Source: Candidatus Binatia bacterium
Lineage (GTDB): Bacteria; Desulfobacterota; Binatia; HRBIN30; CADEER01
Assembly: GCA_050735855.1 (NCBI GenBank)
Contig: JBOHWA010000449.1
Coordinates: forward strand, 1 to 34,074
Length of the DNA: 34,074 bases
Direction of reading: 5' to 3'
In this document: positions 1 through 34,074 of the stretch, one piece after another
Numbering within the stretch: position 1 is the first letter of the stretch
Layout of the letters: each line of letters starts with the position of its first letter
Translations under genes and position numbers: made by a program
The notes under the pieces: model-generated
Databases searched by the model: none
What the model was told of the DNA's origin: nothing
What the model saw: only the letters and a program-made list of their open reading frames with translations

Positions 1-679
1 CGACCGTCGCCGGGCCGACCGCCGGCACGTCGAAGCGCAGATCCTGCCCCGGCTTGCTCACCTTGACCACCACCGCGCCGCCGCGCGCCAGGGCGCCGCC
101 GCGGCGCAGGGCGGCGTCGGTGCCCTCGACCGCCTCGACCGCCAGCACCATGCGCGACTTGACCACCACCGTCTGGCCGATGTCGAAGGCGCCGATGCCC
201 TTGGCGACGGCGAGCCCGTAGCGCACGTCCTGCCACTGCGCCTCGTCCGGCTGGCGCGCCGTCAGCGCGCCTTCCGGGGTGAGCAGCGAGCCGAGGAAGA
301 GGGTCGACTCGACCACCGCGATGCCCTCGCCTTCGAGCTCGGCGGCGACGCCGCGCAGCAGCGCATCGTCGCTCCATTGCGTCAGCGTCTGCAGAAAGCG
401 CATGCCGCGCTCGTCCGGCGCGAAATGCTCGAGCAGCGCCGCCTTGTGGATGCCGCCCGCCATCACCGCCCGGCGCACGCCGTGCGCCTGGAAGGTGCGC
501 ACGATGGTGTCGAGCTGGCCGACCTTGATCCAGGTGAGGTGGTCGACGGCCGCTGCCAGCCCGGCCACCGTCTCGCCTTCGTGCGCCACGGCGATGACCT
601 GCAACCCGGCCGCGCGTGCCGTACGGGCGAAGAGCAAGGGGAAGGTCCCGTTGCCAGCGATCAGGCCGATGCGCTCCAT
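1..679 (-). CDS. lpxI: UDP-2,3-diacylglucosamine pyrophosphatase LpxI-like (DUF1009); 3' end cut by window edge
   Basis: Absent from the ORF track because it runs off the left edge. Hand translation of the minus strand from ATG 679-677 gives MERIGLIAGNGTFPLLFARTARAAGLQVIAVAHEGE...GIGAFDIGQTVVVKSRMVLAVEAVEGTDAALRRGG...VVKVSKPGQDLRFDVPAVGPATV. I associate this layout and C-terminal motif with LpxI. It lies directly downstream of lpxA. Confidence 0.7.
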   Translation of the reverse strand, partial: MERIGLIAGNGTFPLLFARTARAAGLQVIAVAHEGETVAGLAAAVDHLTWIKVGQLDTIVRTFQAHGVRRAVMAGGIHKAALLEHFAPDERGMRFLQTLTQWSDDALLRGVAAELEGEGIAVVESTLFLGSLLTPEGALTARQPDEAQWQDVRYGLAVAKGIGAFDIGQTVVVKSRMVLAVEAVEGTDAALRRGGALARGGAVVVKVSKPGQDLRFDVPAVGPATV

Positions 680-747
680 ACACGAGCCCTTCCATGTATC
701 GCCGTTCGCCGGACGGGGGAAGGGGATCCCTGGCGGGCGACCCTTTT

Positions 748-878
748 GGAATCCGAGCAGCCGAACACGGATTCAAGCAAGCAGACAGGGGATTAAACGG
801 ATTACACGGATTTTCAGACTCAGACCCTGATTCTGATCTGATTCTGACTCGGAAATCCGTTTGATCCGCTCAATCCGT
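748..878. repeat. Array of direct and inverted heptamers (ACGGATT / AATCCGT) plus duplicated TGATTCTGA in the lpxA-lpxI intergenic region
   Basis: Read directly. ACGGATT at 767-773, 797-803 and 806-812. Reverse complement AATCCGT at 854-860 and 872-878. Degenerate copies AATCCG 750-755 and GATCCGC 863-869. TGATTCTGA at 828-836 and 839-847. AAACGGATT (795-803) is the exact reverse complement of AATCCGTTT (854-862). The stretch is visibly AT-richer than its flanks. Confidence 0.6.
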
Positions 879-920
879 TGTTGCCTTCTCCGTTCCTCGG
901 CCGCCCACCGCCGCTGCGTC

Positions 921-1703
921 TCAGCGGACGACGCCGCGCTCCGAGCGTTCGATGAAGCTGACGAAGCGCTCGACCTCGTCGACGCCGGGGATTTCGGCGC
1001 GGATGCGGGCGACGGCGTCGCCGACGCGCAGGCCGCTCTGGAACATCACTTTGTAGGCGCGCTTGATCGCCTGCTGCGCCTCGGCGCCGATGCCGCGGCG
1101 CTTCAGGCCGAGGGCGTTGAGGCCATGCAGCGTGGCGCGGTCGCCGGTGGCGTTGCAGAACGGCGCGACGTCCTGCGACACCATCGAGCCGGCGCCGATC
1201 AGGGCCGATTCACCGAGGCGGACGAACTGGTGGATGCCGGCCAGGGCGCCGAGCACGACCGCGTCCTCGATCACCACATGGCCGCCGAGCTGCACGCCGT
1301 TGGCGACGATGACGTGATCGCCGAGCACGCAGTCGTGGGCGATGTGCGCGTAGTTCATCAGCAGGTTGCCGCTGCCGACGCGGGTCAGCATGCCGCCGCC
1401 CTCGGTGCCCGGCTGCAGCGTGCAGAACTCGCGGATGCGGTTGTCGTCGCCGATGACCAGCTCGCTGTCCTCGCCGTGGAACTTGAGGTCCTGCGGCTCG
1501 GTGCCGATCGACGCGAACGGGAAGATCTGATTGCGCGCGCCGATGGTCGTGCGACCGTCGATGACCACATGCGGGCCGACCACCGTCGCGGCGCCGAGGC
1601 GCACGCGCGCGCCGACGATCGAGTACGCGCCGATGGAGACGTCGGCGGCCAGCTCGGCCGTCGGGGCCACCACCGCCGTGGGATGGATGCGGGCGCCGCT
1701 CAT
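921..1703 (-). CDS. lpxA: Acyl-ACP--UDP-N-acetylglucosamine O-acyltransferase
   Basis: 260-aa ORF with left-handed beta-helix hexapeptide repeats. LpxA hallmarks are IHPTAVV at the N-terminus, FASIGTEPQDLKFHGE, NYAHIAHDC, GIHQFVRLG and GLNALGLKRRG. Confidence 0.93.
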   Translation of the reverse strand: MSGARIHPTAVVAPTAELAADVSIGAYSIVGARVRLGAATVVGPHVVIDGRTTIGARNQIFPFASIGTEPQDLKFHGEDSELVIGDDNRIREFCTLQPGTEGGGMLTRVGSGNLLMNYAHIAHDCVLGDHVIVANGVQLGGHVVIEDAVVLGALAGIHQFVRLGESALIGAGSMVSQDVAPFCNATGDRATLHGLNALGLKRRGIGAEAQQAIKRAYKVMFQSGLRVGDAVARIRAEIPGVDEVERFVSFIERSERGVVR

Positions 1704-1722
1704 CGCGGTCGACGGGCCGCCG

Positions 1723-2235
1723 TCAGCGCCGGGCGTTGTAGCGCGCGATGATCTGCTCGGTCAGGTCGAGCTCCGCGGCGCCGTACAGCACGCTGCTGCT
1801 CGATTGCTCGAGGATGATGCTGTAGTTGTTCTCCTTGCCGAACGCCTCGATCACGCCCTGCAGCTCCTTGAGCAGCTCGATGGTCAGCTCGTTGTCCTTC
1901 TGCTGCAGCTCGGCCTGCGAGTCCTTGTAGCTGCGCTCGAAGTCGCGCGCCTTGCGCTCGTAGTCCTTCTGCAGGTTGCGCGCCTCCTCCTCCTTCATCA
2001 CCGACGCCTTCTTCTCGAGCTGTTCCTTGAGGGCGTCGAGCTGGTCCTTCTTCTTCTTCAGATCGCCCTGCAGCTTCTCGACCTGCGCCTTGAAGCGCTC
2101 CTTCGCCGAGGCGCCGGCGGTCGATTCGTTCAGGGCGCGTTGCAGGTCGACGTAGCCGACCTTCAGTTGCTGGGCTACAGCCCCGGCGGCGGTGGTCAGG
2201 ACCAGCGCCACCGCCAGAGTCTTGAAGACTGTCAT
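1723..2235 (-). CDS. skp: OmpH/Skp family periplasmic chaperone
   Basis: Signal peptide MTVFKTLAVALVLTTAAGAVAQQ followed by a K/E/Q-rich coiled-coil typical of Skp, immediately downstream of bamA. The track ORF extends to 2265. I prefer the internal ATG at 2235, which begins the signal peptide. Confidence 0.8.
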   Translation of the reverse strand: MTVFKTLAVALVLTTAAGAVAQQLKVGYVDLQRALNESTAGASAKERFKAQVEKLQGDLKKKKDQLDALKEQLEKKASVMKEEEARNLQKDYERKARDFERSYKDSQAELQQKDNELTIELLKELQGVIEAFGKENNYSIILEQSSSSVLYGAAELDLTEQIIARYNARR

Positions 2236-2261
2236 CGCGATTCCTCCTCCGTCAATGTGTG

Positions 2262-4727
2262 TCACGGCGGACCGCCAAAAGAAAACTGCACCGTCTGGAC
2301 CTGGTCGCCGGTCTGGTCGTTGAGCGGGAAGCCGATCTCGATCCGCAGCGGGCCGATCGGCGAGAGCCAGCGAATGCCGCCGCCCACCGAGACCCGCATG
2401 TCGTCGATGCGGATCCCCTCCGAGGCGAGGAAGGCGTTGCCGGCGTCGCAGAAGACGACGCCCTTCAGACCGAGCGACTGGACGATCGGGAAGATGATCT
2501 CGTTGTTGAAGATGAGCTGCTGGCTGCCGCCGATGACGTCGCGGCGGAACAGGCGGGCACAGGAATTGGGGCCCAGGTCGCAGTTCTCGTCCTTGCCTTT
2601 GCCCTGCTCGAACACGTCGTTGCGCGGGCCGAGCGACCGCACCTCGAAGCCGCGCACCGAGTTGATGCCGCCGGGAAAGTAGCGCTCGAACAGCGGCAGC
2701 TCGGTCGCGTCGCCGTAGCCGAAGCCGTAGCCGAGCGTCATGCCGGTGCCGAAGACGAGGGTGCCGAACTTGGGCACTTCATACACCGGGATGTACCAGC
2801 GCGTGCGCGCCTGGGCGTTGATGTAGTCGCTGTCGCCGCCGAGACCGGCGATCTCGATCGACAGATCCTGGAACGAACCGGACGTCGGGTCGATCAGATT
2901 GTTGCGCGTGTCGCGGAAGATGCGCGGGATGATCGAGCTGGTCAGGCTGGTGCCGGCCTCGGCCTTGATGACCGAAGCGGCGCCGCGGCTGACGTCGCTG
3001 ATCTCGGCGTTCTCGATGCGATACTCGAGGCCGATGCGGGTATCGAGCAGGGAGAACTGGCCGAGCGGTCCGAGGCGGATGACCTCGAGACCGAGAGCGG
3101 GGAACGGATAGAGCGTGCGGATGCCGCCGCCGGTGCCGCCGCGGGTGAACTCGTCGAAATCGAGCTGCCAGTTGAACGCGTCGAGGCCGACGGTGAGCTG
3201 GGTGCCGAGGAAGTAGGGCTCGGTGAAGTTCAGGCTGATGTTGCGGCGGATGGAGCCGAAGTCGGCGTTGAAGACGACCGCCTGGCCGCGGCCGAACAGG
3301 TTCGCCTCGGAGAGACGGACATTGAACAGGAACGACTCACCCGAGCTGATGCCGGCGCCGGCGGAGAAGGCGCCGGTGTTGCCCTCGCGCACGTCGACGA
3401 TGACGTCGAGCTTGTCGTCGGCGTCGGCCTTGCGGGTCGTGATGTTGACGTCCTCGAAGAACCCGAGCCGCTTGAGCCGGTCCTGACTGCGGCGCAACTG
3501 CGAGCCGGAGAAACGCTGCTGCTCCTGCAGCTCGAGCTCGCGGCGGATGACGCTGTCGAGCGTCTTGGTGTTGCCGCTGATCTCGATGCGGTCGATGTAG
3601 ACCTCGGGACCGCGGGTCACCCGGTAGTTGACGTTGACCACCTTCTCGGTGGGGTTGATGTCGGTCTCGGGGGTGACGTTGACGAAGGCATAGCCGAGGT
3701 CGCCGTAGTCCTGCGAGACCTCGTTGATGTCCTCGCGCAGCTTGCTCGGCTGGAAGGTCTCGCCCTGCTGCGCCTGCATGACCAGGGCTTCCTCGCCCTC
3801 GATCAGCGGCAGCGTCTCGCCGACGACGTTGATGGTGCCGAACTTGTACTGCTGGCCCTCGTCGAGCTTGAAGGTGACCTTCAGGCCCTCCTCGTCGCGG
3901 TCGATCTTGGGCTCGTCGACGCGCACGTCGATGTAGCCGTTCTCGTAGTAAAAGGCGGTCAGGCGCTCGGCGTCGGTATTGAGCACCTCGCGGTCGAGGT
4001 TGCCGGAGCCGGTGACGAAGGACAGCAGGCCGCTCTCGCGCGTCTGCATGATGCGCTCGAGCTCGCTGTCGTCGAACTCCTTGTTGCCCTCGATCTCGAT
4101 GGTGTGGATGCGGATCGGGTCCTTCTCGTCGATGGCGAACGTGACATCGACCTCGTTCTCGCCCACCGGAGTGGTCTCGAGGCGGATCTCGGCGTCCAGA
4201 TAGCCCTTCTTCTCATAGGCCGCCTTGGCTTCGTCGATGCCCTGGCGCGCCTTGGCCGGGTCGAGGATGGTGTTGGGCCGGATGCGCAGCATCCCCTCCA
4301 ACTCCTCGCGGTCGAGCTTCTTGTTGCCCTCGATCTTGACCTGGCGGACGAAGGGCCGCTCGTGCACCTCGTAGGTCAGCACCCATTGGCCGTCGACCTC
4401 GTCGAACGTGACGGTGACGTCGTCGAAGAAGCCCATCTTGTAGAGCGCCCGCACGTCGGCATCGACGGCCTTCTCGCTGTACCGCGCGCCCGGCTGCGCC
4501 GTCAGGCGCACGCGGATGGCTTCGTCCTCGACGCGCTGGTTGCCGGCGATCAGCACGCGGTCGACGCGCACGTCGGCGGGCGGCAACGCCACCTGCCCCG
4601 CGGCGCGCAGCGGTGCGAGCGCGAGCCCCACGACCGCCAGACCAACCAGCAACGTTCGCACGCCGTCCCTATACCTGTTCGGCAAAACGCGCGAGACGTA
4701 CCAAACAGGTGACTGACAGTAAACCAT
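2262..4727 (-). CDS. bamA: Outer membrane protein assembly factor BamA
   Basis: 821-aa ORF with N-terminal POTRA-like repeats (IAGNQRVEDEAIR..., IEGNKKLDREEL, IEGNKEFDDSEL, ISGNTKTLDSVIRREL). The C-terminal Omp85 barrel carries FPGGINSVRGF and ends in ...QFSFGGPP. The start could instead be GTG at 4661, just before the signal-like VRTLLVGLAVVGLALAPLRAAGQ. Confidence 0.93.
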   Translation of the reverse strand: MVYCQSPVWYVSRVLPNRYRDGVRTLLVGLAVVGLALAPLRAAGQVALPPADVRVDRVLIAGNQRVEDEAIRVRLTAQPGARYSEKAVDADVRALYKMGFFDDVTVTFDEVDGQWVLTYEVHERPFVRQVKIEGNKKLDREELEGMLRIRPNTILDPAKARQGIDEAKAAYEKKGYLDAEIRLETTPVGENEVDVTFAIDEKDPIRIHTIEIEGNKEFDDSELERIMQTRESGLLSFVTGSGNLDREVLNTDAERLTAFYYENGYIDVRVDEPKIDRDEEGLKVTFKLDEGQQYKFGTINVVGETLPLIEGEEALVMQAQQGETFQPSKLREDINEVSQDYGDLGYAFVNVTPETDINPTEKVVNVNYRVTRGPEVYIDRIEISGNTKTLDSVIRRELELQEQQRFSGSQLRRSQDRLKRLGFFEDVNITTRKADADDKLDVIVDVREGNTGAFSAGAGISSGESFLFNVRLSEANLFGRGQAVVFNADFGSIRRNISLNFTEPYFLGTQLTVGLDAFNWQLDFDEFTRGGTGGGIRTLYPFPALGLEVIRLGPLGQFSLLDTRIGLEYRIENAEISDVSRGAASVIKAEAGTSLTSSIIPRIFRDTRNNLIDPTSGSFQDLSIEIAGLGGDSDYINAQARTRWYIPVYEVPKFGTLVFGTGMTLGYGFGYGDATELPLFERYFPGGINSVRGFEVRSLGPRNDVFEQGKGKDENCDLGPNSCARLFRRDVIGGSQQLIFNNEIIFPIVQSLGLKGVVFCDAGNAFLASEGIRIDDMRVSVGGGIRWLSPIGPLRIEIGFPLNDQTGDQVQTVQFSFGGPP

Positions 4728-4798
4728 GGCTGCGGACGCGGCGTGTCGTGTGCGGCTCGACGCCCGGCGCCCGGATCCCCCCGGGCACCGCTCGGCGG

Positions 4799-5473
4799 CT
4801 ACTGCAAGCGGCCGTCGCGCAGGCGCAGGGTGCGGTCGGCCAGGGCCGCCAGGCGCTCGTTGTGGGTGACGATGACGAAGGTGATGCCGCGGGTACGGTT
4901 GAGCTCCATCAACAGGGCATGGACCTCGTCGGCGGTCGCCGGATCGAGGTTGCCGGTCGGCTCATCGGCGAGCACGGCGCGCGGCGAGAGCACGACGGCG
5001 CGGGCCACGGCGACGCGCTGCTGTTCGCCACCGGAGAGCTCCCCGGGCTTGTGATCGAGCCGATGGCTGAGCCCCACCTGGGCGAGCATGGCGCGCGCCT
5101 GCTCCGCCGCCGCCTCGTGCGACAGGCCGCGGATCAGGCCGGGCATCATGGTGTTCTCCAGCGCCGTGAAGTCGGGCAGCAGGTGGTGGAACTGGAAGAT
5201 GAAACCGATCTCCTTGTTGCGGAACGCCGCCAGCTCGCGGTCGCCGAGGCCGCCCAGGGCGACGCCGTCGAAGTGCACGGAGCCGGCGCTCGGACGGTCG
5301 AGGGCGCCGAGCACGTGCAGCAGGGTGCTCTTGCCGACGCCCGACTGGCCGACGATGACCAGCGCCTCGCCGGCGGCGACGCGCAGATCGAGGCCGCGCA
5401 GCACCTCGACGCGATGGCGCTCGCCGTACACTTTCGAGAGCTGCTCGGCGACGATCAGCGGCCCGTCAGTCAT
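4799..5473 (-). CDS. lolD: ABC transporter ATP-binding protein, LolD-like (lipoprotein release)
   Basis: Walker [13 protein letters not shown] signature [14 protein letters not shown] and Walker [11 protein letters not shown]. It overlaps the upstream FtsX-type permease by 8 nt. Confidence 0.85.
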
Positions 5474-6719
5474 ACCGCAGTGCGTCCACCGGCACGAGGC
5501 GGGCCGCCTGGCGCGCCGGGTAGAGCGTGGCGATCAACACGATCGCCAGCGACACGCCGAGCACCAGGGCGAAGTATTCCGGATAGATCTTCACCGGCAG
5601 GGTGTTGACGTAGAAGACGTCCTTGGGCAGCTCGACGAACTCGAAGCGGCGCAGCACCGCACAGAGCGCGTAGCCGGCCAGGCTGCCGACCACCGTCCCG
5701 ACCCCGCCGATGACCAGCCCCTTGTAGATGAAGATCTGCGCGATGCCGCCGCGCGTCGCGCCCATCGACTTGAGGATGGCGATGTCGCGCCGCTTCTCCA
5801 TCACCACCATGATCAGCGTCGCGACGATGTTGAACGCCGCCACCAGCACGATCAGCAACAGGACGATGAAGTACACCGTCTTCTCCAGGGAGATGGCGGA
5901 GAACAGGTTGTGGTTCATCTCCTTCCAGTCGCGCACCCGGTAGGGAAAGGTGAGCTCGGCGGCGACCCCGGCGGCGACGCGGTCGGCGTCATCGAAATCG
6001 GCGCCGCGCACCTCGACGCCGGTGATGCTGCTGCCGAGGTCGAAGAAGCGTTGCGCGTCGGGCAGGTTGATGAACGCCAACGAGCTGTCGTACTCGATCA
6101 TGCCGGCGTTGAAGAGCCCGGTGACCGCGAACCGCTTCACCTTCGGTACCAGGCCGACCACGGTCGGGACGCCGACCGGCGACACCAGGCTGACCGGCTC
6201 GCCGGGGCGCACGCCGAGCTGGCGCGCCAGCTCCTTGCCGAGAATGATGCCCGGCAGCTCGACCAGGGCGCCCGACGCGTCGCGCGGCACCGTGTGGCGC
6301 GTCGCCAGATCCTCGATGCTCCCGTCGCGCACGTGGCGGGCGAAATCGATCACGCCGCCGGCGACCGGCTCGACGCCGCGGACCATGACGCCGGCGAAGT
6401 TGTCGGCGCTGGCCAGCATCGCCTGCCCCTGGACGTAGGGCGAGGCGGCGACCACCCCGGCGACGCGCCGGATGCGTGCCGCCACCTCGGGATCGTTGGG
6501 CAGCGGGGCGCCGTGGCTCGAGACCAGCACATGCGGCGTGAAGGCGAGGATGCGATCGCGCAGGTCCTCTTCGAACCCGGTCATCACCGCCAGCACGACG
6601 TTGAGCGTCATCACGCCGATCGCCACGCCGGCGGTGGCGATGCCGGTGATCAGCGAGATGAAACCCTCGCTGCGCTTGGCGCGCAGGTAGCGCAGGCCGA
6701 TGAAGAGCGCGTACGGCAT
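5466..6719 (-). CDS. lolC: Lipoprotein-releasing ABC transporter permease, LolC/E family (MacB-FtsX type)
   Basis: 417-aa ORF starting [16 protein letters not shown]. It has an N-terminal TM helix, a large periplasmic domain and a C-terminal FtsX-like 3-TM bundle ([26 protein letters not shown]). It is coupled to lolD. Confidence 0.85.
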
Positions 6720-6762
6720 CAGCCCGCCCGGCCGCGGCGGGGCGGGCTGCGGCGCGGCGGCG

Positions 6763-8277
6763 TCATCGCTCGGGCCGCATGTGCGGGAAGAGGATGACGT
6801 CGCGGATCGAGGCCGAATCGGTCAGCAGCATCACCAGGCGGTCGATGCCGATCCCCTCGCCCGCCGCCGGCGGCATGCCGTGCTCGAGGGCGCGCAGGAA
6901 GTCCTCGTCCATCGGCTGCGCTTCCTCGTCGCCGGCGACGCGCTGCTGCATCTGCGCCTCGAGGCGCCCGCGCTGGTCCTCGGGATCGTTGAGCTCGGAG
7001 AACGCGTTGGCCATCTCCTGCCCGGCGACGAAGAGCTCGAAGCGATCGACGAAGGCCGGCGCGCGCTCGTTGCGGCGCGCCAGGGGCGAGACCGCGACCG
7101 GATACTCGTAGACGAAGGTCGGTTGGATGAGCTCGGGCTCGGCCAGATGCTCGAACAGATCGAGCAGCAGGTAGCCGGCCGCGCCGGCGCCGTAGAGCTT
7201 GCCGTAGTTCTTGCGCAGCGGGCCGCCGACCTGATCGGCGGCCGGTCGCAGCACCGCCAGATCGAGCCCGCGCACGCGGTCGAGCGGCAGCGCGCAGCGC
7301 GCGGCGACGTACTCGGGGATCGAGACGCGGCGGAACGGCGGCGAGAGATCGATGGTGTGGCCGAGGTAGCTGACCTGGCGCGCGCCGACCACCGCGTCGG
7401 CCAGTTCGACGAAGAGCGCCTCGGTCATCGCCATCAGGTCTTCATAGGTCGCGTACGCCTGGTAGAACTCGAGCAGCGTGAACTCCGGGTTGTGCCGGGT
7501 CGAGACGCCCTCGTTGCGGAAGACGCGATTGACCTCGAACACGCGCTCGAAGCCGCCGACCAGCAGGCGCTTCAGGTAGAGCTCCGGCGAGATGCGCAGG
7601 TAGAGGTCCATGTCGAGCGCGTTGTGGTGCGTGACAAACGGCTTGGCCGCGGCGCCGCCGGGAATCGGGTGCATCATCGGCGTCTCGACCTCGACGAAGT
7701 CGCGCCGGGTCAAGAACGTGCGCACGAACTGGATGATCTGCGCCCGGCGGCGGAAGGTCTCGCGCGCCACGTCGTTGCCGATCAGATCGACGTAGCGCTG
7801 GCGGTAGCGCACCTCGACGTCGGTCAGCCCGTGCCACTTCTCCGGCAGCGGGCGCAGCGCCTTGGCCAGGACGCGGAACTCGCGCGCCTCGAGCGTCAGC
7901 TCGTTGGTCCTGGTGCGGAACGGCACGCCGACGACGCCGACGATATCGCCGATATCGGCGTGCTTGAAGCGCGCGAAGGCCTCCTCGCCGAGCCCGTCGC
8001 GCTTGACGTAGGCCTGCAGGCGGCCGGCGCGGTCCTGCAGCTGCAGGAACGACGCCTTGCCGAAGTCGCGCTTGGCGACCATCCGCCCGGCGACGCGCAG
8101 CGGGGCGGGCGGCGCGGCCGCGAGCTGCTCGCTGCTCAACTCGCCGAAAGCCGCGGCGACCTCGACGGTGGTGTGGTCGGGCCGGAAGTCGTTGGCGAAG
8201 GGCGCAGCGCCCGCGGCGCGCAACGCCTCCAGCTTGAGGCGGCGGGCCGCGATGAGGTCGTTCTCGTCAGACTCCAC
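6763..8277 (-). CDS. lysS: Lysine--tRNA ligase (class II)
   Basis: This is the C-terminal 504 codons of the 1182-aa track ORF. GTG at 8277 begins [23 protein letters not shown]. An OB-fold anticodon-binding region follows ([22 protein letters not shown]). Class II motifs include [29 protein letters not shown] and [12 protein letters not shown]. An in-frame ATG at 8394 would overlap the divergent ttuB-like start, so GTG 8277 is preferred. Confidence 0.93.
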
Positions 8278-8386
8278 GCGCGTCGGTACCTTGGGCGCGG
8301 AGTAACCGGTCGATACCGACGAGTCAAGGTGACGTGGGGCCCCTCCCTTTACTGCCGCAGCCCCCTCCCCTATCCTCCGGCTCCCG

Positions 8387-8581
8387 ATGCACATCACGAT
8401 TCTCCCCCAGCGCAAGCAGCTCGAGGTCGCCGGCCGGCGGCGGGCGGGCGACATGTTGCGCGACCTCGGCTTCCTGCCCGGCACCGCGATGGTGATCCGC
8501 GGCGACGAGCTGGTGCCGGAGAGCGGCATGCTCGAGGCGGACGACGTGATCGAGGTCCGCTCGGTCATTTCGGGAGGGTGA
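8387..8581 (+). CDS. ttuB: ThiS/MoaD-fold sulfur-carrier protein, TtuB-like (C-terminal Gly-Gly)
   Basis: 64-aa ORF ending ...IEVRSVISGG. Its stop overlaps the ATG of the PP-loop thiolase gene (TGATG at 8579-8583). Confidence 0.6.
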   Translation: MHITILPQRKQLEVAGRRRAGDMLRDLGFLPGTAMVIRGDELVPESGMLEADDVIEVRSVISGG

Positions 8582-9516
8582 TGGCGATGAAGTGCACCCG
8601 CTGCAAGGCGCCCGGCGAGGTCCAGCTGCGCCAGCACAACGCCGGCTTCTGCCGCGACTGTTTCGTCTTCTACTTCCAGCGCCAGGTCGAGCGCGCGGTC
8701 GAGAAGGAGCGCATGTTCCATCTCGACGAGCCGGTGCTGGTCGCCGTCTCCGGCGGCAAGGACAGCCTGGCGCTGTGGGATGTGCTGCACACGCTCGGCT
8801 ACCAGACCACCGGGCTGCACCTGTCGCTCGGCATCGGCACGTACTCCGACATCTCGACCGAGAAGACCGTCGCCTTTGCGACCGCGCGCGGGCTGCCGCT
8901 GATCACCGTGCCGCTGAAGGACGAGGGCCGCTCGGTGCCGGAGATCACCGACTTCACCCATCGCCCCGCCTGCTCGGCGTGCGGCACGCTGAAGCGCCAC
9001 TACTTCGACCAGCTCGCCGTCGACCGCGGCTTCCCGGTGCTGGCCACCGGCCACAACCTCGACGACGAGGCGGCGCGGCTGCTCGGCAACGTGTTGCACT
9101 GGCAGATGGAGCATCTGGCGCGCCAGCGCCCGGTGCTCGAGCCGACGCACGACCGCTTCGTCCGCAAGGTGAAGCCGCTGTTCCGCATCAGCGAGTACGA
9201 GGCCGCGGTCTACTCCTTCTTCCGCGGCATCGACTACATCGTCGACGAATGTCCGAACGCCGCCGGGGCCACGCAGCTGCTCTACAAGGACATGCTCAAC
9301 CGGCTCGAGGCCGCCAGCCCGGGCAGCAAGCTCACCTTCGTGCAGGAGTTCCTGCACCGCGCCCAGCCCGGCATGCAGCCGACGACCCACGAGCCGCCGC
9401 AGACCTGCAGCGGGTGCGGCATGCCGGCGTACGGCGAGTTGTGCGGGTTCTGCCGGCTCATGCGCGAGACCGACACCAAGCGCGAACGGCGCCAGGCCGC
9501 CGCCGCGCGCCTCTGA
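8581..9516 (+). CDS. ttuA: tRNA 2-thiolation PP-loop ATPase, TtuA-like (tRNA-5-methyluridine54 2-sulfurtransferase family)
   Basis: PP-loop VAVSGGKDSLAL. N-terminal zinc-finger pattern CTRCKAPGEVQLRQHNAGFCRDCF. Central CSACG (Fe-S ligand position). C-terminal CSGCGMPAYGELCGFC. Only the last 311 codons of track ORF 6700-9516 are taken. Confidence 0.75.
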   Translation: MAMKCTRCKAPGEVQLRQHNAGFCRDCFVFYFQRQVERAVEKERMFHLDEPVLVAVSGGKDSLALWDVLHTLGYQTTGLHLSLGIGTYSDISTEKTVAFATARGLPLITVPLKDEGRSVPEITDFTHRPACSACGTLKRHYFDQLAVDRGFPVLATGHNLDDEAARLLGNVLHWQMEHLARQRPVLEPTHDRFVRKVKPLFRISEYEAAVYSFFRGIDYIVDECPNAAGATQLLYKDMLNRLEAASPGSKLTFVQEFLHRAQPGMQPTTHEPPQTCSGCGMPAYGELCGFCRLMRETDTKRERRQAAAARL

Positions 9517-9555
9517 CCCCACCCGACCGCGCCGTTCGCCCAGGTTCCGACATCC

Positions 9556-10455
9556 ATGAATGATCCCACGTCGTCCCGCGCCCTGCTCGCCGCCGGCGAC
9601 GCCCTGCTGTTCATCGACCGCAAGGAGCGCGAGTACATGCGCATCCTGCGCGCCGGCGCGCGCATGCACATCCGCAGTGGCTACCTGCTCGCCGACGACC
9701 TGATCGGCCAGCCGGAAGGGCGCGAGGTGCGCAACAGCGGTGGCGAGACGTTCATCATCCTGCGCCCGACCTATGCGACGCTGATCCCGAACCTGCCGCG
9801 CAAGGCGCAGGTCATCTACCCCAAGGACATCGGCCCGATCCTGCTGTGGGGCGACATCGGGCCGGGGATGCGCGTCTTCGAGGTCGGCACCGGCCCCGGC
9901 GCGCTCACTATCGCCATGCTGCGCGCCGTCGGCCCGACCGGCGAGGTGATCTCCTACGAGGTGCGTCCGGAGTTCATCGACATGGCGCGCGGCAACGTGG
10001 CGCAGTTCTTCGGCGCGGCGCCCAACTGGACGATCAAGCTGCGCGACATCGCCGACGGCATCGAGGAGCGCGATCTCGACCGCATGGTGCTCGATCTGGC
10101 CGAGCCGTGGGCGGTGCTGCCGGCGGCCGCCGCGGCGCTGCGTCCGGGTGGCGTGCTGGTCGCCTACGTCCCGACCGTCATGCAGGTGAAGCAGTTCGTC
10201 GACCAGGCACGCCTGTCGGGCTTCGGTGCCGTGCAATCGATGGAGACCCTGATGCGGACCTGGCACATCCAGGGCCTCAGCATTCGTCCCGACCATCGCA
10301 TGATCGCGCACACCGGCTTCATCACCGTCTGCCGCCGCATTCTCGCCGCGCCGCCGCTGGCCACGGCGGACGGGCTTGACGATGCCGACGGGGCGCTCGA
10401 GCCCGACGAGGGAACCGACGCCGACGACGCCGCCGGCGAACCGGTCGCAGATTGA
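9556..10455 (+). CDS. trmI: tRNA (adenine58-N1)-methyltransferase TrmI (GCD14 family)
   Basis: 299-aa ORF with QVIYPKDIGPILLWGDIGPGMRVFEVGTGPGALTIAML (SAM-binding GxGxG), then GEVISYEVRPEF and DRMVLDLAEPW, which is typical of TrmI/Gcd14. Confidence 0.85.
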   Translation: MNDPTSSRALLAAGDALLFIDRKEREYMRILRAGARMHIRSGYLLADDLIGQPEGREVRNSGGETFIILRPTYATLIPNLPRKAQVIYPKDIGPILLWGDIGPGMRVFEVGTGPGALTIAMLRAVGPTGEVISYEVRPEFIDMARGNVAQFFGAAPNWTIKLRDIADGIEERDLDRMVLDLAEPWAVLPAAAAALRPGGVLVAYVPTVMQVKQFVDQARLSGFGAVQSMETLMRTWHIQGLSIRPDHRMIAHTGFITVCRRILAAPPLATADGLDDADGALEPDEGTDADDAAGEPVAD

Positions 10456-10508
10456 TCTCCACGCAGGCGTGTAGTAGCCAAGCCAGTGCTCGTCGATCAG
10501 CTGCGCGC

Positions 10509-11246
10509 ATGACGAAAGACGCGATTCGCCAGAAGGTATGGACCCGGGTGATCACCGCCGGGGTGGCACGCTTCCCGGGCGCGCAGGGACGCGTGCCCAA
10601 CTTCGTCGGCGCCGAGCGCGCCGCGCGCCTGCTCAGTCAGCTGACGATCTGGAAGCGCGCCAAGGTGGTGAAGTGCGACCTGTCGGCCCCGCAGTTGCCA
10701 CTGCGCCGCGCGGCGCTGGCCGACGGCAAGATCCTCTACCTGCCCCTCCCCGGCCTGCGTGCCGAGCGTTGCTTTCTCGAGATCGACCCCAGCCGCCTGG
10801 GCAGCCGCCCCTGGCGGGCGGCCAGCTTGCGCAGCGCGCTGCGCTGGGGGCGGCCGGTGGCCCCGCACGAGCTGCATCCGATCGATCTGGTGGTCGTGGG
10901 CTCGGTCGCCGTCTCCCGGCAGGGGGCGCGCGTCGGACGCGGCAGCGGTGCGGCCGACCTCGAATACGCGTTGCTGCGGCGCGCCGGCAAGGTGCGCGAA
11001 TACACCCCGATCGTCACCACGATCCATCCGCTGCAGCTGGTCGACGATCGCATCACCATGCGGGCGCACGACATCCCGGTCGATTTCCTCATCACGCCCG
11101 ACCAGGTCGTCGCCGCCCCCAGCCTCTACCCCCGCCCGCGCGGCATTCTCTGGGATCTGCTCCCGGACGAACGCATCCGCGCCATCCCGGCTCTGCGCAA
11201 GGGACGGCGCGAAGGCCGCGGGACGCTGACGCCGGGCCAGATCTGA
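10509..11246 (+). CDS. 5-formyltetrahydrofolate cyclo-ligase family protein
   Basis: From the internal ATG at 10509: MTKDAIRQKVW..., RVPNFVGAERAA, PIDLVVVGSVAVSRQGARVGRGSGAADLEYALL and HDIPVDFLITPDQV resemble the 5-FCL fold (COG0212-like). Assigned from memory of family motifs only. Confidence 0.55.
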   Translation: MTKDAIRQKVWTRVITAGVARFPGAQGRVPNFVGAERAARLLSQLTIWKRAKVVKCDLSAPQLPLRRAALADGKILYLPLPGLRAERCFLEIDPSRLGSRPWRAASLRSALRWGRPVAPHELHPIDLVVVGSVAVSRQGARVGRGSGAADLEYALLRRAGKVREYTPIVTTIHPLQLVDDRITMRAHDIPVDFLITPDQVVAAPSLYPRPRGILWDLLPDERIRAIPALRKGRREGRGTLTPGQI

Positions 11247-11321
11247 GCCCCGCGCCGCGGTTGCGTCGCGCCTCGCCGTTCGCTACGGGCGGCCCCCTGA
11301 CTTGCAGAGAAGGATAAGACC

Positions 11322-11753
11322 ATGGCGGACACCCCGCAGAAGAAGGAAAGCGTACTGCCGGCGATCATCGGCTGGGGCGGCCTGGCCGTCTTCACCCTAT
11401 TTTTCGCCTGGATCGTCATCGCCCAGTTGCAGGAGACCGAGGAGTGGCAGAACCGCGGACCGGAAGCGGTGACGCTGGTGAAGACCTTCAAGCCCGACGG
11501 CGCAGACACGCTGGACGATCTCATCAAGGGGTATTCGCTCAAGGCGAAGGCGAAAGACGTCTACGTCGGCGAGTTCACCTGGGACGCCAAGCAGAAGGAA
11601 GGGCCCGAATACGAGGTGACGCTGCTCTACACCGAGGGGGCGAATCACCGCGTCGCCCTCTGGCGCGTCGACCTCGATCAGCAGAGCATCCGCCCGCAGG
11701 GCGACGACGCGGCCAACCTGCCGCAGCGCGCTCGCGACGGCATCGTCGACTGA
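11322..11753 (+). CDS. Hypothetical membrane-anchored protein
   Basis: 143-aa ORF preceded by GAGAAGGATAAG. It has one N-terminal TM segment (LPAIIGWGGLAVFTLFFAWIVIA) and a soluble domain with normal composition. I recognise no family. Confidence 0.5.
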   Translation: MADTPQKKESVLPAIIGWGGLAVFTLFFAWIVIAQLQETEEWQNRGPEAVTLVKTFKPDGADTLDDLIKGYSLKAKAKDVYVGEFTWDAKQKEGPEYEVTLLYTEGANHRVALWRVDLDQQSIRPQGDDAANLPQRARDGIVD

Positions 11754-11771
11754 CTCGCGGCCCCGACGCGC

Positions 11772-12458
11772 TCAACGGGCTCGGCGCGCGAGTGCGCTCA
11801 TCCGTCGGCGCCACATGACCGCCCGCTCGGCGTACGCCTGGACCAGGTACTCCGGGCAGGAATAGACGAAGTAGCGCGTCGCGATGATGATCAGCAGGAA
11901 GTCCTCGGCGCTCCTGGCGAAGTCCTTCGGCCGCGCCGCGGCCAGGTGGCCGTCGGGATTCAGGTCGTTCCTGATCACGCCGTAGATCAGCGCGACCAAC
12001 AGGAACAGCTTCGGCACCAGGCGTACGCCGCGCGAGAACAGCAGGCGTACGTACACATAGAGCATCATCGGTATGTAGGTCGCGAGGGCGCGGAAGCCCT
12101 CCTGCCGCCAGGCATCGAGCAGCGCGGTATCGGCCAGCGCGGTAGCGACGGCGAGCGCCAGATACGGGGCCGCCTGGCGCAGCCATTTCCTCCACCAGTT
12201 GGTCGCCTTGCCAAACATCCATCCGAGCGTCCTGAAGGATTGACGCATGACGGCGATGGCTGACTTGGCCGTCTGACCGATCTGTCGCTCGATCGGTTCG
12301 TCCTGGAGGGCGAAGCCAGTCGGCGGCCACGGGAGGCCGGCGGGCGCGGCCGCCCCGCGCGGGGACAGGTCCAGCGCGGCCATGGGCGCCGGCGTAAGGC
12401 TACTCGTCAGCGTGACCAGGATCGCGACGGCGACCGCAGCACGTCGGGCGCGCGGCAT
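11772..12458 (-). CDS. Hypothetical integral membrane protein
   Basis: I take ATG 12458 inside the 380-aa track ORF. This gives MPRARRAAVAVAILVTLTSSL (signal/TM), then hydrophobic helices (APYLALAVATALADTALL, LATYIPMMLYVYVRLLF, LFLLVALIYGVI). Family not recognised. Confidence 0.45.
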   Translation of the reverse strand: MPRARRAAVAVAILVTLTSSLTPAPMAALDLSPRGAAAPAGLPWPPTGFALQDEPIERQIGQTAKSAIAVMRQSFRTLGWMFGKATNWWRKWLRQAAPYLALAVATALADTALLDAWRQEGFRALATYIPMMLYVYVRLLFSRGVRLVPKLFLLVALIYGVIRNDLNPDGHLAAARPKDFARSAEDFLLIIIATRYFVYSCPEYLVQAYAERAVMWRRRMSALARRAR

Positions 12459-12680
12459 GCGCGCACCCTTCGCAATCCCTCCCAGCGAAGTCAAACCGTG
12501 CCGCACAGCGCCACCAGCGTCGCTGTAGGGACTGCCGGAGCGCGCCATATGCCATCGCTTTGACACAATTCTGCGACCCCTAGTGTCGTACGCCTGGAGA
12601 AACCCTGTGGCATATCGCTTGCTCAGATGCCTTGTCTGCTCGCCATCATGTGGGCGCGAAGGTTTGGAGGCGACGGAGGC

Positions 12681-12917
12681 ATGGACGACAATATGAGCGA
12701 TTTCATCCGACACCTGCGACGGCAATTGGGCATGACGCAGGAAGAGTTCGCCCATTCCCTGGGCATCACCGTCGGCACCGTCAACCGCTGGGAGAACGGC
12801 CGTTTCCGTCCGAGCAAGCTGGCGCGCTCGACGATTCTCGAGTTCGCACGCCGCCATGGGGTGACCGACGGCGAGGCGGCCGTGCCGCCGGCGAACGCAG
12901 ACAAGCCGGTCCACTGA
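12681..12917 (+). CDS. XRE-family helix-turn-helix transcriptional regulator
   Basis: ATG at 12681 is preceded by GGAGGCGACGGAGGC. IRHLRRQLGMTQEEFAHSLGITVGTVNRWENGRFRPS is a classic HTH_3 motif. Confidence 0.75.
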   Translation: MDDNMSDFIRHLRRQLGMTQEEFAHSLGITVGTVNRWENGRFRPSKLARSTILEFARRHGVTDGEAAVPPANADKPVH

Positions 12918-12951
12918 CGGACCGGCGGCGCCCAGGAATCCGGGGGCGTGG

Positions 12952-15372
12952 TCAGGGGGGCAGAACGCGAATGACGATGTTGGCCGGTGGTCCCGGCTGA
13001 CCGATGTTATCGAGCACCCGGGCCGTCAGCGTCGTATCGCCGAGCGGGAAGGCGAACTCCGCGCCGACCCCGGGGTTGGTGCAGAACTGGATGCGTGACG
13101 CCGGCGAGACGAAGCCGTCGACCTGGAAGTGATCGCGGGTACAGGCGACGGTCGACGCGCTGCGCACATCGAAACGGCAGCTCAGGTCATTGATCGCGTT
13201 GCTCACCGCTTGTGAGCCGCCGAAGACCGGCGGTGCGACGGCCGGCACGCCACCCACCACCTGGCTGGCGCCGGCGTCGCACACCACGGCGCTGCCGTTG
13301 CCAAGCGGCCGCGAGGTGACGATCTGGAAGTCCGGCAGGACGGCCGGATTGGTCGAATCGCTGTTGAACGTCTTCGTGCCAAGCGGCCGGCCGCTGATGC
13401 CGGGCTTGGCCTCGAAATAGATCAGAAAGCCGCTCGCCGGGCGCAGGAAGGTCGGATAGCCGAAATCGTTCGGGCCGATCGACGCGACCGGCAGCCCGTC
13501 GGCGCGGGCGACGCCGAACGCCGTGACCTCACCGCCGATGGTGCGGAAGGTGGGCGTCACCGTCGACGTCAGCACCGGCGTCCGGGTTGGCGTGGGCGTT
13601 CGCGACGGCGTCCAGGTGAGCGTCCGGGTCGCCGTCGCCGTACCGGTACGCGTCGGCGTCCCCGTGCGGGTCCCGGTCGCGGTGCCGGTCGCCGTCACCG
13701 TGCGGGTGGCGGTCGTCGTGCCGATCAGCGTCGGCGAGCGGCTCGGCGTGCGGGTAACCGACGCGGTGCTGGTCGCGGTGATGGTCGCCGTGGCGCTGGG
13801 GCTGCGGGTCGGGGTCGCGATCGCGGTGGCCGAGGCGGTCGCGGTTGCGGTGCGCGACGCGGTCGCCGTGGGCGTCGCGGTCACCGTCGCGCTGACCGTG
13901 CTGGTGCTGGAAGGCGAGTTGATCGCCGTGCGCGTGCGGGTCGCGGAGGCGGTGCTCGTCGCCACCGGCGTCGGCGAAATGAGCGGGGTCTTGCTGGCGG
14001 TCGCGGTGCGGGCCAGCGTCGGCGTCCGGGTCGGGCTGGCCGTGCGCGTCGACGTGCGCGTCCAGGTCGACGTCGGCATGGGTGTTACGGTCGCCGCGGG
14101 CGGGCCGGTGCGGGTCGGCGAGCTCGTTCGCGTCATGGTCGCGCTGCGCGTCGGGCTCGCCGTCCGAGTCGCCGTCGCCTGCACCGAGCCGGACGGCTGC
14201 GCCGTCGCCGTCGCGGTTCGCGTGCGGGTCGTGCTGCGCGTCGGGCTGGGCGTCGGGCTCGGACTGATGGTGCGGGTTGGGCTGGGCGGCACGACGCCAC
14301 CGGTGGCAGTGCGCGACGGCGTCGCGGTGCGGGTCGCGGTCGCGGTCCGACTCCCAGTCGCGCTGCGGGTGGCGCTGGCGGTGCGCGTGGCGGTCGGGGT
14401 GGCCGTGCCCTCCGGGGTCTCAACGGTCTGCACCTCCGTGGGCGTCAGCGTGCGGGTCGGGCGCGCCGTCGTCACCGGGGTCGGGGTGCGCGTCGGCGTC
14501 TCGGTGCGCGTTCCGGTGCGTGTCCGCGTCGAGGTGGGCCCCGCCGTGCCGGCTTCGGTCGGCGATGACAGCGGGGTCGCCGTCCTCGTCGCGGTCGCCG
14601 TCACTACGCCGGTCGCCGTCCTGGTTGCGGTCGCGGTCCTGCTGCCGGTCGCCGTCCTGGTCCCGGTCCTGGTCACAGTCGCTACCCGGGTCCCGGTCAC
14701 CGTCACCGTCACAGTCACAGTCGCGGTCGCGGCTTCAGACGGGGTGCGGACGGCTGACCCCGTCGGCACGGCCGTCGCGCTCGGCGTCGCTGACGCGGTG
14801 GCCGCCCCGGTGGGCGTTTCCACCGCAGTCGGCGTGGCGGTAACCGTGCCGGTCGGGGTCGCGTTGTCTGCCGGCGTCACGCTCGGCGTCGGCGACGGGC
14901 CCGTCGTCGCCGTCTCGTCCGGGGACGGGCTGACGCCCGCCGATGCCGTCGCCGTCGCGGTCGCCGTCGGAGCAAACGTTGCCGAGTGGCTCGCCGTCGC
15001 CGTCGGCGTCACCGCCGGCGTCACACTCGCCGTCGCGGTTGACGCCGCCGCGGTGGCACTGACGGTCGGAGTCGGTGCACCCGGGGCGCTGGCAGCGGCA
15101 CTGACATCCGCGGCGCTGACGGAGCCGTCGCCATTCGCATCACCGCACGCCTCGACGGCGCCAAAGAGGGCCCCCACCACCCGTTCGACCCGCACCACCC
15201 GTCCCAGCGCTTCGCACGCCCCTTGGGCCTGCACCGGCCCGGCGCGCCCCGCTACGACGCCCCAGGCGGCCGCAGCGACGATCCACGCCACCACACGGGC
15301 CGCACCAGACCCGACGCTCGGGGGCGTCAGGCCGCGTCGGGCCTGTGGATCGTTCGTACCTCGTGTAGACAC
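12952..15372 (-). CDS. Secreted giant protein TP1: signal peptide, dockerin-like Ca-loop, about 510-aa (T-x)n linker, about 200-aa C-terminal Cys domain
   Basis: The frame is open 12952-15600, but the upstream part overlaps the CheY gene. The first start after the CheY stop is GTG 15372 (VSTRGTNDPQARRGL...VVAWIVAAAAWGVVAGRAGPVQAQG). It contains CGDANGDGSVSAADV, a very long T/A/P/R/S/G low-complexity region, and a globular C-terminus paralogous to 21523-22132. Start is uncertain. Confidence 0.75.
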   Translation of the reverse strand: MSTRGTNDPQARRGLTPPSVGSGAARVVAWIVAAAAWGVVAGRAGPVQAQGACEALGRVVRVERVVGALFGAVEACGDANGDGSVSAADVSAAASAPGAPTPTVSATAAASTATASVTPAVTPTATASHSATFAPTATATATASAGVSPSPDETATTGPSPTPSVTPADNATPTGTVTATPTAVETPTGAATASATPSATAVPTGSAVRTPSEAATATVTVTVTVTGTRVATVTRTGTRTATGSRTATATRTATGVVTATATRTATPLSSPTEAGTAGPTSTRTRTGTRTETPTRTPTPVTTARPTRTLTPTEVQTVETPEGTATPTATRTASATRSATGSRTATATRTATPSRTATGGVVPPSPTRTISPSPTPSPTRSTTRTRTATATAQPSGSVQATATRTASPTRSATMTRTSSPTRTGPPAATVTPMPTSTWTRTSTRTASPTRTPTLARTATASKTPLISPTPVATSTASATRTRTAINSPSSTSTVSATVTATPTATASRTATATASATAIATPTRSPSATATITATSTASVTRTPSRSPTLIGTTTATRTVTATGTATGTRTGTPTRTGTATATRTLTWTPSRTPTPTRTPVLTSTVTPTFRTIGGEVTAFGVARADGLPVASIGPNDFGYPTFLRPASGFLIYFEAKPGISGRPLGTKTFNSDSTNPAVLPDFQIVTSRPLGNGSAVVCDAGASQVVGGVPAVAPPVFGGSQAVSNAINDLSCRFDVRSASTVACTRDHFQVDGFVSPASRIQFCTNPGVGAEFAFPLGDTTLTARVLDNIGQPGPPANIVIRVLPP
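13549..15090 (-). repeat. Low-complexity coding repeat encoding the alternating-threonine (T-x)n linker of TP1
   Basis: The translation is dominated by strings such as TRTGTRTATGSRTATATRTATGVVTATATRTATP and TGTATGTRTGTPTRTGTATATRT. It generates spurious V/R/G-rich ORFs on the opposite strand. Confidence 0.8.
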
Positions 15373-15407
15373 CTGCGCACCGGATGAGCAGGCTAAACCT
15401 TCGCTAA

Positions 15408-15791
15408 CTAGCCGCGGTTCAGCAAACGCTCCATCTTCGTGCGCACCACACTGAGGTCGACGATCGGCTTGGCCAGGTAGTCGTCGCACCCGGCCGCCAG
15501 TGCCTTCTGTTCGTCCCCCGCCATCGCCTGGGCCGTCAGAGCGATGATCGGGATGGTCTTGCCGAACTCGAGCTGGCGTATCTTCTTGGTCGCTTCCCAC
15601 CCGTCCATCACCGGCATCTTCAAGTCCATGAAGATCAGGTCAGGCGGCGGCGGCGTCTGAACGATCACCAACGCCTCTTCCCCGTTGCTCGCCTCGACGA
15701 TCTCGAACTCGCCGATCCGCTTCAGGCGGTAAACCAGGATGCGGCGATTGTCCAGGTTGTCTTCGACGACCAGAATACGCTTCGCTGCCAT
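15408..15791 (-). CDS. Single-domain CheY-like response regulator (receiver only)
   Basis: 127 aa: MAAKRILVVEDNLDNRRIL (acidic pocket DD-equivalent), DLIFMDLKMPVMDG (phospho-acceptor Asp), IIALTAQA and DDYLAKP (conserved Lys). There is no output domain. Confidence 0.9.
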   Translation of the reverse strand: MAAKRILVVEDNLDNRRILVYRLKRIGEFEIVEASNGEEALVIVQTPPPPDLIFMDLKMPVMDGWEATKKIRQLEFGKTIPIIALTAQAMAGDEQKALAAGCDDYLAKPIVDLSVVRTKMERLLNRG

Positions 15792-15852
15792 CCCTACCCT
15801 CGCGTCAACTCCCCTCGGCCGGAGTTACTCTCGTTTACCCGACCGACAGTCG

Positions 15853-15885
15853 AAAAAAAAGGCCGGAGTGGATGCCACTCCGGCC
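15853..15885 (-). terminator. Rho-independent terminator downstream of paralog A
   Basis: Perfect 11-bp stem GGCCGGAGTGG (15861-15871) / CCACTCCGGCC (15875-15885) with a 3-nt loop. On the minus strand it is followed by eight T (plus-strand A8 at 15853-15860). It lies about 30 nt after the stop at 15916. Confidence 0.85.
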
Positions 15886-15915
15886 TTCTGTCAGCTCAAC
15901 AGTTGTACTGCCCGG

Positions 15916-17217
15916 TCACGGCGGGGGCGGGACCGGATCGGGGAACACCGTGCGATACACGGCGTCGCCGCCTTCATGTGTCCCGCGTTGATCGAGGTTG
16001 AACGCCGTGGTGGCCAGAACCGGCCCACCGAGGACTTCGCGGTAGTTCTCGCACGCCACACCCAGCAGACCATAACCGAGCGGCCCGCCGGAACCCTGCA
16101 CGCCACGGATCCTTGTCTGACCCGCAATCGTGCCCTGGATGCCAACGGAGAAGATCGAAAACTCGTCGCCCGTCGGACCGCGCGCCGTATCGATGTCGGA
16201 CAACGTCGTGGCGCGGTAGCACTCGATACGCGCGGAGGTCGAGAAACGCTGCTCGAACTCGTTGTAGACCAGCATCTGGGCCAGCACTTCGAAGTTCGCC
16301 TGCACGTCCGGATCGCCGAGGGCCTCGCTGCACGGCACCAGCGTGAGGTCCGTGTTGACGACGCCGCCGATGTCCGTCTGCGCCCCTTCGAAGAAGTGGT
16401 TGAGCTTCAGCTCCGCCGGGCACGGTGCATAGGTGGCGGCGCAGTCGACATCGCTACCTGTCGGCGCCGCACCGAGGCACAGCGGATCGGCTGCTGCACC
16501 CGTTCCGACCTCGATCGTCTCGAAGCCGATGGCATTGTACGACGCCGCCGTCGTGGTGCCAGGATCCGAACCACCCGGCACCGTGGTCGACACGATCGTC
16601 GCCTCAACCTTGAGGTCGCTGCGCTCGACCGGGATATCGTTCTCGTCTACCTGAACGCACTTCAGCTCGCCACGGAACGGATCCTCGACGACGGCATCAA
16701 TGCCGCCATCCGCTATACCGCCAATGCACACCGGCGGCTCGTCAGGAGGGACCTCGCACGGGACGCCTGTCAAACCAGTCGACGCCAGGAAACCCAGCGG
16801 CTGTCCGGCAGTCAGTGTGACCGTGAAGTCGTTTACGCTCCAACCCGGGACACAGTTCAGCCCCGGTACACCTGCCGCGACACAGTCCGCATTGGTCTCG
16901 CAGATGATCCCGGTATCGGCACAGTGGCTGTTCGCGTTTACCCACCAGCAGTCGACCGTGATGAGATCGAGTTCGTTGGTGTTCGACAGCTGGATCAGCG
17001 TGTCGTACTGCTGCCCACCCGGCAGGACCGCTGGGGTTCCCCCCGTGGTGTGCACCATGATCTTCGGCAGCACGACATAACCGCCCGTCAAATCCGACGC
17101 GGCGCCGAGCGTAGACTGTGCCCGCACCCCACCAGCCGAGCAGATCAGCACAAGTGCCGCAACCAAGCCGATACCGAGCAAGCGGCTGGTGCTTCCCTTG
17201 GCATTCACCGTAAGCAT
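15916..17217 (-). CDS. Secreted cysteine-containing protein, paralog A of an unassigned family
   Basis: ATG 17217 is preceded by AAGGAG. Signal peptide LLGIGLVAALVLICSAGGVRA-QS. It shares seven ordered motifs with B, C and D (for example VVLPKIMV, TLIQLSN, DFTVTLTAGQPLGF, FRGELKCVQVD, SYNAIGF, LTLVPC, LVYNEFEQRFSTS). The track ORF start at 17307 would overlap paralog B. Confidence 0.85.
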   Translation of the reverse strand: MLTVNAKGSTSRLLGIGLVAALVLICSAGGVRAQSTLGAASDLTGGYVVLPKIMVHTTGGTPAVLPGGQQYDTLIQLSNTNELDLITVDCWWVNANSHCADTGIICETNADCVAAGVPGLNCVPGWSVNDFTVTLTAGQPLGFLASTGLTGVPCEVPPDEPPVCIGGIADGGIDAVVEDPFRGELKCVQVDENDIPVERSDLKVEATIVSTTVPGGSDPGTTTAASYNAIGFETIEVGTGAAADPLCLGAAPTGSDVDCAATYAPCPAELKLNHFFEGAQTDIGGVVNTDLTLVPCSEALGDPDVQANFEVLAQMLVYNEFEQRFSTSARIECYRATTLSDIDTARGPTGDEFSIFSVGIQGTIAGQTRIRGVQGSGGPLGYGLLGVACENYREVLGGPVLATTAFNLDQRGTHEGGDAVYRTVFPDPVPPPP

Positions 17218-17270
17218 CTCGTCACTCCTTTCCGTGCCTGAGCGAGCGCGCATGGCGTCCTCCTGACCCC

Positions 17271-18383
17271 TTACGGCAACCGAATTTCGGAGTTGAAGGA
17301 AGGACAACCTGGAGGATCCGCATCATCCGTGCAGAAATGGAGGTTGGTCGCCGCCGTGTCCGACGAGCCGTCTCCAGCCGTGCGCAGCACATTCGCGACA
17401 CCCAGGACGGGGGCCAGACCCGGTCCGATCGGCGTCACGATCGCCTTGCCGAACGTGGTCTGCAGACCCGCCTCGGTCATCACGAACGGCGGGCCGAGAT
17501 CGCCGATGAGCGATTCGAACCAACAATCCACGAGGACCGGGGAAATCGATCTGTTGACCTCAAACTCGTTGCGGATCGCGAAGGTCACAGCCGTTTCCTC
17601 GGGCTCGAGATTCTCGAAGTCGATGGCGCACGGGATGAACGTCAGGCTGGTGCTGACCACCGAAGGGCTGTTGCCCGCCAGCGCGATCGCCGGATCTTCT
17701 GCGCCATCGCCGATGAAGTTCACATAAAGGCCGCCGGGGCAGGCCGCGTACTCGACCCCATTGAGCGACAGGACGTTGTCCAGGTTGTTGGTGCCGCTGG
17801 TCGGCCCGCACAGACCTGGATTGCCCATCGCCATCCCGTTGCCGTTGCAGGACGGGATGCCGATCGCGTTGTACTTGCTGACGTTGTTGGTCCCACCCAG
17901 GGTGGTGATATCCCCGATGGTGGCCTGTCCGGTCAGGCTGTTGCTGCCCATCGGCGTTCCGTCGAGGGCCGTTTCAACGCAGACCAGGAAGCCGGTGAAG
18001 CCCGGCGGAACCGGAGGAACCAGACCCGGGTCAAACCCGCGATCTCCGTCCTGCGGATTGACCGCACGACCGTCGCTCGCCGACCAGGTGGTCGGCTGCT
18101 GACGGGTCAGCGAGATTTCGAAGTCGGTGACCTGCCAGGCAGGCTGGCCGTTCACCGGTCGACCGTCGGTGTAGAAGCAGTGCGCATGCACCACGTTGTT
18201 CGACACGTTCGAAATCTGAATGATGGTGTTCGGATTGGTATTCACCACCTTCGGGAAGATCAGGATCGATCCCGGTCGTTCCGTACTGAAGTTCCCTTGC
18301 GCGCTGACCGTTCCGGCCGCAAGCGTCATCCCGAGCAGGACGCCTGCGATCACACCGGCTCGCAGCCCCTTCACCGTACTCAT
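17271..18383 (-). CDS. Secreted cysteine-containing protein, paralog B of the same family (shortest, lacks Cys-rich inserts)
   Basis: ATG 18383 is preceded by AAGGAGGAG. Signal peptide GVIAGVLLGMTLAAGTVSA-QG. Motifs: ILIFPKVVN, TIIQISN, DFEISLTRQQPTTW, FTGFLVCVETA, KYNAIGI, LTFIPC, AIRNEFEVNRS. It ends ...NSEIRLP. Confidence 0.85.
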   Translation of the reverse strand: MSTVKGLRAGVIAGVLLGMTLAAGTVSAQGNFSTERPGSILIFPKVVNTNPNTIIQISNVSNNVVHAHCFYTDGRPVNGQPAWQVTDFEISLTRQQPTTWSASDGRAVNPQDGDRGFDPGLVPPVPPGFTGFLVCVETALDGTPMGSNSLTGQATIGDITTLGGTNNVSKYNAIGIPSCNGNGMAMGNPGLCGPTSGTNNLDNVLSLNGVEYAACPGGLYVNFIGDGAEDPAIALAGNSPSVVSTSLTFIPCAIDFENLEPEETAVTFAIRNEFEVNRSISPVLVDCWFESLIGDLGPPFVMTEAGLQTTFGKAIVTPIGPGLAPVLGVANVLRTAGDGSSDTAATNLHFCTDDADPPGCPSFNSEIRLP

Positions 18384-18451
18384 GGGTTCTCCTCCTTCAT
18401 AAGGACACGCGCTCCAGAGTCCGACTCAAGTCCCCTCACCCACGCGTCGGA

Positions 18452-19606
18452 CTAGGGAATCCGGATGAAGTCCGGGTGGTCGCGATCGGCGAACTGATTC
18501 AGATTGTAGGCTGCACCCGAATCGACCAGACCGGTCGCGTCGCATCCGGTCACGTCGCAGAACGAGAGGCTGGCTGCCCCGATGAGGCCGCCGTTGACGC
18601 CGGTGATACGGGTCTGACCCGCCACCGTGCCGGAGACACCCGCGTTGAAGATCGACCGTGCAGGCTGCGTGGTATCGATGCGTGAGATCGGGCGGTCGAG
18701 CAGGCAGTCGACCGGCTGACTGGTCGAGAAGCGCTGTTCGAACTCGTTGTAGACCAGGAACTGCGCTGTCACACGGGGGACCTGCTGCTGGAGGAAGTCC
18801 TCGGTGCAGGGCACCAGGCTGAGCTCCGACTGCGCCCGATAGATCCCCGAGATCGGGTCGACCGCGTTGTCAAACAGGTGGTTGAAAACCAGAACTTGGG
18901 CGCAGGGCTGATACTCGGGCTCGTCCTCGCCACCGATGACCAACTCCGCGTCGCCATTGTTGAATCCGTTGCTGCGCAGGCCCACGGCGTTGTACTTGCG
19001 CGTATCGATGATGCCGAGCTCAACCTTGGTGATCGTCGCGGCGCCTTCGAGGTCGTCGCGGCAGCCATTGCCAGTGCATTCGAACGGCAGGCGCGTGATC
19101 GGATCGACCTGGATGCACTTGAGCTCGCCGACGAACGGCGTCTCGCCAACGGGCGGGATGCCGGTGCCTGCGTTGGTGCCAATCCCCTGGGTGCAGCGAT
19201 TGCCGAACCCGCCCTTGCACGGCAGGTCGCTCTGCCCCAGGCCCGCCTCGGCGCTCCAGCCGAGCGGCTGGTTGGAGGTCAGGATGATGTCGAAGTTGAT
19301 CTCGATCCAGCCCGCCTGACAGGAGCCGAAGAAACCGGTGTCGTCCTGGCAATCGAGCGAGTTCTCGCAAACTTCGCCTGTGTTGGTGCAGCGATTGTTC
19401 GCGTTGACATAGAAGCAGTGTGCCGCCGTCGGCTGCGGCGCCTGGTTGGTGAGCTGCAACACAGTGTCGCGCCCATCGTCGACGACGATCTTCGGCCATA
19501 CCACGATCGCCGCACCGGTATCCGAGTAGGTGAATGCGTGTGCCATCGGCGCCATCAGCAGGCTGACCGCGGCCCCCAGCAAACTCAAAGTCTTATTCGT
19601 CAGCAT
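18452..19606 (-). CDS. Secreted cysteine-containing protein, paralog C of the same family
   Basis: ATG 19606 is preceded by GGAGAGAAGGAGAAGG. The track start at 19645 is a GTG abutting the stop of D (TGA at 19642-19644). Signal peptide LSLLGAAVSLLMAPMAHA-FT. Motifs: IVVWPKIVV, TVLQLTN, NFDIILTSNQPLGW, FVGELKCIQVD, KYNAVGL, LSLVPC, LVYNEFEQRFSTS. It ends ...PDFIRIP. Confidence 0.85.
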   Translation of the reverse strand: MLTNKTLSLLGAAVSLLMAPMAHAFTYSDTGAAIVVWPKIVVDDGRDTVLQLTNQAPQPTAAHCFYVNANNRCTNTGEVCENSLDCQDDTGFFGSCQAGWIEINFDIILTSNQPLGWSAEAGLGQSDLPCKGGFGNRCTQGIGTNAGTGIPPVGETPFVGELKCIQVDPITRLPFECTGNGCRDDLEGAATITKVELGIIDTRKYNAVGLRSNGFNNGDAELVIGGEDEPEYQPCAQVLVFNHLFDNAVDPISGIYRAQSELSLVPCTEDFLQQQVPRVTAQFLVYNEFEQRFSTSQPVDCLLDRPISRIDTTQPARSIFNAGVSGTVAGQTRITGVNGGLIGAASLSFCDVTGCDATGLVDSGAAYNLNQFADRDHPDFIRIP

Positions 19607-19641
19607 CGCCCTTCTCCTTCTCTCCATCCGCGCGGGCCGGG

Positions 19642-21147
19642 TCACTGCTCAATAACGGTGACAGGGTCCGGTGTGAACCGGATCTCGTCGTTCATGCACC
19701 GGTCGCAGAAGTCGCCTACGCCCAGGCAGCCGCCATCATCCGTGCACGCGGTCCCGGCGACGCGGCAGAGCCCCGTCGGGCATGCGCCGGCGACGCAACC
19801 GCTGCCGGTGCAGCTCGTATCACTGGAGCAGGTCGTCGTGGTGATCGCACCGCGGCAACTACCGAGACGGCCGTTGTCGCCGTCGCCGTTGACATCGACC
19901 GAGTAGCCGTTGGCGGCGTTGGTGCCCGCTTGAGCGGAAGACATGACGGCCAGCGTGACGTCGCTCTCGTGGAACTCTTCGACGATCGACAGGATGCCAC
20001 TCGGCGGCGCGCAGACACCATTGTCGCCGCACTGAGCATCCGTCGAGCAGGGCGTGTTGACCTCGTCGTCGTCGCCCGCGATGCAGAGGCCGGTGCCGGC
20101 CGGGTTGATGCGGGTGCGCTGGAACGTGCTGCCGCCGAGATTGGAGAAGCCGAGATTCTCGAGCGTGAAGGTCACCCCGCAGGTAAAGGGCCGCTCGACC
20201 GACAGGCGCGACTCGAACTCATTGTGGTAGACGATGTCGACTTGGAAGCGGGTCGGGATCTCGTTTTCGAAATCGTAGCGGCAGGGGATGACCGTAATCT
20301 CGGTCGTCACCGGGCAGCCCGACGTCGCGCAGGCGGCGGGACTGATCGCACCGGCGACCAGATCGTTCGCCCCCGGCGAGTAGTTGGTGAACTCGACGCT
20401 CTCGGGGCAGGCGTTGTAGCCTGTCGCCGTGCTGTTCAGCTCGATGTACTCGGCCGGATCGGGATCGACGGTACCGAGGACGTTGATCGAGTTGTACTCG
20501 CTGATCTGCGTCGAGCCGAGCGTCTCGATGATCGCTTCGCCCTTCAGGCCGTTGGACGGCATCGGAGTGCCGTCCGCTGCGACCTGGATGCAGCGCAGGT
20601 TGCCGTAGAACGGCTGCACCGGCGGCACCACCTGGCCAACCAGGAAGAAGCCCGGGCATTCCTGCCGCGGCGGCACACCGGGGATCAGATCGCAGGAGCC
20701 ATCGGCCGGAAGGGCCGGATTGTAGATACGACCGGTCGACACACGCCAGATCGTGGGCTGTTGGCGGGTGAGGATCACATCGAAGTCCAACGTCGCGCAC
20801 GGCTCATCGGGGTTGAGCCCCAAGACGCACACATCAGAGGGACCACCCGGACAGGCCGGCGCGCTGAACACCGCCGACTCGCTCGGCAGCGTGCAGTGCT
20901 GCTGGCTGAGCGAGCAGATGCCGATCGAGTTGGTGTACTCGCAATGCGCGTACGCGGTCTCGTTGCGGGTATTGGTCAGCGTGATGAGGGTGTCGCGCGT
21001 CCCATCCGCCACTACCTTCGGCCAGATCACCACGGAACCAGGTCGATCCGACGTCGTATCCGCCGCCGCCTGCGTTGCCCCCAGCGCCATGGCCGCCAGC
21101 ATCACTCCCAGGCTATAAAGCCACGGGTTTCGCTTCTGCACTCGCAT
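19642..21147 (-). CDS. Secreted cysteine-rich protein, paralog D of the same family, with an extra C-terminal Cys-rich extension
   Basis: ATG 21147 is preceded by AAGGAGG. Signal peptide LYSLGVMLAAMALGATQAAA-DT. Motifs: VVIWPKVVA, TLITLTN, DFDVILTRQQPTIW, FYGNLRCIQVA, EYNSINV, ITVIPC, IVYHNEFESRLS. The last 147 aa, from CIAG (20085), include the inserts CIAGDDDEVNTPCSTDAQCGDNGVC and DVNGDGDNG...CSSDTSCTGSGCVAGACPTGLCRVAGTACTDDGGC. Confidence 0.85.
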   Translation of the reverse strand: MRVQKRNPWLYSLGVMLAAMALGATQAAADTTSDRPGSVVIWPKVVADGTRDTLITLTNTRNETAYAHCEYTNSIGICSLSQQHCTLPSESAVFSAPACPGGPSDVCVLGLNPDEPCATLDFDVILTRQQPTIWRVSTGRIYNPALPADGSCDLIPGVPPRQECPGFFLVGQVVPPVQPFYGNLRCIQVAADGTPMPSNGLKGEAIIETLGSTQISEYNSINVLGTVDPDPAEYIELNSTATGYNACPESVEFTNYSPGANDLVAGAISPAACATSGCPVTTEITVIPCRYDFENEIPTRFQVDIVYHNEFESRLSVERPFTCGVTFTLENLGFSNLGGSTFQRTRINPAGTGLCIAGDDDEVNTPCSTDAQCGDNGVCAPPSGILSIVEEFHESDVTLAVMSSAQAGTNAANGYSVDVNGDGDNGRLGSCRGAITTTTCSSDTSCTGSGCVAGACPTGLCRVAGTACTDDGGCLGVGDFCDRCMNDEIRFTPDPVTVIEQ

Positions 21148-21220
21148 TGCACGCCTCCTTTCGAGTAACTGCACCCTTTGCGCACGGGGGCTATCGCGTG
21201 TCCCCTTGAACGCGGAAAGC

Positions 21221-21249
21221 CTTATTGCAATTTGATGCCGCACTGTCAA
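21221..21249 (-). promoter_or_regulatory. Candidate sigma70-type promoter for the D-C-B-A operon
   Basis: The minus strand reads CTTGACA-GTGCGGCATCAAATTGC-AATAAG. This is a perfect -35 TTGACA (plus 21244-21249), a 17-nt spacer, a TGC extended element and a 4/6 -10 AATAAG (plus 21221-21226). It lies about 70 nt upstream of ATG 21147 in an AT-richer intergenic region. Pattern match only. Confidence 0.3.
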
Positions 21250-21522
21250 GCGGAAAAGCGAGAGATGCAGCGGCGCGCGTTATTGCTGCGGGCTCGGGTC
21301 GCTTCTGCCACTTGATCATCGGTTCCGTCCTCCCTCGGACACGCCCCTTCGCGGTGCTCGGACGTCACACGCACGGTATATGCCACAAAGGAACGGGCCT
21401 GGGAACTGAATTTTGCTCAACCCCAAAGGTGTGTGCCGTGTTGCAAAAACGGCAGACCGTCAAGCCGGCGTGGCGCGGCCCGACTCCATTTGATGTCCCT
21501 GGCACTATTCCTGAGGGAGCCC

Positions 21523-24105
21523 TCAGGGTTGGACGCGGACGACGATTTCCTTCTTCGGGCCGAGATTGCCGGCCGTATCGCGCAGTTGGATGGCGATCAC
21601 CGTGTCCTCGTCGCCGAACTGGCCGGTGGTTGGCACCTGGTAGCAGTACTGCATGCGGGTTGAGGCGGGCACGACATAGCTGAAGTTGCCGAAGCTATTG
21701 CGCGTGCAGGCGAGATCGCTGGTGGTCTGCAGCGTGAAGCGGCAGGCCATGTCCTGAATCGCGTTGGTCGTCGCGCTGCCGCCGCTGAAGTCGATCGGGC
21801 TTGCCGGCACGCCGCCGAACGGCGTCGGTGGCGGCCCCATGTCGCACTTCGCCGGGCTGCCGTTGCCCGTCGCCTTGCTGACGACCACCTGGAGGTCGCC
21901 GCGATCCTGGCATTGAGGGAAGAGACAGGTGCCGGGATTGAGGTTCGAGGTGCCGCGACGGCCTTCGACGACGAACAGGAAGGTCCCGGTCGAACGGATG
22001 AACACCTCGCGGCCGAACTCGTCGATCAACGGCGTTGGCGTCGGCGTCAGCTGACAGAGGAACTCGCAACAGAAGGGGCAGCCGTCCTGCGAGATCACGC
22101 CGGCGTAGTTGACCCGTGCACCGATCTCGTTCGACGTCGGCGTCGGCGTGCGCGTGATCGTCGGGGTCAAGGTGATCGTCCCGGTAAAGGTCGGCGTGCG
22201 CGTCCGGGTCGGCGTGCGCGTGATGGTCGGGGTGCGGGTGGGCAGCGGTGTGAAGCTGCTGGTGGCGGTGAGCGCCGGCGCCGTCGTGCGCGTCGCCGTG
22301 CGCGTCGGCGTCGCGGTCACGGTGCGGCTCGGGGTGAACGAGAGGACCGGGGTCAGGGTGAAGCTTGCCGTCTGAGTGACCGAGGCCGTGCGCGTCGGCG
22401 TCGCGGTGCGCGTCTCCGTACTGGTACGCGTCGCACTCAGCGTCGGCAGCGGCGTCCCGGTACCCGTCGCCGTGCGGGTCGGCGTGGCCGTGCGCGTCTC
22501 GGTGGCCGTGCGCGTTCCCGTCTCGGTGAAGGTGGCGGATCCGGTCGGCGCGGCGCTGCGCGTCGGCGATGGACTGCGCGTATCGGTCGGTGCCAGGGTG
22601 GGGCTGGCCGTGTGCGACGGCGTGCCGGTGAACGTGATGGTACGCGTTGGGCTCTCGGTGACGGTCAAGGGCGGCGTGGCGGTCAAGGGCGGCGTGGCGG
22701 TGGCGGTGCCGGTGCGCGTCGCCGAAGCGGTCGGCGACTCCGTACTGGTGCGCGAGGACGTCTGCGTGAAGCTGGGCGTCGTCGTGCGCGTCGGCGTCAG
22801 CGTGAAGCTGGCCGTCACGGTCGACGTGGGCGGCACCGGGGTCCGCGTGGGCGTCTCGGTGCGCGACGGGGTCAGCGTGCGCGTGACGGTTTCGCTCGGC
22901 GCGACCGTCTGGGTCGGCGGAGCGGTCGCGGTGCGCGTCGGCGTCAAGGTGAACGGGGGTGTCAGGGTAGACGTCGGCGTCCGCGTGCTGCTGCTGGTCG
23001 CGGTCGAGGCGGCGGTCGGCGCACCACTCGGGGTCATCGACGGCGTCGCGCTGCGCGTCACCGTGCGGGTGAATGTCCCGGTGCGCGTGGTGGTCGGCGG
23101 TGCACCGGGCGTGTGGGTCCGCGTCGGGCTCCCCGTCCGCGTGGCGGTCGCGGGCGGCTGATCGGTGGGTACCGGCGTCGCCGTGCGCGTCGCCGTGCCG
23201 GTGCGCGTCGCGGTGCCGGTGAGGGTTGCGGTGCCGGTGCGCGTTGCGGTGCCGGTGCGCGTCGGCGTCAGCGTCGGCAGCAAGGTGCCGGTGCGCGTCG
23301 GCGTCACCTCCTCCGCGGTCCTGGTTGCCGTCGCCGTACCCGTGCGCGTCGCGGTGCTCGTACGCGTCGCAGTGCCCGTCTGCGTCGCGGTGCGGGTGCG
23401 CGTCGCGGTTCCAGTCAGCGGTGGCACGGACGGCGTCGGCGTCGCGCTCGGGTCAGTCGGCGTCGGCGTCGGACTGTTGTCCGGGGTCGGCGTCGCCGTC
23501 CCGGTCTCGGTCGCGAGAGGCGAGGGCGAGATGCTGTGGGTCACCGTCGGTGTCGATCCATCGCTCGTCGGAGTCACCGTGCCGGTCGCCGTCGCCGTGG
23601 GCTCGACTGTCGCCGTGGGCTCGACCGTCGCCGTGGGCTCGACCGTCGCCGTGGGCTCGATCGTCGGGGTTGGTGTCTCGGGAGAGACAGTCGGCGTCGG
23701 ACTCGACACCGCGGTCAGGGTGGCGGTCGGCGTCGCGGGGCTCGTGGAAGAGGGCGAGACACTGGCGGTCGCCGTCGCAGTAGCAGTCGGCGTGGCGGAC
23801 GAGGTGCTGGTCGAAGAGGGCGTGCCGACGGGCGTCGGGGTTGGGTCAGCCACCAGCGCACGCGCCAGGGCGACCAGATCCGCGGCGCTGAGGCGCTGGT
23901 CCTCATTGACGTCAGCGCTGGCGCAGCCGCTCCCCGCAAACAGGGCGCCCTCGAGGGCCGGGACATCGAGCCCGTTCGTCGCCCCGTCGCAGTTGGTATC
24001 GCCCGCCAGACCCTGGGCAGGGGCGCTGCCAGCGGCCAGCAGCACCATCAATCCAGCGAAAACGACAGATGCTCGGCCCCGCAGTCGGTGCACACGCCCC
24101 CTCAT
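21523..24105 (-). CDS. Secreted giant protein TP2: signal peptide, two-segment dockerin-like module, about 570-aa (T-x)n/PT linker, about 200-aa C-terminal Cys domain
   Basis: ATG 24105 gives MRGRVHRLRGRASVVFAGLMVLLAAGSAPAQG (alternatives 24129 and 24156). Two dockerin-like Ca loops: DTNCDGATNGLDVPALEGALF and DVNEDQRLSAADLVALARALV. A long T/P/A/R/S/G low-complexity region follows. The C-terminal domain is paralogous to TP1 (TNAIQDMACRF vs SNAINDLSCRF; ACTRNSF vs ACTRDHF; IVVRVQP vs IVIRVLPP). Confidence 0.8.
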   Translation of the reverse strand: MRGRVHRLRGRASVVFAGLMVLLAAGSAPAQGLAGDTNCDGATNGLDVPALEGALFAGSGCASADVNEDQRLSAADLVALARALVADPTPTPVGTPSSTSTSSATPTATATATASVSPSSTSPATPTATLTAVSSPTPTVSPETPTPTIEPTATVEPTATVEPTATVEPTATATGTVTPTSDGSTPTVTHSISPSPLATETGTATPTPDNSPTPTPTDPSATPTPSVPPLTGTATRTRTATQTGTATRTSTATRTGTATATRTAEEVTPTRTGTLLPTLTPTRTGTATRTGTATLTGTATRTGTATRTATPVPTDQPPATATRTGSPTRTHTPGAPPTTTRTGTFTRTVTRSATPSMTPSGAPTAASTATSSSTRTPTSTLTPPFTLTPTRTATAPPTQTVAPSETVTRTLTPSRTETPTRTPVPPTSTVTASFTLTPTRTTTPSFTQTSSRTSTESPTASATRTGTATATPPLTATPPLTVTESPTRTITFTGTPSHTASPTLAPTDTRSPSPTRSAAPTGSATFTETGTRTATETRTATPTRTATGTGTPLPTLSATRTSTETRTATPTRTASVTQTASFTLTPVLSFTPSRTVTATPTRTATRTTAPALTATSSFTPLPTRTPTITRTPTRTRTPTFTGTITLTPTITRTPTPTSNEIGARVNYAGVISQDGCPFCCEFLCQLTPTPTPLIDEFGREVFIRSTGTFLFVVEGRRGTSNLNPGTCLFPQCQDRGDLQVVVSKATGNGSPAKCDMGPPPTPFGGVPASPIDFSGGSATTNAIQDMACRFTLQTTSDLACTRNSFGNFSYVVPASTRMQYCYQVPTTGQFGDEDTVIAIQLRDTAGNLGPKKEIVVRVQP
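22133..23840 (-). repeat. Low-complexity coding repeat encoding the (T-x)n / PT linker of TP2
   Basis: The translation contains TGTATRTRTATQTGTATRTSTATRTGTATATRT, TGTATRTGTATLTGTATRTGTATRTATP and many xPTxT units. It generates spurious R/G-rich and V/G-rich ORFs in other frames. Confidence 0.8.
23591..23662 (-). repeat. Four tandem copies of an 18-bp unit (encodes EPTATV x4) inside TP2
   Basis: Plus strand: GTCGCCGTGGGCTCGACT / GTCGCCGTGGGCTCGACC / GTCGCCGTGGGCTCGACC / GTCGCCGTGGGCTCGATC at 23591, 23609, 23627 and 23645. Units differ only at the last two positions. Confidence 0.9.
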
Positions 24106-24364
24106 CGCGACCTCGGGTCGCCCATGCATCAGTAACCGCCCGACCGCTTCAACCACGACTCTGTAAGATGGATCAAAGTCCAGATATGCGACAACACTCG
24201 CTTGTTTGCAATCAACAATGAAGGTCGCATGTCGCCGTAATCAGGCGAAGTGACTGACCTTTTGCTGCAGAGTGGACCTTGCCGATGCCGGCCGGAGCGG
24301 GCAAAACGCGCTTGCAGCAAACCGACGACGGGCTACCCTGACGGGGCCACGAGGAGGCAGACCG

Positions 24365-24559
24365 ATGCAGGATCTGACGTCATGGCTCGAGGCTGTGCGC
24401 ACCAACCCGATGCTCGCCATCGGCGCCGTCGTCGTCTTGGTGCTCGGGTACTGGTTGCTGCAACGCAAGCCACGCGTGCAGCGCGAGGCCGATCAGCGGC
24501 TCGCAACGCTGCGCCGGGACAAGACCGACCAGTATACCAAACTGCGCCCGCCCAGCTGA
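24365..24559 (+). CDS. Small hypothetical single-pass membrane protein
   Basis: ATG 24365 is preceded by GAGGAGG. The 64-aa product is MQDLTSWLEAVRTNPMLAIGAVVVLVLGYWLLQRKPRVQREADQRL..., with one TM helix and a basic tail. The track ORF start at 24272 is less likely. Confidence 0.45.
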   Translation: MQDLTSWLEAVRTNPMLAIGAVVVLVLGYWLLQRKPRVQREADQRLATLRRDKTDQYTKLRPPS

Positions 24560-24611
24560 GCGCGGACGCTATTGAATACGAAGGCGATTTAGCCTACTCG
24601 TGATCCACTCA

Positions 24612-25523
24612 ATGGATCACGACGCGGCCTTCGCGTTGGTGACGCTCGCTGAACTGCCACGCGTCGGCGAGCGCGTGCTCCAACGCGTCCAGCAGCGCGC
24701 CCGCCGCGCGGGCCTCGCGATCACACGCGTCCTCGCCCTGCCCCGCCCGGTCCTGCTCGACGAATACGGTCTGCCAGCCGCGGCGGTGCACCGGTTGTGC
24801 GACGCCCGGGTCTGGCACCGCGCCCATTGCGACGCCATCCTCGCCTATCTGCGCGCGGTCGGGGCGGGGCTCGCCACCCCGGACGACAGCACCTACCCGG
24901 CCGCCTGGACGATGCGGGCCAACGCGCCGCCGCCGCTGACCTATCTGTACGGCGACCCGTCGCTGGCGGCGCGCCCCACCCTGGCGCTGCTCAACTCGCG
25001 GGTGGTCAGCGAACAGACGGTCACCGCGACCGTGCGCATCGCGCGCCGCGCGGCCGGTGAAGCCTTCGCGCTGGCGGTCGGCGGCATGAAAACCACCCAC
25101 CGCATCGCCGCGGCGACCGCGCGGGCCGCCGGGGCCGGCCGGATCATCGTCCTCGACCGCGGCCTGTTCGTCGCCTTCCACGGCCGTCTCGAGTTCGATC
25201 CGTTCGGCTTCGGACCGGGGCGCACGCGCTTCGATCCGCGCACCACCCTGGTGCTCTCCCCCTTCCGCCCGCACGACCATGCTGTGGCGCGCAACGGTCG
25301 CCGGCGCGACGAGCTGATTGCCGCCCTGGGCGACATCGTCGTCGCCGTCAGCGCCCGCCGCGGCGGCGAGGTCGAACGCATCTGCCTGCGCGCCATCGAC
25401 CATGGCCAGTGCGTGCTCGTCTGGCAGGGCGCCAACGCCGGCCTGCTGGCGGCCGGCGCCCGGCCGCTCGACGACGACGATTTACGCGCTGGGCTGCGCC
25501 GCTACCTGCCGAAGCAGCGCTGA
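24612..25523 (+). CDS. Divergent DprA/Smf-like (SLOG-fold) protein
   Basis: N-terminal helical region (AAFALVTLAELPRVGERVLQRV), YPAAW...PPPLTYLYGDPSL, then a Rossmann-like core: LALLNSRVVS..., AVGGMKTTHRIAAATARAAGAGRIIVLDRGL, LVLSPF...ARNGRRRDELIAALGDIVVAVSARRGGEVERICLRAIDHGQCVLVWQG. The order of elements matches DprA, but conservation is weak. GTG 24600 is an alternative start. Confidence 0.5.
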   Translation: MDHDAAFALVTLAELPRVGERVLQRVQQRARRAGLAITRVLALPRPVLLDEYGLPAAAVHRLCDARVWHRAHCDAILAYLRAVGAGLATPDDSTYPAAWTMRANAPPPLTYLYGDPSLAARPTLALLNSRVVSEQTVTATVRIARRAAGEAFALAVGGMKTTHRIAAATARAAGAGRIIVLDRGLFVAFHGRLEFDPFGFGPGRTRFDPRTTLVLSPFRPHDHAVARNGRRRDELIAALGDIVVAVSARRGGEVERICLRAIDHGQCVLVWQGANAGLLAAGARPLDDDDLRAGLRRYLPKQR

Positions 25524-25539
25524 TCCGCTGCGCGCCGGC

Positions 25540-26769
25540 TCACGCCGGCTGCAGCTCGAAGAGACTGATCTCGCGCGGCGTGAAGAGCCGGATGCGCTGG
25601 CCGGTCACCCCGAGGCCGCAATTGACGTAGAGGTGTACGCCGCGCGCGGCGTAGAGTCCGCGGTCGAATGCGGTGATGAACTCCGCCAGGTTGCGCCGCC
25701 GCCCGCCGAACCAGGGGATGGCGAGCTGGCCGCCGTGGGTGTGCCCGGAGAGGGTCAGCCCGACGCCCGCCGCCGCAGCCTGGTGGAAGACGTCCGGACG
25801 GTGCACCAGCAGCAGGACCGGCGTCGCGCCGGGCGCGGCCTCGAGCAGGTCCGCGAGGCGCGCGTCGGACAGGACGCCGCGGGCCCAGTCGCGCCCCCGG
25901 TCGTCGAGCCCGATGACGTGCAGCATCGCCCCGTCCGCATCGAGCGTCACCGCTTCGTCGCGCAGCACCTGGAACCGCGTCCATTGCTGCAGCTCGTCGA
26001 CCACCCGTTGCGCGCCGGCGTAGTGGTCGTGATTGCCGAGAATCGCGCACACACCGTAGCGCGCCCGCAGCTCGCCGAGCACCGGAAAGAAGCGCGCGTA
26101 GTCCGCTGCGGGCGAGTCGGCGATATCGCCGGTGACGCAGATGAGATCCGCCTCCAGATCGTTGACCTGATCGACGAACCGCTGCAACTGCGGCATGGTC
26201 AGGTTCTGCCCGACGTGGATGTCGCTGATCTGCGCGACGCGCAGCGGACGGCCGAGACCGCGCAACGGCAGGGTGGTGCGGGTGACGCGCAGCTGATGCT
26301 GGCCGACGGCGTAGCCGTAGCCCATGGTCAGCGCGATGGTCAGCATGCCGAGCGAGGCCACCCAGCGGAACGCGCCGTCGATTCCGGCGACCAGGCTGCT
26401 CTGCGCGCCGACGGTCAACGCCTGCGCGCTCAGCGCACCGAGCAGCGTCGACGTCAGGCCCCAGAGCGCCGCCGCGGCGAGCAAAAAGGCGGCGCAGAAG
26501 AGACTGACGAAGGCGCTGGCGGTATAGGCGCGAAACGCCGCGCCGGTCGCCTGACGCGGCCGCAGCGCGGTGATCGAGCGGTTGAAGAAATAGAGCGCCG
26601 CCACAGTCAGGATGTGCCCCCACCATGGCAACGCCAGCCCGAGCCCGACCTGCAGCGCCCAGGCGGCGACCGCCCACTGCGCGGCGCTGGCGACGACCAG
26701 CAGCAGGCTGAAGAAGTAGCGGTAGAAGAGGCGCGCCAAAGCGGCGCGGGTGCGGTCGATCACGGCCAT
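25540..26769 (-). CDS. Membrane-anchored metallophosphoesterase (YkuE/YaeI-like)
   Basis: ATG 26769 lies inside the 520-aa track ORF. Several N-terminal TM helices are followed by calcineurin-like motifs: VAQISDIHVG, VTGDIAD, GNHDH, LLVHRP, LSGHTHGGQ. Confidence 0.85.
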   Translation of the reverse strand: MAVIDRTRAALARLFYRYFFSLLLVVASAAQWAVAAWALQVGLGLALPWWGHILTVAALYFFNRSITALRPRQATGAAFRAYTASAFVSLFCAAFLLAAAALWGLTSTLLGALSAQALTVGAQSSLVAGIDGAFRWVASLGMLTIALTMGYGYAVGQHQLRVTRTTLPLRGLGRPLRVAQISDIHVGQNLTMPQLQRFVDQVNDLEADLICVTGDIADSPAADYARFFPVLGELRARYGVCAILGNHDHYAGAQRVVDELQQWTRFQVLRDEAVTLDADGAMLHVIGLDDRGRDWARGVLSDARLADLLEAAPGATPVLLLVHRPDVFHQAAAAGVGLTLSGHTHGGQLAIPWFGGRRRNLAEFITAFDRGLYAARGVHLYVNCGLGVTGQRIRLFTPREISLFELQPA

Positions 26770-26813
26770 GTCGCGCAAGCGTAACGGCGCGCGCGCGGCC
26801 GGGCAAGGTCCGT

Positions 26814-29105
26814 CTACGACTCGGGCGGATGCAGCGCCATCGCCGGCACCCACTCCGCGTCGCGCCCCGGCGGCTCCCACTGGAACCAGAGGAAGTAGGG
26901 CCCCTGCGGCCCCGGGCGCATGTCTATGCGCAGCGCCCGGCGGCCGGCGCGCAAGGCCACGCGACCATCGTGCCCGCCACCGAACGCCGCCGCGCCGGCA
27001 TGCGCGATCACCGGCTGGCCGTCGATGGTCAGCGAGGTCGAGTCGGGGTGCAGGCGAAACAGATACTCGCCGTCCTCCGGCACGTCGATGAACCCATCCC
27101 ACACCGCGGCGCCGAAGCGCCCGATCGGTTCGGCCTCCAGCCCGGACTCTTCAAATGCGAACGGCAGCACCGCCTCGTGATAGGGCGTGCCGCTGGCGTC
27201 GGGCTCCTTGTAGAAGCGACCGCGCAATCCGAACGGCCAGGGCCGCACGCCGGCGGCCAGTTGGTCGCGCACCGCCACGGCGGCGGCGCGCGGCACGCGG
27301 CAGGCGACGAGATCGACGCGACCGAAGGGATCGCGCACCTCGTCGCACGCCACCGCCGGGGAGAGGGCGCGCAACCCGTCGGCGAGCGACGCGTACGGCC
27401 GCGGCAACAGGTAGAGCAGATCGCGCGACAGCGGTCCCTGCGGCGGGAAGTCGTGCGCCAGGCGCAACATGCGGACGTCGGTCGGCCGGTCGTCGAGATG
27501 GCGCCGCCCGACGAACTGCGTGGTCGGATTCCAGTACGTGCTCGCATCGAGAAAGACGGTCTCCGTCGGCCGATGCGCGGCCAGATAGCGCGCCGGCGCC
27601 GACTCGTACGGAAAGAAGGCATCGTAGTAGCTCGGCAACCGCGGCCGCGCGACGAAATAGGCGCGATACTCCTGCCGTGCCGCGACCAGCGCGGCGGCGC
27701 CGAGCCCGACGGCCAGCACCGCGCGCGCCGGCCGCGCCGGCAGCGTCGCCAGGACGATGCCGGCGATACCGTCGACCGCGATGCCGATCATCAACGCCAG
27801 CGGCACGATCGTGTCGAGCAGGCGCGAGGCATGCGGCGCTTCGAGCGTGATCATCCCGGGCACCAGGGCCACCGCGAACCAGGCCGGCACCAGCGCGTAG
27901 GCCGGCCGCCGCCAGCGGCACAGACAGATCACCAGCCCGAGCGGCGCCAGCATCGACGGCATGAAGGTCAGCAGCGGCGCGAAGGGGAGGTTGTGGCGCG
28001 CGTTGTCGTCGCCGACGAACTGAAACGCCAGCAGCGACCGCGGCACCGATTCGGCGAGCTGCGCCGCCCAATCGTCGCGCACCAGGATCAACGTGCCCTG
28101 GGCACGCTCGCCGAACTGCTCGGGCTGGGTGGCCGCATAGTGCAGCATCGGCGTAGCCACCAATACCGCCAGCACCGCCGCCGCGGCGAGCTGCGGCCAT
28201 CGGGCGCGCAGCAGCGCGCGCCGCGATCGCCATGCCCAGAGCAGGCCGCCCACCCCGGCGAGGACGATGAACAGGCGGAAGGTCTGGTAGGTGTAGACGC
28301 CGGCGCCGGCCAGCAGCCCCGCCGCCGACCACGCCGCCCAGGCCCGCCACCCGCGCCAGCGCAGACCGAGCCACACCGCCAGGCAGAGCAGCGTCTCGAT
28401 CAATGGCGACATGATCGGCATCTCGCCCCAGCGCGAGTAGTTCAGATGATAGTGCGAGACCGCCAGCCAGGCGCTCGCCGCCAGGGCCGCGCGCGCGCCG
28501 AACAGCGCCCAGGCGAGCCCGCCGGCGGCGACCACGCCGAGCAGACCGATGACCGCCGCCAGCGCGCGCAGCGCGTAGGGGCCGTCGTCCGGATCGAAGA
28601 GCGCGAACACCAGCCCGGCGACGTCGACAAAACCGGCGCCGAGTCCGGTGCGCACGTCCTCCGGCGGCAGCGCCACCAGCGGCCACCCGCGCGCGGCAAT
28701 CTCGACTGCCTGCACGCCGTTCAATCCCTCGTCGATCCACAGGCCGGGCGGCAACTCCGCCAACCGATGGAAGCGCAGTCCGGCACCCACCAGGAACAGC
28801 GCCAGCAGCGCGGCAGCCGCGGCGCGCGCCGCGCGGCCCGGCGCCAGGGCCCAGCGGCGTGTCCAGGCACAGAGCAGCGCCATCAGCAGCCCCGCCGCGC
28901 CGTACCAGGCCAGCCCCGCCCCGCGATGGGCGAGGAAGTCCTCGTACTGTCCACCCAGCGCCGCGTGGCCGCGCCCGAACTGCCACTGGCCCAGCGCCGC
29001 ACAGCCCAGCGCCGCGATCAGCAGCGCCAGCCCGACCCGCCGCGCGCGGGCGTCGAGGCGATCGCCGGGGGACGGTGGCGGCGGGGCAGCGGGCGAGCGA
29101 GACAT
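26814..29105 (-). CDS. GT-C fold glycosyltransferase (family 39 / PMT_2-like) fused to a C-terminal PA14-like domain
   Basis: Multi-TM N-terminal part with the first-loop motif RFHRLAELPPGLWIDEGLNG typical of PMT/ArnT-like GT-C enzymes. The C-terminal roughly 150 aa (GLRGRFYKEP...FGAAVWDGFIDVPEDGEYLFRLHPDSTSLTIDGQPVI...ALRAGRRALRIDM...FLWFQWEPPG) follows the PA14 pattern. ATG 29105 is preferred; 29147 is possible. Confidence 0.75.
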   Translation of the reverse strand: MSRSPAAPPPPSPGDRLDARARRVGLALLIAALGCAALGQWQFGRGHAALGGQYEDFLAHRGAGLAWYGAAGLLMALLCAWTRRWALAPGRAARAAAAALLALFLVGAGLRFHRLAELPPGLWIDEGLNGVQAVEIAARGWPLVALPPEDVRTGLGAGFVDVAGLVFALFDPDDGPYALRALAAVIGLLGVVAAGGLAWALFGARAALAASAWLAVSHYHLNYSRWGEMPIMSPLIETLLCLAVWLGLRWRGWRAWAAWSAAGLLAGAGVYTYQTFRLFIVLAGVGGLLWAWRSRRALLRARWPQLAAAAVLAVLVATPMLHYAATQPEQFGERAQGTLILVRDDWAAQLAESVPRSLLAFQFVGDDNARHNLPFAPLLTFMPSMLAPLGLVICLCRWRRPAYALVPAWFAVALVPGMITLEAPHASRLLDTIVPLALMIGIAVDGIAGIVLATLPARPARAVLAVGLGAAALVAARQEYRAYFVARPRLPSYYDAFFPYESAPARYLAAHRPTETVFLDASTYWNPTTQFVGRRHLDDRPTDVRMLRLAHDFPPQGPLSRDLLYLLPRPYASLADGLRALSPAVACDEVRDPFGRVDLVACRVPRAAAVAVRDQLAAGVRPWPFGLRGRFYKEPDASGTPYHEAVLPFAFEESGLEAEPIGRFGAAVWDGFIDVPEDGEYLFRLHPDSTSLTIDGQPVIAHAGAAAFGGGHDGRVALRAGRRALRIDMRPGPQGPYFLWFQWEPPGRDAEWVPAMALHPPES

Positions 29106-29230
29106 CCGATCCGCGCCGCTCTTAGCCGACTGCGCCGCCAGCGACAATGCGCCGCGGCCGCGGCGGCCTGTCGCGCAATTGCCTTCATCCGGGCCAGCGA
29201 GTAAGGGCGGAGGCGGTCCGTGTGACGCGA

Positions 29231-30835
29231 ATGAAGAGCATCGGGCACACGCTCAAGGGGCTTGCCGCGGAGCAGGGCACCAAAGCGGCGCTGATCTCCG
29301 ACAACGTCGCGCTGTCATACGTCGACCTGGCCGCCGATGCGCGGCGCGTGTCCGCCGCGCTGGCCGAGCTCGGCGTGAGCAAGGGCACGCGCGTCGGCAT
29401 CCTGATGCCGAACCGGCCCGACTGGCTGCGCATCGCCTTCGGCGCCTGGCGTCTGGGCGCCGTCGTCGTCCCGCTCAACACGCTCTTTCGCGCCCACGAA
29501 CTGGCCTACGCCCTCGGCCACGCCGACGTCGGCGTGCTGGTGATGGTGTCGCGCTTCCTGCGCCACGACTATCTCGCGATGCTGCTCGACCTCTGTCCCG
29601 CCCTCGCCGACCACGCGCCGCCGCTGCGCGCCGCCGCCCTGCCCTGCTTGCGACACGTGATCTGCTCCGGCGACGACGTCCCCCCGGGCGCGCTCGCCTG
29701 GGAGGACTTCCTCGCCACCGGCGAACGCGGCTCGACGCCGTGGAGCGTCGCGGCGCTCGACGCCGTCGAGTCCACCGACGACGCGGCGATCTTCTTCACC
29801 TCGGGCAGCACCGCCGCCCCCAAGGGCGTCGTGCACACCCACGCCAGCATGCTGCACGCGGCGGACAACGTCGCCGATCGACTCGGCCTGACCGCCGACG
29901 ACTGCACCTACGGCTACCTGCCGCTGTTCTTCAACGGCGGCCTGGTCGGGGTCACCCTGGCCACGCTGTCGCGCGGCGGCACCGTGCTGCTGCAGGAAGT
30001 GTTCGACGCCGACGAGACCTTGCGCCTGCTCGAGCGCCACCGCTGCACCACCATGTTCGCCTGGCCACACCAGGCGGAGGCGCTGATCCGCCACCCGTCG
30101 TTCGACCGCACGCGCCTGCACATCCGCAAGGGCCCCGGCGCCAATACGAAATGGGCGCAGGCCCTGTTGCAGCCCGATCACTGCGCGGTCGGCACGTGGG
30201 GCATGAGCGAGACCGGCCCGATGGCGACCTCGTCGCGCTTCGACGATCCGCCGGCCGACCGCGCCGGGGCGCACGGGCGGCCGATGCCGGGCCTCGAGCT
30301 GCGCATCGTCGACCCCGACTCCCACGCCGCGCTGCCGCGCGAGAGCGACGGCGAGATCATCGTGCGCGGTCCGAGCCTGATGCGCACGTACTACAAGCGC
30401 GCCCCGGCCGAGTGCTTCGACGCCGACGGGTTCTTCCACACCGGCGACTGCGGACGGTTGGACGCGCGCGGTCTGCTGCACTTCGTCGGGCGGATCAAGG
30501 ACGTGATCAAGACCGCCGGCGTCAACGTCGCCGCCGCCGAGATCGAAGCGGCGCTGATGGCCCATACCGCGGTGAAGGTCGCGCACGTGGTGCCGGTACC
30601 GCATCCGACGCGCGGCGAGAACGTCGCCGCGTTCGTCGTCCGCAGTCAGGCGACGGTCACCGCCACCGACCTGCAGGCACACTGCCGCGAGCATCTGGCG
30701 AGCTACAAGGTGCCGCGCCACCTGTTCTTCGTCGCCGAGGACGAGCTGCCGATGCTGGGCAGCGGCAAGGTCGACCGCCAGCGCCTGCGCGCCCTTGCCG
30801 CGCAGCTGGCCGCCGACGCCGCCCCGGCCGAGTAG
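29231..30835 (+). CDS. AMP-dependent acyl-CoA synthetase/ligase
   Basis: ATG 29231 (MKSIGHTLKGLAAEQG...). AMP-binding motif FFTSGSTAAPKGVVHTH, then YGYLPLFF, GMSETGP, FHTGDCGRLDARGLLHFVGRIKDVIKTAGVNV and SGKVDRQRL. Confidence 0.9.
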   Translation: MKSIGHTLKGLAAEQGTKAALISDNVALSYVDLAADARRVSAALAELGVSKGTRVGILMPNRPDWLRIAFGAWRLGAVVVPLNTLFRAHELAYALGHADVGVLVMVSRFLRHDYLAMLLDLCPALADHAPPLRAAALPCLRHVICSGDDVPPGALAWEDFLATGERGSTPWSVAALDAVESTDDAAIFFTSGSTAAPKGVVHTHASMLHAADNVADRLGLTADDCTYGYLPLFFNGGLVGVTLATLSRGGTVLLQEVFDADETLRLLERHRCTTMFAWPHQAEALIRHPSFDRTRLHIRKGPGANTKWAQALLQPDHCAVGTWGMSETGPMATSSRFDDPPADRAGAHGRPMPGLELRIVDPDSHAALPRESDGEIIVRGPSLMRTYYKRAPAECFDADGFFHTGDCGRLDARGLLHFVGRIKDVIKTAGVNVAAAEIEAALMAHTAVKVAHVVPVPHPTRGENVAAFVVRSQATVTATDLQAHCREHLASYKVPRHLFFVAEDELPMLGSGKVDRQRLRALAAQLAADAAPAE

Positions 30836-30848
30836 CCGCGCCAGGATC

Positions 30849-31307
30849 TCAGACGGGCCGCCGCGGCAGCATGACGCGGCGGCGCAGCGACATCACCGGC
30901 TCGTCCTTCTGGTTCCAGGCTTTGGTCTCGACGTAGAGCACACCCCGGTCGTGGCGCGATTTCGACTCGGTCTTCTCGAGGATCTCGGAACCGGCGTACA
31001 GCGTGTCGCCGTGGAAGGTCGGCCCGAGGTGGCGGACGAACTCGTACTCGAGGTTGGCGATGGCGGTCTGGCTGATGTCGCGCACCGACATGCCGACGAC
31101 GATGGCGAACACCAGCGTGCCGTTGACCAGGCAGCGGCCGTGTTGCGACTGGCTGGCGAAGTGGTCGTCGAAGTGGATCGGGTTGGTGTTCATCGTCATC
31201 AGCGTGAACCAGGTGTCGTCGAACTCACGGATCGTCCGCCCCGGCCAGTGCTTGATCACCTCGCCGACGGTGTAGTCGTCGAAGTAGCGTCCCCACGGCT
31301 GCTGCAT
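30849..31307 (-). CDS. MaoC-like (R)-specific enoyl-CoA hydratase / hot-dog fold dehydratase
   Basis: 152 aa: FDDYTVGEV, NTNPIHFDDHFA, CLVNGTLVFAIVVGMSV, FHGDTLYAGSEILE. This is the typical MaoC dehydratase pattern. Confidence 0.85.
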   Translation of the reverse strand: MQQPWGRYFDDYTVGEVIKHWPGRTIREFDDTWFTLMTMNTNPIHFDDHFASQSQHGRCLVNGTLVFAIVVGMSVRDISQTAIANLEYEFVRHLGPTFHGDTLYAGSEILEKTESKSRHDRGVLYVETKAWNQKDEPVMSLRRRVMLPRRPV

Positions 31308-31351
31308 GGTCGTCCTCCGTCGCGTGTCCTACTAGAGCGCCGCGGCGGGGC

Positions 31352-32113
31352 TCAAGGCGTCGGCGCCGCAAAGGCGGCGATGGCGGCGGCCGGGTCGTCG
31401 AGGTCGAGCAGCGCCGCGCCGACCACGGCGGCGTCGATCTGACCGTCGAGTCGGCCCAGGTCGTCGAGCCTGGCCACGTCGCTGAGCAGCAGCACCGTGC
31501 GCTGGCGCGGAATGCGCGCCGCCAGGACGCCGATGCGCTGCAGATCCGCCCACCCGTCCGCCGTCGTCGCCCGCAGGCCGATGCAGGCGGTGGGCACAGC
31601 GAGGGCGTCGGCCAGCTCGGCGGCGTCGCCGACGTCGATGACCGACGCCATGTGCATCGAGGCGGCAACCCCGGCCAGCGCGGCCAGCGCGGCGGCGTCG
31701 AGGACGTCGGCCGGCAGCAGGACCGCGTCGGCGCCGTGCAGGCGCGCCTCATAGATCTGATGGCGATCGACACACAGGTCGTCGCGCAGCAGCGGCGCCG
31801 TCGCCGCCGCCGCGACGGCATCGAGATCCGCGATCGCGCCGCCGTGCAGCGCCGCGGTGCGCACGGCGAGCGCGGCCACGTCGGCGTCGTCGCAGGCGCG
31901 CGCCACCTCGACCAGATCGCGTCCGGGCCAGACGCGCCCGGTCTCCGGATCGCTGCGTTGCAGGCGCGGCACCAACGCGATGCCCTGTTTCTGGGTGGCA
32001 ACGAACTGGGTGAAGTCGCGCCGGCTGGGCACGATCTCGGTCAGCGACAGCCCGGCCAACGCCGCGAGTGCGGCGCGGGACTCGTCGAGCCAGGCGGCGC
32101 GCGGCGCGGTCAC
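31352..32113 (-). CDS. Indole-3-glycerol-phosphate synthase (TrpC)-like TIM-barrel protein, apparently degenerate
   Basis: Collinear with IGPS: RDFTQFV, GIALVPRLQRSDPETG, AALAVRTAALHGGAIADL, PLLRDDLCVDRHQIYEARLHGADAVLL, MASVIDVGDAAEL, IGLRA, LLLSDV, DAAVVGAALL. Positions I expect to be catalytic (LRKDF Lys, LVEVH Glu, NNR Asn) read D, D and L/R/A. The GTG start overlaps the upstream SDR stop (GTGA at 32110-32113). Confidence 0.55.
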   Translation of the reverse strand: MTAPRAAWLDESRAALAALAGLSLTEIVPSRRDFTQFVATQKQGIALVPRLQRSDPETGRVWPGRDLVEVARACDDADVAALAVRTAALHGGAIADLDAVAAAATAPLLRDDLCVDRHQIYEARLHGADAVLLPADVLDAAALAALAGVAASMHMASVIDVGDAAELADALAVPTACIGLRATTADGWADLQRIGVLAARIPRQRTVLLLSDVARLDDLGRLDGQIDAAVVGAALLDLDDPAAAIAAFAAPTP

Positions 32114-33045
32114 TTGTCCGGCTGCGCCGGCGCCGGGTTGAACAGGTCCATGCCCAGCGTCGAGGGAAACAGCGCCGCGATCTCCTCCGGCCGCCAGCGC
32201 GTCGGCTTGGTGATCGTGCGCACCGGCGCCGGATAGTTGACCAGCGAGATGATGCCACCCATGACGACGAAGATCTGGCCGTTGATGCCGGCGGCGGCGT
32301 CGGTGGCGAGGTAGGTCACCATCGGCGCCACGTCCTCGGCGTCGCGCTGCGCGCGCGGCAGCAGCGCGCGCGCCTCGGCGCCCATGCTGGCGACCCCCGC
32401 CCTGGCGCGCGCCTGGCGGGCGGCGTCGCCGACCGTCGCCGTCATGCGCGTCGCTGCGGCGGGCGCGATGGCGTTGACGGTGATGCCGTAGCGCCCCAGG
32501 TCGCGCGAGATGACACGCGTCAGGCCGGCGATGCCGTCCTTGGCCGCCCCGTAGTTCGCCTGCCCGGTGTTGCCGTAGAGCCCCGAGGTCGACGACATGC
32601 TGATGATGCGGCCGCCCTTCTGCTCGCGCATGCGCACGGCGGCGTGGCGGCTGCAGTTGAACGTGCCCTTGAGGTGGACGGCGACGACGTCGTCGAAATC
32701 CTGCTCGGACAGGTTGAAGATCATGCGGTCGCGCAGGATGCCGGCGTTGTTGACCAGGATGTCGAGGCGGCCGAACTGCCGCACCGCCGTGTCGATGATG
32801 CCCTCGGCGGCACGGAAGTCAGAAACGCTGTCGTAGTTCGCCACCGCCTGGCCGCCGGCGGCGACGATGTCGGCGACGGTCTCATCGGCCGCCGACGTGT
32901 CCTGCCCCTTGCCGTCGAGGTGGGCGCCGAGGTCGTTGACCACCACGGCGGCGCCCTCCGACGCCATCAGCATGGCGATGCCGCGCCCGATGCCGCGCCC
33001 CGATCCGGTGACGACCGCTACCCTGCCCTTCAGCCGCTGCGCCAT
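32110..33045 (-). CDS. SDR-family oxidoreductase, MFE-2/3-hydroxyacyl-CoA dehydrogenase-like
   Basis: TGSGRGIGRG (cofactor site), NNAGILRD, SSTSGLYGNTGQANYGAAK (catalytic S...YxxxK) and a C-terminal extension of about 60 aa. Paralogous to 33056-33982. Confidence 0.88.
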   Translation of the reverse strand: MAQRLKGRVAVVTGSGRGIGRGIAMLMASEGAAVVVNDLGAHLDGKGQDTSAADETVADIVAAGGQAVANYDSVSDFRAAEGIIDTAVRQFGRLDILVNNAGILRDRMIFNLSEQDFDDVVAVHLKGTFNCSRHAAVRMREQKGGRIISMSSTSGLYGNTGQANYGAAKDGIAGLTRVISRDLGRYGITVNAIAPAAATRMTATVGDAARQARARAGVASMGAEARALLPRAQRDAEDVAPMVTYLATDAAAGINGQIFVVMGGIISLVNYPAPVRTITKPTRWRPEEIAALFPSTLGMDLFNPAPAQPDK

Positions 33046-33055
33046 CGTCTGCTCC

Positions 33056-33982
33056 TTACGCCTGCTTCGGCGGCGCGGGGTTCTTCAACCCCTCGGCCAG
33101 GGTGACCGGCACCAACGCATCGAGCTCGTCGAGCGTCCAGCGCCCTTCCTTGTACAGCGTCTTCTCCGCCCGCGGCAGCGACAGCAGCGAGTAGGAGGTC
33201 CCGGCGCAGAGGAAGATCTGGCCGTTGACGTTGGCGGCGTGGTCGCTGGCGAGGAAGGCGACCATCGGGGCGACGTCCTCGGGCTTGAGATTCTCCAGCT
33301 GGCGCAGCGCCGATTCCTCGCGCACGATGCCCTGCGCCTTGCGGATCTCGCGCGCCTTGAGCGTCTCCTCGGTCATCGTCATGCGCGTCGCCGCCACCGG
33401 ACAGATGCTGTTGGCGGTGACGCCGTACTTGCCGAGATCGCGCGCCACCACCTTGGTCAGGCCACTGATGCCGGCCTTCGCCGCGCCGTAGTTGGCCTGG
33501 CCGGGATTGCCGAACATGCCGGCGCCCGACGAAAAAGTGATCATGCGCCCGCCGCGCTGTTGGCGGAACAGCGGCGCCGCGTGCCGCAGGCAGTTGAAGG
33601 TGCCCTTCAGGTGCACGCCGACGACGGCGTCGAACTCGTCCTCGTTCATGTTGAAGATCATCCGGTCGCGCAGAAACCCGGCACAGGTCACCATGATGTC
33701 GAGCCGGCCGAACTGCTCCACCGCCTGCTGGACGATGCGCTCGGCGCCGTCCCACGCGGCCACCGAGTCGGCGTTGGCCACGGCCTCGCCGCCAGCGCGA
33801 CGGATCTCCTCGACCACCTGTTCGGCCGGCGCGCTGCTCGGCTCGCGGCCGTCGAGGCTGACGCCATAGTCGTTGACCACCACCCGCGCCCCCTGATCGG
33901 CGAGCTCCAGGGCGACGCCGCGGCCGATCCCACGGCCGGCGCCGGTGACCACCGCCACCTTTCCGCGCAGCATCTCTCCCAC
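33056..33982 (-). CDS. SDR-family oxidoreductase, MFE-2/3-hydroxyacyl-CoA dehydrogenase-like (tandem paralog)
   Basis: TGAGRGIGRG, TCAGFLRD, SSGAGMFGNPGQANYGAAK. Collinear with the neighbouring SDR. Confidence 0.88.
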   Translation of the reverse strand: MGEMLRGKVAVVTGAGRGIGRGVALELADQGARVVVNDYGVSLDGREPSSAPAEQVVEEIRRAGGEAVANADSVAAWDGAERIVQQAVEQFGRLDIMVTCAGFLRDRMIFNMNEDEFDAVVGVHLKGTFNCLRHAAPLFRQQRGGRMITFSSGAGMFGNPGQANYGAAKAGISGLTKVVARDLGKYGVTANSICPVAATRMTMTEETLKAREIRKAQGIVREESALRQLENLKPEDVAPMVAFLASDHAANVNGQIFLCAGTSYSLLSLPRAEKTLYKEGRWTLDELDALVPVTLAEGLKNPAPPKQA

Positions 33983-34074
33983 GAATGCACTCCTCGGCTG
34001 GATTGTGAACGACGAACGACGGCGGACTCTACGCGGGCGTTCCGCACAGGGTCAAGGTGGCGGCGGAGCGACCC

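Follow-up and report, generated by a model that had tools for sequence, protein, structure and literature searches.

The locus belongs to an uncultured Binatia bacterium and lies in a window of 34,074 nt, by which we mean the whole stretch of DNA that was analysed. Binatia (Binatota), whose cell surface is undescribed, occur widely in soils and sediments and are uncultured. The minus strand carries all seven ORFs, namely TP2, the paralogs D, C, B and A, a CheY-type receiver, and TP1. The preliminary description had the paralog operon and the CheY gene bracketed, on one strand, by two paralogous giant TP proteins; the bracketing is borne out, but with 806 and 860 aa the TP proteins are long rather than giant. 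The six structural proteins (the two TPs and A–D) all begin with Sec-type signal peptides, as judged by eye. Searches with all seven proteins against Pfam and NCBIfam yielded only Response_reg and a borderline Dockerin_1 match, and neither Rfam nor tRNA scanning returned a match anywhere in the window. The following features were delineated.

21523..24105 (-): TP2, 860 aa; signal peptide, predicted dockerin, (T-x)n linker and C-terminal Cys-rich beta-sandwich domain
23854..24006 (-): TP2 dockerin module, aa 34-84; Pfam Dockerin_1 match; Ca-loop pair plus conserved Cys pair
22126..23838 (-): TP2 (T-x)n linker, 571 aa, delimited by Thr composition and periodicity
21526..22125 (-): TP2 C-terminal domain, ~200 aa, by alignment to the TP1 C-domain
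21371..21416 (-): conserved upstream elements, GCAAAATnCAGTT and a sigma-54-like TGGCAT-N5-GTGC
21220..21249 (-): promoter-like element of the D-C-B-A operon; TTGACA, 17 nt, AATAAG
19642..21147 (-): paralog D, secreted, two-beta-sandwich family with a Cys-rich C-terminal extension; conserved ribosome-binding site and ATG
18452..19606 (-): paralog C, 384 aa; homologues and AF2 model
17271..18383 (-): paralog B, 370 aa, without the Cys-rich insertion loop; ORF and alignment to A-D
15916..17307 (-): paralog A ORF, probable start near 17217
15853..15885 (-): intrinsic terminator closing the D-C-B-A unit; hairpin and T run
15408..15791 (-): single-domain CheY-like receiver, 127 aa; Pfam Response_reg
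12952..15372 (-): TP1, 806 aa, with signal peptide; ORF and C-domain alignment
15088..15216 (-): TP1 one-loop dockerin remnant, aa 53-95; orthologue columns and PDB profile
13540..15066 (-): TP1 (T-x)n linker; Thr periodicity
12955..13539 (-): TP1 C-domain, by alignment to the TP2 C-domain
11772..12458 (-): conserved membrane-like protein, 228 aa, downstream of TP1; hydrophobic segments and tblastn
26814..29147 (-): PMT_2-family glycosyltransferase with a PA14 domain; Pfam

TP2 had been placed immediately upstream of the operon, but the two are separated by a gap of ~375 nt with a conserved promoter in between. The promoter-like block TTGACA-17 nt-AATAAG, located ~70 nt upstream of the D ATG, is invariant in 9 genomes, with GATAAG, preceded by TGC, in place of AATAAG in relatives; a conserved leader comes next, together with the ribosome-binding site AAGGAGG. 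D starts at the ATG at 21147, as indicated by the conserved ribosome-binding site and ATG; in the ORF list, its start was set at 21249, which corresponds to the TTG within TTGACA of the promoter. Farther upstream are two conserved elements, GCAAAAT and the sigma-54-like TGGCAT-N5-GTGC, the sigma-54-like core being unchanged in seven of the nine aligned genomes and the GCAAAAT motif slightly more variable. Between A and CheY, a hairpin (GGCCGGAGTG..CACTCCGGCC) with a T run behind it forms a terminator that is invariant in 8 genomes and has a folding energy of -28.9 kcal/mol (z -6.5). Both the promoter and the terminator were found by aligning orthologous intergenic regions and were missed by a scan for consensus promoters and terminators. 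D-C-B-A, which has its own conserved promoter and terminator, is predicted to be transcribed separately, the other two units being TP2 and CheY-TP1.

Three neighbours of the structural genes deserve mention. The CheY-like protein matches Response_reg over aa 6-110 of 127 (E 5.5e-25), retains the acidic pocket (E10/D11), the acceptor Asp in FMDLKMP, the Thr and the Lys, and has no output domain; its identity across loci is 74-98% versus 31-69% for the neighbouring proteins, and it may be a conserved neighbour only. The 228-aa membrane-like protein, which follows TP1 (or CheY) on the same strand in most class-1 loci (tblastn), has no Pfam or NCBIfam match, and its inclusion in the module is uncertain. 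The PMT_2 gene is syntenic in close relatives only, and another PMT_2 gene follows a dockerin-fused paralog in locus L085; tentatively, the PMT_2 protein of the window might be the enzyme glycosylating the linkers.

Domain architecture of the TP proteins and paralogs

The N-terminal module of TP2 consists of two tandem loop-plus-helix segments with the Ca loops DTNCDGATNGLD...ALF and DVNEDQRLSAAD...LARAL, and the D, N and D columns are invariant in 35 TP2 orthologues. Scanned alone, the module scores 31.3 bits (E 2.4e-7) against Pfam Dockerin_1 (PF00404; curated threshold, 22.9 bits), and the whole protein, at 22.1 bits, falls just under the threshold. Dockerin_1 is matched in 31 of the 35 orthologues (best 2e-13), and the top 18 PDB matches of the module profile are dockerins, every one. 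Judging from these matches, the TP2 N-terminus can be considered a real dockerin, as had been proposed. The proposal had extended to TP1, for which it does not hold in the same way. TP1 carries a single Ca loop, GDANGDGSVSAAD, and not a loop pair with a degenerate first member; its module has no Pfam match, only 1 of 19 orthologues has one (at 0.0027), and the best PDB match of its profile, the dockerin 4fl4 (E 1.1e-4), covers the second half only. Nine columns, including the Cys pair and the loop, are invariant in the 19 orthologues. The DVNGDGDNG loop of paralog D, offered previously as a link between the two families, is missing from all six distinct orthologues checked, which have AFNGSLERSG and similar sequences there, and is therefore probably due to chance; D has no Pfam match.

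TP1 and TP2 share the domain order that was recognized from the outset (signal peptide, Ca-loop module, (T-x)n linker and C-domain of ~200 aa), and their C-domains are 35% identical (E=1e-29). The linker is 509 aa long in TP1 (Thr 35%; Thr at i+2 63%, at i+1 3%) and 571 aa in TP2 (Thr 37%; Thr at i+2 72%, at i+1 2%), the TP2 linker DNA being made of degenerate 18-nt tandem repeats. In public gene calls, TP2 is split and the linker is read on the opposite strand, which is open too and has high GC3. It could thus be argued that the Thr-rich frame is untranslated and that the opposite-strand ORFs chosen by the gene callers are the real genes. However, the homologous TP frames (Thr 15-30% overall) are open in 57 of 57 cases from ~30 genomes, 54 of them full-length (443-1065 aa) and three ended by the contig end, with recognizable N- and C-terminal domains kept in frame in nearly all full-length copies. 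Furthermore, in relatives a dockerin-like module is joined to a TP-type C-domain by a short linker within a single ORF, whereas the opposite-strand products (VAVRVGV...) have no conserved ends. We consequently rejected the opposite-strand ORFs and regard an artefact as almost inconceivable; the TP reading frame is, by all appearances, real. Because gene callers take the linker on the wrong strand, the database matches to TP comprise only C-terminal pieces of 123-392 aa and not a single full-length protein, so that domain-architecture surveys may have missed the link to dockerins. Wrong-strand calling of (T-x)n linkers thus constitutes an annotation blind spot.

The CPFCCEFxC motif is present in the TP2 C-domain and absent from that of TP1. 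For the AF2 model of the TP2 C-domain (pLDDT 86.8), Foldseek found no convincing fold relative in the PDB, and the domain has no PDB sequence-profile match and no Pfam match. A relationship to the paralogs was considered and rejected (hhalign probability <=0.5%). The TP C-domain is a new beta-sandwich domain family.

The paralogs A-D, which are 30-41% identical in pairwise comparisons, are also a new family, of two beta-sandwich domains. The family comprises ~1,500 clusters at 50% identity, and none of the 784 homologues of paralog C has a Pfam domain or a name. The AF2 model of paralog C (pLDDT 89.7) contains two beta-sandwich domains, for which the best fold resemblances retrieved by Foldseek against the PDB (arrestin, Vps26, CfaE and ClfB among them) are all weak, and the paralog alignment used as a PDB sequence profile gave no match. 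B-like and C-like genes form tandem pairs at other loci. Both families are sizeable and lack annotation, neither having a Pfam model or a solved relative.

Gene order, fusions and cohesins in related genomes

The order TP-D-C-B-A-CheY recurs in ~30 of 80 GTDB loci. The TP gene adjoins D in all 29 class-1 loci with upstream DNA, even where the upstream flank differs, and the number of TP copies varies at this site. Every TP C-domain homologue with an inspectable neighbourhood adjoins a four-paralog operon; this holds for the 29 class-1 loci, for five locus-tag pairs from NCBI, and for P0182 and P0168, which diverge most. This co-occurrence in ~30 Binatia genomes, together with fusions in relatives (see below), supports the earlier view that the 11-kb stretch forms a single functional locus. 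Neither of the two outcomes named beforehand as refuting this link was obtained: homologues of the TPs and of the paralogs do occur together elsewhere, and the TP2 loops do score as a dockerin in profile searches. Housekeeping flanks (5-FTHF ligase, TrmI, DprA-like) are likewise syntenic, so that gene order alone is weak evidence and independent events are few, being essentially two locus types and the fusions; everything observed stems from a single class of uncultured bacteria. In roughly 38 of the 80 paralog loci, the neighbourhood contained neither a dockerin or cohesin gene nor a Thr-rich one. The neighbours at other paralog loci are housekeeping genes (TopA, TrmFO, IlvE, TolQ/TolR-like) and provide no functional clue.

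One reading of these data is that only gene order has been inherited, with mucin-like TPs standing next to unrelated secreted A-D proteins and the dockerin being a Ca-stabilized fold. It would fit the flanks conserved in the same loci, the transcription of TP2, D-C-B-A and CheY-TP1 as separate units, and the many paralog loci without TPs. We consider it unlikely in view of the persistence of TP beside D despite the changed flank, its variation in copy number in place, the complementary cohesin genes at a second paralog locus and four independent fusion architectures combining the paralog domain with the TP C-domain.

In these fusions, represented by P0299, P0318, P0324 and P0208 (four independent cluster representatives), one and the same chain contains the paralog domain and the TP C-domain along with a dockerin-like module, with E-values of 1e-38 to 1e-50 for the TP C-domain profile (A6). 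Their Cys-bracketed module matches generic EF-hand pairs as well as dockerins. The fusion gene is preceded by a B-like gene in loci L084 and L090. A different architecture is seen in P0294, where the paralog domain is accompanied by a Thr linker, FG-GAP repeats and a Pfam Dockerin_1 module (36.3 bits), whereas P0305 and P0314 are paralog family members fused to beta-propeller enzyme-like domains. The layout of P0294 resembles that of a cellulosomal enzyme (cargo, linker, C-terminal dockerin) and, along with the beta-propeller fusions, would suit an enzymatic cargo, with the paralogs, catalytic on an extracellular polymer or glycoprotein, taking the place of cellulosomal dockerin-borne enzymes and the TPs serving as adaptor or binding subunits instead of holding a structural coat. 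The invariant polar positions of the A-D family (NEFExxxS motif), its nearly invariant His, and the sugar-nucleotide and glycosyltransferase genes nearby point in the same direction. Nevertheless, no enzyme family was matched in Pfam, NCBIfam or the PDB, and the best, albeit weak, fold likenesses are all non-enzymatic; we give this possibility a small chance.

As remarked in the preliminary description, no cohesin-like partner is recognizable here: none was found in the window or in any TP locus. Its suggestion that the paralogs or the Cys domain act as the partner did not survive comparison with the cohesin profile (hhalign, 0.1% for the paralogs and 0.5% for the TP C-domain), and no cohesin is among the top 50 Foldseek matches of either the paralog model or the C-domain model. 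Weak tblastn matches between the cohesin and the TP C-domain found no support in the profile comparison.

True cohesins are found elsewhere. Cohesin genes are located upstream of paralog pairs at 9 genome loci and, in a scan with a narrow cohesin alignment, at four of four informative metagenome loci. For six of the nine genome loci, the genome also holds a TP locus, and one further MAG has a cohesin. The Binatia cohesin profile (A7) matched 16 PDB sequences, all of them cohesins, the best being 6kgc (2.7e-10; positions 2-148 aligned to 5-148). The cohesin homologue P0335 carries PF00963; a single-sequence Pfam scan of the anchor protein gave no match. By profile similarity, the anchor proteins of related loci contain genuine cohesin modules. 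These proteins consist of a cohesin, a (T-x)n stalk and a putative Cys/TM/Arg sorting tail, the tripartite tail being seen in 9 proteins. Larger Binatia proteins also occur that combine PD40 repeats and a cohesin with two dockerin-like modules.

The alternative to such a distant partner is a self-contained locus, in which the TP dockerins bind A-D or the TP C-domain as a non-canonical cohesin within the 11 kb. This would be in line with the lack of a cohesin in any TP locus, the beta-sandwich nature of both candidate partners, the invariable adjacency of TPs and paralogs, and the position of the dockerin-like module between the paralog domain and the C-domain in the fusions. The profile and Foldseek results speak against it, as do the genuine cohesins in the same related genomes, and a dockerin covalently fused to its own partner would be unusual. 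We deem a self-contained locus improbable.

Proposed assembly and comparison with known systems

The most likely reading is a surface assembly that relies on cohesin-dockerin contacts, is not a cellulosome and includes two new domain families, and there is about an even chance that the stretch would represent the split form of a Binatia-specific extracellular assembly of this kind. The TP dockerins, with Ca2+, would plug into the cohesin modules of proteins whose genes lie elsewhere in the genome, thereby fixing the TPs to the cell surface; the larger PD40-containing proteins may take part. The (T-x)n stretch would form an extended stalk, probably O-glycosylated, given its composition. Since relatives carry all three modules in one chain, the TP C-domain is expected to work with A-D, probably with B-like/C-like hetero-pairs, either holding A-D or acting on the same target. 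Adhesion, substrate capture and a surface coat are candidate end uses. A point against the assembly is that it would leave export across the outer membrane unexplained. A more elaborate version, for which we see some chance although the odds are against it, is an undescribed Binatia surface organelle in which lipid-anchored cohesin stalks capture dockerin-tipped stalks that present or tether hetero-oligomers of the lineage-specific two-beta-sandwich family; within it, the dockerin-tipped stalks would reach a contour length of up to about 190 nm. If true, a cellulosome-like but non-enzymatic architecture would exist in a diderm, its two new domain families serving a function (adhesion, capture of particles or substrates, a cell coat) that has no known counterpart.

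Collectively, the data point to a surface assembly seemingly not yet described in any database, and no papers linking Binatia or Binatota to dockerins or cohesins were found. Gene order and gene fusion here link a dockerin protein to its likely cohesin anchors and to a defined cargo family, and the interaction is therefore directly testable with recombinant modules.

Some components have counterparts in other systems. In Actinobacteria, Pro/Thr-rich linkers of secreted enzymes are O-mannosylated by PMT-family enzymes. The TP linkers are comparable in being Thr-rich, of low complexity and placed between folded modules, and a PMT_2-family gene is nearby, but they display strict T-x alternation over >500 residues, among which Arg is frequent; linkage to the PMT_2 gene is inconsistent, and glycosylation in Binatia is putative. 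The overall two-sandwich layout of A-D is reminiscent of adhesins and adaptors such as CfaE, ClfB, arrestin and Vps26, but the Foldseek probabilities are 0.1-0.4, the TM-scores <=0.17, and there is no sequence relation. Only one paralog domain matches a solved structure well, that of TM1070, a protein without known function (TM-score 0.72 relative to the target). MYXO-CTERM-type signals, which myxosortases process, have three parts: Cys motif, TM segment and Arg cluster (10.1101/2023.06.07.544157; PMC11980579). The Binatia cohesin proteins also end in a Cys motif, a hydrophobic helix and an Arg cluster, but their tails score 15.2 and 14.5 bits against TIGR03901 (threshold, 20 bits), and the tail is found on the putative partner and on no protein of the window.

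Another close parallel is with cellulosomal type I modules (Clostridium thermocellum; PF00404, PF00963). The similarities include a duplicated Ca-loop/helix module scoring over the Pfam threshold, a putatively surface-anchored cohesin protein, Thr/Pro-rich linkers and adaptor-like proteins with both module types. By contrast, the Binatia host is a diderm from an uncultured class, the dockerin is N-terminal and has a conserved Cys pair, the cargo comprises two beta-sandwich families that are uncharacterized, the linker alternates strictly and exceeds its cellulosomal equivalents 10-20-fold in length, and the putative anchor is a Cys/TM/Arg tail instead of SLH or sortase. Membership in the cellulosomes was rejected, as no carbohydrate-active enzyme or carbohydrate-binding domain (GH, CE, PL, CBM) was detected in the proteins of the locus or of the related loci scanned. 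To our knowledge, a partner or cargo has hardly ever been assigned to cohesin and dockerin modules outside cellulosomes. A catalogue of such cohesin- and dockerin-like modules has reportedly been compiled for bacteria and archaea. As in that catalogue, the Binatia modules occur in organisms without cellulosomes and in proteins of unknown role; unlike those, they are tied to a conserved gene set, to fusions and to a specific cargo family, and would therefore offer a concrete assembly that can be tested.

Reading frames and modules of the TP proteins

TP1 (12952–15372) and TP2 (21523–24105), each comprising a signal peptide, a Ca-loop module, a (T-x)n linker and a C-terminal domain, form a set of seven genes with the four secreted paralogs, transcribed in the order D-C-B-A, and a gene for a single-domain CheY-like receiver (15408–15791); all seven lie on the minus strand, as the preliminary description had it. 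The C-terminal domains of TP1 and TP2 are 35% identical (E = 1e-29). Their linkers, 509 aa in TP1 and 571 aa in TP2, are composed of degenerate 18-nt repeats and contain 35–37% Thr; another Thr follows at i+2 in 63–72% of cases but at i+1 in no more than 2–3%.

22126–23838, minus: (T-x)n linker of TP2
13540–15066, minus: (T-x)n linker of TP1
5261–7606 and 14415–15854 of related locus L001: miscalled linkers

Homologous TP frames from ~30 genomes are open in 57 of 57 cases, with 15–30% Thr overall; 54 are full-length (443–1065 aa) and three end at a contig edge. Given these open frames, and given that the N- and C-terminal domains can still be recognised in frame in nearly all full-length copies, the TP reading frame can be considered real. 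Public gene callers place opposite-strand ORFs within the linkers, with products such as VAVRVGV..., and therefore no full-length TP is found among the protein-database matches, which are only C-terminal pieces of 123–392 aa. This miscalling of TP genes is a systematic annotation error.

Dockerin-like loops had been assigned to both TPs, a claim that holds for TP2 but only in part for TP1. Whole TP2 scores 22.1 bits against Pfam Dockerin_1, under the threshold of 22.9, whereas its N-terminal 102 residues alone reach 31.3 bits. Dockerin_1 is matched by 31 of 35 orthologous TP2-type N-termini (best 2e-13), and the top 18 PDB matches of their profile are dockerins, supporting a two-loop dockerin. 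TP1-type N-termini, by contrast, have a single loop after a helix and a conserved Cys pair, are matched by Pfam in one of 19 cases and align to the second half of a dockerin only. The Ca loop proposed for paralog D (DVNGDGDNG) is not conserved.

Neither the paralog family nor the TP C-domain family has sequence relatives in Pfam, NCBIfam or the PDB, and the two appear to represent new domain families. Paralogs A–D are 30–41% identical pairwise and share 41 invariant columns, including six Cys and an NEFExxxS motif; an exhaustive profile search extends the family to 1,547 clusters at 50% identity. The MAGs in which paralog homologues were found are named Candidatus Binatia or filed under older Deltaproteobacteria-type labels. 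The AF2 model of paralog C (pLDDT 89.7) has two beta-sandwich domains; its Foldseek matches are weak, with the two-sandwich proteins arrestin, Vps26, CfaE and ClfB at TM-scores of 0.17 or less, and one of its domains matches TM1070 with a TM-score of 0.72 relative to the target. For the TP2 C-domain model (pLDDT 86.8), Foldseek returned no match above a TM-score of 0.33. TP2-type C-domains (21526–22125 in the window) start with a conserved four-Cys motif, DGCPFCCEFxC, which is absent from TP1-type (12955–13539) and fusion-type C-domains; the motif, in a region modeled with low confidence, may form a disulfide knot or bind a metal.

Conservation and predicted transcription units of the locus

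Scanning of GTDB representative genomes yielded 80 loci, which were then mapped with tblastn; in ~30 of them, TP-D-C-B-A-CheY all occupy one strand. Wherever a locus has upstream DNA (29 of 29), D is immediately preceded by a TP C-domain, and the same genomic context is shared by P0182 and P0168, the TP C-domain homologues that diverge most among those detected. TP1 follows CheY in 18 loci, those of closer relatives, whereas eight more distant genomes instead have two or three tandem TPs upstream. Gene order alone is weak evidence, since the flanks are also syntenic, the downstream housekeeping flank generally and the upstream one only in close relatives; TP remains adjacent to D where the flank differs. 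Both the position and the sequence of the CheY-like gene are rigidly conserved (receiver 74–98% identical across loci, versus 31–69% for neighbour genes), but nothing links it mechanistically with the secreted proteins. The ~47 remaining loci contain tandem B-like/C-like pairs without TP or CheY. In loci of the series L020–L083 lacking both TP and cohesin, clusters of one to three such pairs lie in a conserved housekeeping context: TopA, TrmFO and IlvE on the upstream side, TolQ/TolR-like genes on the downstream side.

In the window (~69% G+C), the D-C-B-A genes (15916–21147) have 63–65% G+C versus ~70% in the flanks. Elements conserved in alignments of orthologous intergenic regions, together with the genes around the locus, are as follows.

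21220–21249, minus: promoter-like block TTGACA, 17-nt spacer, (TGC)GATAAG; invariant in the alignment
15853–15885, minus: hairpin and T run directly after A; invariant; -28.9 kcal/mol, z -6.5
21371–21385, minus: candidate sigma-54-like element TGGCAT-N5-GTGC; conserved in 7 of 9 genomes; correct -24/-12 spacing
11772–12458, minus: 228-aa membrane-like protein, on the same strand after TP1 in most related loci
Diderm housekeeping genes, one flank: LpxI, LpxA, BamA, LolCDE-like genes, LysS, TrmI, 5-FTHF cyclo-ligase
Diderm housekeeping genes, other flank: DprA-like gene, metallophosphoesterase, PMT_2/PA14 glycosyltransferase, acyl-CoA ligase, SDRs

Between the promoter-like block and the D start codon at 21147 lie a leader, also conserved, and a ribosome-binding site (AAGGAGG). 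Because of the invariant block before D and the hairpin with T run after A, D-C-B-A is predicted to be a separate transcription unit; TP2 and CheY-TP1 (35-nt gap) would constitute two further units. The perfect -35 box, consensus ribosome-binding site, strong terminator and lower G+C of D-C-B-A would fit highly expressed structural genes. Upstream of the sigma-54-like element is a GCAAAATnCAGTT motif, conserved but slightly more variable; both lie within 21371–21416 (minus strand), in the gap that separates TP2 from D's sigma-70-like promoter. In L089, a related paralog cluster has a sigma-54 activator gene nearby.

The 228-aa membrane-like protein has no family match; where TP1 is absent, it comes after CheY on the same strand. 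The LysS frame (6763–10311, minus) is open for ~700 codons 5′ of the part that encodes the OB and class II synthetase domains (aa 739–1178), and it overlaps TrmI, a well-supported plus-strand gene; ~1.3 kb (roughly 8270–9550) has no assigned gene.

Paralog fusions and cohesins at related loci

Of the best 150 representatives of the paralog family, several have additional modules. Four (P0299, P0318, P0324 and P0208) have, in addition to the paralog domain, a dockerin-like module bracketed by Cys, a short Pro/Thr linker and a C-domain of TP type, which the C-domain profile detects at E = 1e-38 to 1e-50. Because both generic EF-hand pairs and a dockerin are matched by this Cys-bracketed module, its identification as a dockerin is provisional. 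The fusion gene of P0318, from a Binatia MAG, has a B-like gene before it, a layout also seen in L084. P0294 joins a paralog domain to a Thr-rich linker, FG-GAP repeats and a Pfam Dockerin_1 module (36.3 bits), whereas in P0251, P0278 and P0331 the paralog domain is followed by DUF4215-type Cys-rich repeats and then by EF-hand/dockerin-like loops, detected through a motif pattern or through fragment matches to Pfam EF-hand. The idea that this 11-kb stretch is one functional locus is thereby supported, and these fusions represent the strongest evidence that TPs and paralogs would work together.

The paralogs or the C-terminal domain had also been proposed as the partner of the dockerin, which is not supported: neither resembles a cohesin. 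No cohesin was found in the window or at any TP locus. Cohesins at other paralog loci are better candidates. In nine non-TP loci, two genes that share the strand of a B/C pair lie 0.3–1.9 kb upstream of it; in L076 a nucleotide-sugar dehydrogenase-like gene intervenes.

Larger upstream gene, 930–1000 aa: PD40 repeats, Cys-rich repeats, dockerin-like module, beta-domain, second dockerin-like module
Smaller upstream gene, 320–550 aa: signal peptide, same beta-domain, (T-x)n linker, tail with Cys motif, hydrophobic helix and Arg cluster
2996–6816 of L076: cohesin gene pair upstream of the other paralog pair; also in L039, L056, L059, L064, L066, L079, L081, L083, L091, L093 and L097

The beta-domain of both proteins is a predicted cohesin: all 16 PDB matches of its profile are cohesins (best 2.7e-10, full length), and one database homologue carries PF00963. 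The tail of the smaller protein resembles Cys-containing sorting signals, which have a tripartite design (10.1101/2023.06.07.544157; PMC11980579). Against MYXO-CTERM it scores 15.2 bits, under the threshold of 20. Six of the nine cohesin-gene loci come from genomes that also have a TP locus, and a seventh MAG, VL049, has both too; JANNRA01, for example, has TP locus L004 and cohesin locus L076. A metagenome scan starting from the cohesin recovered seven loci, with paralog genes ~2.2 kb downstream in all four that have enough downstream DNA.

A putative cohesin-dockerin assembly

From computational evidence in one uncultured class, the locus is best read as a possible surface assembly of cohesin-dockerin type in its split form, in which the TPs would be dockerin-tipped stalks, the cohesin anchors would be encoded away from the TP locus, and A–D, probably paired as B-like with C-like proteins, would be the associated cargo or partner. 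From this arrangement we infer docking, a location at the surface, glycosylation of the linker and a contact of the TP C-domain with the paralogs. A PMT_2 gene is present nearby in two contexts: at 26814–29147 of the window (with PA14), a proximity to the TP locus seen in close relatives, and at 11509–12912 of L085, an unrelated contig where the last of four paralog genes in tandem is fused to a dockerin and followed directly 3′ by GT2 and PMT_2 genes. A link to glycosylation is possible. Non-cellulosomal cohesin-dockerin systems are of a known kind, and the present locus would be one of them, equipped with two new domain families.

Follow-up and report, generated by a model that had tools for sequence, protein, structure and literature searches.

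Paired α/β proteins of a family without known relatives, linked to dockerin-like proteins in uncultured Binatia

Four consecutive genes in the window, i.e., the whole 34,074-nucleotide stretch of Candidatus Binatia DNA analyzed here, encode proteins of a family for which no counterpart was found among known families or solved structures. The family is large and so far found only in uncultured Binatia. Its sequences fall into two ancient subtypes, α and β, which gene order and natural fusions link to predicted dockerin-bearing surface proteins. We propose, with a probability of roughly 0.45, that α/β heteromers are the units from which Binatia build an extracellular or cell-surface assembly of their own, to which the dockerin proteins would also belong.

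The initial annotation had described genes D, C, B and A as an operon of secreted paralogs. Their minus-strand open reading frames were confirmed (Table 1), and paralogy held over the full-length alignment at 27–40% identity (to A: B 30%, C 40%, D 27%), with 41 invariant columns and pairwise BLAST scores of 68–169 bits, far beyond chance. All seven motifs quoted for the four proteins are present in this alignment. At least four common cysteines had been noted; we found five to be invariant, i.e., C64, C164, C235, C267 and C301 in the numbering of protein C. Close to the C-terminus of D lies a Cys-rich insertion of about 110 aa, residues 73–96 of C form a knottin-like Cys-rich insert, and B, which lacks the Cys-rich insert, is the minimal form.

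Each gene is preceded by a strong Shine-Dalgarno site, as described (D AAGGAGG, C GAAGGAG, B GAAGGAGGAG, A AAAGGAG), and the intergenic gaps are indeed short, with 35, 68 and 53 nt. The terminator assigned to the 3' end of the block is real, with a 15 bp stem, a U8 tail and a folding energy of −31.1 kcal/mol (z = −6.1; 0 of 200 shuffles folded equally well); a simple consensus scan overlooked it. The proposed Sec-type leaders were recognizable by eye as a basic n-region followed by a hydrophobic core, with putative cleavage sites VRA/Q, VSA/Q, AHA/F and AAA/D among the four proteins. The family proteins are presumably exported and form disulfides.

Table 1. Features of the conserved neighborhood in the window.
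Feature	Position	Strand	Description	Basis
Doc1, upstream partner gene	21523..24156	−	dockerin-like, linker, CTD protein	Pfam, synteny
Gene D	19642..21147	−	α-type member, 501 aa	ORF and translation, alignment
Gene C	18452..19606	−	β-type member, 384 aa	ORF, alignment, homolog search, AF2 model
Gene B	17271..18383	−	α-type member, 370 aa	ORF, alignment, BLAST
Gene A	15916..17217	−	β-type member, 433 aa	ORF, alignment, BLAST
Intrinsic terminator 3' of gene A	15853..15885	−		sequence, folding energy
CheY-like receiver gene	15408..15791	−	127 aa, stand-alone	Pfam Response_reg, E = 5.5e-25
Doc2, downstream partner gene	12952..15372	−	dockerin-like, linker, CTD protein	ORF, synteny, AF2 model of CTD

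BLAST against the four window proteins assigned every family member to either an α type (B/D-like) or a β type (A/C-like). D and B are α, with B as the closest window relative of D, and C and A are β. The four genes are hence paralogs, as the initial annotation had it, but two α/β pairs, D-C and B-A, rather than four equal variants. Family genes formed same-strand arrays in every one of 80 related loci, arranged as α-β-α-β in 37 and as α-β in 15; exceptions to the alternation were mostly arrays broken at contig ends. With longest-ORF calling, the median gap was 5 nt from α to β, with 27 cases of 4-nt overlap, and 45 nt from β to α.

For gene C, 785 homologs were found. Family copies number at least 10–13 per genome and lie in core-genome loci. 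An orthologous D-C-B-A locus is present in about 30 Binatia species, and the family loci hold conserved positions within the core genome of all Binatia genomes sampled. For each of D, C, B and A there is one ortholog, in the same order and with identities down to about 40%; D orthologs, for example, were found at the same position in L001, L002, L004 and other loci. The syntenic homologs that the initial annotation had suggested looking for thus exist, and gene order is conserved across the class. The block as first delimited comprises the four open reading frames, but the conserved unit reaches further, to flanking genes at 21523–24156 and 12952–15791, and forms a neighborhood of seven genes: D-C-B-A, Doc1, the receiver gene and Doc2.

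A Doc1 homolog lies directly upstream of every D-C-B-A locus on the same strand. Doc1 in the window probably starts at the ATG at 24105. Its signal peptide and dockerin-like module are followed by about 600 aa of linker rich in Thr, Pro, Ala and Arg, and then by a β C-terminal domain (CTD) that spans about 200 aa and contains Cys. Its score against Pfam Dockerin_1 (PF00404) is 22.0 bits, with a gathering cut-off of 22.9; orthologs in L019 (33.3 bits) and L002 (24.9 bits) exceed this cut-off, and others are below it or without a match. Doc2 combines a signal peptide with a degenerate dockerin-like module and a Thr/Pro/Ala linker, and shares the CTD of Doc1. It gave no match to Dockerin_1, and a single DxNxDG Ca-loop motif was seen by eye. 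Its start is likely the GTG at 15372; the longest open reading frame extends as far as 15600, which produces an overlap with the receiver gene. For the CTD, 158 homologs were found and an AF2 model reached a pLDDT of 90.7. A second dockerin gene often follows the receiver gene in D-C-B-A loci, and near most other α-β arrays of these genomes, dockerin genes are absent.

The stand-alone receiver gene usually comes directly after D-C-B-A on the same strand, as seen in 29 loci. Together with the diversified, multi-copy nature of the family, this could indicate that the proteins bind ligands or act as sensors in the periplasm or outside the cell and signal to the CheY-like receiver, with paralogs of different specificity. 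We regard this as improbable, because the neighborhood shows no conserved histidine kinase, transmembrane transducer or transporter, a strong terminator lies between gene A and the receiver gene, and the remaining α-β arrays have no receiver gene. Moreover, D, C, B and A each correspond strictly one-to-one to their orthologs, which disfavors interchangeable specificity variants.

Natural fusions add Rosetta-stone evidence for this link, as they place family domains and dockerins in single chains. P0144 comprises α, β, dockerin and CTD and lacks an internal signal peptide; P0236, P0253 and P0259 comprise β, dockerin and CTD, and P0233 has β, a TP linker, FG-GAP and a dockerin scoring 36.3 bits. 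The lipoproteins P0204, P0250, P0240 and P0247 contain a half-α, a PT linker and then β. Pairing is kept in the divergent fusion clade, where L086 encodes α followed by a fused β, and L087 encodes α-β-α-β with the final β fused. Fusion partners of β are FG-GAP, Kelch/NHL propellers, myxococcal Cys-rich repeats and PT linkers, all commonly seen in proteins that are secreted or surface-bound. Some members, including the distant P0128 and P0201, end by eye in a tail with Gly/Cys, a transmembrane helix and an Arg cluster; NCBIfam gave no MYXO-CTERM match for these two at E ≤ 0.1.

The initial annotation had offered either a multi-subunit assembly or a set of ligand-binding variants. Four-gene orthology, pairing and fusions argue for the assembly and disfavor interchangeable variants, since each of the four genes has an ordered ortholog across species, α-β pairs alternate with tight α-to-β spacing, and single-chain α+β fusions occur naturally. 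In the assembly we propose, each α would pair 1:1 with the β encoded just downstream, i.e., D with C and B with A, and the heteromers would serve as structural or binding units in the extracellular space or at the cell surface. α and β would accordingly associate physically and contact the dockerin or the CTD. Doc1 and Doc2, with their dockerin-like modules, long and possibly O-glycosylated Thr/Pro linkers and CTDs, would also belong to the assembly. The α/β unit may then represent a base or receptor end, and dockerin, linker and CTD the partners or the displayed end. A surface location of the family proteins appears plausible; as the genes conserved beside the arrays include none dedicated to secretion or assembly, the proteins may remain periplasmic.

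T48, Q113, Y232, N287 and E288 are nearly invariant polar residues across α, β and distant fusions, with E288 present in 100% of 125 representative domains. They resemble a functional pocket or metal site more than a purely structural core, and a catalytic or ligand-binding role is hence possible. The domain of about 350 aa could accordingly be catalytic and define a new family of extracellular enzymes, with polysaccharide, glycoprotein or peptide as example substrates and the α/β pairs as two-subunit enzymes. This would imply a cellulosomal-like build of catalytic module, dockerin and accessory domain, and the domain-dockerin-linker-CTD order of P0236, P0253 and P0259 does parallel enzyme-dockerin-CBM layouts; moreover, glycosyltransferase and sugar-nucleotide genes adjoin one array, L087. 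We nevertheless consider an enzyme unlikely. No sequence or fold likeness to any enzyme family was found in Pfam, NCBIfam, PDB or Foldseek searches, and many members have G, R or A in place of E290, the second Glu of NEFE. Unlike in typical active/inactive pairs, the conserved set is kept in both α and β, and at least ten copies per genome amid housekeeping genes would be unusual for one activity.

An all-β fold had been suggested from the sequence pattern, and the AlphaFold2 model of protein C agrees, with about 23 predicted strands (pLDDT 86.6, pTM 0.85). The family could not be named at first reading, and profile, PDB-sequence and Foldseek searches likewise gave no known family. A–D had no Pfam match at E ≤ 1, the family matched nothing in Pfam-A, NCBIfam, PHROGs, PADLOC or the PDB sequences, and Foldseek of the C model against PDB and BFVD gave no whole-chain relative. 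The only confident Foldseek match (probability 1.00) was TM1070 of Thermotoga maritima (PDB 1NC7), an uncharacterized β-sandwich, with TM 0.72 by the 116-residue target and 0.24 by the query at 8% identity. This points to a sub-domain of C with similar sandwich topology that covers less than one third of the protein, and gives no functional hint because TM1070 has no known function. The best whole-chain matches by E-value (3e-4 to 5e-3) were adhesins, pilins and adaptors with two β-sandwich domains (CfaE, ClfB, arrestin/Vps26), a generic tandem β-sandwich likeness; at TM 0.08–0.18 and rmsd >20 Å, they are no real superpositions. Unlike adhesins and pilins, the family has no chaperone-usher, sortase or LPXTG features and no type V pilin lipobox; the leaders of A–D look SPase I-type by eye, and pilin Foldseek matches had TM ≤ 0.12.

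By analogy of gene logic only, adjacent secreted all-β paralogs in fixed order that would work as a 1:1 pair recall the staphylococcal leukocidin LukS/LukF and BinA/BinB. A role of these proteins of 350–450 aa as secreted two-component toxins or pore-formers seems very improbable, however. We found no sequence or fold relation, i.e., no leukocidin, aerolysin or ETX/MTX2-like match by Foldseek and no Pfam match, including Toxin_10. Moreover, the loci are multi-copy and core-genome, conserved in every Binatia genome sampled, the proteins are linked to dockerins and fused to structural repeats rather than to receptor-binding lectins, and their conserved, predicted disulfides are atypical of β-pore-forming toxins.

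Cohesin-dockerin scaffolds are found in the cellulosomes of Clostridia, and non-cellulosomal dockerin-like modules occur in many bacteria and archaea. Like cellulosome scaffolds, the family consists of presumably secreted modular β-sandwich proteins with several paralogous modules encoded together, and the partner proteins carry putative type I dockerin-like Ca-loop modules and long Pro/Thr linkers. As in scaffoldins, family module and dockerin can be combined in a single chain. Unlike cohesins, however, the family module has about 350 aa, conserved, predicted disulfides and α/β pairs; the cohesin profile PF00963 matched none of 51 family members at E ≤ 10, and the nine-stranded jelly-roll fold of cohesins was absent among the top 50 Foldseek PDB matches of the C model. 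In contrast to cellulosomes, the dockerin is N-terminal in the window partner proteins, and CAZyme modules were not detected. C. difficile CWB2 cell-wall proteins and SLH-domain proteins combine a common anchoring or assembly module with variable domains. The present family similarly has many paralogs, with the module at one end of diverse propeller, FG-GAP and Cys-rich proteins, but shows no homology to them, and its Binatia host is probably diderm.

Four cysteines of the family are universally conserved, which, like the leaders, fusion partners and tails described above, fits an extracellular character. The fifth, C301, is present in 92 of 92 stand-alone representative domains and in 0 of 19 multidomain fusions, a pattern that is compatible with an inter-subunit role, although it is not proof, and that a single clade could explain. 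In a further, rather unlikely reading, the family is a new non-cohesin receptor and scaffold for dockerin-like modules, and disulfide-linked α/β heterodimers form a Binatia-specific surface lattice or fiber. Into this lattice or fiber, glycosylated dockerin/TP-linker/CTD proteins would be plugged, as would the family fusions with propellers and FG-GAP. If true, this would be a second, independently evolved route to cellulosome-style surface assembly and possibly the main envelope layer of an entire uncultured class.

Several other candidates found no support. Phage or defense-system proteins were disfavored because PHROGs and PADLOC gave no matches, and chaperone-usher or type V pilins because no usher or chaperone gene occurs in the window or the 80 loci. 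Against an outer-membrane β-barrel stand the missing barrel match in Foldseek, the five conserved cysteines and the C-terminal Pro; family C-termini finish in this conserved residue (IRIP, IRLP). CnaA/CnaB isopeptide domains were disfavored because the family domain itself has no SpaA/Cna Pfam match and K39, the Lys of the WPK motif, is not invariant: it is K in 66 of 125 representatives, and Y, R, L or D elsewhere.

ORF calling placed the four minus-strand genes D, C, B and A exactly where the initial annotation had put them, and their products align end to end as paralogs, with 41 invariant columns and identities to A of 30% (B), 40% (C) and 27% (D). All seven motifs previously read as shared recur in this alignment, and where at least four equivalent cysteines had been counted, five are invariant in all four proteins. 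Each gene has its own strong Shine-Dalgarno site 6–9 nt upstream, and the gaps described as short measured 35, 68 and 53 nt. The terminator proposed to close the block was found as a 15-bp GC-rich hairpin with a U8 tail (ΔG −31.1 kcal/mol, z −6.1). Signal peptides of the four proteins were assessed by eye from the sequence. Three plus-strand ORFs that overlap the block are the usual shadow ORFs of DNA with 65–70% GC; the window as a whole is rich in long shadow ORFs on the opposite strand.

Features of the window discussed in the text
Feature	Position	Strand	Remarks
D	19642–21147	minus	501 aa, ORF call
C	18452–19606	minus	384 aa, ORF call
B	17271–18383	minus	370 aa, ORF call
A	15916–17217	minus	433 aa, ORF call
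Terminator	15853–15885		closes the four-gene block
Stretch 5' of D	21148–21522		375 nt
Doc1	21523–24156	minus	upstream large partner
Doc2	12952–15372	minus	downstream large partner; coordinates by likely start, ORF to 15600
Shadow ORFs	15739–17241, 17337–18455, 19930–21168	plus	overlap the four-gene block
PMT_2-family gene	26814–29147	minus	777 aa, GT-C glycosyltransferase with PA14 domain
Housekeeping genes	2262–4727, 5466–6719, 6763–10311, 24600–25523, 29147–30835		remainder of the window; products include BamA (5 POTRA + Omp85), a MacB/LolCE-type FtsX permease, a class II tRNA synthetase of D, K and N type, a DprA-like protein and an AMP-binding ligase

The family has no recognised name, as had been supposed: A–D were without match in Pfam-A, NCBIfam, PHROGs and PADLOC. 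With Pfam at E ≤ 10, 51 members of the family alignment gave only weak conotoxin-like matches in a small cysteine-rich insert, and this weak Toxin_18 match is the sole recurrent Pfam-A signal over A–D, the flanking proteins and these 51 members. The family profile found no relative among PDB chain sequences (best E-value 0.5). An AlphaFold2 model of C, built from the family alignment, is confident (pLDDT 86.6, pTM 0.85) and predicts about 23 strands, in agreement with the all-β fold suggested earlier. Foldseek of this model against the PDB and the viral models of BFVD returned no whole-chain relative (TM-scores ≤ 0.25); matches to arrestin, Vps26, CfaE and ClfB had rmsd values above 20 Å, and the only confident local, i.e., sub-domain, match was TM1070, an uncharacterised 116-residue sandwich. 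An outer-membrane barrel was rejected on the absent barrel match, the C-terminal Pro and the conserved cysteines, type V and chaperone-usher pili for want of a lipobox and an usher, and MYXO-CTERM because no model matched.

In a collection of 5.8 billion proteins C has 785 homologs, all annotated as hypothetical and none with a Pfam domain; the named sources are exclusively Binatia or 'Deltaproteobacteria' MAGs. When 1.84 billion representatives were searched exhaustively by HMM, the family came to 1,535 clusters at 50% identity. From 181 matching stretches in a scan of GTDB species genomes, 80 loci were retained, several of them from single MAGs, with at least 10–13 family genes per genome. 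ORFs were called in all loci and searched with the family HMM, and in the loci examined the members always lie in same-strand tandem arrays. By BLAST against the window proteins all members fall into two deep subtypes, α (B/D-like) and β (A/C-like), which alternate with α first: the order is α-β-α-β in 37 and α-β in 15 of the 80 loci kept, and exceptions are mostly arrays truncated at contig ends. The median α-to-β gap is 5 nt, with 27 overlaps of 4 nt (longest-ORF calling), and the median β-to-α gap is 45 nt. Since the subtypes alternate in this way, the window operon is, judged by sequence, (α-β)×2, with the pairs D–C and B–A. A divergent clade of fusion proteins obeys the pairing rule too, as an α gene precedes the fusion P0258 (locus L086) and another fusion, P0233, is the final gene of an α-β-α-β array (locus L087).

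The possibility that syntenic homologs might be lacking elsewhere did not hold, because the D-C-B-A order is kept in about 30 species at identities down to about 40%. The orthologous locus has a core-genome setting with genes for an AMP-binding ligase, a metallophosphatase, DprA, 5-FTHF cyclo-ligase and TrmI. A horizontally acquired island was rejected because synteny is kept across the class. GC content in the four-gene block is 0.63–0.65 against 0.67–0.77 around it (window 15000–22000), and as the locus is syntenic across the class, a composition or expression effect is more likely than recent transfer. A bi-component, leukocidin-like toxin is highly improbable and ranks well below the catalytic or ligand-binding alternative weighed with the conserved residues, given that Foldseek against the PDB and BFVD yielded no such fold and that the loci sit in the core genome.

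Clustering of the flanking ORFs revealed two conserved partners. The first, about 850 aa long, is encoded on the same strand directly 5' of the array, often with a second copy downstream (Doc1 and Doc2 in the window); behind a signal peptide it has a dockerin-like module, then 400–600 aa of Thr/Pro/Ala/Arg linker, and finally a C-terminal domain (CTD), Cys-containing and about 200 aa long. With 22.0 bits the Doc1 module fell short of the cut-off of 22.9, and orthologs reached 33.3 bits. The CTD has 158 homologs, each annotated as hypothetical; its AlphaFold2 model is confident (pLDDT 90.7) but had no Foldseek match in the PDB at E ≤ 1e-3, and hhalign found it unrelated to the α/β family. In public annotations the calls for these Thr/Pro-rich genes are systematically wrong, which makes the system invisible to standard pipelines. 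In locus L001 the deposited calls (5261–7606) are two opposite-strand genes, versus a single same-strand ORF of 861 aa (5544–8129) that carries dockerin and CTD together; database homologs of the CTD are mostly called as stand-alone proteins of 180–240 aa. The second partner is a stand-alone CheY-like receiver gene immediately 3' of the array in 29 loci. We consider it improbable that the family serves as a sensor coupled to this adjacent receiver, a role ranked below the catalytic or ligand-binding alternative.

Distant family members are multidomain proteins. P0144 joins α, β, dockerin and a CTD as in the Doc partners in one chain, with no signal peptide between α and β. β is fused to dockerin and CTD in P0236, P0253 and P0259, to a Thr/Pro-rich linker, FG-GAP repeats and dockerin (Dockerin_1, 36 bits) in P0233, and to myxococcal Cys-rich repeats and dockerin-like EF loops in P0191 and P0213. 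The lipoproteins P0204, P0250, P0184, P0240 and P0247 carry a half-length α (HMM positions ~38–228), a Thr/Pro-rich linker and a full β, in P0240 and P0247 with an additional YncE- or NHL-type β-propeller. P0261 has Kelch repeats and then β only, and in P0128 and P0201 β is followed by a Thr/Pro-rich linker, Gly/Cys, a transmembrane helix and an Arg-rich tail. As the lipoprotein fusions carry the first half of α alone, they suggest that this half may be an independently folding sub-domain. Taken together, the fusions link α, β, dockerin and CTD within one molecular context, probably extracellular or at the cell surface.

We favour, at a probability of roughly 45%, a reading in which α and β associate 1:1 as heteromers, and these would be the building blocks of a Binatia-specific assembly, presumably outside the cell or at its surface. 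The dockerin/linker/CTD proteins would belong to the same assembly, possibly through dockerin contacts. The window holds two α/β pairs and two dockerin/CTD partners, in the same proportions (1:1:1) as the P0144 fusion.

Residue conservation was scored over 257 members from the loci and over 125 representative domains. Cysteines C64, C164, C235 and C267 (numbering of C) are universal among the members scored and probably form two disulfides. T48, Q113, Y232, N287 and E288 are nearly invariant, E288 at 100%, and fusion-clade members often lack E290 of the NEFE motif. The invariant polar residues, together with the cellulosome-like layout of module, dockerin and accessory domain, suggest the main alternative, i.e., that the family domain is a module of a new type, catalytic or ligand-binding, a reading that we regard as unlikely, though the strongest competitor of the heteromeric assembly. 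Cysteine C301 (window ~18704–18706, with equivalents in A, B and D) occurs in 92 of 92 stand-alone representative domains and in 0 of 19 multidomain ones; it could form a disulfide between the subunits of the two-gene form or equally be a clade marker. Prompted by the invariant T48, C64 and Q113, we also considered possible Thr-Gln ester or Cys-Gln thioester cross-links, an idea that was then dropped. A pilin with a first-strand Lys-Asn isopeptide was rejected, as the Lys of WPK (K39) lacks conservation.

The closest likeness to the α/β system, by gene logic and by partner modules, is found in cohesin–dockerin scaffolds. Cohesin profile and cohesin fold were both tested and neither fits, hence the family should not be filed as cohesin. 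Because it shows the defining features of no known family, we rate it, at the resolution of the sequence comparisons used and of fold searches in the PDB and BFVD, as outside every known kind; any function is putative. To our knowledge, little has been learnt of what dockerin-like modules bind outside cellulosomes. The family is linked to such modules by gene order and natural fusions, so the system may reveal docking targets of non-cellulosomal dockerins and the make-up of the Binatia cell surface. Binatia (Binatota, UBP10) are an uncultured, worldwide lineage known from metabolic reconstructions alone (PMC8262859). A literature search found no paper combining dockerin and Binatia, a search on Binatota/Binatia in general found nothing on the α/β family, and a metaproteomics preprint was silent on it. 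With 1,535 clusters at 50% identity, 10 or more genes per genome, a strict α/β gene grammar and no Pfam, NCBIfam or PDB relative, the family is among the most prominent blind spots of Binatia: large, lineage-defining, strictly organised and wholly unannotated, with a testable dockerin-partner link and a putative mechanism.

The PMT_2-family gene lies 2.7 kb upstream of Doc1 and is kept only in the 7 closest loci. In L087 (10732–12912) GT2 and PMT_2 genes lie directly 3' of the β–linker–FG-GAP–dockerin gene. PMT performs periplasmic O-glycosylation in actinobacteria, and by analogy the neighbouring PMT_2 genes suggest that the Thr/Pro linkers may be O-glycosylated in the periplasm.

Near 21250, in the stretch 5' of D, there is a TTGACA box, and 17 nt downstream of it the sequence is AT-rich. 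A consensus scan called no promoter there; the same scan missed the real terminator and found fewer sites in the window than in its shuffles. Rfam gave no match on the whole window, this stretch included.

A small four-cysteine insert of β-type members (residues 73–96 of C, a region also in A) is present in 61–70% of all members, with the minimal α-type protein B lacking it, and accounts for the weak conotoxin O-superfamily (Toxin_18) matches in 14 of 51 sequences. In D, an insertion of about 110 aa precedes the last strands (residues ~385–480, window ~19710–19990); it is Cys-rich, with spacing of the CxxDxxC type. The D ortholog in L004 shows a faint DUF7107 match, and D contains 28 cysteines in total.
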